Source: a virus
Lineage: Duplodnaviria > Caudoviricetes
Reading direction: 5' to 3' (one strand)
IMG/VR virus record: IMGVR_UViG_3300033741_000039
Location: 1 to 53,629 of that record
Length of the DNA stretch: 53,629 nt
Below, one piece after another: positions 1 to 53,629 of this stretch. The notes below the pieces were generated by a model. It searched no databases. It was not told where the DNA came from and worked only from the letters and a program-made list of their open reading frames with translations. The translations under genes and the position numbers were made by a program. The first letter of the stretch is position 1. The number at the start of each line of letters is the position of its first letter.

Positions 1-126
1 CCACACGATGGTCCCCCCGCTCACCCCCTCCAGGTCCTCCATCATAGCACTGACTCTGTTGCTCTTGATGCTGTGTACATCGCCATCCTCGTCGGCTATG
101 TGTCCACACACGATCTGCTGCAGGCG
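1..126. repeat. Terminal direct repeat, left copy (probable circular-assembly overlap)
   Basis: Bases 1-126 are identical to 53502-53627; the helicase ORF continues in frame across the join. Confidence 0.95.
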
Positions 127-1026
127 CGTGAGCGTCACGATGGCCTGTGTGCTACTCGTGAACCCTCCCTCAAACTCCACAAAGGCATTGTCCCGCATCG
201 CCCGGTACATCCGCGACTGCTCGTCCGTCAGGTCGACGTTCAGCATCCGGTACACCTTGGGCGGGAGGTCCATGCAGTCCTCCTTCAGTACGCGGTAGCT
301 GTGCGGCTCGACCGCCTCCTTCAGCTCAGGGATATTCCTGTATCCCACGACGACGTTGACCCGCCTGCCTCCGAATATCTTCTGTTGCTGTACCGCGTAC
401 CTCTTCTTGAAGTTGAAGTAGGAGCGGTGCCCGAGCGACCCGGACTGCAGGAACTCGAACTGGGAGAACAGGTCGAGGGGCGAGTTGGGCGTGGGGGAGC
501 CTGTGGCTATCCGCCTGTAGACTGCGACTGTAGCCAGCTTGACGAGGTTCTTCGTCCGGGTCGCGGTGGGGTTCTTGGCCACGGTGGACTCGTCCAGCGA
601 CTGGTACGACCTGCCCGACTGACAGAACCTCTCCACGAACTTGAGCGCGACACCCTTAGTTGACAGCGCCTCGACGTTGACGATGAGAATGCGGAGTCGG
701 GTGTCGTCCGGCTCGACCAGCTGGGCCAGCTCGCGCTGCTGCTCCCTGTTGCCTCCACCCGACACCCACGGCAGCGCGTGGTACGGGATACCCATGTGGA
801 CCTGCAGCTCAGCGATCCAGTTGAGGTACACACCCTTCGGCGCGTATATGACGGCGCAGTCGATCAGGCCCTCACACCACAGTCGGGACATCTCGTCGAT
901 GATCACCTTGGTCTTGCCAGTCCCCATCTCCATGAAGAAGGCGAAGAAGGCCCGCCCAGCGGCGCGTCGCTCCGCCTCGGTCTGGTGCCTGTAGGGTTTG
1001 GTCTTGTAGCTGAAACTGGGTCGCAT
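1..1026 (-). CDS. SNF2/SF2 helicase, N-terminal part (continues at 53501->53091; ~478 aa total)
   Basis: Hand translation: AGGAG + ATG at 1026, MRPSFSYKTKPYRHQ, Walker A EMGTGKT, LDEST (DExx), ATGSPTPNSPLDLFSQFEFL; missing from the ORF track because the window edge splits it. Confidence 0.9.
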   Translation of the reverse strand, partial: MRPSFSYKTKPYRHQTEAERRAAGRAFFAFFMEMGTGKTKVIIDEMSRLWCEGLIDCAVIYAPKGVYLNWIAELQVHMGIPYHALPWVSGGGNREQQRELAQLVEPDDTRLRILIVNVEALSTKGVALKFVERFCQSGRSYQSLDESTVAKNPTATRTKNLVKLATVAVYRRIATGSPTPNSPLDLFSQFEFLQSGSLGHRSYFNFKKRYAVQQQKIFGGRRVNVVVGYRNIPELKEAVEPHSYRVLKEDCMDLPPKVYRMLNVDLTDEQSRMYRAMRDNAFVEFEGGFTSSTQAIVTLTRLQQIVCGHIADEDGDVHSIKSNRVSAMMEDLEGVSGGTIVW

Positions 1027-1119
1027 GGTCACTCCTGTCTGTCGTTCGGCCCAAGGGTACGCCGGGAGCCGGGGGGAGGGTAGTCTGTACACGTGCGAGT
1101 GTTGAGAGGTACTCAGATA

Positions 1120-1285
1120 CCTCCCCCGCACACACGACCTAAAAAGCAATAAAAATCCAATAATGATTTTACGACCTGTTTTCAGTGGGTTGCGGAGTTG
1201 ATTATTGGATTATTGCTTATTGCCTCGCGCGACCCGCGCGCAGGCCTCCGCCGGCGCACGTGTAAATCCAATAATCCAATAAAAA
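1120..1285. repeat. AT-rich iteron-like region A (AATCCAATAA / AAGCAATAA repeats)
   Basis: Several direct and inverted CAATAA-core copies in a non-coding AT-rich island; related to 26500-26945. Confidence 0.75.
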
Positions 1286-1342
1286 TGGGCCGACCTCGTG
1301 AGAGGCCGACCCTAGGTTTAGTGAGGCAGTGACAGAGAACTC

Positions 1343-1371
1343 AGTATAGGGGCGGAGCGGGGCAAACAAAA
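1343..1371 (-). promoter_or_regulatory. Putative leftward promoter TTTTGT-N17-TATACT (helicase)
   Basis: Same hexamers and spacing as 26391-26419; upstream of a leftward gene. Confidence 0.55.
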
Positions 1372-1426
1372 GCACTAACAGTTTCGGTCACTTGCACGTT
1401 TGTTTGAATAATCGTCACGAGGGGAC

Positions 1427-1455
1427 TTTACATATGTTGAGGGTTGTCCTACATT
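1427..1455 (+). promoter_or_regulatory. Sigma70-like early promoter TTTACA-N17-TACATT
   Basis: Near-consensus -35/-10 with a 17-nt spacer upstream of the early operon. Confidence 0.65.
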
Positions 1456-1685
1456 GATTGTACGAGAGACGGACGGGACGGGTAGCCCAAGCATAACTAC
1501 CCCGCTGACAGCGAAGCCCGAATACGGGCACGGTAGTTGGTACGACGCGGCCCGCAGGCTTGAACCACGCGCGTTATACCCAACTGGTTTCCGGCAGCGT
1601 ACACCCAAAGGTTAGTAACCACAGGCCCCGCACGCGTTAGCGTAGCGGGGCCTCTGACTACAAACCCCAACCAAGGAGTAACACC

Positions 1686-1982
1686 ATGGACAACTACAAA
1701 ACACGCAGCGACGACGAAGCCAAGACCCTTGAGCTTCTGGACGGATTTGAGGCCACAGACGACCTCTACTCAACAATATTCTGTGTCAAGAAGGCCATCC
1801 GGGCGATGTGGGCGCTGCAGTTTACTCCGGAGAGGGTCAACAAAGTTGGGTCTGCTCTCGGAGGTCTCACAGAACTGGACGCCGGAAACGTCCAAACCGT
1901 ACTGACCCGGATGACTCGGGCCAAGGTTCTCCGCAGTAAGGTGTCTCGAGCAGGCAAGCGAGTCTACGAAGTGAATTTTTAA
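1686..1982 (+). CDS. Hypothetical early protein (possible winged helix)
   Basis: Strong RBS AAGGAG; basic C-terminus LTRMTRAKVLRSKVSRAGKRVYEV. Confidence 0.7.
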   Translation: MDNYKTRSDDEAKTLELLDGFEATDDLYSTIFCVKKAIRAMWALQFTPERVNKVGSALGGLTELDAGNVQTVLTRMTRAKVLRSKVSRAGKRVYEVNF

Positions 1983-2045
1983 GTCGAAACCGCCCAGCTC
2001 GGGCGGTCTGCGGGATGAGCCCTACCCGCACTGATGTGACAGGGC
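1983..2045 (+). ncRNA. Type II hammerhead ribozyme 1 (pseudoknotted, A9U core variant)
   Basis: GUC-GAAA, stem III ACCGCCC/GGGCGGU, C17 at 2008, stem I UGCGGG/CCCGCA, CUGAUGU-GAC; loop-I GCCCU complementary to 3' AGGGC. Confidence 0.85.
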
Positions 2046-2068
2046 AACACACAACTGGAGTAATACCA

Positions 2069-2707
2069 ATGACCTACACAATCACACAGATGGCCACCCT
2101 CTACAACGAGATCACCGGGTCGGACGTCAAGAAGTTCGCCAGCAAGTCCAAGGGTGAGGCCCGCCTCGACGCAGCCTGCGACGAGCGCAACCTTGTCTGG
2201 GCCGACGCCGAGGACGGGTCGGGCCTCTACACATACACCCCTGACGACGTCATGGACGACATGCCTCCCGCTGACTCGGACGCCTGGAACGAGAACAGGG
2301 TTGCTAAGGAGTACACCCCTGAGGAGCTGGAGCTACTCGGCCAGTTCGGTCTCGGTGCTGACCACGACACAGCCCTGTGCCCACACTGCGGCATCAACCA
2401 CTGCGACAACGGACACAGCATGCACGGCGACGGTGCTGAGCATGAGACCTCCAAGTGGGCCTGCCTGGGCTGCAACGGTGAGTGGGGCGAGCTGATCGCC
2501 AAGCGAGCCACCAGCACTCGGGCTGTCCACGCCGACGACGCCAAGATCACCAAGGTCGAGGCCAACCCCAAGCGTGAGGGGACTAAGGCCCACGCCCGCT
2601 TCGCTCTCTACAAGAAGGGCATGACGGTCCGTGAGGCCCTGGAGGCCGGGGTCACCCGCCAGGACCTGCGCTGGGACACCGAGCGCAAGCTGGTCGTCAT
2701 CGGCTAA
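2069..2707 (+). CDS. Early protein with Zn ribbon and C-terminal NPK..G(T/S)K domain (paralog 1)
   Basis: RBS GGAG; CPHC..CLGC; C-terminal NPKREGTKAHARFALYKKGMTV domain shared with the 4759 and 19681 genes. Confidence 0.85.
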   Translation: MTYTITQMATLYNEITGSDVKKFASKSKGEARLDAACDERNLVWADAEDGSGLYTYTPDDVMDDMPPADSDAWNENRVAKEYTPEELELLGQFGLGADHDTALCPHCGINHCDNGHSMHGDGAEHETSKWACLGCNGEWGELIAKRATSTRAVHADDAKITKVEANPKREGTKAHARFALYKKGMTVREALEAGVTRQDLRWDTERKLVVIG

Positions 2708-2774
2708 CTCAACTTTCCACCGCCCCGCTGTCCACGTAGGGTAGCGGGGCCAACCCACAGAATGGAGTAAGACC

Positions 2775-2987
2775 ATGACCGAACGACAGGCGGCGATAAT
2801 CGCCAACAAGGTATACAAGCTGATCAACTGCTACCCGATGCGGGTTGACCCTGCCCTGGCGAGCAGGACTCTTGACAAGCTGTCCCCGTACATGAGCGAG
2901 GCACAGATTTGCAAGCACCTGGACTTCCTGAACGCCTACGGAGACATGGTGCGCCTCTGGGCACACCAGCAGGAGGCGGCGTCATGA
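2775..2987 (+). CDS. Hypothetical protein
   Basis: GGAGTAA RBS; operon context. Confidence 0.7.
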   Translation: MTERQAAIIANKVYKLINCYPMRVDPALASRTLDKLSPYMSEAQICKHLDFLNAYGDMVRLWAHQQEAAS

Positions 2988-3238
2988 GCCACCAGCAGAT
3001 GAGCGACGAGCATCAGGCGCTGGCCCAGGAGGCCATAGCCAGGAAGTTCAGCGAGCACTCAACCAACTACAGCGTCGGGGTCATCTCGCAGGAGCTGAGC
3101 CACACGCACAGGTCGGGAGTGATCAGCTGGATGTCCACCGTCATCGTCACAGCCGACGGAACCCGCTACGACGTCCACCTCAGCAGGGTGGGCGAGAAGA
3201 TCATGATCACCGACATCGTCGATGACAGGTACAACTGA
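2984..3238 (+). CDS. Hypothetical protein
   Basis: AGGAGG RBS; ATGA overlap with the upstream gene. Confidence 0.7.
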   Translation: MSHQQMSDEHQALAQEAIARKFSEHSTNYSVGVISQELSHTHRSGVISWMSTVIVTADGTRYDVHLSRVGEKIMITDIVDDRYN

Positions 3239-3254
3239 ACCAAGGAGTAACACC

Positions 3255-3455
3255 ATGCCACAGATAACAGCGGGCCTTCGGGCCACAGCCGACGCGGACC
3301 AGGTGGTCCGCACCATACAGCGGACCGACCCGCTGGCCACCTGTCTCGTGAAGGGAGCCACGGTAATCTGCGACACCGAGCGCCCCGAGATAGTCATGCG
3401 CCAGTATCCTGCGCTGGTCAGCCTCAGCCGCTGGGTCAACATCAACATGGGCTAG
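3255..3455 (+). CDS. Hypothetical protein
   Basis: AACCAAGGAGTAACACCATG leader. Confidence 0.65.
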   Translation: MPQITAGLRATADADQVVRTIQRTDPLATCLVKGATVICDTERPEIVMRQYPALVSLSRWVNINMG

Positions 3456-3479
3456 TCGCCCGAAACTAGGAGAACAGAC

Positions 3480-4436
3480 ATGCCACTCGACAACGCAAAC
3501 AACTACCTGGAGATGATCCAGGCCCACGGCTTCCAGGCCCCCAAGAAGGACCTGGGACTCGCAACCAGCAAGACGGTCTTCCCGATAGCGGAGATGGCCC
3601 TCGGGGCACACGCTGCCTCAGACAACCCTGAGCTCCCACATGCAGCAGATGCGTGTGCCACCTCAGAGACCCACAAGGCCATAGTCAGGACGGACACCAA
3701 CGAGTTCGTCGGGGTCGTCTCGTCCAAGTACAGGCCTCTCCGCAACGAGGACCTGTTCGGGACAATCGAGGCGGCGCTGAACGAGGCCATCCCGGAGGAG
3801 ATGTTCCGGGACGTACAGGTCCGCGACCGCGTCAGCGGAGGCGGCTCCTGGAGCCAGCGTGAGTATGTGCTGCCCGCCTATGCTGAGGAGCTGAAGAACT
3901 CCCAGTTCGAGACGCGGGTCGGCCTGCGCATCATCGCCTGGAACAGCTATGACGGGTCGGCCTCGGCGGGCCTCATGACTGGCCTCATCGACTTCTACTG
4001 CACCAACGGCATGATCGTCGGGAACCAGATCACCCGTGAGCTGAAGCGCCACAGCACCCGACTGACCCCGGAGGACTTCCTCCCCCGCCTAACCAAGAAC
4101 CTCAGCACCATCCACGAGGAGATTGACGGCATCCGGGGGATGATGCACACCCCTCTGAACTCGGACGCTGCGCTCGAGTTTCTCGAGAAGAACCTGTCGG
4201 CCAAGCGAGCGGCTGAGATGTTCACCCGCATGCAGCAAGAGGTTGAGGTGCGGGGGAGTAACGTGTTCGCGCTACACTCCGCGCTGACCTACTACGCCTC
4301 ACACGACAGTGAGAGCTTCGCCACCCGAGCGCCGTTGCACTCCAGCCGCACAGCCCGCATGCTGCGCGGTCGTGAGGACGAGGTACTCCGGCTGGTCCGC
4401 ACCCCTGAGTTCCAGGGTATGCTGGTGGCGGCATGA
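3480..4436 (+). CDS. DUF932-family protein
   Basis: AIVRTDTNEFVGVVSSKYRPLRN, NSYDGS, FYCTNGMI, KRHS motifs typical of the family. Confidence 0.8.
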   Translation: MPLDNANNYLEMIQAHGFQAPKKDLGLATSKTVFPIAEMALGAHAASDNPELPHAADACATSETHKAIVRTDTNEFVGVVSSKYRPLRNEDLFGTIEAALNEAIPEEMFRDVQVRDRVSGGGSWSQREYVLPAYAEELKNSQFETRVGLRIIAWNSYDGSASAGLMTGLIDFYCTNGMIVGNQITRELKRHSTRLTPEDFLPRLTKNLSTIHEEIDGIRGMMHTPLNSDAALEFLEKNLSAKRAAEMFTRMQQEVEVRGSNVFALHSALTYYASHDSESFATRAPLHSSRTARMLRGREDEVLRLVRTPEFQGMLVAA

Positions 4437-4675
4437 GCTCCGCATACTATGTCCTCAGTAAGGCAATGGGTGTCAGGTTCCTGAATGTTGACAGGAACAC
4501 AGGAGCACTCTACTGGACCTCATCTCCGCACGGAGCCACACTGTTCACCAGCAAGGCAATGGCAGAGGAGACAGTTAAGTCTGGGTTGGGCCACCTGATA
4601 GAGTACAAGGTGTGTCCAACTCGTGTCTGGGAACCCAATGTGATCAGAGGCAACCAGATACAGAGAATCACATAG
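4433..4675 (+). CDS. Hypothetical protein
   Basis: ATGA overlap; stop codon abuts hammerhead 2. Confidence 0.65.
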   Translation: MSSAYYVLSKAMGVRFLNVDRNTGALYWTSSPHGATLFTSKAMAEETVKSGLGHLIEYKVCPTRVWEPNVIRGNQIQRIT

Positions 4676-4738
4676 TCGAAACACCCACCCCGGTGGGTGT
4701 CTGCGGGATGAGCCCTACCCGCACTGATGTGACAGGGC
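4675..4738 (+). ncRNA. Type II hammerhead ribozyme 2 (pseudoknotted, A9U core variant)
   Basis: Same core, stem I and pseudoknot as copy 1; stem III differs but is fully paired (ACACCCAC/GUGGGUGU); C17 at 4701. Confidence 0.85.
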
Positions 4739-4758
4739 AACAACCAAGGAGTAACACC

Positions 4759-5253
4759 ATGCTGACCAAGTACCAACCGAACTTTGCCTCGCTGACACCA
4801 GACGAGGCGGCTCACGCTGCTGCGTCACTCTGCCGTGCAACTGACCTTGTCATCGACACAGAGTCTGGCATCAGCGGGAACCAGCTGTTCAGTATCTGCG
4901 GTGCGGAGAATATCGGACAGGCACAGGTCGTGATGTCCATGGCCCGCGACCCCAGCCACATTGGCGTCGTCTGCCTCGAGAAGCTGGTGGGCACAACGCT
5001 GCGTCGCCCCGAGCCAGAGAAGAAGGCCCGAGCGCCCCGCGCCGCGCCCAAGGGTAACGCGGTCCGTCGCTCTGACCCTCGGGTCATCGCTCACGTCGAG
5101 CCGAACCCCAAGAAGTCGGGCAGCAAGTCCCACGCCCGGTACGAGCACTATCAGGTCGGCATGACTGTCGACCAGTTCGTGGCTGCGGGTGGGAGCATGG
5201 ACGACGTGCGCCACGACGTGGGTAAGGGTTTCGTCCGGCTGGAGGAGAAGTGA
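4759..5253 (+). CDS. Early protein with C-terminal NPK..G(T/S)K domain (paralog 2)
   Basis: AAGGAG RBS; NPKKSGSKSHARYEHYQVGMTV. Confidence 0.85.
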   Translation: MLTKYQPNFASLTPDEAAHAAASLCRATDLVIDTESGISGNQLFSICGAENIGQAQVVMSMARDPSHIGVVCLEKLVGTTLRRPEPEKKARAPRAAPKGNAVRRSDPRVIAHVEPNPKKSGSKSHARYEHYQVGMTVDQFVAAGGSMDDVRHDVGKGFVRLEEK

Positions 5254-5552
5254 TGGTACATGTCAAGAACACCGATCTAGCGGAGAGGGCTGTGATGACA
5301 GCTGAGGACCCAGACACAGGGATGCCTCTATCAACCTCCATGCTGTACCGGGTCTGCAAGAGGGACCCAATGCTCTTTGGTGAGGCAACGCGCATCATGA
5401 AGGAGATGTACCTCGCTGGGCAGCGCAACCTCTGCCCGAGCCACTTCGACCACGGCAGCTGGGACTGCGATGACAGCCCCACCGGGAAGTGCGTCTACAC
5501 CAGCGACCACGACGACTGCATATTCTGCCACGGACCAGAGGAGAGAAAGTGA
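5250..5552 (+). CDS. Hypothetical Cys-rich protein
   Basis: C-terminal WDCDDSPTGKCVY..CIFCHGPEERK; operon coupling. Confidence 0.7.
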   Translation: MMVHVKNTDLAERAVMTAEDPDTGMPLSTSMLYRVCKRDPMLFGEATRIMKEMYLAGQRNLCPSHFDHGSWDCDDSPTGKCVYTSDHDDCIFCHGPEERK

Positions 5553-5636
5553 TGCGCGACGCCATGGAGTTCGTGGTGGGGGTGGCGTTCGTCGCCATCC
5601 TCATCGGTGGTGTAATGGTCCTGGGAGGGTAGGGCG

Positions 5637-5894
5637 GTGGCACTGAGACTTGAGAAGAGCGATCAGGTGCGGGTCAACACTGACCCACAGCGCCGCTGCT
5701 ACAATGGTGCTCACTTCAGCTCGGAGCTGAGGTGGTCCGCCTGGGATTGGCTGCAGTGGGACGTGCCTCCGGACAGGGTGGCCGAGCGCCTGAAGTTCTG
5801 GCGCGATCTGAGTACCTACTCCGTCAGCGTTGGAGGCAGTCCATCTAGATATCGTGTCAGAGACACAGAGACAGACAAGGAGATTGAGTCATGA
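5637..5894 (+). CDS. Hypothetical protein
   Basis: ORF track; operon context. Confidence 0.6.
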   Translation: MALRLEKSDQVRVNTDPQRRCYNGAHFSSELRWSAWDWLQWDVPPDRVAERLKFWRDLSTYSVSVGGSPSRYRVRDTETDKEIES

Positions 5895-6139
5895 TCAACA
5901 CAGACACACTGCAGTGCCATCAGGTTCCAGCCCGCGAGGTCGAGCCAACCGAGGAGATGATCGACTGGCTGAACTCGGCCCCGATCGAGTGGTCCGGCGA
6001 CGAGGAGGGTGTCGTCCTCCACCAGTGCGAGGACGTACTGGCATCGCCCGGCGACTGGATATGCTGCTCACAGGGCGACTGGTTCGTCCTGCGGGCGGGT
6101 GACATGGAGGCGATCCAGAACCATCCCAGGCTACCCTAG
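5891..6139 (+). CDS. Hypothetical protein
   Basis: AAGGAG RBS, ATGA overlap; last gene before the strand switch. Confidence 0.65.
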   Translation: MINTDTLQCHQVPAREVEPTEEMIDWLNSAPIEWSGDEEGVVLHQCEDVLASPGDWICCSQGDWFVLRAGDMEAIQNHPRLP

Positions 6140-6254
6140 CCGCGCCGCGCCCCTCTCAGGGACTCCAGCGCGTCCTCCAGCTCCTCCAGTACGTGACAGA
6201 CGTACTTAGGCCCGCCCCGGTATCCCCGGCGCGGGCCTTTTCTCGTCTGGAGAG

Positions 6255-6689
6255 TCAGTTTCCTGTCAGATGGTTCCGGACTGCGTCCCAGTCCCAGCGG
6301 GCGGGGCCTCCAGGCCAGACGCCCAGGAAGTCCACTCCCTCGGCTCTCAGACCGCCCTCGCGGAGCAGGGGCGCGAGCCTGCCCTCCGCCAGCCACAGCT
6401 CGTCGACCGCTGCTCCCCGGCGCGGGCCACCCTCGTTCTGCCTTCGGATGGCGATGAATGTGCGCCCGCCTCTCATGTACCTCGTCTGGTGCCATGACGA
6501 CTGCTCCGCTGTGAGTCCAACCGCCCACGCCTCGGTCCACTTGAACTCGACCCACAGCTCAATCCCGCCAGCGATGCAGGCGTTGCTGTCCGGGATGCCC
6601 TGCCCGGTGCCTCCTGTCTCGATGGCCTGCCAGTGTACCCCGCGCCGCAGCTTGTCGTGGAACAGGGGGCGCAGCCCTCCGTCGATCAC
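6255..6689 (-). CDS. VRR-NUC / PD-(D/E)xK nuclease (Holliday junction resolvase-like)
   Basis: GIPD..WVEFK..LTAEQSSWH..RGG motif set. Confidence 0.8.
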   Translation of the reverse strand: MIDGGLRPLFHDKLRRGVHWQAIETGGTGQGIPDSNACIAGGIELWVEFKWTEAWAVGLTAEQSSWHQTRYMRGGRTFIAIRRQNEGGPRRGAAVDELWLAEGRLAPLLREGGLRAEGVDFLGVWPGGPARWDWDAVRNHLTGN

Positions 6690-6853
6690 AGCAGTTCCTC
6701 CAGTGTGTCAGCCGCGCGGCGCAGGCGCACCACCCACGCACGAACGCCGCTCTGCGACAGCCCACGACGAGCGACGAGGCAGAGAGCTAGACCGCCCGCT
6801 ACCCCGGCCAGCGACCGCGAGGCCCGCTCCAGTACGTCCTCAGTTCGGCTCAT
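6686..6853 (-). CDS. Hypothetical protein
   Basis: Coupled by TGATG/GTGA overlaps. Confidence 0.5.
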   Translation of the reverse strand: MSRTEDVLERASRSLAGVAGGLALCLVARRGLSQSGVRAWVVRLRRAADTLEELL

Positions 6854-7062
6854 CAGTGCATCCCCGCTCGATCTACCTCGAACCGCTCCGAGGTGCAGGC
6901 GGGGCAGACCCCGATGAGCAGGCACATCGCGACGAAGACCCTCAGCTCAGGCTCGCCTCCCTCACATGCCATTCGGTGGGCCAGCCTGCACGCCACCTCA
7001 GACTCCAGCCCCCGCTCCGCTGCCTCAGCCAGTATTGGGGCGTCGTGATCCAGTAGGGGCAT
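6853..7062 (-). CDS. Hypothetical protein
   Basis: Start overlaps the exonuclease stop; CPAC motif. Confidence 0.5.
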   Translation of the reverse strand: MPLLDHDAPILAEAAERGLESEVACRLAHRMACEGGEPELRVFVAMCLLIGVCPACTSERFEVDRAGMH

Positions 7063-7928
7063 CAGCGCAGCCTCCCCCGCTCCCGCAGGTGGTGGCGACA
7101 GGTGTGCTTGGTGTCCTCGTCGAAGTCCTGCCTCAGGACCCACTCCATGAACCCGCTGTCCAGGTCCACCCAGCGCTCACCATGGTTCTTCCCGAAGCGA
7201 CACTTGGTCAGGAGGGCGGGGGAGGAGGTCAGGTGGTGCAGGTGGAGGAGGGCGCGGTCGGCGTCGGCGTCGGGCAGCTCCTCCTCGAGACCAATGATGG
7301 TGCGGTCTCCCATGATGGCGTCGATCATCCAGTGTAGAATGTCTGCTGTCATGATGGCGTCGAACAGCGCCCGGTGGGGCATGCTGCCCGCCTCGGGTGG
7401 CATGGGGTGGGCCAGCCCCAGCTCGTACCACAGCGAGCCGTTGGAGTGGCTCTCTGCGCTCGGCAGGAGGTGCAGGGCGCAGCGCCACGTGCAGATGTAC
7501 GGGACAGCCTGCAGCCACTCGGGCAGGAACCCACGGTCGAACTCCGCGTTGTGGAAGACGAGGTAGTCAGGCAGGGTTGGCTCTCCACTGGTGTCGAAGA
7601 CAAGACCAGCTCCGTGGCACATCTTGCAGTCCCATTCCTCAAGATGCCCCTCGGAGATACCTGTCCCCTCACAGTCTGAGCAGAGTGAGATGGGCACCGC
7701 GTTCAGCACGTCCATCAGGGCCACGTCCGGCCCCGGCGCGGTACGCACCATGGCGTCTGTGATGTGGTGGGTGGACATCGCTCCGAAGCTGATGCTCCTC
7801 TCACCGGGGCACACGAGGCTCTGGCGCTGCGCTCCGCCACTGTGGACAGCCGCTACCTCGACGAGGGTGTCCTCTCCGTGGACCATGCCCGTTGTCTCGG
7901 TGTCCATCACTGCGTATGTCTTGGTCAT
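7062..7928 (-). CDS. DEDDh 3'-5' exonuclease (ExoX-like) with inserted DnaJ-type Zn finger
   Basis: DTETTG, FHNAEFD, HRALFDA, C-terminal FGK..G..W; insert CSDCEGTG..CKMCHGAG. Confidence 0.88.
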   Translation of the reverse strand: MTKTYAVMDTETTGMVHGEDTLVEVAAVHSGGAQRQSLVCPGERSISFGAMSTHHITDAMVRTAPGPDVALMDVLNAVPISLCSDCEGTGISEGHLEEWDCKMCHGAGLVFDTSGEPTLPDYLVFHNAEFDRGFLPEWLQAVPYICTWRCALHLLPSAESHSNGSLWYELGLAHPMPPEAGSMPHRALFDAIMTADILHWMIDAIMGDRTIIGLEEELPDADADRALLHLHHLTSSPALLTKCRFGKNHGERWVDLDSGFMEWVLRQDFDEDTKHTCRHHLRERGRLR

Positions 7929-8146
7929 GGCTTCTTCTCCTCCATCCCGAAGAACCTCGGGTCCACTGTGTGGTCGGGGTCACTGACCTGATAGCTGTGC
8001 CCGTGGCAGCACACACCTGCCCCATTGGACATAGCGATACTGCTGGACATCATATGTGTTACAAGCCATCCGTCGGGTATCTCAACCACTCTTGTCGCAG
8101 TCTTTATCCCGGAGCATCCACCCATTCTTGTGACTGTCTGTGTCAT
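7925..8146 (-). CDS. Hypothetical protein
   Basis: ATGA overlaps. Confidence 0.55.
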   Translation of the reverse strand: MTQTVTRMGGCSGIKTATRVVEIPDGWLVTHMMSSSIAMSNGAGVCCHGHSYQVSDPDHTVDPRFFGMEEKKP

Positions 8147-8382
8147 AGCTTCTTCTCCTCTGCCATCTTCTCTGTTATGTCAATGCGCAGGCGGTCGCCC
8201 GGCCCGAAGTTCGGTTTCGACTTCCCGAGGATGGACTCACGTGGTATCCAGGCTGAGCTGCCCGAGGCAACCTCCACCTGCACCGCGCGCACCGTCGTGT
8301 GCAGGATCAGGACGTCGATCTGCACCGTGGGCCTGCTGTCGTCCTGCGGCTCGTCGTCCTCGTAGTCACCGAATATGTCCAT
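8143..8382 (-). CDS. Hypothetical small beta-barrel protein
   Basis: GGAGG RBS; WIPRES..ITEKMAEEKKL. Confidence 0.7.
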   Translation of the reverse strand: MDIFGDYEDDEPQDDSRPTVQIDVLILHTTVRAVQVEVASGSSAWIPRESILGKSKPNFGPGDRLRIDITEKMAEEKKL

Positions 8383-8383
8383 G

Positions 8384-8632
8384 CTACCTCCCTCTGCCCC
8401 GGCGGGCCTCGTCCTTGACCCGCAGCACGTGCGGGTTGGTGAAGTTGTGCGTCAGCCCGAGCGCCTTGGATATGTCCACGGTGCTCGCGTAGTGCGGATG
8501 ACCGATGGCGAGCCGGATGAAGGCCACCACTCGGTCAGGTATCTTGGTCGGCCCCGCGCCCACCTCGCGCCATATCTCCTCGACCACCTCAGGTGGCAGG
8601 GCTGGCGGAATGTTGACAGCGTTGGTCATCAC
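8384..8632 (-). CDS. Hypothetical protein (possible HTH)
   Basis: STVDISKALGLTH helix-turn-helix-like segment. Confidence 0.55.
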   Translation of the reverse strand: MMTNAVNIPPALPPEVVEEIWREVGAGPTKIPDRVVAFIRLAIGHPHYASTVDISKALGLTHNFTNPHVLRVKDEARRGRGR

Positions 8633-8919
8633 CTGCCCTCCTCAATGTCCCTCATCATTCCCAGGAACTGGTCCATCGGGATTGTGCGTGTCTTGCTGGT
8701 GGGGTCCAGGGCGGGCGGGCTGAAGTCCTGCGTAGTCAGGTCACGAACCTGCCACTTCATCTTCAGCTCGAGCAGCGCCGCAGCCCGCGCCCGCGCCAGC
8801 ATGGCCGGGATCAGGCTGGTCAGTGTGTACTCCGCCCGCCCTATCACCTCGCCTGACTCGTCGTCGATCCATGAGACCGTTCGCTTGGCGGGGAACTCTG
8901 TCATCTGTTGTTCGGTCAT
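8629..8919 (-). CDS. Hypothetical protein
   Basis: RBS and coupling. Confidence 0.6.
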   Translation of the reverse strand: MTEQQMTEFPAKRTVSWIDDESGEVIGRAEYTLTSLIPAMLARARAAALLELKMKWQVRDLTTQDFSPPALDPTSKTRTIPMDQFLGMMRDIEEGR

Positions 8920-8970
8920 CTCTCGTCTCCCTTGATGTGGGGCCAGCCGGAGCTGACCCCTCTGCGCGGC

Positions 8971-9420
8971 CTAGTTGACCTTGCGGATGACGCCTGTGCG
9001 GATCAGTGTGTCGCGCATGGTCCTGTCGCCGTACACCATGTGAGACAGGGCGATCTGCGCGGCCTTGCTCTTGCCGTGGATGGGCACCAGTACCGCCTCC
9101 AGCGCCGCTGCCTCAAGCAGGACGTTGCAGGTGTGTGCCGAGTAGGGGATGCCGAAAGCAACACGGCCACAGCTGTCATTCGCCATAGACGAGATTGAGG
9201 CGAACGCACCGAACGTGAATTTCGGGGTGTCTACGCTGACGTTGGTGTTCTGCGTAGGTGCCGAGATTGCGGCTGCGCCTGCGGCTGCGCCTGCAGACGC
9301 CTTGGCCTGCGCGCCGGAGACGGCTACGGCTGTGTTCCGGTCTCCTCCGTCGCGCCCGCCTGCTGAGGCGGATGCCGTCATGGCGATCAGGATTGCTGCG
9401 CTGATGATATAGTTCTTCAT
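8971..9420 (-). CDS. Putative secreted protein
   Basis: Signal peptide MKNYIISAAILIAMTASASA; Ala-rich segment; two Cys. Confidence 0.75.
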   Translation of the reverse strand: MKNYIISAAILIAMTASASAGGRDGGDRNTAVAVSGAQAKASAGAAAGAAAISAPTQNTNVSVDTPKFTFGAFASISSMANDSCGRVAFGIPYSAHTCNVLLEAAALEAVLVPIHGKSKAAQIALSHMVYGDRTMRDTLIRTGVIRKVN

Positions 9421-9446
9421 GTCAGTTCTCTCTTCTTGTTGATGGT

Positions 9447-9557
9447 TCAGGTTAGGCAGGCGATCAGGGCACCAGCGACGACAAATGCCCAGAAGGCGAT
9501 TACTGCCAGTGCGATGCGCCCAAGCATGACCTCTGGGGTGGTGTCTCTGTCGTCCAT
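9447..9557 (-). CDS. Small single-TM peptide (36 aa)
   Basis: Hand translation MDDRDTTPEVMLGRIALAVIAFWAFVVAGALIACLT; AGGAG RBS. Confidence 0.6.
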   Translation of the reverse strand: MDDRDTTPEVMLGRIALAVIAFWAFVVAGALIACLT

Positions 9558-9611
9558 GTCCGTCTCTCCTGTGTTCAGTGGGATCAGTCTACGCGCCCAG
9601 CGGGCCGGACG

Positions 9612-10655
9612 CTAGAACTCCCATCCGGCGTCGCTGACAGCGGTCACTATGTCATCGGCTGCCCTGTGGCATATCTCACAGTCAGTTGCTGACAGTGCGC
9701 TCACCGCCTTGAGCCATGACCCGATGGGTAGGGAGACATCCGCCACAGTCTCCTCAGTCACCTCCTCGGTGTAGGTCGCACTGGTGTAGTAGCTCAGCAT
9801 CCTGCCGAACACGAAGCTGCCCGCAGCCTTGGCCTGCCCGATGGCCCCGATCAGCCCCCCGCTCCTCGGAGCGTACAGGTCCCAGTCCAGCCCCATCTCG
9901 TAGAAGCGATCATCCTCCTCGACGCTGAGCAGCACGTCGGTGATCTCGGAGCAGCTTGCGCTACCAATGTCCGTCAGGATGCGTATCCCGTCGGAGTGGG
10001 GATACTTGCTGGTGCGGTCCTCGGTCAGGTCGACCCCTGTCTTCATCTCGTAGGTGAAGAGGCTGGGGTGCGGGAGGTCGGTGACCCTGAGCCCCTTGAA
10101 GAACACGTAGTCGGAGCGCCCAGCATACACGCGACAGTGCGTGCCCTCGTGAACGAGGCGGGCGCTCTCACGGTCCAGGAAGATGGAACCAAGGTCGCCG
10201 TATGCCTCCTCGAACTCGGCGCAGTCCACCGCTATGACTGTGTTGCCACCACCAGCATACTCTGTTGGTTCTCCCCTGTCGATGAAGCTCCGCCCCGCCT
10301 CGTCGCGACAGTTGGCCTCTATCTCGCGTACTGCCTGCCACGCCTCCCACTTGCGGGCCAGCTCGGTGGTGAACGGCAGGCGCTCGGAGCGCCACCGCTG
10401 CGGCCAGCGCCGCTGACGCATCCTGCACCAGTCGAAGTCCTTCCCTCGGAACTCCCTCGTCTGCGTGTAGAACTCGTACTCCACATCGTCGCGGAACACG
10501 CGGATGGTGCCCCCGAGGCGGAGGATAACAGCGATGGCCATCTTCAGGCCTGTGCCGAACTCACCAATGGGGTTGTCCCCGACCTTGGCTGACACCCCGA
10601 ACGAGGTGAACGCCTCCATCGGCACCAGCCCGTCGTTCACGAATACAACAGTCAT
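9612..10655 (-). CDS. GHKL/HATPase-like ATPase domain protein
   Basis: NDG..FGVSAK..IGEFGTGLKMAIAVILRLGG..AVREIEANCRDE. Confidence 0.7.
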   Translation of the reverse strand: MTVVFVNDGLVPMEAFTSFGVSAKVGDNPIGEFGTGLKMAIAVILRLGGTIRVFRDDVEYEFYTQTREFRGKDFDWCRMRQRRWPQRWRSERLPFTTELARKWEAWQAVREIEANCRDEAGRSFIDRGEPTEYAGGGNTVIAVDCAEFEEAYGDLGSIFLDRESARLVHEGTHCRVYAGRSDYVFFKGLRVTDLPHPSLFTYEMKTGVDLTEDRTSKYPHSDGIRILTDIGSASCSEITDVLLSVEEDDRFYEMGLDWDLYAPRSGGLIGAIGQAKAAGSFVFGRMLSYYTSATYTEEVTEETVADVSLPIGSWLKAVSALSATDCEICHRAADDIVTAVSDAGWEF

Positions 10656-10903
10656 GTCTTCACCTTGAGGAACCTGCCCTCACGCTGGAAGTCGCGGATT
10701 GTGTGGTGGTAGGTGAACCCGTCCTCCTCACCAACGCGCACATACGCCAGCAGCCACAGACCCCGCTCGCTGTCCACGCCGAACCCAGTGACATGGTACA
10801 GGTGTCCAGTCTTCGGATGGAAGTACTCCTGCCCGACATACTCGCTGGGCTTCGCGTCCCCGTTGTTGTCCGAGTGCCACGATGCGGTCATTCTCTTGGT
10901 CAT
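10652..10903 (-). CDS. Hypothetical protein (DUF1653-like)
   Basis: YFHPKTGHLYHV..LAY..F..GRF pattern. Confidence 0.55.
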   Translation of the reverse strand: MTKRMTASWHSDNNGDAKPSEYVGQEYFHPKTGHLYHVTGFGVDSERGLWLLAYVRVGEEDGFTYHHTIRDFQREGRFLKVKT

Positions 10904-10915
10904 GTCTCATCTCCT

Positions 10916-11128
10916 CTATCTCTTGCCATATTCTACCCTCGGATCGACCGTGGCGCTAGGTCGGAACTCGCCACAGCAGGGAGTGTGGTGCTGCACCTGT
11001 GGGTAGTTGGTGAAGTAGTCGTAGCGCCAGTTCTGGTTGTCGATCAGTACAGGGGTGGTGACTGGTGGCAGTCGCCTGCACTCCCCGTCAGCCATGTACT
11101 CGCAGTTCCCACAGTGGTCGCGTCTCAT
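10916..11128 (-). CDS. Small Cys-rich protein
   Basis: CGNCEY..GECRRLPP..YPQV..CCGEF; ATGA overlap with the polymerase stop. Confidence 0.65.
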   Translation of the reverse strand: MRRDHCGNCEYMADGECRRLPPVTTPVLIDNQNWRYDYFTNYPQVQHHTPCCGEFRPSATVDPRVEYGKR

Positions 11129-13128
11129 GCCGCTCTCCTCATCTCGTCCCATGCCTCATCCCAGGACGCGCCGTAGCCATCGTCCTTACTTGCTGCGGCC
11201 CTGCCCCAGTTGGTGCCGAACTCAGCGTCCACCATCACTGGAACCTCCAGCTGCACCGTGTCGCGCATTATGGCCTGCGCCCGCTCCGCGTCGGCCCGGT
11301 CGTCGAACTCAAAGTCAAGCTCGTCGTGCATCTGCAGCAGGGGCAGCAGGCCCTCACGCCAGCACTCCCGCATGCACATCTTGGTCTGCCGTGCCGCACT
11401 GCCCTGGATCAGGGAGTTCATGGACTTGTGAGTGCCCGAGCGCCGCAGCCTCTTGCCGTACCACGGATGCTCCGGGTCCCTGATGCGCCGCTGCGCCTCG
11501 TCCATGTCACAGGCAGCAACGAACTCTCCGTCCTGCCAGCTAGGCTCCCACCGCTCGTACCTCGACCGCGCCCCGTCGAGCAGCTTGATGTACCCCTTGA
11601 AGTTGGCTCGGTTCTTGGTGAACTCAGATAGGCCCTTCACGAAGGGAAGCTTCTCGTCGTACTGTGACATGACCGACAGCGCCTCCTCCAGGACCATCCC
11701 TGTCATCAGAGCGAACTTTGGGCCACCCGCGCCGAACGCCTTGGCAAAGTTCACGTCCTTGGCCCTCCTACGCGGCAGCTGGGTCAGCTCCGCTGCCAGG
11801 TCGTGGAAGTCGGTCTTGGGGTTCTCGCGGTACATGCGCACCGCCTCCTCAACACCCGCGATCTTGCACAGGTACGCGAAGTGGACGATGAGCCGGAACT
11901 CCTGCTGGGAGTAGTCGAGCGCGCCCCATATCTTGCCCTCCGATGGAAGGAACAGGCCCCGGATCAGCTTCTTGATCATGTCGTTACGTGAGGGCATCTG
12001 CTGCAGGGGCGGGTCCGAGTAGGCCATGCGCGTCGTTCGGGTTCCACCGCTGTCGCTCTTGGTCTGGTGTATCTCGGAGTGTATCCGTCCCATGTGCATG
12101 AAGCCCATGATGTAGTTGCCTACGAACTTCTCCCCCGCATCGTGCATCTTCCGAGCGCCCACCAGCATCTCAGGTAGCCAGTGGTCGAGCTTCTCAATCT
12201 CCTCCGTCTTGAAGGACGGGTTGTTCTTGGATGTGCGGGGAACGGGGAGGTTCTCCGCCTTGAATATCCCCTCAAGGAACTTGGGTGAGTTAACGTCCCC
12301 TATCTCGATGGGCCTGCCTATCTGCAGCTTGTCGCTGAGCATGGACAGGTGCATGTTGCGCTGCTGGAGCAGGCGGCTGCGCACCTGCGGCGCGCGGTCC
12401 TCGTCGATGCGGACGCCCCGGCGGCGCATGGCTATGATCATAGGGACGAGGTCGGTCTCCAGGATGTACGCCTCGGTGCAGCCCTGTGCCTCCAGCATCG
12501 GGTGCAGCTTCCGCCAGAGGGCCAGCGTGGCCACCGCGTCCTGTGTCGCGTAGGGTCCGACGTACTTGCCGGGCATCCGCCACATCTCGGACTTGGGGTC
12601 GCATCCAAGAGCCTCTGCAGCCTCTCTCAGAAGGCGCTCGTCCTTACCCTGTACCCCGCGCCTCCTGCAGACGTCGTCCAGATTGTAGGTCAGCTGGTTC
12701 TCGTCCAGAATGAACTCCAGGATCATGGTGTCCTCGAGTCTCTCCGGGCAGACCACGTCTCTCTGGTGTGTCAGCCACCCGAGGTCGTACACAGAGCGGT
12801 GGTAGATGCACCGCTTGGTCCGGTGCAGCCTGTCGATCCACGCCAGCACAGCGCCCTCGTCCATGCACTCGGTGTCTGGGTGTCGCACGGGAATGTAGCC
12901 GGACAGACCGCTGTCGGTCGCGTAGGACACACCCGCTATCCATCCAGCCTTGTAAACCCATCCTGGCCCCTTCTTGTTCTTCAGACCGTCATCCTTGGTC
13001 TCGATGTCGAGGGCCACCACGTCGCAGCCGGAGAGGTCCGGGGGGCTCGTTGGAGCCACCCAGTCCGACACAGGCAGCATGAACCCCATGGGCTGCTGCC
13101 TGTGGTCCCTGTTCTTCTTAGCGGCCAT
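11125..13128 (-). CDS. polA: Family A DNA polymerase with 3'-5' exonuclease
   Basis: LDIET exo motif; motif A LDYSQQEFR; motif B RRRAKDVNFAKAFG; NSLIQGSAA; motif C QMHDEL. Confidence 0.95.
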   Translation of the reverse strand: MAAKKNRDHRQQPMGFMLPVSDWVAPTSPPDLSGCDVVALDIETKDDGLKNKKGPGWVYKAGWIAGVSYATDSGLSGYIPVRHPDTECMDEGAVLAWIDRLHRTKRCIYHRSVYDLGWLTHQRDVVCPERLEDTMILEFILDENQLTYNLDDVCRRRGVQGKDERLLREAAEALGCDPKSEMWRMPGKYVGPYATQDAVATLALWRKLHPMLEAQGCTEAYILETDLVPMIIAMRRRGVRIDEDRAPQVRSRLLQQRNMHLSMLSDKLQIGRPIEIGDVNSPKFLEGIFKAENLPVPRTSKNNPSFKTEEIEKLDHWLPEMLVGARKMHDAGEKFVGNYIMGFMHMGRIHSEIHQTKSDSGGTRTTRMAYSDPPLQQMPSRNDMIKKLIRGLFLPSEGKIWGALDYSQQEFRLIVHFAYLCKIAGVEEAVRMYRENPKTDFHDLAAELTQLPRRRAKDVNFAKAFGAGGPKFALMTGMVLEEALSVMSQYDEKLPFVKGLSEFTKNRANFKGYIKLLDGARSRYERWEPSWQDGEFVAACDMDEAQRRIRDPEHPWYGKRLRRSGTHKSMNSLIQGSAARQTKMCMRECWREGLLPLLQMHDELDFEFDDRADAERAQAIMRDTVQLEVPVMVDAEFGTNWGRAAASKDDGYGASWDEAWDEMRRAA

Positions 13129-13732
13129 ATTCTTCAGTGTACCCGTCGAGCATGCAGCGCCACCCGTCCTCCTCCATCTGCTCCTTGTAGATGCGGCTCC
13201 AGTGGAGGCCCTTCATACTCCCAGATGGGATGATGACGTTCCGGACTGCCTCGAACTCCGCGTGGGTCGCGCGCCGGGGCGCGGTCGCGCTGAGAGGCTG
13301 GACAATCTTGACGTTCTGCAGGTTGGGTTGGCTTGGTGGGCGCACAGTTGAGGTCAGACTGCCATTCAGGTCGAGCGTGATAGTGATCCCCTCGCGATGC
13401 TGTCGGATGATCTCGCTCTCGACCAGCAGCAGGTAGCGCCGAAGGTCTCGGATGTCGTCGATGATACCTTCCTCGCGGCCATCGACGATCGCTGCAGTCA
13501 CTATGTCCCACGGCGCGACCCGGTGGGCCTCGGTGGAGCCGTTCGCTCGTGTGGGGTCGTCTGTATGTGGTGCGAGCGCTGTCTCCAGTCGGTCCCACTT
13601 GCGGGCCAGCATCATGAACGCTCCGACGCCACCCCGGCGCAGCCAGGAGGCCCCGTACTCAATGTCCTTGCGGGTGACCTCCTTCACGTCGGTGTCAGCC
13701 ACAGTCTTGATGTGCTCTCTGTATCCGGTCAT
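13118..13732 (-). CDS. Nucleotide-modification-associated domain 1 (Nmad1/DUF1599, MazG-like alpha-helical) protein
   Basis: RKDIEYGASW..GGVG..ARKWDRL..EGIIDDIRDLRRY. Confidence 0.7.
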   Translation of the reverse strand: MTGYREHIKTVADTDVKEVTRKDIEYGASWLRRGGVGAFMMLARKWDRLETALAPHTDDPTRANGSTEAHRVAPWDIVTAAIVDGREEGIIDDIRDLRRYLLLVESEIIRQHREGITITLDLNGSLTSTVRPPSQPNLQNVKIVQPLSATAPRRATHAEFEAVRNVIIPSGSMKGLHWSRIYKEQMEEDGWRCMLDGYTEEYGR

Positions 13733-14247
13733 GATCTGTACTCACTCTCCTTGCTGTTCACCCACTCGATTGCGGGAATGGTCCACAGGCCCTCAGGGGC
13801 CACGGTGAGGAGCCGTGACAGCTCCTCCCTTGTTCTCTCCTCGATCATCTCGGCGTAGCGGTTGCCCATGTCGACCTCGGTCATCCCGAACTCCCACATC
13901 TCGGCCACGTCGCAGAACTTGACCCGCCAGCGGTCGGCCTCGGGTAGCCTCGGGGACACCCTCCCCCGTATCCGCATCTCTGCCTCCGGCTCCAGCCCAG
14001 TGTAGATGGTCTTGAGGACTGGGTTGTCCCTCTTCAGGGGGAACGGGGGATCACCCAGTATGAGCTCAGTCGTGTCGTGGTGGAGCATGAACTCGGTGAC
14101 CTCCGGCGCTGGCGCGCCGAATATCTCGATGAAGATGCGCATGACCTGCCACGTGTGCTCACCGTTGGACTGAGTGTGCAGGGTGGGCCATGTGGCGTAT
14201 CGCTGCACCTGACCCGCTAGGCGGGCGCTGGTTGATGGGTCTATCAC
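13729..14247 (-). CDS. HD-domain phosphohydrolase (YfbR-like deoxynucleotidase)
   Basis: VQRY..QSNGEHT..LHHDTTELILGDPPFPLK..KFCD; GTG start overlapping the upstream stop. Confidence 0.85.
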   Translation of the reverse strand: MIDPSTSARLAGQVQRYATWPTLHTQSNGEHTWQVMRIFIEIFGAPAPEVTEFMLHHDTTELILGDPPFPLKRDNPVLKTIYTGLEPEAEMRIRGRVSPRLPEADRWRVKFCDVAEMWEFGMTEVDMGNRYAEMIEERTREELSRLLTVAPEGLWTIPAIEWVNSKESEYRS

Positions 14248-15248
14248 AGCCTGCGCTCCATCCACTCGACACAGGCCATGCGCCAGTCGCTCGCGGCGAT
14301 GCTGTCCCGAGCCCTCGCTACCGCCTCCTGTCGCTCGCCCGAGCGCCACAGGTTGTGGACATTCCACATGGGCTTGGCAACCTCTCCGAAGAATGTGTTC
14401 CCGTAGTCCCAGAAATGGTTGGGGTCCTGCATGAACAGACCAAGGTCGTGGTCCCACTCCGATGGCTTGTTCATGATGGGGTGGTAGGTGACGTCGCCGC
14501 TCTCGTACAGGCAGCGGTTGTTGGGAATACCTACAGCCTGCAGCGTGTCGTTGTAGGCATGCCAGTTGTTGCTGAGCTGGTACATGGTGCCCACCTCAAC
14601 GCCGATGCGGCCCGCCATGTACTCCTGCAGGAAGCTGAAGTGCACCGCGTTCGCCCCTGTCGCGCCCCAGATGATGTCGTTCGAGCGGCAGCAGATGGTG
14701 AGGTCGAGCACCATGGACGGACCCTTGCCAGGTTGGTCGCGCCCGGTGATGCGAGGGTAGATGTGAGTGTTGCAGGGTACGTCGTTGACACTCGCGTCGA
14801 GGTCACGCTCGGGGGACCACATCGCCAGGACTGCGCGTCGGTCCAGGTGGTTCTTGCGCAGCAGCCTGATGACCATCTCGAGCTGGTCAAACCAGTCCAC
14901 ATCGGTGGTGGACCACCAGTTCTTCCAGCGATCACCATAGGCTCCGTGGCAGATGCCGTTGCTCTCAGCAAACCTCTCTGAGAAGTTCCCGACGAAGCGG
15001 TCCAGCCAGCGGGCGTCGTTCATGCCGTTCAGCATCCACAGGCACTCGAAGAAGTGGAAGAACGGGTTGGCGTCCCGGCCCACGTCCAGCAGAACCCGCT
15101 CCTGAGGACGGGTGGTCACGGTCAGCACTGGGTTGTTGGCCACCAGCACTCCACCGTTGCGGCTGTCGGACGTTAGACCGACCTCCCTGATCTTCCTGAC
15201 CGACTCTCTGTAGGTCGAGTTGACGTTTCTTCCCTCGACAGTGTACAT
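14244..15248 (-). CDS. Thymidylate-synthase-family enzyme, probable dUMP hydroxymethylase
   Basis: SRNG, NPFFHFFECLWML, GAYG.RW, DRRAV, catalytic DVPCN, CRSNDIIWGATGAN (Asn at the dUMP-specificity position), NWHAY. Confidence 0.85.
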   Translation of the reverse strand: MYTVEGRNVNSTYRESVRKIREVGLTSDSRNGGVLVANNPVLTVTTRPQERVLLDVGRDANPFFHFFECLWMLNGMNDARWLDRFVGNFSERFAESNGICHGAYGDRWKNWWSTTDVDWFDQLEMVIRLLRKNHLDRRAVLAMWSPERDLDASVNDVPCNTHIYPRITGRDQPGKGPSMVLDLTICCRSNDIIWGATGANAVHFSFLQEYMAGRIGVEVGTMYQLSNNWHAYNDTLQAVGIPNNRCLYESGDVTYHPIMNKPSEWDHDLGLFMQDPNHFWDYGNTFFGEVAKPMWNVHNLWRSGERQEAVARARDSIAASDWRMACVEWMERRL

Positions 15249-16072
15249 TACGATCTCCCCTCTGCTAGCGCCCGCTTCCAGTAGGCAGTGAACTCAGTGC
15301 GCTCACCAGCCATGGCTCCGGACTTGTTTGTCTTCATGCGCTTCCGGACGAGGCCGGGGTGCAGCTGGCACAGCAGCTCCGCAGTGTCGTCCAGCTGCTT
15401 CGCGTCCCGTGTCCCCTCCAGACCACCAGGAGCGTCAGCGGACCGCTGCCCCTGCGCCCAGTGATAGGTGACAAGGTTGGGGAGGCCCTGACGCAGGAGC
15501 TGGAGGGTCATGTCGACGTCCTCACGCCCCTCAACCTCGCGACGGAACTTGATGCCAAGAGCCTTCAGCTTTGGAACACTGTACCCCACCATTCGGATGC
15601 CTCGGGTGGCCTCGACCTCCGCGCCAATGCCCGGCGTCCGGTTGTTGCCCTCACGCATGGACACGGCTGCATGGGCGTAGGTGTCCAGGGTGTCCTCGAA
15701 CCAGCTCATCAGTCCCAGCCAGTCGCTGTCGTCGCAGGGGCGCAGCTTGTAGTCCCAGCCCGGATCGTCGGCTGGAACCTTGCCCCGCACGATGAAGTGC
15801 AGGTCGTCGTCGAGCATGACGATCTTCCTCTCATCGCCCAGCCAGGCCCAGTCCAGTGTCCAGTTGCGGGTGTCGGCAATGCCGTTGACCTCGCCCTCGG
15901 GGATTTTGACGATCACGTCGTTGCTGCGACCGAGGCGGACCAGCATGTTGTTGTACGACTCAGCCTCCTCCTCGCGCACCACGAGGTGCAGCGGGAACTC
16001 CTTCGGGACGTGCTCGAAGGTCTGGGCCTCTCCGTTGGAGTGGCGTCGGTATGTTGGTACAATCACAAGCAT
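15248..16072 (-). CDS. GT-A DNA glycosyltransferase (TAGT/GREB1/JGT-like)
   Basis: IVPTYRR, LVVREEE..Y, GIADTRN, MLDDDL, EDVDMTLQLLRQG, APGG. Confidence 0.82.
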   Translation of the reverse strand: MLVIVPTYRRHSNGEAQTFEHVPKEFPLHLVVREEEAESYNNMLVRLGRSNDVIVKIPEGEVNGIADTRNWTLDWAWLGDERKIVMLDDDLHFIVRGKVPADDPGWDYKLRPCDDSDWLGLMSWFEDTLDTYAHAAVSMREGNNRTPGIGAEVEATRGIRMVGYSVPKLKALGIKFRREVEGREDVDMTLQLLRQGLPNLVTYHWAQGQRSADAPGGLEGTRDAKQLDDTAELLCQLHPGLVRKRMKTNKSGAMAGERTEFTAYWKRALAEGRS

Positions 16073-16968
16073 CTGTTGATTCCTTCCTTCAGTGATACAT
16101 ACTTCTGAGGCCCGATGAGGCTCTCAAGCTTCTCAGTCATTGGTTGGCGCCACTGCGGGTCATCCTCACGCGCCTCCACGTACTCTACGCGCCCACCCGT
16201 CCGCTGCGCTATCATGTCAGCTACCTCACTGATGGTTGCCATCTCCCGGTTGCCGATGTTCACGACGGTATTGCCGGGCAGGTCCAGCCCACGTACACTG
16301 TTGATCATCCGGACGGTGTCGTCGATGTAGCAGAAGGAGCGGGTCTGCTGTCCAGAGCCATGGACCTGCAGCGGGAGTCCCTGCGCCGCCCGGTCGGCAA
16401 ACGTGTTGATCACACGCCCGTCCAGGGGCATGTCCGGCCCGTAGGTGTTGAAGATGCGCAGGGTGCTGATGCTCATGTCGGGCCTGTCCAGGGCCATCTG
16501 GTGGGTCATCGCCTCCATCATGCGCTTGCTCTCGTCGTACACACCCCGGACCGAGCAGGTCTTCACAGACCCAGTGTTGTCCTCGCTCATGTACGACTGG
16601 GTGGTGCCGTAGACCTCACTCGACGAGGCCACCAGCAGCCTCCCCCCGCTCATGACAAGAGGGGCCACAGCCACCAGCCCGCCGACGTTGGCGCGGATGA
16701 TGCTCTCCCAGTCCCGGAACACGTCCGGAGAGGCGGGGGAGGATAGGTGCCACACCTCGTCGAACTCGGGTGCATCAGGGAAGTAGTCCCGGATGCTGGT
16801 GACGTTGGACCGGATCAGCTCAGCGCTGGTGCCGCTGAGGTTCTGCTGCCTCCCTGTGCTGAGGTCGTCGACGACCCAGAAGTCTGTCTCTGGCTCGCTG
16901 GCTGTGACCGCCCGTATGAGGGCGGAGCCTATGAAGCCTGCTCCGCCCGTTACCAGTATCTCTCGCAT
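16063..16968 (-). CDS. NAD-dependent SDR, UDP-glucuronate decarboxylase (UDP-xylose synthase)-like
   Basis: TGGAGFIG, HLSSPASP, ASSSEVYG, YDESKR, RIFNTYGP..DGRV, GSGQQTRSFCYIDD, DDPQWRQP; AGGAG RBS before ATG 16968. Confidence 0.85.
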   Translation of the reverse strand: MREILVTGGAGFIGSALIRAVTASEPETDFWVVDDLSTGRQQNLSGTSAELIRSNVTSIRDYFPDAPEFDEVWHLSSPASPDVFRDWESIIRANVGGLVAVAPLVMSGGRLLVASSSEVYGTTQSYMSEDNTGSVKTCSVRGVYDESKRMMEAMTHQMALDRPDMSISTLRIFNTYGPDMPLDGRVINTFADRAAQGLPLQVHGSGQQTRSFCYIDDTVRMINSVRGLDLPGNTVVNIGNREMATISEVADMIAQRTGGRVEYVEAREDDPQWRQPMTEKLESLIGPQKYVSLKEGINRCL

Positions 16969-16982
16969 GTGTGTCTCCTGAT

Positions 16983-17480
16983 CTATGCGGGCCAGACCAT
17001 CTCCAGGTCCGGCGTCTCTGTCCATCCCCACTGGCCATACCAGTCGGGGTCCTTCCTCAGTAGCACCGAGCGGTGTGCGCGGTGCAGCTCCTCGCTGCCA
17101 AGCCACTCGGGCATGGTGACGCTGTCGCTGTACATCTCCTCAGAGTGGTGGCCCCGAGCGAGCAGCAGCGGCATGTTGTTCTCGTAGCCCCGGCGCACCC
17201 ACTCGCGGATGCAGCAGTCACCGTACAGCATGAGCGCTGTGACGTGGTTCCGCCACATGACTGTTGCCGGATGCATGGCCCAGCCTATCTTGGTGAACGC
17301 CTCGGTCCTGGCCGATCGCCACTCCTCTGTGGACATGGCCTTGTCACAGTGCGCCGCCTCCCTGACTCCCTGGATCGCCCTCTGTATCTGGCGGGCCTCG
17401 ACCCGCTGCTTGCCGAGCCGCTGGCGGTCGAGCTGCATCACGGACACGACGAAGTTGGGGTGGGGCAGGAAGGTCTGCAT
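16983..17480 (-). CDS. Pyrimidine-dimer DNA glycosylase-like protein (MSMEG_6728/DenV-related)
   Basis: MQTFLP..LDRQRLGKQRVEA..HPATVMW..EWVRRGY..PEWLG..HRSVLLRKDP..Y. Confidence 0.85.
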   Translation of the reverse strand: MQTFLPHPNFVVSVMQLDRQRLGKQRVEARQIQRAIQGVREAAHCDKAMSTEEWRSARTEAFTKIGWAMHPATVMWRNHVTALMLYGDCCIREWVRRGYENNMPLLLARGHHSEEMYSDSVTMPEWLGSEELHRAHRSVLLRKDPDWYGQWGWTETPDLEMVWPA

Positions 17481-17743
17481 CAGTCGTCGCTCCGCACTAT
17501 GCGAAGCAGCTCACCCCTCGGGAAGTAACCCTTCATCAGTTTGTCCTCGGTGTACTCAAAGGCGAACTTGGTTCGGCCTCCCATGTGGGGTCCGCTGAAC
17601 TCGTCCATGAACACCTCCCTGTGGTGCTCGGGGTAGTCGTCGGGCAGCTCAACAGCCACCCAGTAGTCGCTGAGGTTGGTCGGCATGTCCGGGTGTGTGC
17701 AGACCTGGTTCGATCCGAAGGTGAAGCAGTGTGTGACTGTCAT
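17480..17743 (-). CDS. Hypothetical protein
   Basis: FTFGS..YWV..FAFEY; coupled. Confidence 0.65.
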   Translation of the reverse strand: MTVTHCFTFGSNQVCTHPDMPTNLSDYWVAVELPDDYPEHHREVFMDEFSGPHMGGRTKFAFEYTEDKLMKGYFPRGELLRIVRSDD

Positions 17744-17955
17744 CAGTGTGTCTCCTCAACTCTACATATGTGGAACTCTGTGCTCTCGTCAACGGTGCGG
17801 TTTCTCCTCACCGTTCGGACCACAGCCATCGCTCCCTCCAGGTCACGGTGGCCCCAACTGTACAGGACATTCGTGATAGGGACTCTCGTCCCGCCCTCTT
17901 CCTCTGACCAGTCGACCTGGACAATGAAATACTTGTCTGACATCTTCGCCTCCAA
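17743..17955 (-). CDS. Hypothetical protein
   Basis: GGAGG RBS before MSDKY; coupled. Confidence 0.55.
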   Translation of the reverse strand: MEAKMSDKYFIVQVDWSEEEGGTRVPITNVLYSWGHRDLEGAMAVVRTVRRNRTVDESTEFHICRVEETH

Positions 17956-17967
17956 TACACGGGTAGA

Positions 17968-18438
17968 CTACGCTCCCAGCCCCGCCCGCACAAGCTCCTC
18001 CTCGATGAGGTAGCCCGCGACCCGGCGCATGAGCTCGTCGTTGTACAGGCGGTTCATGCCCGAGGGGTGGGGCAGGTACGCCCAGGTCACACCACGGTGC
18101 AGGGTCCACGCGGCTGGAGCCTCCTCTGGGAGCCACAGGACGTTCCGGACCGCAGCGCCTAGGACAACCACCCTTCGGCCCTGGAGCATCTCCCACAGGC
18201 CCTCCACGCGTCCTCTGGCCCGTATGGGGCACCACTCCGGCTCGTCGAGCAGGTTGTGGCGGCTCGTGAGGCGCATGTACTCCGCTCTGGAGACGCCGCA
18301 GACCTCGTTGACCATGCGCCACAGTCTCCATCCAGCCACGCCCCTCGGGTGCGGCGCGAGTGCCCAGCGTGGGTCACTGCTGTGTGGGTTGTTCATCCCC
18401 AGGAGGACAGGGCGCTGGTCAGCCACGCTCCTCTCCAT
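17968..18438 (-). CDS. Uracil-DNA-glycosylase-like fold protein (divergent)
   Basis: LLGMNN, AGWRL, RVVVLG, YLPHPSGMNRLYN. Confidence 0.7.
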   Translation of the reverse strand: MERSVADQRPVLLGMNNPHSSDPRWALAPHPRGVAGWRLWRMVNEVCGVSRAEYMRLTSRHNLLDEPEWCPIRARGRVEGLWEMLQGRRVVVLGAAVRNVLWLPEEAPAAWTLHRGVTWAYLPHPSGMNRLYNDELMRRVAGYLIEEELVRAGLGA

Positions 18439-18637
18439 CCCAGTACATGGTCATGTCGCGCGCCAGAGGGAAGACCTCCCGCGCGTTGCGACCCTGACGT
18501 GTGCTCCCGGACCATGCCCAGACCCTCTCAGCGGTGGTGCTGAGGCAGTCGTGCCCGAGATACAGGCCCGTCTCCCGGTCGAACATGACCACCCTATTGG
18601 ACAGTCGTGGTCGAGCCGTGTATGCTATGGCCGTCAT
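18419..18637 (-). CDS. Hypothetical protein
   Basis: ATGA overlap; YL..AWSG..Q.RN. Confidence 0.55.
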   Translation of the reverse strand: MTAIAYTARPRLSNRVVMFDRETGLYLGHDCLSTTAERVWAWSGSTRQGRNAREVFPLARDMTMYWDGEERG

Positions 18638-19575
18638 CGGTACACTCCTCTTGGTCGGCCCTGCCCAAGTCGGGCACGCTCGTACTTGTCGAACTCACAC
18701 AGGGTGTGCTCGATATCCCTCATCTCCACCTGATGCCCCTCGCGGTGGGGCCAGATGTGGCGGTACTCACCGTCGGCCAGCTCGAGCAGCGCCCGCATCT
18801 CACAGACGAAGACGTGCTTCGGCTGGCTCCGGTTCAGGTCGCGACCGTGCAGGCGGTTCAGCCCTCGCATCGCGCCGGGGCCGGGGTTGGCCCACGTGCG
18901 GATGTCCGGCGCTCGATCGAGCAGGGCGGTGTGGCGCAGGTCGGTGACGATCTCGTAGGACATGAAGTCCCCGAGGAACTGATGCTGGGTCATGGTCCTC
19001 CATGCGTCCTCAAGACTCCATGGGTGGCCCTGCCTCGCGCTGTTCAGCATCTCCCACCCAAGACCACGCCCGGACCCAGTACTGTGCCCACCACTGGTCT
19101 TGGTGATCCCCCAGTTGAACTGGTCCACGCACCAGAGGACACCGTCGAGCTTGTTCATGCCGTTCGGGGTCTTGATGATGTAGGAGCCAGTCACGTAGGG
19201 GCCTGCGCCGCAGTGGGTAAGTACGGCGGCGCGGATGATGTCCGTCTCACCGTGCTCGAGGTAGTCCTCCCAGGCTGTGATCCCCCGCCCGCTGCCCCGG
19301 TGGTCCGCGACCTGCGAGAAGATGGCGTCCCCGGTCGTGGTCCGGTTGAACCAGCGCCAGAGGACTGTGGCCAGCAGGACGTCGGGCGAGTTGCGGAGCC
19401 TGTCGCGTATCTGGACCCGGAAGTGCTTCGTCGTGATGTCGTCCTCGCGGTAGACGTTGCAGAACCTGTACTGGGACAGGATGGGGTCGTCCGTCCACTC
19501 GGGGCGGGGCAGGCCCTCGCGCCGACGTAGGAGGATGCTCTGGCGCTCTCTGGCGTACTCGAAGAAGGGTCTCAT
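18634..19575 (-). CDS. aGPT-Pplase1 / 5-hmdU DNA kinase helical-domain family protein
   Basis: ERQ..WTDDPILSQYRFCNVYREDD, RWFN, GSYII, GDFMSYEIVTDL, GPGAMRGL, DIEHTLCEFDKY. Confidence 0.82.
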   Translation of the reverse strand: MRPFFEYARERQSILLRRREGLPRPEWTDDPILSQYRFCNVYREDDITTKHFRVQIRDRLRNSPDVLLATVLWRWFNRTTTGDAIFSQVADHRGSGRGITAWEDYLEHGETDIIRAAVLTHCGAGPYVTGSYIIKTPNGMNKLDGVLWCVDQFNWGITKTSGGHSTGSGRGLGWEMLNSARQGHPWSLEDAWRTMTQHQFLGDFMSYEIVTDLRHTALLDRAPDIRTWANPGPGAMRGLNRLHGRDLNRSQPKHVFVCEMRALLELADGEYRHIWPHREGHQVEMRDIEHTLCEFDKYERARLGQGRPRGVYR

Positions 19576-19598
19576 GCTGTTACTCCTGTGCTGACTTC

Positions 19599-19627
19599 AG
19601 TCTACCTACGGAGGGTCCAAAAGAAAA
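19599..19627 (-). promoter_or_regulatory. Putative promoter TTTTCT-N17-TAGACT for the modification operon
   Basis: Resembles the TTTTGT-N17-TATACT sites; overlaps the terminator U-tract. Confidence 0.45.
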
Positions 19628-19654
19628 GCGGGCTAGCCGTGAGGCCAACCCGCT
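19619..19654 (-). terminator. Rho-independent terminator
   Basis: AGCGGGUUGGCC/GGCUAGCCCGCU stem followed by UUUCUUUU. Confidence 0.8.
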
Positions 19655-19680
19655 CTGATCATCAGACTGGTGTTTGGGGA

Positions 19681-20370
19681 TTAACCGACCTTGATGAACT
19701 TCTTCTCGACATCGTTCTTGATGTCGGGGCTGGTGAGACCGCCCTCGAGCGCCTGATCCACAGTCATGCCGTTCTTGTAGACAGCGAATCGCTCGGCGGA
19801 CTTGGTGCCTGCGCGCTTGGGGTTGTGGTCCTTGCCGTATGGCTTGCCATCCTTGTCGGTCAGCAGGGTGATCTTGGCGTCGCGCTTGAAGCCTGCGACC
19901 AGTGCTGGTGCCTCTGGGGCCTTGTCGGCTGCGGGCGCGGTGTTTGCTGGTGTGTTGGTCATCGTTCTTCTCTCCTTGAGTGTCAGTTCTCTGTCCCGGG
20001 AAATGGTTTCACAGATGACAGCCGGGTCCGTCGGGGGTAGCTCGGTCATCGCGACCATTCTCTTCCATATCGAGGGGATGTAGTGCTGGATGACGTTCCG
20101 ACCACCAGCCTCCCGCTCCCTGATCAGCACCTCAGACCTGAAGTCCTCGTCGCCCAGGGTGCGCAGCAGATCGGGCAGCTCGAGCCGGGTCCACTGACGC
20201 ATGATATGGTCCTCGTCGACGCAGATGACGTCCCCGTACTGGATCAGGGGATGGCGGTCAGCCTCCTCGAATGAGGAGAACCTGAACCAGTCCCCTAGTC
20301 CTGCGCGGGTCACAGCGACGACCCAAGATGTGCTACCTTGATCAACCATGAGCCAAGTGTCCGCGCACAT
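19681..20370 (-). CDS. Protein with C-terminal NPK..G(T/S)K domain (paralog 3); probable internal start at 19962
   Basis: NPKRAGTKSAERFAVYKNGMTV; internal AAGGAG RBS before MTNTPA. Confidence 0.75.
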   Translation of the reverse strand: MCADTWLMVDQGSTSWVVAVTRAGLGDWFRFSSFEEADRHPLIQYGDVICVDEDHIMRQWTRLELPDLLRTLGDEDFRSEVLIREREAGGRNVIQHYIPSIWKRMVAMTELPPTDPAVICETISRDRELTLKERRTMTNTPANTAPAADKAPEAPALVAGFKRDAKITLLTDKDGKPYGKDHNPKRAGTKSAERFAVYKNGMTVDQALEGGLTSPDIKNDVEKKFIKVG

Positions 20371-20412
20371 CAGGGAGTGGTAAAGCGAAAAGAACTGAGC
20401 AAGATCAGTGAG

Positions 20413-21912
20413 TTAAAGAACATAGTGCTTGCGGTCCTTGGGCCTGACTAGCGTGAGGTTGCGCCTCGCGCGGGTCACAGCGACATACCAGACCCGCGCC
20501 TCGTCCTCTGGCTCGACACGCATCTCATCGTAGGTCCGGTGGGCCATGTCGGGCAGGAGGACCACGTGGTCGGCCTCGCCTCCCTTGGAGCCATGGATCG
20601 TGGCCAGCCGGATGCGGGGGGTGTCGGGCTTCTCTCCGTTCTGGAGGGCTGCGCGCAGGTAGTTCATGTCGTCTCGGGGTATGCGGTCGAGGGCAGTGTA
20701 CCACTCAGCGGTCGTCTCCAGTCCACCACTGGCCTGTAGCCAGCTTAGATCGACAATCTGGTCGGATGGCACACCCTGAAGAGCCTTGTAGCCCCGCCTT
20801 ATCCCCCGCCCCGAGGTCATGTAATTGTACACAGTTCGGACGTCGTCCACGGACATAGACTTGCCGTGACGCAGGCCCTCCCACATGCGGACCGCGCTCA
20901 GTACAGCCCGAGGCACAGAGGAGTTGTCTCGGAACTCGTACAGCAGGCCCTCGCGCCGGAGGTCGCTGGCCGCTGCCCGGAGAGAGAAGGCGTTGCGGGA
21001 CAGTATGAGGATGTCGCTGCCAGACAGGTCGGAGTCAAGGACGCTGGGGCTGCGGATGACCGCGCCCTCGTGGGCTGCAGCGGCCCACTCCTTGGGCCTG
21101 CGGTGTGCGACCCGGCCAATGACCTCGTGTGCCACTGTCTGGACCTGCGGTGGGACGCGCCAGCTCTGACCGAGGACCGTGACTGTACCGTCCAGCCCAA
21201 CGAAGTGCTCGACCGCAGCGCCCGCCCAGCGGTAGATGGCCTGATCGTCGTCGCCCGCTATGACAACTCGGCGCGCGCCCCGGCTGAGCTCGTCCACGAC
21301 CCGCCACTGGAGGGTGGAGAGGTCCTGCGCCTCGTCGACGAACACGACCTCCAGCTGAGGTGCCCAGGATGCCCGGACGAACTGGTCCAGCATGTCGGTG
21401 TAGTCGTGCAGGTTGCGGGCCTTCTTGTACTGTCGCAGGCCCTCGGACACGCGCTCCACCAGTGTCCAGGGGAGTCCATCGTTGTTCCGCTCGTACAGCT
21501 CGCGCAGGGGTATGTTCATGACCCTGGAGAGGTTCTCCATGAACATGGCTCGGTCCCCGTCGGTGAACCCGAACTTGGTGGTGTCCTCGACCCTCTGGGT
21601 GGACGACAGCTTGAGCCCTATCCAGTCCCCGAACTCCAGCACGTTCTGCCCGTCGAACACGTCGGAGTTGGTCATGCCCGTCGCCCGGAAGCACAGGCTG
21701 TGGAGAGTGCGGAAGTAGGGCAGGTCGCGGCGCTGCAGGCTGAACCGCTCGCAGGCTCTGCTGACCGCCTCGTTCGCGGCCCGCTTGGTGAAGCTGAAGT
21801 AACCTATCCGCTCGGGGTGGGTTCCGGAGGCAAGCTCCTCCTCGACCATGGTGAGGAGGCGGGTCGTCTTGCCTGTGCCCGGTGGACCGAGGACGATGTC
21901 CCTAGTGGACAC
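20413..21912 (-). CDS. UvrD/Rep-like SF1 helicase
   Basis: GPPGTGKT, SFTKRAA, TLHS, VDEAQD, GDDDQAIYRWAGA, TIHGSKGGEAD, YVAVTRA. Confidence 0.93.
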   Translation of the reverse strand: MSTRDIVLGPPGTGKTTRLLTMVEEELASGTHPERIGYFSFTKRAANEAVSRACERFSLQRRDLPYFRTLHSLCFRATGMTNSDVFDGQNVLEFGDWIGLKLSSTQRVEDTTKFGFTDGDRAMFMENLSRVMNIPLRELYERNNDGLPWTLVERVSEGLRQYKKARNLHDYTDMLDQFVRASWAPQLEVVFVDEAQDLSTLQWRVVDELSRGARRVVIAGDDDQAIYRWAGAAVEHFVGLDGTVTVLGQSWRVPPQVQTVAHEVIGRVAHRRPKEWAAAAHEGAVIRSPSVLDSDLSGSDILILSRNAFSLRAAASDLRREGLLYEFRDNSSVPRAVLSAVRMWEGLRHGKSMSVDDVRTVYNYMTSGRGIRRGYKALQGVPSDQIVDLSWLQASGGLETTAEWYTALDRIPRDDMNYLRAALQNGEKPDTPRIRLATIHGSKGGEADHVVLLPDMAHRTYDEMRVEPEDEARVWYVAVTRARRNLTLVRPKDRKHYVL

Positions 21913-22189
21913 GTATCTTCCTCACAAAGGGGGACCCAAGGGTGGCAACCTCAACGATCTCTGTCTCTATCGGGACAATGCGCTTCCGCCAGCAGATGGC
22001 GACCCACCCACGGCTGTACTCTGTGTCTCCGTTGAGACACAGGTGCTGGCCGATGACGCTTGTCACCAGTCCCTCCTTGGTGGACCTGTCCTCAGTGTTC
22101 CAGATACTGTGCGCCCTGACCTGTATGTAGTCGCCGACCTCGGGCAGTTCCCTGGACCTCCACTTCGGCTCCCAGTGGTACTCAGCCAT
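21902..22189 (-). CDS. Hypothetical protein
   Basis: RBS and coupling. Confidence 0.55.
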   Translation of the reverse strand: MAEYHWEPKWRSRELPEVGDYIQVRAHSIWNTEDRSTKEGLVTSVIGQHLCLNGDTEYSRGWVAICWRKRIVPIETEIVEVATLGSPFVRKIRVH

Positions 22190-22517
22190 CGTCCTTCCTC
22201 CTCGGGAGTGAATCCACAGCCGCCTGGAGGGTCACCAGGAGGCCGGGGATAGCGTCCTCGGGTACGTGGGCGACCGCGCCGCCATAGGTGATGTAGAAGG
22301 CGTCTGTGGGGTGTGGCTCGAGGTTCAGGGACTCGGACCTGCCGTGGGTCCTCTGGGTGTCAGGGCACCAGAACCCAGCGGAGCGGACGGTGTAGAACAT
22401 GTGCTCCCTGCGGTACTCTCGGGCGATACCATGGCCCACGATGCTGTGGGTGAGGTGTGCGTGGAAGAGGACGGGGTGGTGACCTCCGAGGTCGTCGATC
22501 AGCATGACGTACTTCAC
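22182..22517 (-). CDS. Hypothetical protein
   Basis: MKYV..PVLF..H..SAGF..GRSESLNL pattern. Confidence 0.65.
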   Translation of the reverse strand: MKYVMLIDDLGGHHPVLFHAHLTHSIVGHGIAREYRREHMFYTVRSAGFWCPDTQRTHGRSESLNLEPHPTDAFYITYGGAVAHVPEDAIPGLLVTLQAAVDSLPRRKDDG

Positions 22518-23122
22518 TGTTCCATCTCCCTCAGTGATCTGACGACCGTTGTGTGCAGCAGCACGCGGGCTGCATCAGTCAGGCCGCTCATCTTTCGCTC
22601 GATCTCCGACCACATCCAGTCCTCGGTCGGCCCGCCCTCCTGGAACGCATTGTGGGGTGTCTCTCCGTGAGGACAAACAATGCGGGGCCTGTCCTTCTCT
22701 GTCATCGTCTTACTGATGAGGGTCATCCCACCCTCACCGTGGAACTTTGTCTGGTGGAACGTCCCTGGTGACTGCTCGTAGGACGACCCGGCTGTGAGAT
22801 GGAAGTGGTGAGTCTGTGTGAGTACCACCCTACCCAGAGAGGTGAACTCTGCCCCAGTCTTGCTGCTGCCACCCACGGACATGACACAGTAGAACCCCTC
22901 GCGATGAGGGATGGTGTCGTACAGTATGTGCTCAATGTCGCCAGACAGCACTGAGCTGAACATGTAGAACGTGTGATCGTGTATGCGTGCATTGTGCAGG
23001 TGGTCAGTCCGGTTCGGCGCAGTGTGGACGTGCAGGCGCTCGCTCGGGCTGATGTACAGCTGCACCATCCCATTCCCATGGTATCTCGGCTGCTGGTTCA
23101 GTTGTCTGAGTAGGTTCATCAT
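22514..23122 (-). CDS. Cupin-fold (cysteine-dioxygenase-like) metalloprotein
   Basis: RLHV..IHDH.F...S.VLSG.I.H..Y; AGSSY....GTFH. Confidence 0.65.
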   Translation of the reverse strand: MMNLLRQLNQQPRYHGNGMVQLYISPSERLHVHTAPNRTDHLHNARIHDHTFYMFSSVLSGDIEHILYDTIPHREGFYCVMSVGGSSKTGAEFTSLGRVVLTQTHHFHLTAGSSYEQSPGTFHQTKFHGEGGMTLISKTMTEKDRPRIVCPHGETPHNAFQEGGPTEDWMWSEIERKMSGLTDAARVLLHTTVVRSLREMEQ

Positions 23123-24675
23123 CAGATAGGCTCCTGTGGTGGCTCAGGTAGGTCTACGTCCGGAGCCTCCTCGAGGCTAGTCTCATGGACCCAGAACAGG
23201 TTGACGTAGCGCCCGCCGATGTTCAGGCCTCCACGCCCGCCCATGTCCGTGACCACCTGCCCGATCTTGTTCCTGCCCCACTGGCGGAACCCGTCGCGGT
23301 CGAGATGGGACGTGAGGTCGCGCAGCCGGAAGTAGTGGCGGGAGGTATCGGGGTCCAGGTAGGGTCGGCCCTGATGGATGTCCTCCCAGCGCTGGCCCCT
23401 GTGGCGGTCGGTGAGGAATGCCTCCAGCTGCTCCATGAAGTGACCATGGACGCTCATCTCCGGAGCCGCCTCGATGCGCACCGCGTTCTGCATGGCGTCG
23501 CCCACGATCGCGGCCCAGGTGTCGGCCCGCAGGGGCATGTAGTAGATGGTGAGCTGCTCCATGCACACCAGCTGGAAGTCGCGGTAGTTCTGCAGCTCTC
23601 GGGTCTCCAGCTCTATGCGCTGGTCCTCGATGTCCATGAACCAGATGGGAGGTTCGCTCTCCAGCTTGCTGAGGCCGGATATGTGAGGGAACAGGCCCGA
23701 GCCGCCGACGCCGAACTTGCGGCCACGGCAGATGGCGCTCTCGCAGTGGGAGACCAGCGGCTGGTCACGGCAGCTGTAGTTGTACTCCTTCTTCTCGAGC
23801 GACTTGACCACGCCCATGACCTCGTCCGACGTGAGGGGTGGCTTCATGTGCTCGCGGTTCAGCTCCTCAAGGTGCTTGCGCCAGTTCTCTCCGTACTTCT
23901 TCTGGCAGTATATGCCGAGGGCGAACAGCCCGTTGTTACGTGTCCCGTCGGGGAAGCCTGTCTGGGTGAGATGCTGCAGGCAGGGCGGGCCATCGCCCAG
24001 CGGTGCGTCCTCGTTACTGGTACCCCGACCTCCACCACTCCCCCGCCCCACCACTGACGGAACGTCTGCCAGCTCGAGCCGCATCTCCTCAGCGTAGGTC
24101 AGGAACTCGCTCAGGGAGTATGCAGCCATCGTCTCCTTGACAGCGTAGCGGTCGGTGTCGTTGCCTCCGAGGTAGGGCATGTTCAGCCAGTTGCCGAGGT
24201 CTCCGCGCTCCACCAGGACCTGGTTCTGCTTCGGGAATATCTCACAGTCTCCCCAGCCCATGGAGGCGGCGATGTTCGCCATGCGCTCCCTGACCTCAAC
24301 AGCGGGGGCGGGGGATGAGAGGAATAGGTATGCGTGGGCACCGCCGGACTTGGTGCGGGCGACTATGAGGGGCAGCTTGCGCTTCTTGATCTCTCGAACA
24401 GTCTCCGCGTGGTCTATGTCGTAGCGGTCCACGTCGATGCAGGCCCAGCTGCACTCATGGTTCTCGTCTATTGGGATGATGCCGATGGGGCGCTCGCCCG
24501 ACAGGTGCTCCTGCCACAGCTCCTCGGTCACTGGCTCGCGCACCGTTCTGGCAGACTTCTTGATCTCCAGCTTGCCACCCTTGCTGTTGTTCCTGTCGGT
24601 CTTGCCGTGGGTGCCGTGGGCACCGCCGAAGCCTCGGAACAGGGCCATCATTCTTGCCGCGCTTGTACTCGTCAT
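23122..24675 (-). CDS. AEP-family primase with PriCT domain
   Basis: IDVD, RTKSGGAH, EIFPKQ, GNWLNMPY, PPCL..GTRNNGLF..PPL. Confidence 0.85.
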   Translation of the reverse strand: MTSTSAARMMALFRGFGGAHGTHGKTDRNNSKGGKLEIKKSARTVREPVTEELWQEHLSGERPIGIIPIDENHECSWACIDVDRYDIDHAETVREIKKRKLPLIVARTKSGGAHAYLFLSSPAPAVEVRERMANIAASMGWGDCEIFPKQNQVLVERGDLGNWLNMPYLGGNDTDRYAVKETMAAYSLSEFLTYAEEMRLELADVPSVVGRGSGGGRGTSNEDAPLGDGPPCLQHLTQTGFPDGTRNNGLFALGIYCQKKYGENWRKHLEELNREHMKPPLTSDEVMGVVKSLEKKEYNYSCRDQPLVSHCESAICRGRKFGVGGSGLFPHISGLSKLESEPPIWFMDIEDQRIELETRELQNYRDFQLVCMEQLTIYYMPLRADTWAAIVGDAMQNAVRIEAAPEMSVHGHFMEQLEAFLTDRHRGQRWEDIHQGRPYLDPDTSRHYFRLRDLTSHLDRDGFRQWGRNKIGQVVTDMGGRGGLNIGGRYVNLFWVHETSLEEAPDVDLPEPPQEPI

Positions 24676-24827
24676 ACTCTGTCCTGTCTGAGGAGGTAGG
24701 TCCCACCCCTGGGACTGTGGCGAGGGGTGGGTTGCCCGTCTCTCCGGGCTGTCACCTTTTAACGGCGGTCGCCATCACTCCGCATGGCCCAGCGCGATAC
24801 GGGCGCTGAGCAGGCTTCGTGATCTCC

Positions 24828-25703
24828 TCAGATCGGGACGTCGTCGCCCTTCGCTGTGCTGTCCTTGGTGGCCTCCGCTGTCTCGGCAACGAGGGTCTCC
24901 TCCTCGACCGACTTGAGCAGGCTCAGGCCCGCCCGCAGAACTGACTCGTCAGCGAGCCAGCCAAGGTCGTCCACCACGTACTGGAACCACGACTGCTCGC
25001 CCCTCTGGCGGTAGCGTGTCCGCATGCCGTACTGGCGGAAGAAGCTTGGTGCCTTCTGGGCGCGGCCCGGAATGCGGTGCTGCTTCATCTGCGCTGTCCA
25101 GCTGCGGCTGGTGGTGTGGTTGCTGCCTCCCATGGGGACAACGATGGCCATCGCGCCGCCCTGATCGTCCAGCAGGTTGCAGTAGTGGTAGCGGGTGTCC
25201 ACGAGGCGGTTGCTGTTGGGCATGCGCCAGATGGTGCGGTCCGCGTTCTGTGGGTCGACCGTCTCCTGCGCCTCCTCAGGACGCTGCTCGAAGGGGTACT
25301 GGTTGACTGGGCTGCCCTCACCCGGCTCGCCCTCCCACTCGACCCACACGTGGTGGAAGCCTGCGGGCTGCAGCAGGATGGGAGGTAGGTTGTCGCCCAT
25401 CTTGATTACGCGGTTCAGTGAGCGGATGATGAAGTCCCCTGCCTCAGCGCCCTCGATGTACTTGGGGTGCTTCTTCTTGACCTCTGCCGAGTTGTCCTGG
25501 AGGATTGCCAGGATGGGGATCATGGAGTCCTCGGAGTTCTCCGAGTAGCCCAGACCGCCAAGCTCGTCTACCTCCGCGAGAAGGTCGGCGGGCAGGGCGA
25601 AGTCCGTCTTCACCATCTCGCCTGTTGACTGGTCCATGACCTCACCCGTCAGGATGCTACCGGGGTTCCTCGTGGCCTCAGCCACCTCTGTACTCTTGCT
25701 CAT
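24828..25703 (-). CDS. Putative single-stranded DNA-binding protein
   Basis: Next to primase; IP.L.ILQ..S.EV..YIEGAEAG; acidic C-terminal tail DDVPI. Confidence 0.6.
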   Translation of the reverse strand: MSKSTEVAEATRNPGSILTGEVMDQSTGEMVKTDFALPADLLAEVDELGGLGYSENSEDSMIPILAILQDNSAEVKKKHPKYIEGAEAGDFIIRSLNRVIKMGDNLPPILLQPAGFHHVWVEWEGEPGEGSPVNQYPFEQRPEEAQETVDPQNADRTIWRMPNSNRLVDTRYHYCNLLDDQGGAMAIVVPMGGSNHTTSRSWTAQMKQHRIPGRAQKAPSFFRQYGMRTRYRQRGEQSWFQYVVDDLGWLADESVLRAGLSLLKSVEEETLVAETAEATKDSTAKGDDVPI

Positions 25704-26359
25704 GCCTTGATCTCCTTGATCTTGACCATCTCTCCGACGGTCGCGTTGAGGACCTGCAGGTCCATTGTTGGTTGGTCCTCGAGCTCAGCGAACTGCTCTC
25801 CGGACTCATAGGCGTGGCGCTCCTTGATCCAGCTCGTCAGGCTGTTCCATGGGACGCCCATGGTGATGCTCGCGGCAGGTATGTCGCTGGCTCCCTCCTC
25901 CATCATACGCTCGCCAAGGAGGCGAAGCATAGCCACCATGGAGCGGGCGAGGTCCAGCTGGCCCTTGCCCAGTGTGAAGCTGACCGTGGTCTTGACGATG
26001 TCGCCACCGTTCAGCTGCTCAAGGTGATCGAAGGCGCGTGACTTGTCCTCGTCCGGCCACTCCGCTGGGATGCTCGCCTTGAAGTACGGGCGCAGCTCAC
26101 ACTCGACCGCAGGGCTGTCGCCCTGTGCCTTCAGCGTGAAGGAGGTCGTGCCGATCTGGTTGAAGATGTCGGGGAGGTCCTTGTGCCGAAGGGTTGTCAG
26201 CTCCTTCTTGGCGTCCTCGAGGTCTGTCTCGAGTTTCTTCACCTGCCTCTCCTTGTCGACCAGCTCCTGGCACTTGTCCCTGAGGGACGCCATACTCTGG
26301 TCGTTGGGAACGCTGGTGACGTCTCTGGCCTCGCTGGCCAGCTCGTCGAATAGACTCAT
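25700..26359 (-). CDS. Hypothetical replication-module protein with coiled-coil N-terminus
   Basis: AGGAG RBS; LP.IF..G..SFTL; GDIVK; VPWNSL. Confidence 0.75.
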   Translation of the reverse strand: MSLFDELASEARDVTSVPNDQSMASLRDKCQELVDKERQVKKLETDLEDAKKELTTLRHKDLPDIFNQIGTTSFTLKAQGDSPAVECELRPYFKASIPAEWPDEDKSRAFDHLEQLNGGDIVKTTVSFTLGKGQLDLARSMVAMLRLLGERMMEEGASDIPAASITMGVPWNSLTSWIKERHAYESGEQFAELEDQPTMDLQVLNATVGEMVKIKEIKA

Positions 26360-26390
26360 AGCTTTGCTCCTGTTGTGCTACAGAACCACC

Positions 26391-26419
26391 AGTATAGCGC
26401 CGGAACGGGCGGGACAAAA
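26391..26419 (-). promoter_or_regulatory. Putative leftward promoter TTTTGT-N17-TATACT (replication arm)
   Basis: Identical hexamers and spacing to 1343-1371. Confidence 0.6.
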
Positions 26420-26426
26420 TAGCCGT

Positions 26427-26466
26427 AAAATAGGGGCTAGCGCATGACGCGGGCCTCGGGTAGGGT
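26427..26466 (+). promoter_or_regulatory. Putative phage-specific rightward promoter motif AAAATAGGGGCTAGCNCATGAC
   Basis: 21/22 identity with 27738-27759. Confidence 0.55.
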
Positions 26467-26499
26467 TGGGACCGTCCTAGCTGCCCAGGAGAGCTGAAA

Positions 26500-26945
26500 C
26501 ATTATTGCTTTTTAGCTGGGTTTATAAAAGCAATAGTAAAAGCAATAAGTTGTTTTCCTCTAATAACAACGGGTTACGGGGCCTCTTATTGCTTTTAAAT
26601 AAATCCAATAATAAAACAATAGGGTGTATTCCCCTGCAATAACAGTGAGTTACAGGGTGCCTCGCGCGCGTATATCACACGCGTCGGCGGAGGCGTGTGC
26701 GCATGGACTCGAGGAAAAATCCAATAATCCAATAATGATTGCTGTAAGTATCCGTAATTAAAGAGGAATAGACTTATTGCTTTTAAAAGGTCTAAAATAA
26801 ATCCAATAATCGGGGCTGGAACCTACTGTTATTGCTCAGGAATTACTTATTGGATTTTTATTGCTTTTAGTTCGGAGATCTTTGGTAGGTGCTGCAGGTG
26901 TAAGGATCGGAGGAAATAGATCAGAGGTCGTGTGTGCGGGGGAGG
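26500..26945. repeat. AT-rich iteron region B (origin or packaging-site candidate)
   Basis: Many TTATTGCTTTTA / AATCCAATAA copies in both orientations at the divergence point of the two arms. Confidence 0.75.
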
Positions 26946-26972
26946 CTATTTTCTAACGGTAGTCACTAGCGT

Positions 26973-27200
26973 ATGGTAGGTGGAGCTTGGCAAGAGGAAG
27001 GGATGTTGGTGATGACGCCGGACGAGATAGCAGCTGAGGTGGACAGGTTGGTGATGAGGCTCGGGGGCCGTCTGACCGGGCTTGTGTTCCTGACCTCTGA
27101 GGGAGGCCACGGTGTGGTGGGGACGCACTCCTACAGGGCGGAGACCTACCAGAACTTGAACGACATCCTGCCTGTGACCCGACTGGTTGGACATGACTGA
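26973..27200 (+). CDS. Hypothetical protein (start uncertain)
   Basis: ORF track; overlaps the start of the NusG-like gene. Confidence 0.55.
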   Translation: MVGGAWQEEGMLVMTPDEIAAEVDRLVMRLGGRLTGLVFLTSEGGHGVVGTHSYRAETYQNLNDILPVTRLVGHD

Positions 27201-27735
27201 GGTCGTGTCTGAGGGGGAGTGGTTCGTTCTGCGTGGTGGTGACGTGGCACTGGCTCGGGCTGAGGATGATCTGGGACGGGAGGTGGTCTTCCTCCCCCGC
27301 CTCACTCAGACTGTTCGGGCAACTAGGCATGTCAAGCGAACGGAGACGCGGCTGGTGCCGCTCTATCCGGGGTACGGGTTCCTCGCCCCGCTGGGCCTGC
27401 GCCGTGTTGACCACCTGTCGGCTCGCTGGGGCGTGACCCTGATGCGCCATCTCGACGGGGCACCCGTCACGGTACAGGAGGATGAGCTGCGCTATGCGAG
27501 GAGCGTGGTCAGCGACGATGAGAGGTATCAGAGTACCCCTGAGAGGTATCAGAGTACCGCTCAGAAGATTCAGCCAGGAGAGCGAGTAGTCATTGACCTT
27601 CGGTCAATAGGAAGGTGGATTGGTACAGTCGTGTCTGTTTGTGGGGACGTGGCCCATGTGGCTGTCGACAGCAGGCCAATGCCAGTGAACGTTCCAGCTC
27701 ATCGCCTTACTCTCGCAAGTGAAAGTAATCAATAG
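27193..27735 (+). CDS. NusG/RfaH-like antitermination factor
   Basis: NGN domain WFVL..VFLP..PLYPGYGF; KOW-like IQPGERVVI..G.V. Confidence 0.78.
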   Translation: MTEVVSEGEWFVLRGGDVALARAEDDLGREVVFLPRLTQTVRATRHVKRTETRLVPLYPGYGFLAPLGLRRVDHLSARWGVTLMRHLDGAPVTVQEDELRYARSVVSDDERYQSTPERYQSTAQKIQPGERVVIDLRSIGRWIGTVVSVCGDVAHVAVDSRPMPVNVPAHRLTLASESNQ

Positions 27736-27737
27736 AT

Positions 27738-27777
27738 AAAATAGGGGCTAGCTCATGACCGCCCGCTCGCGTATACG
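27738..27777 (+). promoter_or_regulatory. Putative late promoter upstream of terminase (second motif copy)
   Basis: Repeat of the 26427 motif; TAGCTC-N17-TATACG. Confidence 0.55.
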
Positions 27778-27902
27778 GGGACTAGGGATGACCAGACGGA
27801 GGCGCTTGCGCTCGACCGCTGTCCCTCGGGCCACTCGCCCACTGTATCACGCGGCTGTCCAGGAGGACACCCGTGTTTTCACTGTTTCTAGAGGACCAAC
27901 CA

Positions 27903-28337
27903 ATGGGCATACCAGGACCACCCAAGGGCACCCCGGCCCACCCGAACACCAAGCCTCACCTGTGGAAGAAGGGCCAGTCTGGCAACCCCAGAGGGCACAA
28001 CTCCACCTCAGCCAAGCGCATCCAGAAGAACGCAGCCAAGGCCACTGAGCTTCGGGAGAAGTTCCTGTCAACCCTGGAGAGCCGCATCGCGACGATTGAG
28101 GTCATGGCTGAGGACGAGTTCGCCAACGACCCCTCCTCCGCTGAGAGAGAGAAGAGCTCAAGGATCATGGCCCTGCTGGACGCTGACATCAACCGACTGA
28201 TGACCGACTCCGAGAACAGGGGATACGGCGCACCGAAGCAGCCTGTCGACCTGACCAAGCGGACCGTTGCCGCAGACGACATGGACGACGACGAGCTGGC
28301 CGCAATCGCAGCAGACGAAGATGCCGAGCAGGAGTGA
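27903..28337 (+). CDS. Terminase small subunit
   Basis: WKKGQSGNPRG (DUF5681-like) motif; directly upstream of the large subunit. Confidence 0.75.
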   Translation: MGIPGPPKGTPAHPNTKPHLWKKGQSGNPRGHNSTSAKRIQKNAAKATELREKFLSTLESRIATIEVMAEDEFANDPSSAEREKSSRIMALLDADINRLMTDSENRGYGAPKQPVDLTKRTVAADDMDDDELAAIAADEDAEQE

Positions 28338-29778
28338 GGCAGCCGCTGAGCTTCTCGCCCGCAGGCAGGACCGACGGGAGTCAGAGAGCCTAGCCGAGTT
28401 CGCCAAGAGAGCATGGCATGTACTCGAGCCGGGGCGCGCCCTCAAGTGGGGCTGGTGCCTCGACGCGGTGTGCGAGCATCTGGAGGCAGCGGTCCGGGGC
28501 GACATACAGAAGCTGGCCATCAACGTGCCACCGGGCTGCATGAAGTCCCTGCTGACTGCAGTCATCCTTCCAGCTTGGGTCTGGGGTCCAGCGGCCCGCC
28601 CTAGCACACGCTACATCGGGACGTCCCACGCTCTGCACCTCGCGACACGGGACAACCTGAAGTGCCGACGCCTTATCAAGAGTCCGTGGTACCAGAACCG
28701 CTGGAAGGTTCCGCTCATGGCGGACCAGGACGCGAAGACCAAGTTCGAGAACAGCAGCACTGGCTTCCGGGAGGCGATGTCCTTCACCTCCATGACGGGC
28801 AGTCGGGGCGACATAGTTGGTGTTGATGACCCGCTGTCCGCTGACGGAGCCAACTCCGACGAGATACGCAAGAACGTTGCAACAACGTTCACTGAGTCGC
28901 TGCCCTCGCGCGGAAACGATCCCGACGAGAGCGTGTTCATCCTGATCATGCAGCGCCTGCACGAGGCCGACCCGACGGGACTGATAATCGAGCACGACCT
29001 GGACTGGGACCTGCTCATCCTGCCAATGGAGTTCGAGGCGGACCGACGCTGCACCACCAGCATCGGGTTCACCGACCCCCGCACCAAGGAGGGTGAGCTG
29101 CTCTTCCCTGAGCGCTTCTCAGCGCAGGCGGTTGCCTCACTCAAGAAGGAGCTGAGTGCGGAGGGAGGCGAGTACGCTGTCTCCGGCCAGCTGCAGCAGT
29201 CGCCCATTCCTAGGGGCGGGTCGCTGTTTCGTCGTGAGGACTTCTGCACCATCCCAGCTGCCCCTGTCGGGACTGTCTGGGCGCGGGGCTGGGACCTTGC
29301 AGGGACGAAGAAGAAGCACAGCCCGTACACAGCTGGTGTACTGATAGGCCGCGCGCCCTCGGGCCGGACCGTGATCGGCGACGCCCGACGCAAGCAGGAG
29401 AACCCAACTGGGGTCGAGCGCATGTTGGTGAACACGGGACATCAGGACGCGGCGCAGTACGGTACTGTCTACGGCTCGGGGCCTCAGGACCCCGGACAGG
29501 CGGGCAAGGCACAGGCGCAGTATCTGATGAAGAAGCTGGCTGGGCTCATCTACGAGTTCACCCCTGAGACAGGCGACAAGGTCACGCGGGCCATGCCGCT
29601 CTCCTCGCAGGTCGGGTCGGGCAACGTGGACCTTGTGGCTGGTGACTGGAACAAGGAATACCTGGACGAGATGTGCTCGTTCCCTCGCGGCAAGTTCGCG
29701 GACCAGGTCGACGCGTCCTCCAGGGCCTTCTCCAGGCTCCAGGACGCACCACACTACAACCTTGACGGTGTTGAATAG
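28321..29778 (+). CDS. terL: Terminase large subunit
   Basis: INVPPGCMKS, TGSRGD.VGVDDP, IMQRLHEAD, QLQQSP, GWDLA, QDPGQAGK, FPRGKFADQVDA. Confidence 0.93.
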   Translation: MPSRSEAAAELLARRQDRRESESLAEFAKRAWHVLEPGRALKWGWCLDAVCEHLEAAVRGDIQKLAINVPPGCMKSLLTAVILPAWVWGPAARPSTRYIGTSHALHLATRDNLKCRRLIKSPWYQNRWKVPLMADQDAKTKFENSSTGFREAMSFTSMTGSRGDIVGVDDPLSADGANSDEIRKNVATTFTESLPSRGNDPDESVFILIMQRLHEADPTGLIIEHDLDWDLLILPMEFEADRRCTTSIGFTDPRTKEGELLFPERFSAQAVASLKKELSAEGGEYAVSGQLQQSPIPRGGSLFRREDFCTIPAAPVGTVWARGWDLAGTKKKHSPYTAGVLIGRAPSGRTVIGDARRKQENPTGVERMLVNTGHQDAAQYGTVYGSGPQDPGQAGKAQAQYLMKKLAGLIYEFTPETGDKVTRAMPLSSQVGSGNVDLVAGDWNKEYLDEMCSFPRGKFADQVDASSRAFSRLQDAPHYNLDGVE

Positions 29779-31572
29779 ATGCAACTTCTCGACTCCCTCG
29801 TGAACCTCGTCTCCAGACTGGGCACATCCTCCGACAAGGGTACTCACTCTGAGTACGTTGATGAGATACTCACGGCGCAGCAGATCATCACCGCCTACCG
29901 TGTCTCCGGAGTGGTGCGGACCATAGTCGACCGCCCAGCGCGGGAGGCTGTCCGCGCATGGCGTGAGTGGCAGGCTACCGCTGACGAAATCAGTGCCATT
30001 GAGCTGGTCGAGAAGAAGCTGGGCCTGCGCATCAAGTGGCGCAACAGCATTCGCCGCGCCCGCCTCATGGGCGGTGGCGCCATCTACATCGGCACTGGAG
30101 ACCAGAACCTGGAGCTGCCCCTCGACCCGTTCAAGATGAAGAAGGGCGGGCTGCAGTTCCTTACCGTGCTCTCACGCAACCAGCTGACCGCTGGACCCAT
30201 GGTCACAGACCCCTCGCTGGAGGGGTTCGGTCAGCCTGAGTACTTCACTCTGGCCCGGTACTCCGGCTCACCGAGGGTGCACCCCACGCGGCTGGCCATC
30301 TTCCGTGGACCCGACGTCCCGGACGAGGACATCACGCAGGCCATGGGGTACTGGGGCGACTCAGTGCTGAACGCGGTCCTGAGTGCGGTCAAGCGTGTCG
30401 ACAGCACCGCAGGCAACATGGCCTCGCTCGTGTTCGAGGCGAAGATCGACGTCATCAAGATTCCCGGCCTGCTGGACCGCCTTGCTGGTCCGGACGGAGA
30501 CAAGTTCGAGCGGCTGGTGCAGCGGCGCGTTGCCCTGAGCAACACAGCCAAGAGCTCAGTCAACGCTCTGCTCATGGACACCAGCGAGGAGTTCGAGCAG
30601 CGTGAGTACAGCTTCACTGGCCTGCCTCAGGTGGCGGAGACCATGATGACTCTGGTCAGTGCGGAGACGGGCATCCCCGCCACTCTGCTCTGGGGCAAGA
30701 GTCCTGATGGGATGAACGCCACTGGTGAGTCCGATCGGGACAACTGGGAGGACCTCATCTCGTCCGTCCAGGAGGAGAGCGCTGAGGCGGCCTCCATTCT
30801 CGACCAGTGCATCATCGCGTCGGCCCTCGGGTCTGTCCCCGATGAGGTTCACTTCAACTGGCGTCCGCTGCAGCAGATGACGTCTGAGGAGCGGGCCGAG
30901 GTCGGCAGCAAGAACAGCGAGATGCTGACCAGGATCGTTGAGATGGGCCTGATCCCCGAGGAGGCCATGCAGCGTGTGGTGGTCAACGTGATGACTGAGT
31001 CCGGAGCCATGCCCGGCTTCGAGGGCGCAGTCGCGGACTACTACGAGGAGCACCCCGACGAGGAGGGTGACCTTGTGGGTCTGGCTGAGGAGCCTGAGGA
31101 GGAGCCGAAGCTCAGGGTCGTTGGCGACATGGCTCCGCGCACCATGTACGTGCGCCGCGACGTTCTCAACGCTGAGGACATCCTGGCCCACTACCGCGAG
31201 CAGGGCATCACTGGCCTGGAGCCAGCCGAGGAGCTGCACGTCACGATCATCTACAGCAGGACGCCTGTCGACTGGATGACAATGGGAGAGACCTGGGACG
31301 ACGCGATCGAGATACGGGAGGGTGGTCCTAGGGCCAGCGACCTGTTCGGACTGGAGCGTGACTATCTGGTCCTCCAGTTCGCGTCCAGCTCGCTCGAGTG
31401 GCGTCACTCGGACATGCTGCGCCTCGGTGCCTCGTCCGATCACCCGAAGTACCAGCCGCACATCACCATTGCCCATGGCCCGGACGTCGCCTATCAGGAC
31501 CCGGAGAAGATTGAGCCGTACAGGGGCATCATCAGGCTTGGCCCGGAGATATTCGAGCCAGTCAAGGAGTAG
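29779..31572 (+). CDS. DUF1073-type portal protein fused to a C-terminal Acb1-like 2H phosphodiesterase
   Basis: Portal motifs RARLMGG, VHPTRL, WGDSVL, GIPATLLWGKSPDGMNATGESD; C-terminal LHVTII..PHITIA (two HxT motifs). Confidence 0.88.
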   Translation: MQLLDSLVNLVSRLGTSSDKGTHSEYVDEILTAQQIITAYRVSGVVRTIVDRPAREAVRAWREWQATADEISAIELVEKKLGLRIKWRNSIRRARLMGGGAIYIGTGDQNLELPLDPFKMKKGGLQFLTVLSRNQLTAGPMVTDPSLEGFGQPEYFTLARYSGSPRVHPTRLAIFRGPDVPDEDITQAMGYWGDSVLNAVLSAVKRVDSTAGNMASLVFEAKIDVIKIPGLLDRLAGPDGDKFERLVQRRVALSNTAKSSVNALLMDTSEEFEQREYSFTGLPQVAETMMTLVSAETGIPATLLWGKSPDGMNATGESDRDNWEDLISSVQEESAEAASILDQCIIASALGSVPDEVHFNWRPLQQMTSEERAEVGSKNSEMLTRIVEMGLIPEEAMQRVVVNVMTESGAMPGFEGAVADYYEEHPDEEGDLVGLAEEPEEEPKLRVVGDMAPRTMYVRRDVLNAEDILAHYREQGITGLEPAEELHVTIIYSRTPVDWMTMGETWDDAIEIREGGPRASDLFGLERDYLVLQFASSSLEWRHSDMLRLGASSDHPKYQPHITIAHGPDVAYQDPEKIEPYRGIIRLGPEIFEPVKE

Positions 31573-31575
31573 ACC

Positions 31576-31899
31576 ATGCCAGACAAGAGAACACTGACCG
31601 ACGGCAGTCCAGTCACCGACGACCATCGCGAGGTCGACCCCAAGACAGGGCTGCAGAAGGCATATGTGGTCCTCTCCGATGAGGAGCGGGCGCGAGGCTT
31701 CGTTCGCCCAGTTCGGAAGAACTACAGGCACCTGACGTGCGGCGTTGTCACAACCATGGGTCTACCCATTGCGGAGACCTACGCTCGCGAACCCTCATTC
31801 TACAGCGGAACATACTGCACTGGCTGCGGTGGACACTTCCCAGTGGGAGAAGAGGGTGAGTTCGTCTGGGTGGACAGTGATGAGAAGGTAGGGACATAA
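31576..31899 (+). CDS. Hypothetical Zn-binding protein
   Basis: H..CG..T..TYAR.P.FY..TYC..C..HFP; AAGGAG RBS. Confidence 0.75.
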   Translation: MPDKRTLTDGSPVTDDHREVDPKTGLQKAYVVLSDEERARGFVRPVRKNYRHLTCGVVTTMGLPIAETYAREPSFYSGTYCTGCGGHFPVGEEGEFVWVDSDEKVGT

Positions 31900-31900
31900 C

Positions 31901-33043
31901 ATGATCAGGTTCGAGGACAGGTCAGCGCTGAGCGGCATCCACATCACGCAGGACGGGTATCTCGTCACGCAGGCGCTTGCCGTGCGCACTGGCATTCAGG
32001 AGTACTATGGCCACGAGCTTGGCCTGACCGACGAGCGACGCGACCAGATCGTCCGGGTCTACCGCTCGGAGGAGGAGGTACGCAGCCCAGCCAGCCTCAC
32101 CACGTTCAGCCATGCCCCAGTGACGGACGGACATCCCCCCGTATCCGTGGCTGCTGAGAACTGGGCCGACCTTGCCAAGGGTGAGGTCTCCACTGAGGCC
32201 AGCTGGGAGGACAACCACATCCGCCTGCCCCTGATCATCAAGGATGGGGAGCTGATCAAGAAGGTTCAGGCTGGAACCCGCGACCTCAGCGCAGGCTACA
32301 GCGCACAGATTGTCTTCGGAGACGGTGTCACGCCTGAGGGCGAAACCTACGATGCGAAGCAGACGAATATCCGGATCAACCACCTTGCCGTTGTGCAGGC
32401 TGGTAGAGCCGGGTCCGCCCGGATCGGGGACACGCGCCCGTCCGAGACATGGGGCGCTACGCCCCGACATGCAGAGAAGGAGAACACAATGAATCTGCAG
32501 ACCATCTTGGTAGATGGACTCTCGATCCAGGTTACGGATCAGGGTGCACAGGCCATCAAGAAACTTCAGGACGCACTGACGAAGGTCACTGGCGACCTGG
32601 AGACCGAGCGCGCAGCGCACACAAAGGCGATTGACGACAAGGACCGTGAGTTCGCCAAGGTCGAGGCTGAGCGGGACACCGCCCTCGAGAAGGTTCTGGA
32701 CGACAAGGCACTTGACGACGCAGTCAAGGTCCGGTCCGACCTGCTCGAGGACGCCCGTCTCGTTCACGCTGAGGGTGTGTTCGCTGGTCTGTCCCTTGCT
32801 GACGTTCGCAAGGCAGTCGTGGCGCACAAGCTGGGCGACGAGAAGGTCAAGGACCGCGCCGACGCCTACATCGAGGCCCGCTTCGACACCCTCGTCGATG
32901 CAGCCAAGGAGGTCCTGAAGAAGGACCCTCTTGTTCGCGCCATGGATGGCGCACCCACCCAGTCGCTCAGCGCTGATGATCCCCAGACACACCGTCAGGC
33001 GATGATCGACGAGCTGAACGGCACGAAGAAGAAGGAGGCCTGA
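31901..33043 (+). CDS. DUF2213 head maturation protease/scaffold
   Basis: DGYL..RTGIQEY, VYR..EEV, PVTDGHP, LSAGY, NHLAVV..GRAG..RIGD; coiled-coil C-terminus. Confidence 0.88.
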   Translation: MIRFEDRSALSGIHITQDGYLVTQALAVRTGIQEYYGHELGLTDERRDQIVRVYRSEEEVRSPASLTTFSHAPVTDGHPPVSVAAENWADLAKGEVSTEASWEDNHIRLPLIIKDGELIKKVQAGTRDLSAGYSAQIVFGDGVTPEGETYDAKQTNIRINHLAVVQAGRAGSARIGDTRPSETWGATPRHAEKENTMNLQTILVDGLSIQVTDQGAQAIKKLQDALTKVTGDLETERAAHTKAIDDKDREFAKVEAERDTALEKVLDDKALDDAVKVRSDLLEDARLVHAEGVFAGLSLADVRKAVVAHKLGDEKVKDRADAYIEARFDTLVDAAKEVLKKDPLVRAMDGAPTQSLSADDPQTHRQAMIDELNGTKKKEA

Positions 33044-33046
33044 TCA

Positions 33047-33526
33047 ATGGCTACCTACCAGACAAGCTACGGCATCAACAAGGCGCGCGGCCTGCCAGGC
33101 CAGGTCTCCACGCTTGAGGAGAGCAACCGCATCACTCGCACTGTCGAGACTGCGGCTGGCATCGCGTTCGGACAGCCCGTTCAGCGCGGCACTGCCGACC
33201 GGGGCGCGGCCATCCTATCAACGGGTGACTTCCTCGGCCTTGCCATCCTCCACGTCGCTGTTGCGCCTGACGCGGCGAACCCTGACGCCTATCCTCAGTA
33301 CTCCGAGCTGGGGATCATGACCGAGGGCACAATGTACGTCACCGCTGGCGGCACCGTTGCCCCCGGCGATCTGGTGTACTGGGACGCGGCAACAGGCAAG
33401 TACTCCAACCTGAACACCGACGTCGAGGTGCCCGGTGCCACGTTCGAGGAGACCGCAGGCGATGGCGACATCGTTGAGATCGCCCTGATGGCGCGTCCCC
33501 TGACGCGTATTGACGCGATCGCCTAA
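33047..33526 (+). CDS. Capsid decoration/cement protein
   Basis: Position before the MCP; IAFGQPV..FLG..G.MYV. Confidence 0.75.
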   Translation: MATYQTSYGINKARGLPGQVSTLEESNRITRTVETAAGIAFGQPVQRGTADRGAAILSTGDFLGLAILHVAVAPDAANPDAYPQYSELGIMTEGTMYVTAGGTVAPGDLVYWDAATGKYSNLNTDVEVPGATFEETAGDGDIVEIALMARPLTRIDAIA

Positions 33527-33584
33527 TCCGGCGATCACCAGACAAGTGACGGCCTGACGGTCTCACAGAGAGAGAGGAAAGACT

Positions 33585-34565
33585 ATGAATATGCCCATCA
33601 CGGGACCTCAGGCCTTCGCTGATGCACAGGCGGCTCTGCCGTTCGTTATCGCGCAGGGTCGGAACATCGAGTCCCGCATCTACCAGAAACGCTACCCCAC
33701 CTTCGACTATGGGATGCACGTTCCGGTAATCACCGAGGGCGCACCATGGGCCATCGGTACGACCTTCTTCACCGTTGACTCAACTGGTGAGGCGCGGTTC
33801 ATCTCCGGCGCGGCGCAGGACCTGCCAACCAACAGCGCGACACGCGGGCAGGCGAGCCACGACTTCGCCATGATCGGCTCGGGCTGGGAGTGGAACCTGG
33901 AGGAGATCAACCAGTCCGCTCTGTACGGCATCCCGCTGAACGCGACCAAGGCCCTGTCGGCCACGAACAGCATCGAGCGACTGCTGTACGAGATCGCCAT
34001 GCGCGGCGACACCAGCAAGAACTGGACTGGCCTCGTGAACGACGCCGCAGTCTCCCGTGTGGATGCTGCAGCGACGGGCACTGGCTCGGCTACCTTCTGG
34101 TCCACCAAGACAGTGGATCAGATCGTTGGTGACGTCAACGACCTGCTCGGGTCCATTCGCTCGAGCACTGAGGAGGTCGAGTGGGCTGACACGCTCCGTC
34201 TGCCTCCTGAGGCGTTCCGCTACATCGCCTCCACCCGCGTTGGTGCAGGCGACGGCACGATGACCATTCTGACGATGCTCCGCACGAACAACATCTACAC
34301 TGCGGAGACCAACCAGCCTCTGGACATCGCACCGCTGCGCGATCTGGCGACTGCATCGGTCAATGGTGGTGGCCGCATGATCGCCTACCGCAAGGACGAG
34401 GAGGTGGTTCGCTTCCACCTGCCGATGCCTCGTAACGTGCTCGCGCCTCGCCAGAAGTCCATCATGGGCTTTGAGACGGGCATCATCTCCCGTACTGGTG
34501 GCGTAGAGATTCGCCTTCCCGGCGCGATGGGGTACATGGACGAGATCACCAACATCCCGGCCTAA
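33585..34565 (+). CDS. Major capsid protein (DUF2184 family)
   Basis: Size, position, G...W..EE, GLVN, TL.LPP, RMIAY, F..PMP, GGVEIR.P..Y.D. Confidence 0.88.
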   Translation: MNMPITGPQAFADAQAALPFVIAQGRNIESRIYQKRYPTFDYGMHVPVITEGAPWAIGTTFFTVDSTGEARFISGAAQDLPTNSATRGQASHDFAMIGSGWEWNLEEINQSALYGIPLNATKALSATNSIERLLYEIAMRGDTSKNWTGLVNDAAVSRVDAAATGTGSATFWSTKTVDQIVGDVNDLLGSIRSSTEEVEWADTLRLPPEAFRYIASTRVGAGDGTMTILTMLRTNNIYTAETNQPLDIAPLRDLATASVNGGGRMIAYRKDEEVVRFHLPMPRNVLAPRQKSIMGFETGIISRTGGVEIRLPGAMGYMDEITNIPA

Positions 34566-34571
34566 CAGCAC

Positions 34572-34600
34572 GACCCGTCCGGGATGAGCTCGGGCGGGTC
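34572..34600 (+). terminator. Hairpin after the MCP gene (terminator or stabiliser)
   Basis: GACCCGUCCG/CGGGCGGGUC stem; weak U-tract. Confidence 0.45.
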
Positions 34601-34633
34601 TAACCTGCTAACTCAACAAGAGGGAAGATCGAG

Positions 34634-34999
34634 ATGATCAAGGTAAAGAATAACGGCAAGCGCCACGAGGGCATTCGCGATCGCAACCAGCAGCTGGTCA
34701 TGATCAAGGCTGGCCAGACGCGCGAGGTCGATCTGGACGAGACAACAGGCACCCGCGCAGCCCGCATTGCGACGCTCAGCTTCGATGGACATAGCCTAGA
34801 GGACGCGCAGGAGCCTGAGGGCGGTGGCGAGGACGACCGCGCCGCAGCTGTCCGTGAGGCCATCTTCGCGCTCGCCGACAGCGAGTTCAACGCTGACAAG
34901 TCACCCAACCTCGAGGCACTCAACAGCAAGATGGCTGAGGGCGCTGCGAAGGTCTCCTCTGACGAGCGGGACGCGGTCTGGGCTGACATCAACAAGTAG
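34634..34999 (+). CDS. Hypothetical virion-associated protein
   Basis: Position; C-terminal F...P.LEAL..VS..ERD.VW small helical domain. Confidence 0.7.
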   Translation: MIKVKNNGKRHEGIRDRNQQLVMIKAGQTREVDLDETTGTRAARIATLSFDGHSLEDAQEPEGGGEDDRAAAVREAIFALADSEFNADKSPNLEALNSKMAEGAAKVSSDERDAVWADINK

Positions 35000-35007
35000 G
35001 AGCTGAC

Positions 35008-35433
35008 ATGATCGGCACGGTAGCGGACTGGCGCATCTACGCCACTGAGCGTGGGTACAGCGAGCCAACAGATGCGACTGACGCGGTGGCACTTGCCGCG
35101 CTGGTCCGGGCGAGCGACTACATCACGCACAAGTATGTCCGTTACTTCTACTCGGACTACACTGTGGCCTCTCCCCATGTAGATCAGGCCACGTATGAGG
35201 CAGCGTTGCTCGAGCTGGCCACTCCTGGGTTCTTCAGTAAGACCCACACTCCTGGCAGGGAGAAGGAGCTGGTCCAGGTCGATACAATCAAGTGGGAGGT
35301 GATCAAATCTGAGGGCGGCGCACAGCACTTCGTGCCCGTCTCCACTACTGTCGACATGATGCTCGGCCCGTACATGCGGCGGGAGTTCGTCATAGGTATC
35401 GGGACAGCCTCCGGTGGAGGTACAGGCCCATGA
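35008..35433 (+). CDS. Head-tail adaptor (DnaT-like domain)
   Basis: Y..ERG..ALVRASDYI..ATYEAAL. Confidence 0.75.
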   Translation: MIGTVADWRIYATERGYSEPTDATDAVALAALVRASDYITHKYVRYFYSDYTVASPHVDQATYEAALLELATPGFFSKTHTPGREKELVQVDTIKWEVIKSEGGAQHFVPVSTTVDMMLGPYMRREFVIGIGTASGGGTGP

Positions 35434-35801
35434 GCAATGGTAGCGACATTGCTGCACAGGTGAACGCTGCGCTGGCTCAGGCTAGCGCAGCGACTGGCAG
35501 CGGGGTGCTGATCGGCACAATCAGGCGCAGAGGACCTCAGTCCGGCCCGAGCTATGAGCCGGTCTACGGTCCCGACACCCTGCACACGTTCAACGTCGTG
35601 CTGGGCAGCTTCAGCGAGCGCGAGCGTGCTGGAACCACCATCCTGGCGACTGACACCAAGATCACCGCCGGGGCCAGCGACGTCGTCCCAGCCACATCCG
35701 ACAGGATGGTGGTGCGGGGCGTCACCTACGACATCCACAAGGTCAACCCGCTTAACCCCGGAGGCACCGACCTGAAGTACACCATCTGGGCGAGAGACTA
35801 G
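35430..35801 (+). CDS. Head closure/stopper protein
   Basis: GTTILATD.K..P...D......Y.I..V.PL.PGG. Confidence 0.75.
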   Translation: MSNGSDIAAQVNAALAQASAATGSGVLIGTIRRRGPQSGPSYEPVYGPDTLHTFNVVLGSFSERERAGTTILATDTKITAGASDVVPATSDRMVVRGVTYDIHKVNPLNPGGTDLKYTIWARD

Positions 35802-35809
35802 GAGCTATC

Positions 35810-36010
35810 ATGTCCAAAGAAGTCAACCACCTGAAGACACAGATGGAGAATGCCGCAGCCATAGACAAGGTACAGCGGCTCATGCCAGACATCACCAAGC
35901 AACTTACCCTGATGGCGCAGATGCACCGAATAGGCTACGACGCGCACATCAAGGAGGGGTTCACCCCAGAGCAGGCTCTCGTCCTGTGCCAGAAAATGAC
36001 AATGAGTTGA
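35810..36010 (+). CDS. Hypothetical protein
   Basis: AGGAG RBS; YDA.IKEGFTPEQAL.L. Confidence 0.7.
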   Translation: MSKEVNHLKTQMENAAAIDKVQRLMPDITKQLTLMAQMHRIGYDAHIKEGFTPEQALVLCQKMTMS

Positions 36011-36013
36011 CCC

Positions 36014-37069
36014 ATGGCGCGCACACCCACACTCATCGACCTGCTGGACAGGCTCGAGCCGGAGGTCCGGCGGGCCTTCGAGAGAGCCGTCCAGATCATC
36101 GCTGGAGACGTGAGGGTGGGCGCGCTCGAGGCAGCTATACGGGCGGGTGACATCGCCGCTGCCATGTCAGCTGTGGAGCTTGACCCAAGCTACTTCCGCC
36201 CGCTCGAGGAGGCGCTGCGCGCGGCGCACCTCAGCGCGGGTGACCAGACGTTCGATGGAGCACGCAAGCTGGCTCGTCGCCGGGGCGCTGTTCTGACTGG
36301 CCGCTTCGACAGCCGCAACCTGCGGGCGGAGAGCGTTCTGCGCCACTGGTCGAGCACCAAGATTGTAGAGATAACCACGAGCACAGCTGAGGCTGTCCGT
36401 GAGACACTCACAGAGCTGATGACACGCGGGACCTCCCCCCGCTCTGCGGCGCGGCAGATCGTTGGCTCTGTGGGTCCCGGTGGGAGGCGCACTGGCGGCA
36501 TCATTGGCCTGGACAGCAACAGGGCCTCGTGGGTCCGGAACATGGGCGAGGAGCTGCGTACCTCCAGCAGCAACTACTTCACGCGCAAGCTGAGGGACAG
36601 GCGGTTCGACTCAGTGGTGCGCAGGGCCATCCGGACAGGCAAGCCACTCACTGAGGCGGAGATAACTAAGATCACTGCGAGGTACAGCGGTCGGCTGCTG
36701 AAGATGCGGGGGGAGGCGATCGCCCGCACTGAGTTGCTGGGCAGTCTCCACGCCGCACAGGCTGAGGGCCTGCAGCAGATGGTCGACAGTGGCCAGGTCC
36801 GGAGCGAGAACATTCAGATTGAGTGGGACGCCAGCAACGACAGGTTCACCCGCCGGACGCACAGAGAGGCGGACGGACAGAGGCGCAGGCAGGGCGAGGA
36901 CTTCACCATCGGAGGCTACCCCATGGCCCACCCCGGCGACGGGTCGCGCGCACCAGCGGGCGAGGTCATCAACTGTCGCTGTGTGCTCCGGCCTGACATC
37001 GACTTTGTTGCTGGGCTGCGGGGCAGGCTGACACCAGCCGAGCTGGCACTGACGAGGAGCCTCATGTAG
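36014..37069 (+). CDS. Minor head protein (Mu gpF/SPP1 gp7-like)
   Basis: RGEAIARTE, W....D..TR.TH..DG, HPGD..EVINCRC. Confidence 0.85.
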   Translation: MARTPTLIDLLDRLEPEVRRAFERAVQIIAGDVRVGALEAAIRAGDIAAAMSAVELDPSYFRPLEEALRAAHLSAGDQTFDGARKLARRRGAVLTGRFDSRNLRAESVLRHWSSTKIVEITTSTAEAVRETLTELMTRGTSPRSAARQIVGSVGPGGRRTGGIIGLDSNRASWVRNMGEELRTSSSNYFTRKLRDRRFDSVVRRAIRTGKPLTEAEITKITARYSGRLLKMRGEAIARTELLGSLHAAQAEGLQQMVDSGQVRSENIQIEWDASNDRFTRRTHREADGQRRRQGEDFTIGGYPMAHPGDGSRAPAGEVINCRCVLRPDIDFVAGLRGRLTPAELALTRSLM

Positions 37070-37503
37070 TGGGACGGACGTACAGCTGGTCCAAGCTGCC
37101 CGACTGGGCGCTGCGGGTGGACAAGATAATGGACACAGTGGTCCAGCAGGCCACCAACGACCTACTCAGGGGCATCAAGATTGTTCCTGGCATAAACCGG
37201 GGCGGCTCACGCGTCCGGGGCACCCTGCCCCGCGACATAGGGGCGCTCGTGAGTTCACTGCAGTCGACCTTACTGGGTAGCACAGCCCTGAGCGGTGAGG
37301 CAAGCTGGACCATGGTCGTTGGACAGATGAGAGCGGGCGATGTCGCTCAGTTCTCGTGGGGCGGGTTCGCTGCCCCGCATGCGCGTCACGTGCACGACGG
37401 GGCGAATGGTGTGCCGGGCACGTTCTGGATTGACGTGGCTGCGGGCAAGTGGCCATCCATTGTGGCTGCGGTTGTTGTCAGGGTCAGGGCGGAGTTGGCA
37501 TGA
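37069..37503 (+). CDS. Tail completion protein (HK97 gp10-like)
   Basis: P.D.G.L..S; A.HA..V..G; position. Confidence 0.7.
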   Translation: MGRTYSWSKLPDWALRVDKIMDTVVQQATNDLLRGIKIVPGINRGGSRVRGTLPRDIGALVSSLQSTLLGSTALSGEASWTMVVGQMRAGDVAQFSWGGFAAPHARHVHDGANGVPGTFWIDVAAGKWPSIVAAVVVRVRAELA

Positions 37504-37904
37504 AGAAGAACGACATCAACAAGTTCATGAAGGACATCCTCTACAATGGGGGTATTGCACACCCCGGAGTGTGGCCCAACGTCGACCCGCAGGGGCCTGT
37601 GGCCCGCCCATACTTCGAGGTCTCGTTCGCTGTCTCGAACAGGGTTGGCGCTGCGCTCGCTGGTGGTCTGGTCCGGGAGACGGGTACCATGGTCGTCGTT
37701 GTCTGCGTTCCACAGGGCGATGGAGAGACAGCGGCCAACAACATCGCAGACGCGGTGAGTGACCTCTTCCCTCAGGCGATGCGGATCGTGATCCCAGGTG
37801 GGTTGGTCACGATACAGCAGCCTCCGAGCATCGAGGGTGGCTACCCCGACGACAACAACTGGCGCGTCCCTGTGAAGATCAGGTACACCGCCTCCAACAG
37901 GTAA
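37500..37904 (+). CDS. Tail terminator protein
   Basis: WPNV..G...V.V.VP.G.G..AD.V..LF; VPV.IRY. Confidence 0.75.
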   Translation: MKKNDINKFMKDILYNGGIAHPGVWPNVDPQGPVARPYFEVSFAVSNRVGAALAGGLVRETGTMVVVVCVPQGDGETAANNIADAVSDLFPQAMRIVIPGGLVTIQQPPSIEGGYPDDNNWRVPVKIRYTASNR

Positions 37905-37913
37905 GGAACAGTC

Positions 37914-38156
37914 ATGGCGAAGAAGAGAGGCAGCGACGGTCCCACCGTCATCGAGGGTGCCACGCTAGCCCGTATCAAGCACGACGGTGTGTCACCACCC
38001 TGTGCTGTGTACATGGGCGGCGCGGCCGATCCGGGCGACGTCATTCGTATTCGCCTGTCCAACAAGGTGGTCTACGAGGGAACTGTCTCGGAGTCCATTG
38101 AGGCTGGTGGTGAGGTGTTCACGGAGTTCGTGAACGGGATCACCCCAGTCAAGTAA
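37914..38156 (+). CDS. Hypothetical protein
   Basis: RBS; position in the tail module. Confidence 0.6.
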   Translation: MAKKRGSDGPTVIEGATLARIKHDGVSPPCAVYMGGAADPGDVIRIRLSNKVVYEGTVSESIEAGGEVFTEFVNGITPVK

Positions 38157-38213
38157 TAGGCACCCGCCTATCCCCTGCGCATAGCGCACTCACTCTGAAG
38201 AAAGGATGACATC

Positions 38214-38657
38214 ATGTCAACCACCGAAGGCATTGGCGGGATTCTATCCGCTAGCGCGGCCCTGCCCGCAACATTCGACGAAGTCGGCTACGCGGCCCTC
38301 ACCTGGACCGAGGTCGCTGAGGTCACTGAGCTGCCCGAGTATGGCGCGTCACACGAGACGGTCACACACACCCCACTGAAGACGGGCATCAAGAACAAGT
38401 TCCACGGCGAACTGGACTATGGCTCGCTGGCTGTCCCCATGGCGCACGACGCAGCGGACCCCGGTCAGATCATCCTGAAGGCGGCACGAGTCTCGAAGGA
38501 CGAGATCAGCTTCAAGATGACCTACTCGGACGGGGCCATCGACTACATCTCAGGCAAGGTAATGTCCTTCACCAAGGGCATGTCTGTGGGTAGCGTCGTT
38601 CCTGCCACGTCGCAGCTGGAGTACACGCGTGAGCTGATCGAGGTCGCCGCGCCGTAA
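38214..38657 (+). CDS. Major tail tube protein
   Basis: PATFD..GY.AL.WT.V.E...EYG..K..G..DYG..D.GQ. Confidence 0.85.
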   Translation: MSTTEGIGGILSASAALPATFDEVGYAALTWTEVAEVTELPEYGASHETVTHTPLKTGIKNKFHGELDYGSLAVPMAHDAADPGQIILKAARVSKDEISFKMTYSDGAIDYISGKVMSFTKGMSVGSVVPATSQLEYTRELIEVAAP

Positions 38658-38761
38658 ACCCATCCCGCTGGCTGGACTTCTTGGGCCAGTGGGCAGGGGT
38701 GGCGCGGGAGTGGTTGACCCGCGTCACCTCAACATCAACCACAACCAAAGGAACAACAGAA

Positions 38762-39214
38762 ATGGATATCTTCGACACAGTAGCGGCCTCCGAGCGGGGC
38801 GCATTCGTTCATCTGACAAACCTCATCACCGGCACACCTGCCTACCTCCCCGGTCCCGACGGGAAGCCTGATGAGGAGCAGCCGATCGGCATCAACATCA
38901 TCGGCTCTGACAGCCCCGAGTTCCGCACCAAGTCGCGGAAGCGCGCAGCGCACATCGTCAAGCGACGGGCTGGCAAGATGGACGTCTCCAAGATGACAGA
39001 GTCGCAGATACTTGGGCTGATGGACGAGGGTGACGACAAGACCCTGCACGACCTCGTCGACGCAACAGTTGGCTGGAGCAACATCTCACTCAACGGTGAG
39101 CCTGTGGACTTCACCCCAGAGCGGGCTGAGGAACTGTACACCCGCTACCCCGCGATTGCTGCAGAGGTCCGCGCATTCGGCGAAGACCTCAGCAATTTTT
39201 TCGTGACGGCCTAG
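38762..39214 (+). CDS. Tail assembly chaperone (gpG-like)
   Basis: Between tail tube and tape measure; G.DS..F; ends at a slippery site. Confidence 0.8.
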   Translation: MDIFDTVAASERGAFVHLTNLITGTPAYLPGPDGKPDEEQPIGINIIGSDSPEFRTKSRKRAAHIVKRRAGKMDVSKMTESQILGLMDEGDDKTLHDLVDATVGWSNISLNGEPVDFTPERAEELYTRYPAIAAEVRAFGEDLSNFFVTA

Positions 39215-39561
39215 AGGCACTGATTCTCTGGGCGCGACAGCACGCATGGTTGTCGTCGCGCCCAAAGGACTTCCCGATGACCCGCGCCCAGCTACTCACA
39301 AAGGCGGGGGAGGACCTCGACTTCCCTCAGCTCGGTGTGAACCACCAGCTGGCGGAGTGGCTTCTTCATCTGGGACCTGTCTCCAGCGGGATGGCTGGTG
39401 CGGTGCCTATGCCGCACTCCGAGATCGCTGCATGGGCCAAGAACAATGGCATTGAGCTACAAGGCAACGAGGCTGAGTGGCTCTACAAGATGTCCGGTGC
39501 ATACGCCAGCGAGCTGGCTGTCTGCTCGGGCAAGGACCGGGTGCAGCCGTACTCACCCTGA
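39196..39561 (+). CDS. Tail chaperone -1 frameshift extension (gpGT-like)
   Basis: T TTT TTC heptamer at 39196-39202; the -1 frame is open (RDGLEALILWARQHAWL...) to 39561. Confidence 0.78.
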   Translation, partial: FFRDGLEALILWARQHAWLSSRPKDFPMTRAQLLTKAGEDLDFPQLGVNHQLAEWLLHLGPVSSGMAGAVPMPHSEIAAWAKNNGIELQGNEAEWLYKMSGAYASELAVCSGKDRVQPYSP

Positions 39562-39574
39562 GAGGTAGCCGACT

Positions 39575-42500
39575 ATGAGCATGGACATGGCCCAGCTAGG
39601 GATGACGGTTGACAGTAGTCAGGTGAGAACCGCTACGACTGACACGCATCGCTTCGGTGAGCAGGGCAAGAAGACATCCAAGACGATCGACACAGCGACT
39701 GCTGGGATGGCCACAAACCTGCGCCGCGTCAGGGGTGCCGTGACTGGCATCATAGCGGCTGCTGCCTCTCTCGGGGCCATCACCTCTCTGCTTGGGAGCT
39801 ACGATCGCCAGATGTCCAAGGTCGGGGCGGTGTCCCGCGCCACTGGTGAGGAGATGGTGAAGCTGCGCAAGATCGCTGCTGACCTCGGCTCCACCACAGA
39901 GTTCACCGCTGTTCAGGCGGGCGAGGGCCTTGAGTTCCTCGCTCGGGCTGGCTTCAGTGCAGCCGAGGCCATGCAGGCAATCCCCGCTGTGCTTGACCTC
40001 GCCACAGCCGCCTCCATGGGTCTGGGTCAGGCCGCTGACATCTCATCCAACATCATGTCTGGCTTCGGCCTCTCTGCCAGCCGCGCCAGCGAAGTCGCTG
40101 ACGTGCTGGCTGCAGCATCATCGCGCGCCAACACTGACGTGGGCCAGCTCGGGCAGGCCATGTCCACCGTTGCCCCGATTTCCAAGACAGTCGGCATCAG
40201 TCTAGGAGACACAGCAGCGGCGATCGGTGTCATGTCTGACGCCGGTATCCAGGGCGAGCGCGCGGGTACAGCCATGCGTGGCGTTCTGGCCTCTCTCGTC
40301 GGACCAACAAAGCAGGCGCGTGACGCTCTGTCCAGATATGGACTGACATCCAAGGATGTGAATCCAGAGATGCGCTCTCTGGCTGACGTCATGGAGACAC
40401 TGCGCGACAAGAACCTGTCCACAGCTGATGCCATGACCATCTTCGGGCGTGAGGCCGCCTCGGGTGCCTTTGTCCTGATGGACTCAGCAGATCGACTCAG
40501 GGAGTTCGGTACAGAGCTTGAGAACGTTGAGGGCGAGGCCAAGCGCATGGCCGACATGATCCGGGACAACCTCGGTGGCTCTCTGGACGGCATGTGGTCG
40601 AGCCTGCAGGGTGTGGTCATCGCCATGGGCGAGGCGGGGCTCATTGCGGCCATTCGTGGCGTGATCGACGGGATCACCCTTCTCCTGCGCGGGCTGTCGT
40701 CTGCAATCACGTTCGTAGCCAACCTCGGTGGCGAGCTGGACCGGGTCGGGGCGTACCTACTCGCTGGCGCGGCCATCGTGACTGCGATGTACACACCCGC
40801 CATCATCGCAGCAACTCTCGCGATGGGTAAGTTCATCGCGAGCCTCGTCCTGACACGCACAGCTCTTCTCCGCACTGGCCTTGGCATCGTTGTCGTCGCT
40901 GCGGGCGAGCTGGTGTTCTGGCTGAGCAAGGTGGTCGGCGCTGCTGGCGGCGTTGGGGAGGCGTTCAAGCGCGTGTACGCTGTTGGCGAAGCTGTGTTCC
41001 TTGGTATAGGTAACACCGCATGGGGCCTCATGGACATTCTGGCTGGCGTGGCATCGTCCATCGTCGGCTCCTTCGTCGCAGCCTTCGCTCAGATCGCTCG
41101 GGCCTGGGACATGCTCATCAACGGTCTGGGGTCAGCCTTTGAGGCCATCACCGGGAAGACTGTGGGGGTCTCCGACGCGAGTGGGAAGATAGGCGCTCTG
41201 GCTGATGGCCTGATGGATCAGGCAACCGCGAGCATCAATCAGGGTGGCGCGCGCATCAAGGCTGCTGGCGCAGCGGTCGCGGAAGCTGCTAAGGCTGCTG
41301 TTGCTCCGATTGAGGTGATGAACGACACCATGGACGATGGTGCGGCTGCGGCCACCAAGTTGGCTGACGCTCTGGATGGTGACCCGATCGGCACTGGCGG
41401 CAGTGGCAAGAGCAAGGGCCTCTCCGCTGCAGCCAAGGAGGCTGCGAAGTCTGCCAAGGAGCTTGCTGACAGGATCGAGGAGCTGGAGTTCGCGGCTGAC
41501 CCGGTCAAGAAGTACAACAAGGAACTGTCCGAGCTGAACAAGCTGCTTGACGCGGGCCTCTCTGAGGGTGCCTACAGCAAGGAGCTGCAGAAGATGAACG
41601 ATGCGCTCGCGGACCAGATACCCATGGTCAACGATGTGGCCTCCGCGTGGGGTGACTTCGTGGTCAGTGGGTTCAAGGACTTCGAGGACTTCACCAAGAA
41701 AATCTGGAACAGCTTCAAGGGGCTGCTCTCCGACATGATCGCCACAGCGGCACGCAACAAGATACTGATAAGTCTGGGCGTTGGAGCAGGCTCCACAGCG
41801 TCGGGAGCCGCTGCAGGCGGGGTAGGTGGCGGCGGGGGCCTTCTAGGCTCTGTAAAGGGTCTCCTGGGAGGCTCTGGAGGTGGTGGAACGGGGCTGCTGG
41901 GCAGCATCGGCTCGCTCGGCTCCGCGTTCGCCTCTGGCTTCGGAAACACCATCGCTGCGACCTTCGGGGCGGGCGGTGGTCTGATGTCTGGCATCGCCTC
42001 AGCGGGTGCTCAGGTCGGCACCGCCCTCGCGGGTGGTAGCATCGCGTCCATCGGGGCAGCGATAGGTGCTGTTGCACCCTACGCTCTGCTGGCATTTGGT
42101 GCGTTCAAGCTACTCAAGGGAGCATTCAAAAGAACCCACGCATCTACTGGGTTCGAGGGTCTAGTGGGTGGGTCCGGCTTGCTGTCAGGCGCTCAGATAG
42201 ACCACTTCAAGGGGTCCACCTTCAAGAGTGGCAAGACAACCAGAACAGCGCTACCTGCAGACATGTCCGCAGGCATCAATGCCGCTGTTGCCAGCATCAG
42301 AAGCAGTACTGTTGAGATGGCGGAGAGCCTTGGCCTCGCCACCAACGCGGTGGACAGTTTTGCAGCGGTCTCGTTCGGCTACGGCTTTGCTGATGGCACC
42401 TTCGATCAGTCGCAGATGGACGCCGCAATCCAGGGGGCGCTTAACCAAGTGGCCGACCGGATGGCTCGTACCGTGTTCAACCCCGCTGTCTATGCCAAGG

Positions 42501-43372
42501 CGGGTGAGCGCGCAGACGAGGTTCTGCAGCGCCTTGCGGTAAGCCTGACCGGAGTCAACGCCGTATTCTCTGCGATGGATAAGACTCTTCTGGACGTGTC
42601 CCTGACCGGGGCGGCTGCGGCATCGCGCCTAGTGGACGCTTTCGGTAGTCTGGAAGTCCTGGCGGCGGTGAGTGCCGACTACTATCAGAACTTCTACAGC
42701 GAGGCAGAGCGGGCGGCAAAGGTCACCCGCGACCTGACCGGGGCGTTCGCTGATCTGGGGTTCGAGCTGCCCGCCAGCCGTGAGGGGTTCCGGGCGCTGG
42801 TGGATGGCATAGACGTCACCACGCAGGCGGGGGCCAACCTGTACGCAAGCGTTCTGGGCTTGTCGGGAAGCCTGTCGACCATCCTTCCCGCCTTCGATGC
42901 CGTGTCTGACGCTACCCGCAAGCTGGTCCACGACCTGCTGAATGATGCGGACCTAGCGGCCACCAGCTACGCGCAGAGAGGCGCGCGCAGTGACATGATG
43001 TTTGGGGATGCGGAGCGTGCAGCGCAGGAGGGCGACCTGACCGCTGTGCGGGAGTACCTGCGTGTTGCTAGAGCTCAGTCGTCAACCGACCTAGAGTATC
43101 GGCAGATCGCCTCAAAGGTGCTCGGACAGATAGGCATCAGCCCAAGCGGTTCCCCCGCCTCCGCCACTGTCCTCCCATCGTCTCAGGTTCAGGACGCGCA
43201 GGCGGCTCGAAATGATGCCATGGAGCTGCAGCTAATCGAGATCAAGCGACAGCTTGTAATGACGCAGGACGAGAATAGACAGCTTGCCCTGCGAGCCGAC
43301 AGGTATCTCAAGCAGATCGCGGACCTGGCAGAGAAGAACGACAAGATAGGCATGCCGCCTGACCGCGCTTAA
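39575..43372 (+). CDS. Tape measure protein (TP901-type core)
   Basis: 1265 aa, Ala/Gly-rich; LG.TTEFTA.QA..G..FLARAGF, GIQGERAGT. Confidence 0.93.
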   Translation: MSMDMAQLGMTVDSSQVRTATTDTHRFGEQGKKTSKTIDTATAGMATNLRRVRGAVTGIIAAAASLGAITSLLGSYDRQMSKVGAVSRATGEEMVKLRKIAADLGSTTEFTAVQAGEGLEFLARAGFSAAEAMQAIPAVLDLATAASMGLGQAADISSNIMSGFGLSASRASEVADVLAAASSRANTDVGQLGQAMSTVAPISKTVGISLGDTAAAIGVMSDAGIQGERAGTAMRGVLASLVGPTKQARDALSRYGLTSKDVNPEMRSLADVMETLRDKNLSTADAMTIFGREAASGAFVLMDSADRLREFGTELENVEGEAKRMADMIRDNLGGSLDGMWSSLQGVVIAMGEAGLIAAIRGVIDGITLLLRGLSSAITFVANLGGELDRVGAYLLAGAAIVTAMYTPAIIAATLAMGKFIASLVLTRTALLRTGLGIVVVAAGELVFWLSKVVGAAGGVGEAFKRVYAVGEAVFLGIGNTAWGLMDILAGVASSIVGSFVAAFAQIARAWDMLINGLGSAFEAITGKTVGVSDASGKIGALADGLMDQATASINQGGARIKAAGAAVAEAAKAAVAPIEVMNDTMDDGAAAATKLADALDGDPIGTGGSGKSKGLSAAAKEAAKSAKELADRIEELEFAADPVKKYNKELSELNKLLDAGLSEGAYSKELQKMNDALADQIPMVNDVASAWGDFVVSGFKDFEDFTKKIWNSFKGLLSDMIATAARNKILISLGVGAGSTASGAAAGGVGGGGGLLGSVKGLLGGSGGGGTGLLGSIGSLGSAFASGFGNTIAATFGAGGGLMSGIASAGAQVGTALAGGSIASIGAAIGAVAPYALLAFGAFKLLKGAFKRTHASTGFEGLVGGSGLLSGAQIDHFKGSTFKSGKTTRTALPADMSAGINAAVASIRSSTVEMAESLGLATNAVDSFAAVSFGYGFADGTFDQSQMDAAIQGALNQVADRMARTVFNPAVYAKAGERADEVLQRLAVSLTGVNAVFSAMDKTLLDVSLTGAAAASRLVDAFGSLEVLAAVSADYYQNFYSEAERAAKVTRDLTGAFADLGFELPASREGFRALVDGIDVTTQAGANLYASVLGLSGSLSTILPAFDAVSDATRKLVHDLLNDADLAATSYAQRGARSDMMFGDAERAAQEGDLTAVREYLRVARAQSSTDLEYRQIASKVLGQIGISPSGSPASATVLPSSQVQDAQAARNDAMELQLIEIKRQLVMTQDENRQLALRADRYLKQIADLAEKNDKIGMPPDRA

Positions 43373-43390
43373 ATCTAAGGAATAGGCGAC

Positions 43391-44296
43391 ATGAGAGCTC
43401 TGCAAACCATACAGGTGACCGATGCCAACCTACAAGCCAGCGACGTCCCGGAAACGGATGCGGCTCTCTGGCTTGTAGGGAGTACCTACGCCGTAGACGA
43501 TGAGGTCATGCTGGATCACCATGTCTACCGCTCGGTTCTTGGTTCCAATACCGGTAACGACCCAAGGGTAGACGACGGCACCAACTGGCTGGACCTCGGG
43601 TTCACAAACCGCTGGAGGGCCTTCGATAAAAAGACGCAGAACTTGGTGGCGCAGGCGGACAGTATCACCTATACCATCTCGGCCGATAATCTGATCACAG
43701 GTGTCGCCGTGATGAACTACGTTGGGAGCACTGTCACAGTTGAGGTCAGGGACGTCTCGGCAACCCTGCTCTCAACCCACACGAAGTCGCGCAATGGAGG
43801 CCAAGCGATCACCAGTTGGTGGATTGCCTTTACCATAGACCTCGCAGCGGAGAGCATTCCTGATGTTATCTTTGAGGATGTCAGGTGCTACCCCGGCAAT
43901 AACATTACGGTGACGGTGGCGACCGCCGTTCCCGGCTCCATTGTCAGTCTGGGACTTCTTCTTCTGGGCGTTACGCGGGAGCTGGGCGAGACAAACAACG
44001 GCACGGCAATTGGTATAAAGGACTACTCCACGAAAGACAAAGACCCGTTCGGCAATGCCATACTGGTTGAACGAGTCTTTGCATCTACAGTTAACTTCTC
44101 GTTCTCTCTACCTACCGACCGCGCGGCCTTTGTTCGCCGGACCCTGGCAGCTTTGCGCGCAACCCCGACCCTATACTACGCCGGAGTTGATCAGACTCAG
44201 TTTGGCGCGCAGGTCTTTGGCTTCTTCCAAGACTTCGAGATACCTCTGACCGGCCCCGCGATCTCCTTCGCAAATCTTAAAGTAGAGGAACTTTAA
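43391..44296 (+). CDS. Tail tip protein
   Basis: Directly after the TMP; W.....Y...D.V..VY.S..W.D.G.TNRW; GIKDYS.K..D.FGN. Confidence 0.72.
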   Translation: MRALQTIQVTDANLQASDVPETDAALWLVGSTYAVDDEVMLDHHVYRSVLGSNTGNDPRVDDGTNWLDLGFTNRWRAFDKKTQNLVAQADSITYTISADNLITGVAVMNYVGSTVTVEVRDVSATLLSTHTKSRNGGQAITSWWIAFTIDLAAESIPDVIFEDVRCYPGNNITVTVATAVPGSIVSLGLLLLGVTRELGETNNGTAIGIKDYSTKDKDPFGNAILVERVFASTVNFSFSLPTDRAAFVRRTLAALRATPTLYYAGVDQTQFGAQVFGFFQDFEIPLTGPAISFANLKVEEL

Positions 44297-45166
44297 ATGA
44301 CCGTCAACATCACAGGCATTCCGGTATTGCCCGACCAAGGCGACGAGCCTACATTCAACACCCGGATGCAGAACCTCTTTGTCTGGTTTGCCACCCGAGC
44401 GCCGGGTTCACTTATTGAGCAGCTCGAGACACTGGACCCGAACGACTTCTTCAGTGTGGTGGCATCTGCGACTGACGCCACACCGAGCTTGATTATGACA
44501 AACGGCTCGCATGGTCTGGGTGGTACTGCACCGCTCCTGTCGGACTTCAACGCGATCAAGGTGACAGGCCACTGGAGCTATGACGCGACAACCTTGAACC
44601 GTCCACCCTCGCTTGGCCCAATTGGCACAGTCACCTACGTTAAGCAGGCAACCAATCAGCTTACACAAGAAGCGACGGACTTGGCAGGTCGTACCGCAAG
44701 GCGCGGTCTGACAGCGGGCATCTATGGGGCGTGGCTGCTACCAGAACCCCCCGGTCAGCTGAGCCACTTTGCATCTTCTACACCTCCTGTTGGGTGGCTG
44801 GAGTGCAACGGCGCGGCTATCTCGCGAACAGTCTATGGTGCGCTGTTCTCCTCCATCGGTTCGCGCTTTGGCGCGGGCAACGGAACCAGCACCTTCAACA
44901 TACCTGACCTGCGAGGCGAGTTCATACGAGGGTGGGATAATGGTCGAGGCGTAGACTCTGGCCGGACATTGGGTTCCTTTCAGGCTCAGGACTTTCAGGC
45001 TCACGCACACCCGTTCACGTACACGCGCATGTTGCGTAACCTAGCGCCCGGCGCTTCTGGTGGTAATGGGTACCAAGAGTATAGTCAAAACGCCAACACC
45101 TTCAACACTGGTGGTGCAGAGACCCGACCTCGGAACATTGCGATGCTGCCCTGCATTCGCTTCTAG
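44297..45166 (+). CDS. Tail fiber protein with collar domain
   Basis: PVGWLECNGAAISRT.Y..LF..TFNIPDLRGEFIRGWD.GRGVD; ETRPRNIA. Confidence 0.88.
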   Translation: MTVNITGIPVLPDQGDEPTFNTRMQNLFVWFATRAPGSLIEQLETLDPNDFFSVVASATDATPSLIMTNGSHGLGGTAPLLSDFNAIKVTGHWSYDATTLNRPPSLGPIGTVTYVKQATNQLTQEATDLAGRTARRGLTAGIYGAWLLPEPPGQLSHFASSTPPVGWLECNGAAISRTVYGALFSSIGSRFGAGNGTSTFNIPDLRGEFIRGWDNGRGVDSGRTLGSFQAQDFQAHAHPFTYTRMLRNLAPGASGGNGYQEYSQNANTFNTGGAETRPRNIAMLPCIRF

Positions 45167-45176
45167 GAGTTAAACC

Positions 45177-45530
45177 ATGAAGATATTCAATTACTGCGAG
45201 TCCACGGGCCGACTTCTCGGCACCGGGTCCGCTAGGCCCGACCCCATGCAACCGGGGTCCCACCTGCTTCCGGCGCACGCCACCACCCAGACACCACCAG
45301 CGGCCCCTGCAGGGACGCACGCTGCCTTCAATGGGAGTAGCTGGGGAATTGCCGCCGACCCCCCGCCAGACCCCGCGCTGGGCCTGTCTGCGGAAGAGTT
45401 TGCGGCTGGTTTGCTGCGCCATGGTATAACCGTTCCGGAAAGCTTGCCTGAGCAGATATCTGCCACCGACGCCTTGGTGGTGGAGATGGGTCTTAGCATA
45501 GCTGTAATCAAATCTATCTTTGGAGGCTGA
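45177..45530 (+). CDS. Tail fiber assembly chaperone-like protein
   Basis: YC..TG..LG..A.PDP..LLPAHAT..PP..F.G..W. Confidence 0.7.
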   Translation: MKIFNYCESTGRLLGTGSARPDPMQPGSHLLPAHATTQTPPAAPAGTHAAFNGSSWGIAADPPPDPALGLSAEEFAAGLLRHGITVPESLPEQISATDALVVEMGLSIAVIKSIFGG

Positions 45531-45535
45531 AGCCC

Positions 45536-46219
45536 ATGACAATCGCGATGCAGACAATCAGCGGCATCCTGACTGATGCGGGCGGCAATCCACTGACGGG
45601 GGGTTTCGTTAGGTTCCTGCTTAGTCGCTACGATGTGGACACCGGGGGCACTGTCACGTCGCTGCCCATTATCGACGCCCCTATCCAGCCCGATGGCTCC
45701 ATTGCCACTGCGCTCTGGGCCAACAAAGCAGGCACTGGCGGCACCCACTATCGAGTGGTCATTGCAGACGACAGCATGCAGCACGTCGAGTCTCTGGCCA
45801 ATATCGAAGTGGGGCTGAACGGCCCCTACAATCTGGGTGTCCTGCTAGCCGAGGGCAACCCGGTGGTGCCCTCGAACCAGGCACCCACCCTGACAACTGC
45901 GCCGACCATAACTCCGCTCGCTGGACAAGTCGGAACCGAGTTTGTTATCGGCTTTGGTGTGTATGGTGGAACACCCCAACCTACCATCATCGGCACTCTT
46001 ACCCAGAACGGGGTAGACGTGACCGCTCAGATGCTAGGTGACCGCTTCACCAGCACGGCGGTGGGACCGCTGGTCTGGTCAGTGGTGGCATCCAATGGGG
46101 TGTCCCCAAGCCTGTCGACCTCCGCCTCCGCCACTATCAACCCTGTTGTGGCTGCTGGACAGGATATCTACGTTGGTACTGAGCAACTTTTCGCGGGCGC
46201 TGACCCGGTCACCACATAA
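45536..46219 (+). CDS. Putative virion/tail protein (Ig-like, beta-rich)
   Basis: ISGIL.D..G.P N-terminus; Thr/Pro-rich beta domain. Confidence 0.65.
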   Translation: MTIAMQTISGILTDAGGNPLTGGFVRFLLSRYDVDTGGTVTSLPIIDAPIQPDGSIATALWANKAGTGGTHYRVVIADDSMQHVESLANIEVGLNGPYNLGVLLAEGNPVVPSNQAPTLTTAPTITPLAGQVGTEFVIGFGVYGGTPQPTIIGTLTQNGVDVTAQMLGDRFTSTAVGPLVWSVVASNGVSPSLSTSASATINPVVAAGQDIYVGTEQLFAGADPVTT

Positions 46220-46231
46220 AAGGAATTCACT

Positions 46232-47065
46232 ATGTCCGTTCAACTTGACGCCCTCGGCGCACTTATTCTCGCCACTCTCGACGCGGAGCCAGAGACGAAT
46301 ATCCTGACCGATGCGGAGCTGGTAAAGCTGTCCAACATCCAAGACGAGGCCACCAAGAACCTCGGCGCACTGGCCGACCAGGACGATGTCACCGAGGCCC
46401 AGATCAGTGACCTGAAGGCATACCTTCAGGACCTCACCGGCGAATCCATTAACAGCCTTCTGGATGTTGACCTGTCCGCGCTGGCAGATGGTCACGGGAT
46501 TTACTGGGACGTCGCTTCGGGGTCGTTTAAGAACGCTGCGCCCTCTGGTGGAGGTGGTGGCATAACTTGGGGCACTCCCATCGACGCGGACGTCACGGTG
46601 GACGTGGATGACACTCGGACCATCGGTACTCTGATAGCAGCCATCGCGAACATCTTCGTCAAGAAGTTCAACGTGAATGGTGTCGAGATCAACAACGCGG
46701 CGGAGCTGAAAGAGTTCATCGGTATTGCGGCCTCGGACGAGACAACCGACCTGACCGTGGGCGCGGCTAAGGTGACCATGCGCATGCCCTACGCCTTCAA
46801 CCTGTCCTCGGTGAAGGCTAACGTGACCACGGCGGCCACCGGAGCCAAGCTGACCATTGACGTTAAGAAGAACGGGGTGTCTATTTTCAGCACCCTGCTC
46901 ACTCTTGACGACGGGTCTAAGACCTCTGTCGGCGCTAGCGTCGCGGCGGTCCTCTCCACAACCACCTTCGCGGCGGACGACGAAGTGACCGTCGGTATTA
47001 CGCAGGTTGGCTCGACCGTTGCTGGTACGGGCCTGAAGGTCGTCTTGGTGGGGATTCAGGCATGA
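46232..47065 (+). CDS. Putative virion/tail appendage protein
   Basis: AAGGA RBS; poly-Gly linker; beta-rich C-terminus RMPY..TIDV.KNG.SIFST. Confidence 0.7.
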   Translation: MSVQLDALGALILATLDAEPETNILTDAELVKLSNIQDEATKNLGALADQDDVTEAQISDLKAYLQDLTGESINSLLDVDLSALADGHGIYWDVASGSFKNAAPSGGGGGITWGTPIDADVTVDVDDTRTIGTLIAAIANIFVKKFNVNGVEINNAAELKEFIGIAASDETTDLTVGAAKVTMRMPYAFNLSSVKANVTTAATGAKLTIDVKKNGVSIFSTLLTLDDGSKTSVGASVAAVLSTTTFAADDEVTVGITQVGSTVAGTGLKVVLVGIQA

Positions 47066-47790
47066 GTAATTTCCTCTCTCCGTACCGTTACGCAGGTGGA
47101 GGTGGTGGCCCACCCCCCGCTGGTGGTCCCACCTTCGTCAGTGGTGCCACGGTCATGGCCCCGAACTCTGGTGGCTCCGACGCACTGACTATTCCTTTCA
47201 CCTTCTCGACCATTGGGAACGTCTTGGTAGTGATACCTCTCTGGGCCAGTAACCTGACGGCGCGAGATACGTCTATGACTACTGGCGGAGCCAACATTCC
47301 AACCTTCAATGGAACGACCATGGCGGTTGGAACGCTGTCTAACAGCTCCCGCAGCCACGCGGGCATATACACCATCGCGCCCGCTGCCGCTGGCACACAG
47401 GATGTTATCGTGGCCCCGGCAAGCGGTTGGCGCTCTGGTGCCTGTCGTGTAGAGGAATGGACTGGGGTAGACATTACGACCCCGCTCAATATCGCGCAGT
47501 CCCATTCCATATCCTTCAGCGGCGACACATTCGACATGGACGCAGTAACCACCGACGTCGGGGGTGTCTTGATAGGGGGTGCCAACTTCGGCGCACTTAC
47601 TCCGGTGCCCGCCCTTACAGTCGGCTCGCTGCGCTCGGGCGGTGAGAGCGGTGGCGACGGTACCAAAGACTTCTACGCCTTGTGGTCATACGCCCCTATT
47701 CCAACAGCGGGTGTTACCCAGCACCTAACTCACACGCAGACGGGGCAGACGCGCACCGTTGGCATCATTGCGGAGCTTAACCCAGCATGA
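47062..47790 (+). CDS. Putative virion/tail protein
   Basis: ATGA coupling; Gly/Thr-rich. Confidence 0.65.
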   Translation: MSNFLSPYRYAGGGGGPPPAGGPTFVSGATVMAPNSGGSDALTIPFTFSTIGNVLVVIPLWASNLTARDTSMTTGGANIPTFNGTTMAVGTLSNSSRSHAGIYTIAPAAAGTQDVIVAPASGWRSGACRVEEWTGVDITTPLNIAQSHSISFSGDTFDMDAVTTDVGGVLIGGANFGALTPVPALTVGSLRSGGESGGDGTKDFYALWSYAPIPTAGVTQHLTHTQTGQTRTVGIIAELNPA

Positions 47791-49457
47791 CACTCCTGAC
47801 CCACGGTTCGACAGTTTTCAACATCACACAGAGCGGTGTGGCTACGGGCAACTTTAAGGACGGTCCGGCGTGGATGCGTATTGACAGTGGCACTGTAACC
47901 CTGACGTCGATGACGCCAGCGGCATCAGTCAGCGAAGGGTACGCCATCCACGGGGCCATGCTTAACCCCATCCTCTTCGGCCCGTCCAGCCAGCAAGGTT
48001 TCGACGAGCAGATGGCCAGTCAGAACGGCGGCACACAGGGGGCCATGGATGCCAAGTATGGGGCCGGGGTAAATGCTGCGCTGTCCCTGCCCCTGACCCT
48101 CAAAGCTGGTGATGTACTTCTCAAGGCGATCTCCCGCGACTTTGGCGGGGCGTCGCAGCTGAGTAAGGACGAGTCCCGCAACGGCTTGTTCAACCAGATG
48201 AACGCGCTGTACATTATCGACTGGACACCCGGTGCAGAGGAGATAGCACCCAACGCCTCAGGCCACTCCGGTCGCACCTTGCAGCGGGTGCAGTGGTCGG
48301 ACACACTTGACAATATCGTGGCTAGCCTGCCTCGCCGCAGCCTCTCGGGTATCCCCAGCCATGACCCCGCCACCCTCATCGCTTGGCTGAACTACTTCGA
48401 CCCTGGATACGGCATCAGCAATGGTGCCACCACCGGCAAGGGCACAGGCTACCAGTGTCTCATGGTCAACAACAGCGACGTGACCAAGGCCAGCAACTAT
48501 GGGCGGTACAAGGCATCCATGTACCATAGCGCAATGTGGCACCTTATTGGCGACCGGGCGACCGACGCGCAGAAGAAGACCCTGCTCATCCGGATGTCCT
48601 CACAGGGTGTGCAGAGCACCTTCCCGTACATGTTTGGGCAGGTGGCCTTCGGTGGTAACGGGGCACACCACCAGTTCCACCAGTGTGTCGGCCTGCTGGC
48701 CATGAGGTACCTGACCGGGCATGGGCTTGCGCCTTCCCTGTTTAAGCTGTACGCGCAGGGCAACATGTTCGCCCAAATCTTTGAGTTCGACGCGAGCTAC
48801 ATTGCGAACAACCTGATCTTTCACACGGACAGCTCAAAGCCTGAGACATACCACGAACACACGGTGGCCTCCGTGACAGGGGTGCAGTTCACCACCGACA
48901 GCCCACGCGGGTCGTTCCAAGTGGGAGGGTCGCGTCTGGTGCGTAAGAGTGACGGGGCGTCCTCGGCTATCATTAGCCAGGGCAATAACAAGGCCTCCAT
49001 GACCCTCAGTGCCGTACTCTCCCCGCCACTCGCTATTGGCGACACGGTGAACTTCCAGCGTGACCCTGCCCCGGTGCCGGGAGATGTAGACTGGGATATA
49101 CGTAGCCAGCAACGGGTCTCGCAGTTCGACCAGTACAACCCGTCGAAGAATGCCAGCTACCGCAGCCTGCAGGAGGCGACCGGGGTGGCGGTATGCGTCG
49201 ACCTTGGCGCATGGGACAGTCAGCTCGACTACGCGAGTACCTACGTGGCGCAGTCTTTCGAGACTGCCCACCCAACGTCAACTAACGACTGGCCTACCCA
49301 TGTCTACGACCTCAACGGGGTAGCCATGAACGAGCAGATGTGGAAGACCCTCTGGCCGCAGATACAGGGCGGCTCGCCAGTCACCACGCCTAAGACGATG
49401 TTTCATATTGGAGGTAGGGCGGTCCTGCTGGGGAGTGCCGTAGCGATAAGAAACTAG
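47787..49457 (+). CDS. Hypothetical 556-aa protein (possible receptor-binding/carbohydrate-active)
   Basis: Long coupled ORF at the end of the tail module. Confidence 0.65.
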   Translation: MTLLTHGSTVFNITQSGVATGNFKDGPAWMRIDSGTVTLTSMTPAASVSEGYAIHGAMLNPILFGPSSQQGFDEQMASQNGGTQGAMDAKYGAGVNAALSLPLTLKAGDVLLKAISRDFGGASQLSKDESRNGLFNQMNALYIIDWTPGAEEIAPNASGHSGRTLQRVQWSDTLDNIVASLPRRSLSGIPSHDPATLIAWLNYFDPGYGISNGATTGKGTGYQCLMVNNSDVTKASNYGRYKASMYHSAMWHLIGDRATDAQKKTLLIRMSSQGVQSTFPYMFGQVAFGGNGAHHQFHQCVGLLAMRYLTGHGLAPSLFKLYAQGNMFAQIFEFDASYIANNLIFHTDSSKPETYHEHTVASVTGVQFTTDSPRGSFQVGGSRLVRKSDGASSAIISQGNNKASMTLSAVLSPPLAIGDTVNFQRDPAPVPGDVDWDIRSQQRVSQFDQYNPSKNASYRSLQEATGVAVCVDLGAWDSQLDYASTYVAQSFETAHPTSTNDWPTHVYDLNGVAMNEQMWKTLWPQIQGGSPVTTPKTMFHIGGRAVLLGSAVAIRN

Positions 49458-49487
49458 CCTGCGAGTTGAATTAAGGAAGGAGTTGCG

Positions 49488-50069
49488 ATGCCTGAGGAGA
49501 AGAGAGAGCCGAAGTTCACCAAGGCTTGGATGTGGGACGAGGCGGCAAAAGTGATCTTCAGATACAGTACTCTGGGGCTGGCAGGCCTGTTCCTCCTGAT
49601 GATAGCTCCGTTCGGAGACCAGATCAGGGCTGTCTGGCACTCTCCTCAGGCCCTCGCAGCCCTGTCGGTCGACGTGAAGGAGCTGACTCAGGAGGTACGG
49701 CGGGCGAACGGGGAGGATAAGGTTATCCGTCAGCCTCCTGGCCTCAGCTACGTCAAGGAACCAGTGAAGGTAGGTGAGGACGTGACCATGGTGCTGGTCA
49801 TCGCTCGGACCTCCCTTGGTGAGGGGTGCAGGTTTGTTGGGGGTCAGTCGCTGTTCAGTGATGCACGGAACATCCCCTTCCCTGGATCGGAGGTATCTGT
49901 ACAGAGGCAGGTGGGCAACTCAGACGCCCGCCTGTACATCTCCATCACACCTCCAGAGGAGCTGCTGATAGGCCGCGTTGAGATGTGGCTGATCCTTGAG
50001 TACCAGTGCAACGGAGGCACCCACTTCGAGCCGACCTACACTGTGACCTACGAGCTAAAACCAAACTAG
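49488..50069 (+). CDS. Single-TM membrane protein upstream of the endolysin
   Basis: AAGGAG RBS; TM YSTLGLAGLFLLMIAPF. Confidence 0.7.
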   Translation: MPEEKREPKFTKAWMWDEAAKVIFRYSTLGLAGLFLLMIAPFGDQIRAVWHSPQALAALSVDVKELTQEVRRANGEDKVIRQPPGLSYVKEPVKVGEDVTMVLVIARTSLGEGCRFVGGQSLFSDARNIPFPGSEVSVQRQVGNSDARLYISITPPEELLIGRVEMWLILEYQCNGGTHFEPTYTVTYELKPN

Positions 50070-50085
50070 ATGAGAGGATGAACCG

Positions 50086-50790
50086 ATGGAGACATCAGAC
50101 AGAGGCGTGCTGGAGATCATGGAGATGGAGGGTGTGGTGCCCACCGTCTACTACGACAGCACCGGCCTTGAGACTTACGGCGTTGGGCATACCGCAGGCG
50201 CAGGATCACCCAACCCTGCCAACATGTCGAAGGCTTGGCCCACCGACGTTAATGCGGCGATCAAGCTGGCCATGGCGCAGTTCCGGCGAGACCTCAAGAT
50301 TTACGAGGCGCGGGTGAACCGCCACGTCAAGATGCCCATCGCGCAGCACAAGTACGATGCCCTCATCGGCTTCGACTTCAACACTGGCGGCGTCTACTAC
50401 CGCACCAAGAGTGGTAAGATGGCGAATGCCAAGCTGGTCACTGCCATCAACCGGGGTGACCCCAACGCCTCGGACCACTTCTTCGGGTGGGTCAAGCCAC
50501 CGGAGCTGCGCAAGCGCCGCACCATGGAGAAGCACCTCTTCGACACTGGCGACTACGACGCCAACGGCGACCAGATACCAGTGTGGAGGACCGACGGGCG
50601 GGGCAAGCTGATAGGACGTTACTCAGTTCTGGACGGGCAGACCGCCCTCGCCATGCTCGGGCGCACAATGCCCGCGCGCCCGAGCACACCCGCCCCGACC
50701 GCGCCCGGATCAGCAACCCGGACGTCGGTCATCGCCGCAGCGTTCACCGCACTTGGTGCGCTCGCTGCATACCTACTGGACCTGTTCTGA
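50086..50790 (+). CDS. Endolysin, T4-lysozyme-like (GH24) with C-terminal hydrophobic tail
   Basis: E-x8-D-x5-T triad (EGVVPTVYYDSTGLETYGVGHT), YDALIGFDFNTG, RR..E..LF. Confidence 0.85.
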   Translation: METSDRGVLEIMEMEGVVPTVYYDSTGLETYGVGHTAGAGSPNPANMSKAWPTDVNAAIKLAMAQFRRDLKIYEARVNRHVKMPIAQHKYDALIGFDFNTGGVYYRTKSGKMANAKLVTAINRGDPNASDHFFGWVKPPELRKRRTMEKHLFDTGDYDANGDQIPVWRTDGRGKLIGRYSVLDGQTALAMLGRTMPARPSTPAPTAPGSATRTSVIAAAFTALGALAAYLLDLF

Positions 50791-50802
50791 GAGGAGAGAC
50801 CA

Positions 50803-51027
50803 ATGCTGAAGGACCAACCAACCGACCGCACCAACCGCAAGGTAAAGTATGCCAGCTGGACAGCCGCGTGGGTTGCCCCGCTCGCCACAGTTCTGGGTGG
50901 AGTCACGGCGGAGTTCCTGCCCGGTGACCTGTCCAGGTTCGAGCTAGAGTTTGCTCTGCTCATGACCTTTGCCATCACAGGCATCGGCACGTGGGTGGTC
51001 GGGTACAGAACGCGAGAGCGCGCATGA
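50803..51027 (+). CDS. Holin candidate
   Basis: 74 aa with two hydrophobic helices; follows the endolysin. Confidence 0.65.
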   Translation: MLKDQPTDRTNRKVKYASWTAAWVAPLATVLGGVTAEFLPGDLSRFELEFALLMTFAITGIGTWVVGYRTRERA

Positions 51028-51272
51028 TGTGGCTCATCGCGACTAAGGCGGGGCGCACCCTCATCATCGTCGCCTTGGCGCTGGCGATGTTTGGAGGGTG
51101 GACGCTCTGGCAACGTAACGACGCGGCCACCGATGCCGTGTCAGAGATCGTGGAGATCAACAATGACCTATCGAACAAAGCTATCACTGCCCGCGATGCT
51201 CGTCGTCTCTGCGTTGGTGCTGGGGGCGTGTGGGACTTTGCCGCTGGCCGATGCACCGAAGACAGTGAGTGA
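51024..51272 (+). CDS. i-spanin (Rz-like) candidate
   Basis: N-terminal TM, helical region, C-terminal Cys pair. Confidence 0.6.
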   Translation: MMWLIATKAGRTLIIVALALAMFGGWTLWQRNDAATDAVSEIVEINNDLSNKAITARDARRLCVGAGGVWDFAAGRCTEDSE

Positions 51273-51432
51273 CATAGTCGGCCCCGATCTACCTACGGCG
51301 CAGGGGCTGACCGTCACGGACCAGGACCGGATCGACAGCGCCATGGCTGGGCTGTGCGCCACCAGGACCTACGACGCCAAGGTCTGCGCTGCGCATGGCC
51401 GGGCCAGCGCAGCTCGACGGGCAGCGTCGTGA
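51163..51432 (+). CDS. o-spanin (Rz1-like) lipoprotein candidate
   Basis: Lipobox LVLGAC; overlaps the i-spanin gene in another frame; GGAG RBS. Confidence 0.62.
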   Translation: MTYRTKLSLPAMLVVSALVLGACGTLPLADAPKTVSDIVGPDLPTAQGLTVTDQDRIDSAMAGLCATRTYDAKVCAAHGRASAARRAAS

Positions 51433-51686
51433 TCTGGTTCCTGGTCGGCTTCGCCTGCGCGTGGATCATCCAGGCGTACAGGCTGCACAGGCTTGAGGAG
51501 ATGCGCCACCACCAGATCGTTGGTATCTACGAGGGCTACGGCGCACCCGACGCGGCAGGTCGGGTGGGCTGGTATCGGGACAACTCTGGTGGGAGTCCCT
51601 TCACAGACCCAGACAGCAAGTGGGGTGAGGCGGGGCAGTCCACCACAATAGAGACAACCTACAACCAAGAAATGGAGAGACCATGA
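51429..51686 (+). CDS. Small membrane-anchored hypothetical protein
   Basis: GTGA overlap; hydrophobic N-terminus. Confidence 0.5.
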
Positions 51687-52996
51687 GCAACTTTGTATTC
51701 AAGCACGCCAACGGAGCCAAGATCAAGGACGGGGACGACATCATCAGGATCACGACCCTTGCCGACGGTTCACAGAGGGTCGAGGTCTATGTCGAGACAT
51801 CGGGCAAGTACTCCGAGATCACCGCGCATCTTGTTGAGCCTGCGCCCGAGCCGGACCCCGAGCCTGCGCCCGAGCCGGACCCCGAGCCTGCGCCCGAGCC
51901 GGACCCCGAGCCTGCGCCCGAGCCTGCGCCGGACCCCGAGCCTGCGCCCGAGCCTGCGCCGGACCCCGAGCCTGCGCCCGAGCCTACCCCGACGCCAACT
52001 CCCGGCCCTGCTGCGGACGTCAACGGACCTGCGGAGCTGGCTGCGGCACTGGCATCCGGCGCAGGAGTGTTCACGCTGGCGGGTGGCAACTATGGCAGCA
52101 TGCCCAACCTGCCAGACGGGACGACGCTGCGCGCGGCTGACCCGGCGAACAGACCAACCTTCTCGGCCAGTTCGATCAACGGACGGGACGGTCTCACACT
52201 GGACGGACTGCACCTCAAGCACGTCTATGCCACTGGGGATGGCGACGGCAAGAACATCCTCTACCTTCCCAACATCACGAACTTCGTCATGAGGAACTGC
52301 GTGATCGAGGGAGACCGCAATCCTAATGGTTCCTGCATTGGTCGCGGCGTTCAGGTAGCCGGGGGCAACAACATCCTCCTCGAGAACAACACGATCCACA
52401 CCATCTGGAAGGCCATCGGCATCACTGCGGATAACGTGGTGCTGCGCGGCAACGAGATACACACGTTCCGCAGCGACGGCATCAACACCGGCACGACCAC
52501 CAACGTTGTGATGGAGGGCAATTATCTGCACGATGCCGATACGGTGGAGTTTGCAGGCGATCACCGCGACAGCATCCAGTTGATGGGAACGGCAGACGGA
52601 ATGGTCCTGCGCGATAACCTCATCGACATTGGGGATGGCCTCTACTCGCAGTCGATCTGGTCGGATGCCAAGAACTTCATGGACAACGTGACCGTGGCCG
52701 GGAACGTCATCATCAACTCGCACACCAACGGCATTGCGCTACACAATGTCGGCAAGATCGACGTGACGGGTAACGTGATGGTCTGGCTACCGCGCAGCGA
52801 TGCAGCTAACCAAGGCATCCAGACGCCCAAGGTCAACATCAGCTCCGGCTTCGCCACGATCAGAGGCAACACGGTGCCGGGCATCACCAGCCCAAAGGGG
52901 CAGGACGGGCAGAACACAATCCAGAACGGAGACCCTGATGCCACGCGGGCTGCGGCTCGCGCAGACCCCCGCTGGTCACACTTCTTCGGAAGCTAG
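51683..52996 (+). CDS. Right-handed beta-helix (pectate-lyase-like) protein with Pro/Glu linker
   Basis: Repeating NN.I/GN.I beta-helix rungs; HRDSIQ; LAGGNYG cap. Confidence 0.8.
51836..51985 (+). repeat. Coding tandem repeat (EPAPEPDP)n
   Basis: GAGCCTGCGCCCGAGCCGGACCCC 24-nt units with 30-nt variants. Confidence 0.9.
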
Positions 52997-53006
52997 TAGC
53001 AGTAGA

Positions 53007-53049
53007 CCCTGTGGCGGGTGCTCCATCAGCTGGAGAGGATGCCACAGGG
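53007..53049. terminator. Hairpin between the convergent late arm and helicase gene
   Basis: CCCTGTGGC...GCCACAGGG inverted repeat. Confidence 0.5.
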
Positions 53050-53090
53050 CGCTAGCGCCGTGCCGCGCTAGGGTAGGGTCCGCTAGGCCC

Positions 53091-53629
53091 CTACACGAGC
53101 CATGCACGCGGGTCCTCGCCCTGAATCGACGCAGCGACATTGATCTTCGCCCTCAGGGCGGCGATCAGCCTCTCGTCCACCGTCCCGATAGCTCGGAGGT
53201 CGGTGTAGGTGCACTTCTCTGTCTGACCACCCCTGTGCGGCCTGTCCTCCGACTGGACCCGGTGCTCGAGGTTGAAGCTGTTGGACATGTAGTAGGTGTA
53301 CGTCCCCTTGAGCCACGTGTTGCCGTAGCCACCGCTCTGCTGTGTGCTGACCATGAACCTGCAGCGGTCGCTGTTGATGAAGCGCCTCGCGTCGTCCTCA
53401 CGCGTGTTGGTGTTGCCACCATGGTACTCCGCAACCGACTCCTCTCCGTAGGCAGACCGCAGCGCCTCAACGGTAGCAGCAATCTCGTGCCTCCACCGGG
53501 ACCACACGATGGTCCCCCCGCTCACCCCCTCCAGGTCCTCCATCATAGCACTGACTCTGTTGCTCTTGATGCTGTGTACATCGCCATCCTCGTCGGCTAT
53601 GTGTCCACACACGATCTGCTGCAGGCGTT
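53091..53629 (-). CDS. SNF2/SF2 helicase, C-terminal part
   Basis: TIVWSRW, YHGG, SGGYGNT, QSEDRPHRGGQ (motif VI). Confidence 0.88.
   Translation of the reverse strand, partial: RLQQIVCGHIADEDGDVHSIKSNRVSAMMEDLEGVSGGTIVWSRWRHEIAATVEALRSAYGEESVAEYHGGNTNTREDDARRFINSDRCRFMVSTQQSGGYGNTWLKGTYTYYMSNSFNLEHRVQSEDRPHRGGQTEKCTYTDLRAIGTVDERLIAALRAKINVAASIQGEDPRAWLV
53502..53627. repeat. Terminal direct repeat, right copy
   Basis: Identical to 1-126. Confidence 0.95.

What the first reader, a model, noticed from the sequence alone, without database searches (positions are those of the whole stretch)
1983..2045. Type II hammerhead ribozyme with variant core (CUGAUGU) inside the early operon
Seen: directly after the stop of 1686-1982 come GUC-GAAA, a 7-bp stem III, a GUC cleavage triplet (C2008), a 6-bp stem I and CUGAUGU-GAC closing a 3-bp stem II. 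Loop-I GCCCU is complementary to the 3' tail AGGGC, forming a pseudoknot. Known: this is the pseudoknotted type II hammerhead architecture; the canonical core is CUGANGA, so position 9 is A->U. Inferred: self-cleavage splits the polycistron and leaves the downstream mRNA with a 5'-OH and a structured end about 60 nt before the ATG.
Basis: partly seen in the sequence, partly recalled or inferred. Interest (0 to 1): 0.88.

Follow-up and report, generated by a model that had tools for sequence, protein, structure and literature searches.

The report
Variant hammerhead ribozyme between phage genes
A self-cutting RNA motif (a hammerhead ribozyme) sits between two genes of an uncultured phage from brine samples, in two copies that both carry a rare change at one normally fixed core letter; the same change turns up in other phages with the fold intact, so it probably still works, though cutting has not been tested.

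Summary
Bases 1982-2048 match Rfam Hammerhead_II (RF02276) at 38.1 bits (cut-off 37). A second copy at 4674-4741 (33.4 bits) has the same CUGAUGU core.

The window is a tailed phage. T2037 and T4730 are confirmed in contigs of four other runs.

Pseudoknotted type II hammerheads that flank prophage genes have been known since 2011 (PMC3088659), so the element itself is ordinary. The unusual part is U at core position 9.
- In IMG/VR the same pattern with A9 gave more than 120 stretches. With U9 it gave 1 real element. With G9 or C9 it gave none.
- Of 224 model matches, 222 have A9 and 1 has U9.
- Eight well-formed U9 elements (7 distinct sequences) occur in 7 metagenome contigs. Their nearest relatives are A9 elements.

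So A9U is rare but recurrent, and it is fixed in every copy in two contigs. Most likely it is an active, perhaps slower or ion-dependent, intercistronic mRNA-processing ribozyme. Cleavage is untested. My searches found no paper on hammerhead A9U. First-reader notes of this scan report U9 hammerheads in other genomes.

The parts
1686..1982 (+). Upstream ORF (98 aa, no family hit); its TAA stop (1980-1982) abuts the ribozyme
1983..1985 (+). Stem II, 5' strand (GUC; C1985 = C11.1)
   Evidence: invariant GUC/GAC in alignment A2 (fixed by the search pattern)
1986..1988 (+). Core G12 A13 A14
1989..2007 (+). Stem III hairpin, 7 bp including A15.1-U16.1, loop AGCUC
   Evidence: stem III covaries in the family
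2008..2008 (+). C17; predicted cleavage between 2008 and 2009 (not shown experimentally)
   Evidence: alignment; inference from the family's mechanism
2009..2030 (+). Stem I hairpin, 6 bp, 10-nt loop 2015-2024 that holds the pseudoknot strand G2019-U2023
   Evidence: all 6 of 6 stem I pairs show changes on both sides in the family
2031..2037 (+). Core C3 U4 G5 A6 U7 G8 U9 (CUGAUGU); U2037 replaces the conserved A9
   Evidence: T2037 identical in contigs of runs X10 and X12
2038..2040 (+). Stem II, 3' strand (GAC; G2038 = G10.1)
2041..2045 (+). 3' tail AGGGC, pairs with loop I GCCCU (5-bp pseudoknot)
   Evidence: duplex -7.5 kcal/mol; compensatory change relative to CRP-212
2046..2068 (+). A/C-rich leader with Shine-Dalgarno GGAG (2057-2060) before the ATG at 2069
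   Evidence: family median 25 nt from GAC to the next ORF start
2069..2707 (+). Downstream ORF (212 aa, no family hit); its C-terminal ~55 aa are shared with the gene after copy 2
4433..4675 (+). ORF (80 aa) whose TAG stop overlaps the start of copy 2
4674..4741 (+). Second type II hammerhead copy. Stem III is 8 bp with a different sequence. C17 = 4701. From the GUC triplet to the tail it is identical to copy 1, including CUGAUGU (4724-4730, U9 = 4730)
   Evidence: T4730 identical in contigs of runs X9 and X11
4759..5253 (+). ORF (164 aa) that starts 25 nt after copy 2

Best explanation
This is a genuine pseudoknot-stabilised type II hammerhead ribozyme, one of two in a + strand block of small phage genes. 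It lies exactly between the stop codon of one gene and the leader and ribosome-binding site of the next. Once transcribed, stems I and III fold, the 3' tail pairs with loop I, and the RNA cuts itself after C2008 (copy 2: after C4701).

The upstream message would end in the GC-rich stem III hairpin with a 2',3'-cyclic phosphate. The downstream message would start with a 5'-OH, the stem I hairpin and an unstructured A/C-rich leader 60 nt before its ATG. Each cistron would then have its own ends and stability (inferred).

The U at position 9 replaces the adenine that normally forms the sheared pair holding the general base G12. I read it as a tolerated substitution that leaves the ribozyme active, probably slower than A9 relatives, rather than a knock-out.

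Shown: the motif, its homology, its context, and the recurrence of U9. Inferred: cleavage, its rate and its consequences.
For: (1) Family membership by score. RF02276 scores 38.1 bits (GA 37) for copy 1 and 33.4 bits for copy 2.

(2) Homology. Roseobacter phage CRP-212 has two Hammerhead_II matches (38.4 and 32.1 bits) with the same AGUCGAAAC start, the same stem I (UGCGGG/CCCGCA), a covarying pseudoknot and a similar leader, but with the canonical CUGAUGA core. A DUF932-like gene lies upstream of a hammerhead in both phages.

(3) Structure under selection. In the MAFFT alignment A2 (39 sequences, 9 of them U9), 89.2% of cells are paired against 66.4% in shuffles. The covariation score is 0.578 against 0.147, with 0 of 500 shuffles as high. 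Slid controls give 29-44% paired.

(4) Context. In 113 of 145 elements an ORF of at least 50 codons ends within 5 nt 5' of the GUC, against 2.9% of 2900 random positions. In 132 of 145 an ORF of at least 50 codons starts within 100 nt, median 25 nt. The window's two copies fit both.

(5) U9 is real DNA. There are 0 differences in contigs of four further runs that cover 2037 or 4730.

(6) U9 recurs with the fold intact. There is 1 element in IMG/VR (L005). There are 8 elements (7 distinct sequences) in 7 of 118 metagenome stretches. All 8 are hit by Rfam Hammerhead_II (32.4-53.5 bits, 4 of 8 above GA), and no A9 hammerhead lies in those loci. One more was found by my model (L070:369-433). The same structural filter passed 0 of 13 G9/C9 stretches and 0 of 120 genome contigs U9 stretches.

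(7) U9 is fixed in all copies of two contigs: the window 2 of 2, and L235 2 of 2.

(8) Outside their own contig, the nearest relatives of each U9 element are A9 elements. This suggests repeated A-to-U changes that persisted.

(9) Mechanistic rationale. A9 forms the sheared pair with G12 in the pseudoknot hammerhead crystal structure (PMC11300833, section 8 read). In the L-platform scheme this 'L-anchor' is natively U in the hairpin ribozyme, with A 24-fold and G/C 73-fold lower (PMC6961537, section 8 read). That matches seeing A and U in nature but not G or C.

(10) Canonical type II hammerheads that flank prophage genes cleave in vitro, and in E. coli when expressed from plasmids (PMC3088659, section 6). 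Three cleave in D. vulgaris (PMC8782182, passages).
Against: No cleavage data exist for any U9 hammerhead that I could find.

Position 9 is A in 222 of 224 model matches, so it is under strong constraint. PMC3088659 (Discussion) states that mutations at most core positions cause drastic loss of activity.

U9 could form a wobble pair with G12. That would lengthen stem II and tie up the general base (my inference).

Copy 2 and 4 of the 8 metagenomic U9 elements score below the Rfam cut-off.

My pattern scans required every other core base to be intact. They therefore cannot show whether U9 elements also accumulate other core damage.

In L070 the U9 copy sits beside two A9 copies and could be a decaying one.

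The two window copies are identical from the GUC triplet to the tail. Their shared U9 is therefore one event, not two.
Confidence: 0.55

Rival explanations
1. Catalytically dead hammerhead-derived structure. The A9U change abolished cleavage, and the element survives as a folded intergenic spacer, for example a hairpin block that protects or insulates neighbouring cistrons, or simply a not-yet-decayed relic.
For: A9 is conserved in 222 of 224 matches. Published mutational work, as summarised in PMC3088659 (sections 8 and 11), finds most core changes strongly deleterious, and some natural core variants were inactive (legend of Figure S7, section 17). No RNA evidence was available.
Against: U9 elements keep perfect stems I, II and III, the pseudoknot and the exact stop / SD-ATG context in at least 8 contigs. 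The two window copies have different, perfectly paired stem III sequences. U9 is the only non-A base seen at this position: 0 of 13 G9/C9 pattern matches are hammerhead-shaped. That selectivity would not be expected if the position no longer mattered.
Confidence: 0.25
2. Conditional ribozyme. The U9 core is nearly inactive under ordinary conditions and cleaves only at the high Mg2+ or ionic strength of a brine-adapted host, or only when no terminating ribosome covers its 5' strand. The extent of processing would then be regulated.
For: All runs that hold the whole stretch are labelled brine metagenome (several may be the source sample). Core-variant hammerheads from salterns needed 75-300 mM Mg2+ (PMC3088659, sections 9 and 11). 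The ribozyme starts at the upstream stop codon in 113 of 145 family members, so a terminating ribosome would cover stem II and part of stem III (inference from ribosome footprint size, recalled).
Against: The stop-codon abutment is shared by the A9 majority, so it is not specific to U9. I did not establish the habitats of the other U9 contigs. The nearest cultured relative by this element infects a marine Rhodobacteraceae strain, not an extreme halophile. The A9 phosphate, not its base, is the known metal ligand (PMC6961537, passages), so a link between base identity and Mg2+ demand is speculative.
Confidence: 0.17
3. Chance resemblance: a GC-rich intergenic hairpin pair that happens to match the hammerhead consensus.
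For: The score is only 1.1 bits above the Rfam cut-off. Bare pattern matches without the fold are common in large databases: 110 of 118 metagenome and 120 of 120 genome contigs stretches fail the structural filter.
Against: There are two copies in one window with the same core and different compensated stem III sequences. There is homology to CRP-212 elements including the leader. The family shows covariation. The same family search matched 0 of 14 control genomes.
Confidence: 0.02

Closest known systems
Pseudoknotted type II hammerhead ribozymes of bacteria and prophages (Rfam RF02276; Perreault et al. 2011, PMC3088659)
   Same: [quoted passage not shown] The GAAA and CUGAUG core segments and the GUC triplet are present. 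A 4-6 bp pseudoknot joins loop I to the 3' tail. Elements occur in multiples that flank single genes in phage DNA.
   Different: Core position 9 is U, not A, in both copies. That paper's text (sections 6-9, 11 and 17 read) lists the natural variants U3-A8, A6C, an insertion after A6, U13a, U15.1-A16.1, U10.1-U11.1 and saltern insertions, but no A9U. Its Figure 5A, Figure S7 and Dataset S1 could not be seen.
The two unannotated Hammerhead_II elements of Roseobacter phage CRP-212 (MZ892988.1, 52395-52460 and 51635-51710, minus strand)
   Same: The 5' AGUCGAAAC, stem I UGCGGG/CCCGCA and GAC-A tail are the same. The leader and SD are similar (82% identity over 72 nt). There is one element after a DUF932-like gene, and two elements less than 1 kb apart.
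   Different: CRP-212 has the canonical CUGAUGA core. Its pseudoknot is GGCCU/AGGCC, against GCCCU/AGGGC here. The flanking genes are otherwise unrelated at E below 1e-4.
Natural core-variant hammerheads (A6C in phage Bcep176, which prefers Mn2+, PMC7151607 abstract; U4C in a viroid and saltern HHmeta/HHphage, PMC3088659)
   Same: A single deviation at a 'strictly conserved' core base in an otherwise intact element with phage context. The published variants retain low or condition-dependent activity.
   Different: A different position. None of those reports concerns position 9, and activity of U9 is untested.
Hairpin ribozyme 'L-anchor' uridine (L-platform/L-scaffold framework, PMC6961537)
   Same: [quoted passage not shown] A is the next best and G/C the worst, which is the same ranking of bases seen at hammerhead position 9 in nature here (A much more than U; G and C absent).
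   Different: A different ribozyme class. The analogy is structural reasoning, not a test on a hammerhead.
Synthetic ribozyme insulators such as RiboJ
   Same: A self-cleaving hammerhead placed in front of a coding sequence to give it a defined 5' end independent of upstream sequence.
   Different: Those are engineered and derived from a satellite RNA hammerhead. This one is natural, type II, and also defines the 3' end of the upstream cistron.

Membership tests
Hammerhead ribozyme type II (Rfam RF02276) | Covariance-model score at or above the curated gathering score (37 bits) | tested here: met
   Copy 1 scores 38.1 bits. Copy 2 scores 33.4 bits, below the cut-off.
Hammerhead ribozyme type II (Rfam RF02276) | Three-way junction with stems I and III closed by loops and stem II open (the type II permutation) | tested here: met
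   Read from the sequence. The nested fold scores -24.2 kcal/mol. Stems I and III covary in alignment A2.
Hammerhead ribozyme type II (Rfam RF02276) | Conserved core C3 U4 G5 A6 N7 G8 A9 / G12 A13 A14 / A15.1-U16.1 / H17 | tested here: not met
   All positions match except A9, which is U2037 (copy 2: U4730). A9 is A in 222 of 224 family matches. I therefore file it as a core variant of the family, not a consensus member.
Hammerhead ribozyme type II (Rfam RF02276) | G10.1-C11.1 pair closing stem II | tested here: met
   G2038 pairs with C1985.
Hammerhead ribozyme type II (Rfam RF02276) | Pseudoknot between loop I and the tail 3' of stem II (present in most type II members, PMC3088659 section 6) | tested here: met
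   5 bp, GCCCU (2019-2023) with AGGGC (2041-2045). There is a compensatory change relative to CRP-212. Among 138 family elements, 115 have a pseudoknot of at least 4 bp.
Hammerhead ribozyme type II (Rfam RF02276) | Site-specific self-cleavage 3' of H17 giving 2',3'-cyclic phosphate and 5'-OH ends | not testable with these tools
   No RNA run holds the stretch. Only DNA contigs could be laid.
Phage intercistronic hammerhead cassette (stop codon / ribozyme / leader-SD-ATG) | An upstream ORF ends within 5 nt of stem II and the next ORF starts about 25 nt after it | tested here: met
   Copy 1: stop at 1980-1982, ATG at 2069. Copy 2: stop at 4673-4675, ATG at 4759. Family counts are 113 of 145 and 132 of 145.

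The most novel reading that the evidence does not exclude
U9 hammerheads are a distinct, recurrently evolved functional subclass. Uridine replaces adenine as the anchor of the general base G12, as in the hairpin ribozyme, and gives attenuated or Mg2+/salt-dependent cleavage. Some phages fix this version in all their copies to set how much of a polycistronic message is cut, that is, a tuned rather than all-or-none mRNA processing switch.
Probability: 0.3. Interest if true: 0.6.

Novelty: new variant of a known kind. Interest (0 to 1): 0.42.

Why it matters
The hammerhead core is one of the best studied catalytic RNA sites, and A9 is treated as invariant. A natural A-to-U change that recurs in several phage lineages, keeps all other features and is fixed in every copy of two contigs would have three uses. 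It is a ready-made test of how strictly the A9-G12 pair is needed in tertiary-stabilised hammerheads. It is a test of the proposed equivalence with the hairpin ribozyme's uridine anchor. It is also a possible natural example of rate-tuned ribozymes that control how phage operons are cut into single messages.

Practically, homology searches and descriptors that demand CUGANGA miss or under-score such elements: half of the U9 examples fall below the Rfam cut-off. If U9 turns out to be dead, the elements show instead how long a ribozyme scaffold persists after loss of catalysis.

Tried and rejected
Relatives of the phage. The search for related loci with the downstream protein found no relative in IMG/VR. 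blastn against 50,697 phage records found only the 72-nt ribozyme-plus-leader match in CRP-212. tblastn of all window ORFs against the U9 loci and the closest A9 loci found only the DUF932-like gene in CRP-212. Orthologous positions in close relatives therefore could not be compared.

Expression. No RNA holder was listed for 1600-4900. Only DNA contigs were laid, so there is no information on RNA ends.

Literature on position 9. Searches for hammerhead with A9U, and with A9G, A9C or 'U9 variant', returned no hammerhead paper. The one A9U hit that mentions hammerheads concerns another ribozyme. Two reviews held none of the six A9 phrases I searched for. The eLife pairwise-mutagenesis paper gives hammerhead data only as heat maps that I cannot see. 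The classical mutational tables (reference 27 of PMC3088659) are not in the library. What I say about them comes from PMC3088659's summary.

Alignments. Alignment A1 (U9 only, MAFFT) misaligned one row by a base, so I did not count pairs on it. On A2 the pseudoknot columns are only 63% paired because the pseudoknot register differs between subfamilies. I therefore scored pseudoknots per sequence.

Other registers for the core, with U2037 and G2038 as insertions and A2039 as A9, were rejected. They would destroy the G10.1-C11.1 pair and the GUC/GAC spacing that is fixed in the A9 relatives.

The promoter and terminator scan gave nothing above chance on the + strand between 1686 and 5350.

I did not compare folds of a U9-to-A version, because that would need a changed sequence.

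Limits of the scans. 

Full report
WHAT IS THERE

The sequence at 1982-2050 reads as follows: A, GUC, GAAA, a 7-bp stem III hairpin, GUC, a 6-bp stem I hairpin with a 10-nt loop, CUGAUGU, GAC, AGGGC. C17 is C2008, U9 is U2037, and the tail 2041-2045 is complementary to loop bases 2019-2023.

- Rfam's Hammerhead_II model (RF02276) matches 1982-2048 at 38.1 bits, against a gathering score of 37, and is the only family above threshold in the window.
- A more permissive scan adds a second copy at 4674-4741 (33.4 bits).
- The same family search matched none of 14 control genomes.
- The nested hammerhead fold scores -24.2 kcal/mol, against an MFE of -26.1, before the -7.5 kcal/mol pseudoknot duplex is counted.
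- Copy 2 has an 8-bp stem III of different sequence. From the GUC triplet to the tail it is identical to copy 1, including the U at position 9 (4730).

WHERE IT IS

- The window is a whole IMG/VR virus record of 53.6 kb, estimated 83% complete.
- PHROGs identify terminase, portal, head protease, major head protein and tape measure on the + strand at 28-43 kb. They identify DNA polymerase, helicase and primase on the - strand at 11-25 kb. It is therefore a tailed phage.
- The hammerheads lie in a + strand block of small ORFs (1686 to about 6100). Of ten ORFs tested there, one has a family hit (DUF932, 3480-4436).
- 'Early operon' is a reasonable guess, not a result. A>T skew runs through 1200-6000. 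No terminator-like site lies on the + strand before 5350.
- Every run that holds the full stretch is labelled brine metagenome (some may be the source).
- Contigs from four further runs are letter-identical where they cover the ribozymes. X10 covers 1989-2185, X12 covers 1781-2039, X9 covers 4479-4900 and X11 covers 4630-4778. U9 is therefore in the DNA and is not an assembly slip.

RELATIVES

- The only phage record with DNA similarity is Roseobacter phage CRP-212, over 72 nt that are the 3' half of the ribozyme plus the leader.
- CRP-212 carries two unannotated Hammerhead_II matches about 750 nt apart (38.4 and 32.1 bits). They have the same 5' end and stem I, and the canonical CUGAUGA core.
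- Its pseudoknot is GGCCU/AGGCC where the window has GCCCU/AGGGC, a two-sided change that keeps the pairing.
- A DUF932-like gene precedes a hammerhead in both phages (26% identity, E 9e-25).

THE FAMILY IN IMG/VR

Of these, 136 unique elements pass a strict stem filter.
- A covariance model built from 39 of these sequences finds 224 matches in the 120 loci.
- Stems I and III covary strongly: 89.2% paired against 66.4% in shuffles, covariation score 0.578 against 0.147, 0 of 500 shuffles as high, and 29-44% paired when the partners are slid.

CONTEXT OF THE FAMILY

- In 113 of 145 elements an ORF of at least 50 codons ends within 5 nt 5' of the GUC, against 2.9% of 2900 random positions.
- In 132 of 145 an ORF of at least 50 codons starts within 100 nt, median 25 nt.
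- The window's copies fit both rules. Stops are at 1980-1982 and 4673-4675. ATGs are at 2069 and 4759, preceded by A/C-rich leaders with GGAG.
- This is the arrangement described in 2011 for prophage hammerheads that flank single genes. There, polycistronic transcripts were cleaved in vitro, and in E. coli when expressed from plasmids (PMC3088659, section 6). Three type II hammerheads were later shown to cleave in Desulfovibrio vulgaris (PMC8782182, passages read).
- So the element, its architecture and its likely job are known biology.

THE U AT POSITION 9

The same pattern was scanned with each of the other three bases at position 9.

| Scan | Stretches hit | Hammerhead-shaped |
|---|---|---|
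| IMG/VR, U9 | 3 | 1 (L005, Rfam 35.7 bits) |
| IMG/VR, G9 | 5 | 0 |
| IMG/VR, C9 | 8 | 0 |

- The 8 metagenome elements are 7 distinct sequences, and one equals L005.
- All 8 are hit by Rfam Hammerhead_II at 32.4-53.5 bits, 4 of them above the cut-off. No A9 hammerhead lies in those loci.
- L235, like the window, has two copies that share stem I, core and tail but differ in stem III.
- Among the 224 model matches, position 9 is A in 222, U in 1 and missing in 1 truncated match. The U case is L070:369-433, which sits beside two A9 copies. Other deviations are U4C (3), U3 with A8 (1) and G12U (1).
- Eight of nine U9 elements follow an ORF of at least 50 codons.
- Outside their own contig, the nearest relatives of each U9 element are A9 elements. 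This points to several independent A-to-U changes. The caveat is that the sequences are short and A9 comparators are twenty times more numerous.

HOW IT PROBABLY WORKS

- The L-platform analysis calls this residue the L-anchor. It notes that in the hairpin ribozyme the anchor is natively U, with A 24-fold and G/C 73-fold less active (PMC6961537, section 8).
- That ranking matches what I see at hammerhead position 9 in nature: A dominant, U rare but recurrent, G and C absent.
- I therefore think U9 still positions G12 and the ribozyme cuts, probably more slowly. Pseudoknot hammerheads are fast (more than 1.2 per min at 0.5 mM Mg2+; PMC3088659, section 7), so even a large loss could leave a useful rate.
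- After cleavage, the upstream message would end in the stem III hairpin. The downstream message would begin with a 5'-OH and the stem I hairpin, 60 nt before its ATG. These consequences are inferred.

ALTERNATIVES

- The U9 core may be dead and the scaffold merely persists (0.25).
- It may be conditional on high Mg2+ or salt, as the saltern variants of PMC3088659 were, or on ribosome traffic at the abutting stop codon (0.17).
- Chance is excluded.

AGAINST MY READING

- No cleavage data exist.
- A9 is nearly invariant.
- PMC3088659 summarises earlier work as showing drastic losses for most core mutations.
- U9 could wobble-pair with G12 and sequester it.
- My scans fixed all other core bases, so they cannot reveal co-occurring decay.
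- The window's two U9 copies are one evolutionary event.

NOVELTY

- I found no paper that mentions a hammerhead A9U.
- The variants named in the text of PMC3088659 (sections 8, 9 and 11) do not include it. Its Figure 5A, Figure S7 and Dataset S1 were not visible and may bear on this.
- Unchecked first-reader notes from this scan report CUGAUGU cores in hammerheads of other genomes. I treat these as leads only.
- Verdict: a real hammerhead and an ordinary phage intercistronic ribozyme, carrying a rare, recurrent and apparently undescribed core variant whose activity needs a bench test.

Noticed in passing
window 2069-2707, 4759-5253 and 19681-20370 (-): The two genes that follow the hammerheads share a C-terminal domain of about 55 aa (42% identity, E 4e-12). 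A third gene on the other strand has it too (43% identity, E 2e-15) but no hammerhead was found there. No Pfam or PHROG family matches it.
   Followed up: partly
window 3480-4436; L001 1250-2221: A DUF932-like gene (Pfam E 2.7e-8) is homologous to CRP-212 gp56, which ends at that phage's first hammerhead. In the window one small ORF (4433-4675) lies between the gene and the ribozyme.
   Followed up: partly
window 1625-1685: The first gene of the block (ATG 1686) is preceded by a strong GC hairpin (GGCCCCGC...GCGGGGCC) and then an A/C-rich leader and SD nearly identical to the leader after hammerhead copy 2. A 5' hairpin followed by a CA-rich leader is also what hammerhead cleavage would give the downstream genes.
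   Followed up: no
MZ892988.1 (Roseobacter phage CRP-212) 52395-52460 and 51635-51710, minus strand: Two Hammerhead_II matches lie in intergenic gaps of a cultured phage. The record annotates no RNA feature there.
   Followed up: yes
L034 8158-11327; L035 2151-5085; L084 3616-6709: Some IMG/VR phages carry arrays of about ten type II hammerheads within 3 kb, roughly one per small gene: 9 matches in L034, and 10 each in L035 and L084.
   Followed up: no
L103:3071-3139, L097:10896-10965, L078:1736-1805; L033:7981-8046; L034:8158-8221: Other natural core variants occur in the same family: U4C in three related elements (one also has G10.1 changed to A), the U3/A8 covarying pair in one, and G12 changed to U in one.
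   Followed up: no
window 31069-31572: The C-terminal 167 aa of the portal protein match Pfam Acb1 (anti-CBASS, E 5e-31, 107.7 bits). This is a portal-Acb1 fusion.
   Followed up: partly
window 6196-6315: A sub-threshold match to the eukaryotic snoRNA family SNORA77 (33.2 bits against 42) is surely spurious. It does mark a GC-rich hairpin followed by UUUU on the + strand, which could be a terminator near the end of the small-gene block.
   Followed up: no

What the first reader, a model, noticed from the sequence alone, without database searches (positions are those of the whole stretch)
4675..4738. Second hammerhead copy with a covarying stem III
Seen: the core, stem I, loop and pseudoknot are identical to copy 1, but stem III has a different sequence that is still perfectly paired (ACACCCAC-cccg-GUGGGUGU versus ACCGCCC-agcuc-GGGCGGU). 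It again starts at the upstream stop codon and ends just before the RBS. Compensatory change argues for selection on RNA structure rather than a DNA repeat, and U9 is shared by both copies, so it is unlikely to be decay or a sequencing error.
Basis: seen in the sequence. Interest (0 to 1): 0.8.

Follow-up and report, generated by a model that had tools for sequence, protein, structure and literature searches.

The report
Second phage hammerhead ribozyme copy
This is a second copy of a well-known self-cutting RNA (a type II hammerhead ribozyme) lying between two genes of an uncultured brine phage, and it is an ordinary family member except for one unusual core base whose effect on cutting has not been tested.

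Summary
Window 4674-4741 (+) matches Rfam Hammerhead_II at 33.4 bits, below the gathering score of 37. Copy 1 (1982-2048) scores 38.1.

The two copies share the 5' core and a 44-nt exact 3' block: stem I, loop, core, stem II and pseudoknot tail. They differ only in stem III, which is perfectly paired in both, with three two-sided changes. Copy 2 runs from the TAG stop at 4673-4675 to 9 nt before the GGAG of the next gene.

The same layout (stop codon, ribozyme, ribosome-binding site) holds for most of 147 related phage hammerheads. Stems I and III and the pseudoknot covary strongly in 141 sequences. So this is a genuine member of a family known in phages since 2011.

The A9U core change is real: four brine runs show no variant. 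But both U9s lie in one copied block, so they are not independent. Well-formed U9 hammerheads recur elsewhere: 3 viral and 12 distinct metagenomic sequences. Well-formed variants at catalytic G5 and G12 are about as common in viral contigs.

Activity is therefore likely but unproven. This is a new member of a known kind, of modest interest.

The parts
4433..4675 (+). Upstream 80-aa ORF. Its TAG stop (4673-4675) shares G4675 with the ribozyme. Its start overlaps the stop of the DUF932 gene (ATGA at 4433-4436).
   Evidence: No Pfam or PHROG match.
4674..4741 (+). Hammerhead type II, copy 2 (extent of the Rfam RF02276 match).
   Evidence: 33.4 bits, model positions 1-66 of 66.
4675..4677 (+). Stem II 5' strand (GUC). 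It pairs with GAC 4731-4733.
4678..4680 (+). Core G12-A13-A14.
4681..4700 (+). Stem III hairpin: 8 pairs, loop CCCG. This is the only part that differs from copy 1.
4701..4701 (+). C17. The predicted cleavage is 3' of this base.
   Evidence: alignment to the model (GUC triplet at 4699-4701).
4702..4723 (+). Stem I hairpin: 6 pairs and a 10-nt loop. Loop bases 4712-4716 (GCCCU) form the 5' side of the pseudoknot.
4724..4730 (+). Core C3-U4-G5-A6-U7-G8-U9. Position 9 (4730) is U instead of the consensus A.
4731..4733 (+). Stem II 3' strand (GAC).
4734..4738 (+). Pseudoknot 3' side (AGGGC), which pairs with 4712-4716.
   Evidence: This helix covaries across the family. In Roseobacter phage CRP-212 both sides change together.
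4741..4761 (+). 21-nt leader, Shine-Dalgarno and ATG cassette. It is repeated at 1668-1688 and 3237-3257. GGAG lies at 4748-4751 and the ATG at 4759.
   Evidence: (family D8).
4759..5253 (+). Downstream 164-aa ORF, with no family match.
1982..2048 (+). Hammerhead type II, copy 1 (C17 = C2008, U9 = 2037). It lies between ORF 1686-1982 (TAA stop) and ORF 2069-2707.
2009..4701 (+). Predicted 2693-nt middle RNA fragment released if both ribozymes cut. It carries ORFs 2069-2707, 2775-2987, 2984-3238, 3255-3455, 3480-4436 (DUF932) and 4433-4675.
   Evidence: Inference.

Best explanation
Copy 2 is a genuine type II hammerhead ribozyme with a pseudoknot between loop I and the 3' tail. It is one of two in a rightward, probably early, multi-gene transcript of an uncultured tailed phage from brine.

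Inferred mechanism. The RNA folds into the three-helix junction and cuts itself after C4701.
- The upstream piece keeps its stop codon and ends in the GC-rich stem III hairpin, with a 2',3'-cyclic phosphate.
- The downstream piece starts with a 5'-OH at the foot of the stem I hairpin, 46 nt before the GGAG of the next gene.
- Only the 3-pair stem II links the two pieces, so they separate.

With copy 1, this would cut the operon RNA into three independently stable and independently translated segments (gene 1, genes 2-7, and gene 8 onward).

Stem III only has to pair, which is why its sequence is free to differ between the copies. The A9U core change probably lowers the cutting rate rather than abolishing it.

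Shown here: family membership by sequence and structure, conservation of pairing, and placement between genes. Inferred: cleavage itself, its rate, and the effect on RNA stability.
For: - Rfam Hammerhead_II matches on the + strand only. Copy 1 scores 38.1 bits and copy 2 scores 33.4, both across the full model.
- 12 of 13 consensus core bases are present, with a GUC cleavage triplet and A15.1-U16.1.
- The minimum-energy fold gives stems I, II and III.
- A core descriptor finds 2 matches against 0.05 expected by chance.
- Stem III has three two-sided changes between the copies and perfect pairing in both.
- Family covariation on 141 sequences: 92.9% of cells are paired, 601 cells have two-sided changes, 0 of 500 shuffles reach this, and slid controls pair at 27-42%. 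The pseudoknot helix, which I did not filter on, is 81% paired with two-sided changes in all 5 pairs.
- Roseobacter phage CRP-212 has two such ribozymes flanking gp55. One lies right after a DUF932 homologue (28% identity, E = 2e-27). Its pseudoknot covaries with the window's.
- The layout is family-wide. Of 147 hammerheads, 118 abut a stop codon, and 103 of those close an open frame of at least 40 codons. 124 of 147 are followed by a Shine-Dalgarno sequence and a start codon within 60 nt.
- U9 is present without variants in contigs of 4 brine runs dated 2019-2024.
- Well-formed U9 hammerheads occur in 3 of 10 viral loci and in 13 of 93 metagenome matches (12 distinct sequences). Well-formed G9 or C9 occur in 0 of 8 viral loci.
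- Metagenome contig L213 has two slightly diverged copies, both with U9.
- Literature: Perreault et al. 2011 (PMC3088659; abstract, found passages and section 8 read) report type II hammerheads with this pseudoknot. They also report multiple ribozymes flanking genes in prophages, with cleavage of about 2-kb polycistronic constructs.
Against: - Position 9 is A in 147 of 149 sampled relatives. The only two U9s are the window's own copies.
- A9 is one of the conserved core bases. I recall, without a call, that base changes there reduce cleavage in minimal hammerheads.
- Well-paired hammerheads with changes at catalytic G5 (3 of 5 loci) or G12 (2 of 4 loci) are about as common in IMG/VR as U9 ones (3 of 10). 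So intact helices plus a core change do not prove activity.
- All 65 U9 pattern matches in 185,579 species genomes were chance matches.
- Copy 2 is below Rfam's gathering score.
- Folding energy alone is not unusual, with a z-score of -1.23.
- The nearest cultured phages by capsid protein (phiPSA1, MR13, RHph_N28_2) have no hammerhead, 0 of 3.
- 20 loci with DUF932 relatives have none at gathering score.
- No orthologous copy from a close relative could be found, so conservation of this particular copy over time is untested.
Confidence: 0.6

Rival explanations
1. Catalytically dead hammerhead relic. The A9U change, spread to both copies by duplication or gene conversion of the 44-nt block, has switched off cleavage. 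The element persists either because too little time has passed or because its hairpins still serve as intercistronic structure, for example as stabilisers or RNase sites, like the non-hammerhead hairpins in other gaps of the same operon.
For: - A9 is near-invariant: 147 of 149.
- Both U9s lie in one exact repeat, so a single mutation is enough to explain them.
- Variants at catalytic G5 and G12 with intact helices are as frequent as U9 in IMG/VR.
- GC-rich hairpins without a hammerhead core precede the ribosome-binding sites at about 1626-1654 and 2722-2751.
- Metagenome contig L258 mixes one A9 copy and one U9 copy.
Against: - All helices and the 5-pair pseudoknot are perfect in both copies.
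- U9 recurs in at least 15 other distinct, well-paired hammerheads, while G9 and C9 were found in none.
- L213 keeps U9 in two copies that have since diverged.
- The sequence is unchanged in runs from 2019 to 2024.
Confidence: 0.3
2. A DNA-level repeat, such as a recombination or protein-binding site, or a mobile intergenic cassette. On this view the hammerhead-like RNA fold is incidental.
For: - The 44-nt exact direct repeat.
- The 21-nt leader and ribosome-binding-site cassette also occurs at two sites that have no ribozyme (family D8).
- Module mixing between copies in other contigs.
Against: - The variable part keeps base pairing through two-sided changes.
- The match is strand-specific and spans the full Rfam model.
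- Pairing, not sequence, is what is conserved in 141 relatives.
Confidence: 0.04
3. A chance resemblance to the hammerhead motif in GC-rich intergenic DNA.
For: Copy 2 is below Rfam's gathering score, and its folding energy z-score is only -1.23.
Against: - 2 descriptor matches against 0.05 expected.
- E = 2.8e-05 in the local scan.
- A second copy above the gathering score.
- The same architecture in CRP-212.
Confidence: 0.01

Closest known systems
Rfam RF02276, Hammerhead ribozyme type II (Perreault et al. 2011, PMC3088659)
   Same: Open stem II, hairpin-closed stems I and III, a GUC cleavage triplet, the CUGAUG and GAAA cores, and a pseudoknot between loop I and the tail just 3' of stem II. 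The match spans the full model. The pseudoknot is described in the paper's passages.
   Different: U instead of A at core position 9. Copy 2 scores 33.4 bits, below the gathering score of 37. No position-9 variant is named in the paper's section on core variation. Its Figure 5, Figures S6 and S7 and Dataset S1 were not visible to me.
Two unannotated type II hammerheads of Roseobacter phage CRP-212 (MZ892988.1), flanking gp55
   Same: Two copies flank a small gene block. Each starts at the upstream TAG and is followed by CUGGAG and an ATG. One lies downstream of a DUF932 gene. Stem I is the same (UGCGGG/CCCGCA) in one copy. The only database DNA match to the window's element is here, at 81.9% identity.
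   Different: Both CRP-212 copies have the canonical A9. Their pseudoknot is GGCCU/AGGCC rather than GCCCU/AGGGC. The flanked genes other than DUF932 are unrelated.
Tandem hammerheads flanking genes in prophages (Agrobacterium tumefaciens ardA locus, Azorhizobium caulinodans, Clostridium scindens; Perreault et al. 2011)
   Same: Several ribozymes in one polycistronic transcript bracket single genes or short gene blocks. Those constructs were shown to cut in vitro, and the A. tumefaciens set also in E. coli (passages read).
   Different: Those examples were tested for cleavage and this one is not. No ardA homologue was found here.
Synthetic ribozyme insulators placed between promoter or upstream gene and the ribosome-binding site (recalled from memory, no call)
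   Same: By inference it works like these. Self-cleavage gives the downstream message a defined 5' end with a hairpin, uncoupling it from upstream sequence.
   Different: Those are engineered and use a different hammerhead topology. The natural function here is untested.

Membership tests
Hammerhead ribozyme, type II (RF02276) | Three helices around the core in type II topology: stem II open, stems I and III closed by loops. | tested here: met
   Alignment to the model, minimum-energy fold and direct reading.
Hammerhead ribozyme, type II (RF02276) | Conserved core C3 U4 G5 A6 N7 G8 A9 / G12 A13 A14 / A15.1-U16.1 / H17. | tested here: inconclusive
   All positions are met except A9, which is U at 4730. 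A9 occurs in 147 of 149 sampled relatives. Some U9 relatives score above Rfam's gathering score, for example L170 at 53.5 bits.
Hammerhead ribozyme, type II (RF02276) | Tertiary contact: a pseudoknot of at least 4 pairs between loop I and the tail 3' of stem II. | tested here: met
   5 pairs, 4712-4716 with 4734-4738. The helix covaries across the family.
Hammerhead ribozyme, type II (RF02276) | Score at or above Rfam's curated gathering threshold of 37 bits. | tested here: not met
   Copy 2 scores 33.4 bits and copy 1 scores 38.1 bits. The difference lies in the stem III and loop alignment.
Hammerhead ribozyme, type II (RF02276) | Base pairing conserved through compensatory change in homologues. 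| tested here: met
   92.9% of cells paired, 601 cells with two-sided changes, 0 of 500 shuffles as high, on 141 sequences. Caveat: rows were pre-filtered for at least 3 outer pairs in stem III and at least 4 in stem I. The pseudoknot was not filtered.
Hammerhead ribozyme, type II (RF02276) | Site-specific self-cleavage 3' of position 17, giving 2',3'-cyclic phosphate and 5'-OH ends. | not testable with these tools
   No RNA run is listed for this sequence. A cleavage assay is needed.

The most novel reading that the evidence does not exclude
A9U is not decay. It is a recurrent, selected natural variant of the type II hammerhead core that keeps activity, possibly at a slower or ion-dependent rate, giving partial or conditional processing of phage operon RNA. 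On this view, the two U9 copies in this brine phage, the two in metagenome contig L213 and about a dozen other lineages would widen the accepted hammerhead consensus at a position treated as invariant.
Probability: 0.35. Interest if true: 0.5.

Novelty: new member of a known kind. Interest (0 to 1): 0.3.

Why it matters
Type II hammerheads between phage genes have been known since 2011, but their purpose is still open. The 2019 review PMC6765202 (passage read) says processing of polycistronic transcripts is only suggested.

This locus is a clean natural example of two ribozymes bracketing a six-gene block. Each is packed exactly between a stop codon and a ribosome-binding site, and that packing turns out to be the rule in 147 phage examples. 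The arrangement suggests a testable design: both cleavage products end in protective hairpins.

The A9U change, if active, would show that a core position treated as invariant tolerates U in nature. If it is inactive, the locus shows how a single lesion can spread between ribozyme copies by copying of a short block.

Tried and rejected
**Searches for close relatives**
- Megablast of window 1-8000 against 50,697 phage records found no match.
- Exact search of the 40-nt and then the 31-nt shared block in IMG/VR found 0 matches each. So no sibling with A9 or U9 was found.
- Relatives of the DUF932 protein in IMG/VR are at most 35% identical (24 loci). 20 of these 24 loci were scanned with Rfam at gathering score and gave 0 matches.
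- A loose regex over all 24 loci gave 0 hits. That regex recovered only 2 of 4 positive controls, so this negative is weak.
- Capsid relatives phiPSA1, MR13 and RHph_N28_2: 0 of 3 have a Hammerhead_II match at E <= 0.01. The tool warned that nothing rang in its control genomes either.

**Expression**
- No RNA holder is listed for window 1500-5500.
- All four runs laid were DNA contigs, so no RNA ends could be seen.

**Is U9 specially tolerated?**
- I first read 3 credible U9 loci against 0 credible G9 or C9 loci as support.
- Controls at G5 (3 of 5 loci credible) and G12 (2 of 4 loci credible) then showed that presumably lethal changes are equally frequent.

**Literature on position 9**
- Searches 'hammerhead' + 'A9U' (4 papers) and 'hammerhead' + 'A9G' (6 papers) gave nothing on hammerhead position 9, judged by the listings and one passage.
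- The five-term search returned 1 paper (listing only), which was not relevant.
- Passages of the eLife 2023 mutagenesis paper (PMC9901934) do not give position-9 values in the text.
- So I found no printed report of a natural A9U hammerhead, but I cannot say there is none.
Perreault 2011's Figures S6 and S7 and Dataset S1 may list such variants.

**Other readings and tools**
- An alternative register that would restore a GA at positions 8-9 was rejected by reading the sequence. It would put C opposite C at the first stem II pair.
- Terminator reading: the scan of 1-7000 lists no terminator-like site at either ribozyme.
- Protein families of the flanking ORFs: nothing beyond DUF932 and an RNase_T-like exonuclease on the other strand.

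Full report
**What the window is**

The window is a 53,629-base IMG/VR virus record. It encodes a portal protein, a head maturation protease and a major head protein of tailed phages. Its DNA is held, word for word, by contigs of several brine metagenome runs dated 2019-2024. A 126-nt exact repeat joins its two ends (family D2).

**The observation**

Rfam's Hammerhead_II model (RF02276) matches twice, both times on the + strand and over all 66 model positions.
- 1982-2048: 38.1 bits, above the gathering score of 37.
- 4674-4741: 33.4 bits, below it. E = 0.005 for the whole window and 2.8e-05 for the local scan.

- The 5' AGUCGAAAC is identical in both copies.
- So is a 44-nt 3' block (2006-2049 = 4699-4742, D6). 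It holds the GUC triplet, stem I, its 10-nt loop, the CUGAUGU core, the GAC strand of stem II and the AGGGC tail.
- All differences fall in stem III, which has 7 pairs with a 5-nt loop in copy 1 and 8 pairs with a 4-nt loop in copy 2. Pairs 3, 4 and 7 are changed on both sides.
- Loop GCCCU (4712-4716) is complementary to tail AGGGC (4734-4738).
- C17 is C4701.
- The TAG of ORF 4433-4675 shares its G with the first stem II base. GGAG lies at 4748-4751 and the ATG at 4759.

A core descriptor finds these two sites and no others in the window, against 0.05 expected by chance. The minimum-energy fold shows the three stems, but the energy is not unusual (z = -1.23).

**Relatives**

No close relative of the phage was found. 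The single DNA match of the element in 50,697 phage records is Roseobacter phage CRP-212. That record carries two unannotated Hammerhead_II matches (38.4 and 32.1 bits) on either side of gp55. Each begins at the upstream TAG and is followed by CUGGAG and an ATG.

One CRP-212 copy sits directly after gp56, a homologue of the window's DUF932 protein (28% identity, E = 2e-27). Both CRP-212 copies have A at position 9. Their pseudoknot reads GGCCU/AGGCC where the window has GCCCU/AGGGC, so both sides have changed together.

After removing loci that duplicate the window or CRP-212, there were 149 matches:
- 138 have A before the first G.
- 80 have UA before it, giving a UAG that overlaps the ribozyme.
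- 33 have a complete stop codon just before it.

With flanks required, 118 of 147 abut a stop codon. Of those, 103 close an open frame of at least 40 codons. 124 of 147 are followed by a Shine-Dalgarno sequence plus a start codon within 60 nt, at a median of 11.5 nt.

**Covariation**

I aligned 141 distinct sequences. These were 140 that passed my filter of at least 3 outer pairs in stem III and at least 4 in stem I, plus L132 added by hand. I did not count how many matches the filter dropped.

On the hammerhead structure including the pseudoknot:
- 92.9% of cells form standard pairs, against 68.3% in shuffles and 27-42% when partners are slid.
- 601 cells have changes on both sides, against 179 in shuffles.
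- 0 of 500 shuffles reach the observed values.

The figures for stems I and III lean on my filter. The pseudoknot was not filtered and is 81% paired, with two-sided changes in all five pairs. The three stem II pairs never vary because the search pattern fixed them.

**How the two copies came to differ**

Among 67 within-contig pairs of hammerheads (28 multi-copy contigs out of 126), the pattern goes both ways.
- 4 pairs share stem I plus tail (at least 90% identity) but differ in stem III (below 70%). The window is one of these.
- 3 pairs show the reverse.

So copies exchange modules at the conserved core junctions. The window's stem III difference may therefore be a swapped hairpin rather than a series of compensatory point changes. 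Either way, only paired versions are seen.

**The U9 question**

Position 9 is A in 147 of the 149 sampled relatives. The only U9s are the window's two copies.

It is not an assembly error. Contigs of four runs cover both copies with no other letter, and the shared 44-nt block appears as a separate unitig at about double depth in two runs (40.4 against 17.4-20.9, and 210 against 107-113). Two of those runs may be the source of the record. Because the block is an exact repeat, the two U9s count as one event.

U9-specific scans gave:
- 10 viral loci, of which 3 are well-formed hammerheads (L129, L131, L132).
- 93 metagenome matches, of which 13 are well-formed (12 distinct sequences). 10 of the 13 have at least 4 complementary pseudoknot bases.
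- 65 matches in species genomes, none well-formed.

Rfam scores 6 of these U9 elements above its gathering score, for example L170 at 53.5 bits. Contig L213 has two slightly different copies, both U9. L258 has one U9 copy and one A9 copy.

Controls in IMG/VR:
- G9 or C9: 0 of 8 loci well-formed.
- G5 changed: 3 of 5 loci well-formed.
- G12 changed: 2 of 4 loci well-formed, and the two are related to each other.

G5 and G12 are catalytically essential by established knowledge of the family. So well-paired hammerheads with presumably lethal changes are as frequent as U9 ones. U9 is therefore a recurrent variant, but the data do not show that it is tolerated.

**Mechanism**

If active, the RNA cuts after C4701. 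Only the 3-pair stem II joins the products, so they should part.
- The upstream product keeps its stop codon, 26 nt from a 3' end that is locked in the 8-pair stem III hairpin.
- The downstream product begins with a 5'-OH at the base of stem I and carries its ribosome-binding site about 46 nt further on.

With copy 1 (cut after C2008), a 2,693-nt middle fragment holding six ORFs would be released. Protection of both ends by hairpins is my inference, and it would explain why the type II topology suits intercistronic sites. A ribosome terminating at UAG 4673-4675 would cover the 5' strand of the ribozyme, so folding and termination should alternate. This too is inference.

The region 1150-1680 looks like a divergent control region. 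It has a promoter-like site at 1427-1455 and repeated AAATCCAATAAT motifs, consistent with one rightward transcript through both ribozymes.

**Comparison with what is known**

Perreault et al. 2011 (PMC3088659; abstract, found passages and section 8 read) described type II hammerheads, this pseudoknot, and multiple ribozymes flanking genes in prophages with demonstrated cleavage. Their text on core variants names C3-G8 to U3-A8, A6C, insertions after A6 and A13, U15.1-A16.1 and U10.1-U11.1, but no position-9 change. Their figures and supplements were not visible to me.

A 2019 review (PMC6765202, one passage read) states that processing of polycistronic transcripts is suggested but needs more work.

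The locus is thus a new member of a known kind. The only unusual trait is A9U.

**Verdict**

| Question | Result |
|---|---|
| Observation | confirmed |
| Interpretation | partly supported |
| Real hammerhead-family element | about 0.95 |
| Biologically meaningful self-cleavage | about 0.6 |
| Dead relic | about 0.3 |
| Interest | 0.3 |

Noticed in passing
window 1-126 and 53502-53627: An exact 126-nt direct repeat joins the two ends of the record (family D2). The genome is probably complete (circular or terminally redundant, about 53.5 kb), although it is classed as linear and 83% complete.
   Followed up: no
window 1668-1688, 3237-3257, 4741-4761: A 21-nt leader, Shine-Dalgarno and ATG cassette occurs three times (100%, 95% and 100% identity, family D8). 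Only the third copy follows a hammerhead. The copy at 3237 suggests that the true start of ORF 3222-3455 is the ATG at 3255.
   Followed up: partly
window about 1626-1654 and 2722-2751: GC-rich hairpins without a hammerhead core lie just before the ribosome-binding sites of ORF 1686-1982 and ORF 2775-2987 in the same operon. They may be other RNA-end or processing structures.
   Followed up: no
window 1152-1282 and 26600-26817: AAATCCAATAAT-type repeats cluster in two intergenic regions (family D4). They may be operator or promoter elements. The first cluster lies upstream of the operon that holds both ribozymes.
   Followed up: no
window 51812-52027: A tandem repeat with a 12-nt period (12 overlapping copies of an 84-nt unit) lies inside ORF 51683-52996 (family D1). 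It would give a proline- and glutamate-rich repeat in the protein.
   Followed up: no
window 3455-3470: The stop codon of ORF 3255-3455 is followed by a string resembling the hammerhead 5' half (UAGUCG...GAAAC) with three extra bases. No Rfam match lies there, so it is probably chance.
   Followed up: no
L004 2289-2356 and 3039-3116 (Roseobacter phage CRP-212, MZ892988.1): Two type II hammerheads flank gp55 and are not annotated in the record. One overlaps the annotated start region of gp54.
   Followed up: yes
147 hammerheads in loci L007-L124, L004 and the window: Family-wide packing: 118 of 147 abut a stop codon and 124 of 147 are followed by a Shine-Dalgarno sequence plus a start codon within 60 nt. 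I did not see this tight stop-codon overlap stated in the passages I read.
   Followed up: partly
L329, L330, L331 (G5 changed); L334, L335 (G12 changed): These are well-paired type II hammerheads in viral contigs, with an intact pseudoknot in several, that carry substitutions at catalytic G5 or G12. They could be dead copies, assembly errors or elements retained for structure.
   Followed up: no
L023 8401-11327: One viral contig carries seven type II hammerheads within about 3 kb. It is an extreme case of ribozymes bracketing single small genes.
   Followed up: no
L102, L022, L213, the window (shared stem I, different stem III); L121, L085 and others (the reverse): Hammerhead copies within one phage exchange stem I/pseudoknot and stem III modules at the conserved core junctions.
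   Followed up: partly

What the first reader, a model, noticed from the sequence alone, without database searches (positions are those of the whole stretch)
14244..16968. Predicted new DNA base: dUMP hydroxymethylase + DNA glycosyltransferase + UDP-xylose synthase-like gene (xylosyl-hmU, a pentose base-J analogue)
Seen: three overlapping, co-oriented genes. The first is a thymidylate-synthase-family enzyme with RSNDIIWGATGAN. The second is a GT-A glycosyltransferase (DDD, EDVD, APGG). The third is an SDR carrying UDP-glucuronate decarboxylase signatures (HLxSPASP, SSEVYG, YDExK, RIFNTYGP, DDPQxRxP). Known: Asn at this TS position selects dUMP whereas Asp selects dCMP; TAGT/JGT-type enzymes glycosylate hydroxymethyl-pyrimidines in DNA, as in kinetoplastid base J; UXS converts UDP-GlcA to UDP-xylose. 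Inferred: the phage replaces T with hmU and makes its own pentose donor to decorate it, as protection against restriction or CRISPR nucleases. I know of no characterised xylosylated DNA base. No UDP-glucose dehydrogenase is visible, so UDP-GlcA would come from the host.
Basis: partly seen in the sequence, partly recalled or inferred. Interest (0 to 1): 0.92.

Follow-up and report, generated by a model that had tools for sequence, protein, structure and literature searches.

The report
Phage sugar-on-hydroxymethyluracil DNA modification operon
An uncultured phage carries, in one tightly packed operon, an enzyme that should make hydroxymethyluracil for its DNA, a DNA-type sugar transferase and an enzyme that most resembles UDP-xylose synthase, so its DNA probably carries a five-carbon sugar on a thymine substitute, a mark not yet described.

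Summary
Observation confirmed. On the minus strand, three translationally coupled genes encode a UXS-like SDR (16968-16063), a TAGT-family GT-A glycosyltransferase (16072-15248) and a thymidylate-synthase homologue with the catalytic Cys and the uracil-type Asn (15248-14244). They lie in the conserved hmU core of YuA/PaMx11/PhiJL001-like siphoviruses: HMUDK_hel-like gene, dUMP hydroxymethylase, HD, PolA. The DNA kinase and amino-acid transferase of the characterised thymidine hypermodifiers are absent here.

The SDR keeps all five UDP-GlcA-decarboxylase residues. It matches human UXS1 (5e-48) and cellular UXS-family proteins (about 171 bits) far better than ArnA, RfbB or GalE (39-49 bits). It sits on a long branch, so the exact product is not settled.

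SDR-GT-TS adjacency recurs in two diverged viral contigs. Every SDR-linked GT falls in one well-supported clade that holds none of the 34 SDR-less locus GTs.

Best reading, about 0.5: post-replicative O-pentosylation (xylose) of 5-hmdU, with UDP-GlcA taken from the host. No chemistry has been tested.

Four literature searches found no xylosyl-hmU in print. Pentoses on cytosine and GT+epimerase pairs on 5hmC are known.

This scan had already noted UXS+TAGT pairs in other phages that lack an acceptor-making enzyme. This operon supplies one. Verdict: new variant of a known kind.

The parts
16063..16968 (-). UXS-like extended SDR (predicted UDP-glucuronate decarboxylase / UDP-xylose synthase), 301 aa
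   Evidence: Pfam Epimerase 120.9 bits. Best solved relative is human UXS1, E 5e-48 and 167 bits; the next is MoeE5 at 81 bits. S116, E118, Y144, K148 and R274 are invariant in a 10-sequence phage clade. blastp gives 171-172 bits to cellular UXS-family proteins against 49 for ArnA, 42 for RfbB and 39 for GalE. RBS AGGAG plus ATG at 16968.
15248..16072 (-). TAGT-family GT-A glycosyltransferase, 274 aa; predicted hmU-DNA glycosyltransferase
   Evidence: Pfam TAGT 53.3 bits. phrog_842 99.7 bits. 26.5% identical to T6 ggt and 39.6% to PhiJL001 gp22. AF2 model pLDDT 94.8, GT-A fold; best PDB matches are AvpGT 9jn3, TarS and TarP. D88-D89-D90 nearly invariant in 103 homologues.
14244..15248 (-). Thymidylate-synthase-family enzyme, predicted dUMP hydroxymethylase, 334 aa
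   Evidence: Pfam Thymidylat_synt 76 bits. phrog_5131 296.5 bits. Below every NCBIfam ThyA equivalog cut-off. Cys (DVPCNTH) and Asn (GAN) align to the TS PCH and FN motifs. 38-40% identical to the TS/dUMP hydroxymethyltransferase genes of PaMx11, PhiJL001, Bordetella MW2 and Pam3.
13729..14247 (-). HD-domain YfbR-like 5'-deoxynucleotidase homologue, start GTG overlapping the TS stop (GTGA)
   Evidence: Pfam YfbR-like 29.7 bits. tblastn matches PaMx11 gp52 and PhiJL001 gp25. Start read from the sequence.
13118..13732 (-). 204-aa conserved protein between HD and PolA; weak lead to DUF1599
   Evidence: N-terminal about 60 aa conserved in L003, L004, L005 and L134. No Pfam or PHROG hit. Atlas feature score 0.80 to clusters that are 27-32% DUF1599, a lead only.
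11125..13128 (-). Family A DNA polymerase, last gene of the overlapping block
   Evidence: tblastn 30-56% identical to the annotated DNA polymerases of PhiJL001 gp28 and PaMx11 gp55 and to L003/L078.
16983..17480 (-). Pyr_excise / MSMEG_6728-family protein directly upstream of the SDR
   Evidence: Pfam Pyr_excise 75.7 bits. NCBIfam MSMEG_6728_fam 121 bits. Conserved at this position in L003 and L078.
17968..18438 (-). 156-aa protein, probable UDG-superfamily fold
   Evidence: phrog_12275 90 bits. No Pfam hit and no PDB sequence hit. Atlas feature score 0.92 to a UDG-superfamily cluster, a lead. Conserved in L003, L078 and L134.
18634..19575 (-). HMUDK_hel / aGPT-Pplase-like helix-hairpin-helix-fold protein, first gene after the terminator-like hairpin
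   Evidence: Pfam HMUDK_hel 140 bits. 42% identical to PaMx11 gp50. AF2 pLDDT 86.1; VIA-align Z 10.0 to DUF2419, 9.7 to PaMx11 gp46 PUGT and 9.5 to Mag1. C293-E294 invariant in 12 homologues.
19625..19656 (-). Terminator-like hairpin (14-bp stem plus T run) upstream of the block
   Evidence: No minus-strand terminator-like site was found between 19575 and 11125. Total site count does not exceed the shuffles (4 against 3.9), so this is weak.

Best explanation
This is a kinase-free, sugar-type thymidine hypermodification operon.

Step 1 (inferred from homology): the TS homologue converts dUMP to 5-hydroxymethyl-dUMP. After phosphorylation this is built into phage DNA by the linked PolA in place of some or all T. 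The adjacent HD nucleotidase homologue probably trims competing dNMPs.

Step 2 (inferred from residues and homology): the phage SDR, a UXS-type enzyme with tightly bound NAD+, takes host UDP-glucuronate. It oxidises C4, decarboxylates and reduces again to give UDP-xylose. No UDP-glucose dehydrogenase is encoded, so UDP-GlcA must come from the host.

Step 3 (inferred from family and context): the single TAGT-family GT-A enzyme, using its DxD-bound metal, transfers that pentose to the 5-hydroxymethyl oxygen of hmU in double-stranded DNA after replication. The product would be 5-(xylosyloxymethyl)-2'-deoxyuridine. It would be the beta anomer if the enzyme inverts, as I recall its T6 and GT2-like relatives do.

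The bulky major-groove sugar would block restriction enzymes, hmU-directed glycosylases and possibly Cas nucleases.
For: Operon structure: a run of overlapping or closely abutting genes, PyrEx-SDR-GT-TS-HD-p204-PolA. SDR/GT overlap by 10 nt, GT/TS by 1 nt, TS/HD as GTGA, HD/p204 by 4 nt and p204/PolA by 11 nt.

TS homologue: the Cys and Asn align to the TS nucleophile and uracil-specificity Asn. All 22 other GT- or PaMx11-linked TS rows carry the Asn. The one exception in the 24-row alignment, L092, has Asp. The core order HMUDK_hel-like / TS / HD / x / PolA is shared with PaMx11 gp50-gp55. PaMx11 DNA carries a 5-hmdU-derived base (PMC8989533, passages).

No competing tailoring route: tblastn with the PaMx11 5-HMUDK kinase, AADT, FAD enzyme and acetyltransferase, and with both phages' dCMP deaminases, finds no homologue in the window. 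GT plus SDR are therefore the only candidate tailoring enzymes.

SDR: human UXS1 at E 5e-48 is the top solved match of 24 at E<=1e-10, and no ArnA entry is among them. S116, E118, Y144, K148 and R274 are invariant in the phage clade. The tree places the clade inside a 95% SH-aLRT group with cellular UXS-family proteins and ArnA, excluding RfbB, GalE, Gmd and Fcl. blastp gives 171-172 bits to the UXS family against 49 or less to ArnA, RfbB and GalE.

Linkage: SDR-GT-TS adjacency holds in L003 and L078/L130, whose core genes are only 42-60% identical to the window's. In the GT tree, 10 SDR-linked GTs fall in one 33-row clade (99% SH-aLRT). Four of these are shown by locus, two of them identical; six are inferred from equal 'longest contig' lengths. 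None of the 34 SDR-less locus GTs is inside that clade. The closest SDR-less relative, L134, has PolA 50%, HMUDK_hel 50% and TS 45% identical but GT only 39%.

Independent recurrence: 8 of 94 UXS-seeded viral loci have a TAGT-family ORF adjacent or nearby. Seven of these are outside this clade, and two of those seven are weak at 26.6 and 28.5 bits.

GT fold: GT-A with pLDDT 94.8.
Against: - No chemical or enzymatic data exist. Donor, acceptor and product are all inferred.
- The phage SDR clade is on a long stem (2.11) and is not nested in the cellular UXS cluster. Its position relative to ArnA is an unresolved trichotomy. A changed product (UDP-4-keto-pentose) or substrate (for example UDP-GlcNAcA) remains possible.
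- The SDR-GT co-inheritance is essentially one evolutionary event, so the clade pattern is not independent replication.
- 23 members of the GT clade have unknown context.
- The characterised TAGT member, T2/T6 ggt, adds sugar to a sugar rather than to a base (PMC13216743, passages).
- T4 beta-GT glucosylates hmU in duplex DNA only when it is mispaired (PMC4111573, abstract). Efficient hmU glycosylation in duplex DNA therefore needs a dedicated enzyme.
- The conserved HMUDK_hel-like protein, with an invariant Cys-Glu, has no assigned role and may change the final product.
- The host is unknown, so UDP-GlcA supply is assumed.
Confidence: 0.5

Rival explanations
1. hmU is glycosylated, but with a hexose or hexuronate taken directly from the host pool (UDP-Glc gives a base-J-like mark; UDP-GlcA gives a HexA mark). 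The SDR does not supply the donor. It could instead tune the host nucleotide-sugar pool or act as a 4-epimerase-like enzyme.
For: Most relatives carry GT + TS + HMUDK_hel-like without any SDR. In one search, 16 of 37 GT loci kept had a TS hit and only 3 had an SDR. The GT family therefore works without it. Pyle et al. found Hex, HexNAc and HexA on 5hmC, with some GTs independent of their 'epimerase' (10.1101/2023.12.21.572611, passages). The second-best solved match of the SDR is MoeE5, at 81 bits. I recall, from no call, that MoeE5 is a UDP-GlcA 4-epimerase.
Against: The SDR and GT overlap by 10 nt and are co-inherited. SDR-linked GTs form a separate clade on a 0.77 stem. Fourteen positions are fixed in that clade and rare (10% or less) in 70 other TAGTs, several of them flanking the EDxD and APGG motifs. 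The SDR keeps the Glu and Arg that I recall as decarboxylase-specific.
Confidence: 0.2
2. The SDR is a decarboxylase but releases a different donor, such as UDP-4-keto-pentose (ArnA-like) or UDP-XylNAc from UDP-GlcNAcA. A host epimerase could also convert its product to UDP-arabinose. The mark would then be a keto-pentose, an amino- or acetamido-pentose, or arabinose on hmU.
For: The phage SDR clade has a long stem and an unresolved position relative to ArnA. Identity to UXS is only 36-40%. Arabinose-type marks exist on phage cytosines (PMC13390438, passages; PMC6024577, search listing and abstract only).
Against: The SDR is far closer to UXS than to ArnA (171 against 49 bits). The Pfam/PHROG scans of the replication-module ORFs found no aminotransferase, epimerase or second SDR, and the family search of the whole record found one Epimerase-family gene. 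The structural genes were not scanned.
Confidence: 0.12
3. The GT and SDR do not act on DNA. They glycosylate a protein, a nucleotide or nucleoside, or a host envelope component, and sit among replication genes by accident.
For: The best structural match of the GT is a GT crystallised in complex with the nucleoside Ara-A (AvpGT). Next come wall-teichoic-acid GTs. Earlier notes of this scan describe UXS+TAGT pairs in phages with no acceptor-making enzyme (unchecked AI notes).
Against: The GT lies beside an Asn-type TS homologue in 16 of 37 GT loci kept, and beside the HMUDK_hel-like gene in most of them. In the window it is translationally coupled to the TS homologue. Pfam assigns it to the DNA-modifying TAGT family.
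Confidence: 0.08
4. The TS homologue is an ordinary thymidylate synthase, so there is no hmU and no acceptor.
For: Its Pfam family is Thymidylat_synt, and the Cys and Asn are those of a true TS.
Against: It fails every NCBIfam ThyA equivalog cut-off (72 against 174.55; 55 against 327). It belongs to the phage family that includes PaMx11 gp51 and the genes annotated TS/dUMP hydroxymethyltransferase in Bordetella and Pseudomonas phages. It keeps the hmU-core synteny.
Confidence: 0.05

Closest known systems
Thymidine hypermodification clusters of Pseudomonas phages PaMx11 and M6 (5-hmdU -> 5-PmdU -> amino-acid adducts; Lee et al. 2018, 2021)
   Same: Same phage lineage and same core order: HMUDK_hel-like gene, dUMP hydroxymethylase, HD, small protein, PolA. 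The TS is 38% and the HMUDK_hel-like protein 42% identical. hmU is made at nucleotide level and tailored on DNA.
   Different: tblastn finds no 5-HMUDK P-loop kinase, clade-2 aGPT-Pplase (AADT), PLP, rSAM, FAD or acetyltransferase partner. A GT and an SDR occupy the variable slot instead.
T-even glucosyl-hmC system, including the T2/T6 TAGT (beta-glucosyl-HMC-alpha-glucosyltransferase)
   Same: A TS-family hydroxymethylase acts at nucleotide level, followed by post-replicative glycosylation. The GT is in the same Pfam family as T6 ggt, at 26.5% identity.
   Different: The base is uracil-type (Asn), not cytosine-type. There is a single GT, so it must act on the base, whereas T6 TAGT extends a sugar (PMC13216743, passages). 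The phage encodes its own donor-making SDR.
Phage 5mYOX 'subclass II' clusters: GT-A plus sugar 'epimerase' on 5hmC (Pyle et al., bioRxiv 2023 / Cell Rep 2024)
   Same: A DNA GT is paired with an adjacent SDR-type nucleotide-sugar enzyme on which GT activity depends. The paper also notes GT-A genes near ThyS homologues and epimerases in IMG/VR.
   Different: There the acceptor is 5hmC made by MT + TET after replication, and the products are Hex, HexNAc and HexA. 'Pentose' and 'xylose' occur 0 times in the main text.
Base J of kinetoplastids (JBP1/2 + JGT)
   Same: The predicted product class is the same: an O-glycoside on the hydroxymethyl group of hmU in DNA.
   Different: In kinetoplastids hmU is made by dioxygenases on DNA, the sugar is glucose, and the organism is a eukaryote (PMC13229309, passages). 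Relatedness of this GT to JGT was not tested here.
Pentose marks on phage cytosines: arabinosyl-dC derivatives (RB69, phage NP) and the deoxypentose of Shewanella phage Thanatos
   Same: A five-carbon sugar on a pyrimidine of phage DNA. Thanatos TH1_063 makes UDP-xylose in vitro (PMC12838424, passages).
   Different: The base is different (C). The donor route is different: a pyrophosphorylase rather than a UXS-type decarboxylase. The enzymes are unrelated.
UDP-xylose synthase (human UXS1, bacterial 'UDP-glucuronic acid decarboxylase family')
   Same: 36% identical over 299 residues to hUXS1. The aligned S/T-x-E, YxxxK, RIFNT(Y/F)GP and DDPxxRxP motifs are present. 39-40% identical to cellular family members.
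   Different: It forms a separate long-branch clade of ten phage-type sequences and lies outside the cellular cluster. Its activity is untested.

Membership tests
Thymidylate synthase superfamily, dUMP hydroxymethylase branch | Pfam Thymidylat_synt domain above the gathering score | tested here: met
   76 bits against 24.3.
Thymidylate synthase superfamily, dUMP hydroxymethylase branch | Catalytic Cys nucleophile, and Asn (uracil) rather than Asp (cytosine) at the base-specificity position. The roles of these residues are recalled from the TS and T4 gp42 literature. | tested here: met
   PCN aligns to PCH and GAN aligns to FN of solved TSs. Asn is present in 23 of 24 aligned rows; the exception, L092, has Asp.
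Thymidylate synthase superfamily, dUMP hydroxymethylase branch | Produces 5-hmdUMP rather than dTMP | not testable with these tools
   Indirect only. It fails all ThyA equivalog cut-offs, matches phrog_5131 at 296 bits, and shares synteny with PaMx11 gp51.
TAGT (PF20691) DNA glycosyltransferases | Profile match above the gathering score | tested here: met
   53.3 bits against 27.5. Six-frame search of the record gives 53.7 bits.
TAGT (PF20691) DNA glycosylltransferases | GT-A fold with a DxD metal/donor motif | tested here: met
   AF2 pLDDT 94.8. Foldseek finds GT-A enzymes at E 9e-8 to 1e-5 with TM about 0.5. D88, D89 and D90 are at least 90% conserved in 103 rows.
TAGT (PF20691) DNA glycosyltransferases | Acceptor is a hydroxymethyl-pyrimidine, or its sugar, in DNA | not testable with these tools
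   Context only: it is coupled to the TS homologue and lies inside the replication operon.
UDP-xylose synthase / UDP-glucuronate decarboxylase (extended SDR) | Rossmann GxxGxxG motif and the S/T-Y-K catalytic triad | tested here: met
   GGAGFIGS is present. S116, Y144 and K148 are invariant in the phage clade and align to hUXS1.
UDP-xylose synthase / UDP-glucuronate decarboxylase (extended SDR) | Decarboxylase-specific Glu after the catalytic S/T, and the C-terminal Arg (hUXS1 E120 and R277; roles recalled from the literature) | tested here: met
   E118 (SSSEVYG) and R274 (DDPQWRQP) align to hUXS1 TSEVYG and DDPQKRKP. Both are invariant in the clade. E. coli ArnA shows the same TSEVYG motif.
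UDP-xylose synthase / UDP-glucuronate decarboxylase (extended SDR) | Groups with UXS rather than with ArnA, GalE or RmlB in a tree | tested here: inconclusive
   It lies inside a 95% SH-aLRT group of UXS family plus ArnA that excludes RfbB, GalE, Gmd and Fcl. The phage clade, the cellular UXS cluster and ArnA form an unresolved trichotomy, and the phage stem is 2.11 long. Pairwise scores favour UXS, 171 against 49 bits.
UDP-xylose synthase / UDP-glucuronate decarboxylase (extended SDR) | Converts UDP-GlcA to UDP-xylose | not testable with these tools
5-HMUDK / AADT thymidine hypermodification pathway (M6, PaMx11, ViI type) | P-loop 5-hmdU DNA kinase and clade-2 aGPT-Pplase (amino-acid:DNA transferase) | tested here: not met
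   tblastn with PaMx11 gp49 and gp46 finds nothing in the window at E<=0.01. Only the gp50-type HMUDK_hel-like protein is present.
5mYOX (TET/JBP)-dependent post-replicative sugar pathways | Tet_JBP dioxygenase and C5 methyltransferase in the record | tested here: inconclusive
   There is no C5-MT match, and that control rang in 9 of 14 genomes. There is no Tet_JBP match, but that control rang nowhere. The record is estimated 83% complete.

The most novel reading that the evidence does not exclude
The phage DNA carries 5-(beta-D-xylosyloxymethyl)uracil. This would be a pentose analogue of base J and the first five-carbon sugar found on a thymine-derived base. It would be made by a complete three-gene route: dUMP hydroxymethylase, UXS-type donor synthase and TAGT transferase.

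More broadly, this operon would be one branch of an uncharacterised, kinase-free 'sugar-type' thymidine hypermodification family. In that family the same GT / HMUDK_hel-like / hydroxymethylase core is combined with interchangeable sugar-tailoring partners: none, a radical-SAM/SPASM enzyme, or a UXS-like SDR.

It would also supply an acceptor for the recurrent phage UXS+TAGT pairs whose target is so far unexplained.
Probability: 0.42. Interest if true: 0.8.

Novelty: new variant of a known kind. Interest (0 to 1): 0.66.

Why it matters
- A confirmed xylosyl-hmU would add a new natural DNA base. It would extend DNA glycosylation from hexoses on cytosine to a pentose on a thymine substitute.
- It would show that phages bring their own nucleotide-sugar decarboxylase to diversify DNA armour beyond the donors their host offers.
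- The three genes are small and adjacent. They can be tested on hmdU-DNA without the phage, which is uncultured.
- The GT would be a candidate tool for selective tagging of 5hmU.
- The comparison set gives a natural experiment on how TAGT donor specificity evolves. It includes SDR-linked and SDR-less GTs, and 14 clade-specific positions near the EDxD and APGG motifs.
- It offers a worked acceptor-plus-donor example for the UXS+TAGT modules that this scan keeps finding without an acceptor.

Tried and rejected
- megablast of the three-gene stretch against 50,697 phage records gave no match. By tblastn no GenBank phage has a GT above 40% or an SDR above 36% identity. I found no cultured representative.
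I therefore could not read the contigs of the other GT-clade and SDR-clade proteins. I fell back on the search for related loci with alignments and on equal 'longest contig' lengths. The latter is suggestive only.
- The scan of genome contigs with the GT-clade alignment found no relative. There are no prophage copies, so no host clue.
- PDB sequence searches with the GT, the 156-aa protein and the HMUDK_hel-like profile each gave 0 hits.
- hhalign of the HMUDK_hel-like alignment against PaMx11 gp46 gave probability 0.4%, not significant. The fold-level resemblance (Z 9.7) is within the range that helical proteins reach by chance.
- Complex prediction of GT with the HMUDK_hel-like protein gave no verdict: score 0.00, controls not run. 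It says nothing either way.
- The promoter/terminator scan did not exceed its shuffles.
- The literature search 'phage' + 'dUMP hydroxymethylase' + 'glycosyltransferase' returned 0 papers.
- Iyer et al. 2013 (PMC3763556) is not held. What I say of it is recalled or taken from citing passages in PMC5889632 and PMC8989533.
The Pyle et al. contig lists may bear on whether this contig was already catalogued.
- I considered the idea that the glycoside serves as a leaving group for an AADT-like reaction by the HMUDK_hel-like protein. I set it aside for lack of evidence.
- I did not use the look-up of sequencing runs or read laying. Short reads cannot show this modification, and the origin of the sample is not to be traced.

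Rows dropped or selected before counts:
- One search left out L101, L102, L105, L106, L132 and L133 as duplicates of other loci, and GT ORFs under 200 aa.
- One search used P0122-P0169 only (48 of the 102 non-self GT hits), dropping those under 230 aa and one duplicate.
- One search used 22 hand-picked rows from the 109 listed hits P0012-P0120 (named ones plus every tenth or so). It also included P0011 under a 'phage clade' label, although it grouped with the cellular proteins. E. coli ArnA was cut to residues 306-660.

Full report
WHAT IS THERE. The window is a single IMG/VR virus record of 53,629 bp with an estimated completeness of 83% and about 62% G+C. The finding's three genes are real and lie on the minus strand.
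- The SDR ORF runs 16063-17106. Its sensible start is the ATG at 16968 (MREILVTGGAGFIGS), which has AGGAG 7 nt upstream and lies 14 nt after the stop of the preceding gene.
- The glycosyltransferase runs 16072-15248. Its ATG lies 10 nt inside the end of the SDR gene, behind GAAGGAAGG.
- The thymidylate-synthase homologue runs 15248-14244 and shares one base with the GT gene.

The overlaps continue downstream. The TS stop overlaps a GTG start (GTGA) of an HD-domain gene. That gene overlaps a 204-aa gene by 4 nt, and the 204-aa gene overlaps the family A polymerase gene by 11 nt. A terminator-like hairpin sits just upstream of the HMUDK_hel-like gene, and none was found inside the 8.4-kb block. 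The scan as a whole did not beat its shuffles.

THE TS HOMOLOGUE. It passes Pfam Thymidylat_synt (76 bits) but fails every NCBIfam ThyA equivalog cut-off. It fits the phage family phrog_5131 at 296 bits. In alignments to solved thymidylate synthases, its PCN aligns with the PCH nucleophile motif and its GAN with the FN motif that holds the uracil-specific Asn (the roles of these residues are recalled). Its nearest GenBank relatives, at 38-40% identity, are annotated 'thymidylate synthase/deoxyuridylate hydroxymethyltransferase'. They come from Bordetella, Pseudomonas (YuA-, Ab18- and PaMx11-like), PhiJL001 and cyanophage Pam3. PaMx11 and M6 DNAs carry bases made by post-replicative tailoring of 5-hmdU (PMC8989533 and PMC5889632, passages read). 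In my alignment of 24 TS rows from the window and fetched loci, 23 have Asn. The single exception, L092, has Asp.

THE GLYCOSYLTRANSFERASE. It passes Pfam TAGT (53.3 bits) and matches phrog_842, the family named after T6 beta-glucosyl-HMC-alpha-glucosyltransferase. It is 26.5% identical to T6 ggt and 39.6% to PhiJL001 gp22. An AlphaFold2 model built on 103 homologues is confident (pLDDT 94.8) and has a GT-A fold. The best solved matches are AvpGT (crystallised in complex with the nucleoside Ara-A), TarS, TarP and hyaluronan synthase, at TM about 0.5. The DDD motif is at least 90% conserved across the family. It is the only TAGT in the record.

THE SDR. It passes Pfam Epimerase (120.9 bits). 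Among solved structures, human UXS1 stands far above the rest (E 5e-48, 167 bits). The next is MoeE5 at 81 bits, then GalE-type and RmlB-type entries. No ArnA entry reaches 1e-10. The alignment shows ASSSEVYG/ASTSEVYG, YDESKR/YDEGKR, RIFNTYGP/RIFNTFGP and DDPQWRQP/DDPQKRKP. This means the catalytic S/T, Tyr and Lys are present, along with the Glu and Arg that I recall as essential for decarboxylation in UXS and ArnA.

The large protein database gives nine close unnamed relatives (41-50% identity, E 1e-83 to 1e-57). After these come thousands of cellular proteins at about 40% identity, several of them named 'UDP-glucuronic acid decarboxylase family protein' by NCBI. In the 10-sequence phage-type alignment, S116, E118, Y144, K148 and R274 are invariant.

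A quick maximum-likelihood tree (47 rows, SH-aLRT only) puts the phage-type clade (12 rows, 99%) inside a 95% group. That group also holds the cellular UXS-family rows and the E. coli ArnA decarboxylase domain, and it excludes E. coli RfbB, GalE, Gmd and Fcl. The three lineages inside the group are not resolved, and the phage stem is long at 2.11. Pairwise blastp favours UXS: 171-172 bits (39-40%) against 49 for ArnA, 42 for RfbB and 39 for GalE. So this is a UXS-type decarboxylase by residues and similarity, but a diverged one.

THE NEIGHBOURHOOD.
- Upstream lies an HMUDK_hel-family protein (140 bits). It is 42% identical to PaMx11 gp50.
- The PaMx11 order is gp49 kinase, gp50, gp51 TS, gp52 HD, gp53, gp54, gp55 PolA. 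This shows that gp50-type / TS / HD / PolA is a shared core, and that the tailoring enzymes (gp46-gp49 in PaMx11) are a variable cassette.
- tblastn with PaMx11 gp46 (AADT), gp47, gp48, gp49 (kinase) and both phages' dCMP deaminases finds nothing in the window.
- Here the slot between the gp50-type gene and the TS gene holds small ORFs, a 156-aa protein, a Pyr_excise/MSMEG_6728-family gene, the SDR and the GT. The 156-aa protein matches phrog_12275 and has an Atlas lead of 0.92 to the UDG superfamily.
- The window has no UDP-glucose dehydrogenase domain. The two related virus records that could be searched have none either (0 of 2, one of them 90% complete).
- There is no C5 methyltransferase. 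The Tet_JBP search was silent, but so was its control.

RELATIVES.
- Two other viral contigs, L003 and L078, keep the full order. L130 from a metagenome carries a GT identical to L078's. The order is primase, UvrD, p229, HMUDK_hel-like, UDG-like, PyrEx, SDR, GT, TS, (HD/p204), PolA. Identities to the window are 42-60% for core genes, 43-46% for the SDR and 54-65% for the GT.
- Of the 37 GT-bearing loci I kept, 16 have an Asn-type TS homologue nearby and 3 have the SDR. Most of those with a TS also have the HMUDK_hel-like gene next to the GT.
- In the GT tree (83 rows, quick method) the 10 SDR-linked GTs fall in one 33-row clade (99% SH-aLRT, stem 0.77). Four of these are known from loci, two of them identical; six are inferred from equal contig lengths. 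None of the 34 SDR-less locus GTs falls inside. The other 23 rows of that clade have unknown context.
- GT identities drop sharply from at least 52% inside the clade to 42% or less outside it.
- The nearest SDR-less phage, L134, has PolA 50%, HMUDK_hel-like 50% and TS 45% identical, but GT only 39%.
- Fourteen GT positions are fixed in the clade and rare elsewhere. Several flank the EDxD and APGG motifs.
- This pattern fits a change of donor that accompanied gain of the SDR. It is one evolutionary event, not repeated evidence.
- Independently of this clade, 7 further loci among the 94 seeded with UXS-like genes have a TAGT-family ORF adjacent or nearby. Two of these hits are weak. Their UXS genes nest inside the cellular UXS cluster.
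- Other GT-hmU loci carry a radical-SAM/SPASM gene next to the GT (L131, L005). The GT core is therefore combined with different sugar-tailoring partners.

LITERATURE.
- Searches for UDP-xylose, xylosyl, base J, 5-hmdU and glycosyltransferase in phage contexts found no paper describing a glycosylated hmU in a phage or a xylosylated DNA base.
- What is known: arabinosylated cytosines (PMC6024577, search listing and abstract only; PMC13390438, passages read); a deoxypentose on cytosine in phage Thanatos, together with a phage UDP-xylose pyrophosphorylase (PMC12838424); GT-A plus 'epimerase' pairs that put Hex, HexNAc or HexA on 5hmC, with a bulk note that GT-A genes lie near ThyS homologues and epimerases in IMG/VR (10.1101/2023.12.21.572611); and 288 of 753 phage genomes with solitary TAGTs of unknown role (PMC13216743).
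- Passages were read for these papers except where stated otherwise; none was read in full. Supplements were closed.

EARLIER NOTES OF THIS SCAN (unchecked AI notes). Several phages were reported with UXS+TAGT pairs but no enzyme to make an acceptor base. Two were reported with hmdU + TAGT + radical SAM. My see both patterns in fetched loci, though I cannot tell whether these are the same genomes. The present operon differs in having donor synthase, transferase and acceptor synthase side by side.

MECHANISM AND VERDICT. The best-supported reading has three steps.
1. dUMP is converted to hmdUMP and incorporated into DNA.
2. Host UDP-GlcA is converted to UDP-xylose by the phage SDR.
3. The GT transfers the pentose to hmU in DNA.

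I put the full chain at about 0.5. The looser statement, 'hmU in this phage's DNA is glycosylated with a sugar that depends on the SDR', I put at about 0.65. The main rivals are a hexose or hexuronate mark with the SDR playing another role (0.2), a different pentose-type donor (0.12), a non-DNA target (0.08) and an ordinary TS (0.05).

The role of the HMUDK_hel-like protein is open. It has an HhH glycosylase-like fold and an invariant Cys-Glu pair. The complex prediction with the GT gave no verdict.

The system is a new variant of known kinds: TS-family hydroxymethylase plus DNA glycosyltransferase, and GT plus nucleotide-sugar SDR. It is not a new category. The predicted base would be new chemistry, and it can be tested with three small recombinant proteins.

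Noticed in passing
L092 (IMGVR_UViG_3300043411_002742): 8001-8942, 12314-13216, 13384-13902: A viral contig carries two UXS/SDR-like genes next to a TS homologue that has Asp, not Asn, at the base-specificity position (SYD against GAN). It is a candidate hydroxymethyl-cytosine route with its own sugar-nucleotide enzymes. My profile found no TAGT hit there.
   Followed up: partly
L131 7943-8914; L005 8794-9777: Radical SAM + SPASM genes lie directly beside the TAGT-family GT in two GT/TS/HMUDK_hel-like loci that lack the SDR. This suggests a second, different sugar-tailoring branch of the same hmU-GT core.
   Followed up: partly
window 18634-19575 (-): The HMUDK_hel-like protein has an invariant Cys293-Glu294 (LCEFDKY) across 12 homologues. 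Its HhH glycosylase-like model aligns to the PaMx11 gp46 5-PmdU glycinyltransferase at Z 9.7. It is present although the phage has no DNA kinase, so its role is unexplained.
   Followed up: partly
window 17968-18438 (-): The 156-aa protein (phrog_12275) has no Pfam or PDB sequence hit. The protein atlas places it next to UDG-superfamily clusters (score 0.92, 25 of 30 hits). It is conserved in L003, L078 and L134.
   Followed up: partly
window 19681-20370 (-), C-terminal about 45 aa; also 2564-2695 and 5080-5247 (+): The C-terminal module of the 229-aa protein recurs in the window; PhiJL001 gp18 hits two further copies. It also appears just upstream of the GT in other phages: L108 8768-8908, L110 8508-8708 and L004 6652-6735. 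Function unknown.
   Followed up: no
window 13118-13732 (-): The 204-aa protein between HD and PolA has a conserved N-terminal about 60 aa in four related loci. There is only a weak atlas lead (0.80) to DUF1599-containing clusters.
   Followed up: partly
window 24828-26359 (-): Two genes match Pfam families named after cyanophage Pam3 (Pam3_Gp34 at 125.9 bits; DUF7307/Pam3 gp33-like at 51.7 bits). This ties the phage's replication module to a wide siphovirus group that spans Pseudomonas, Bordetella, alphaproteobacterial and cyanobacterial hosts.
   Followed up: no
window 15248-16072 (-), residues 13, 33, 104, 124, 148, 162, 177, 179, 182, 186, 202, 204, 212, 218: Fourteen GT positions are at least 90% fixed in the 33-row SDR-linked clade and at most 10% shared by 70 other TAGTs. 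They are candidate donor-specificity determinants.
   Followed up: partly
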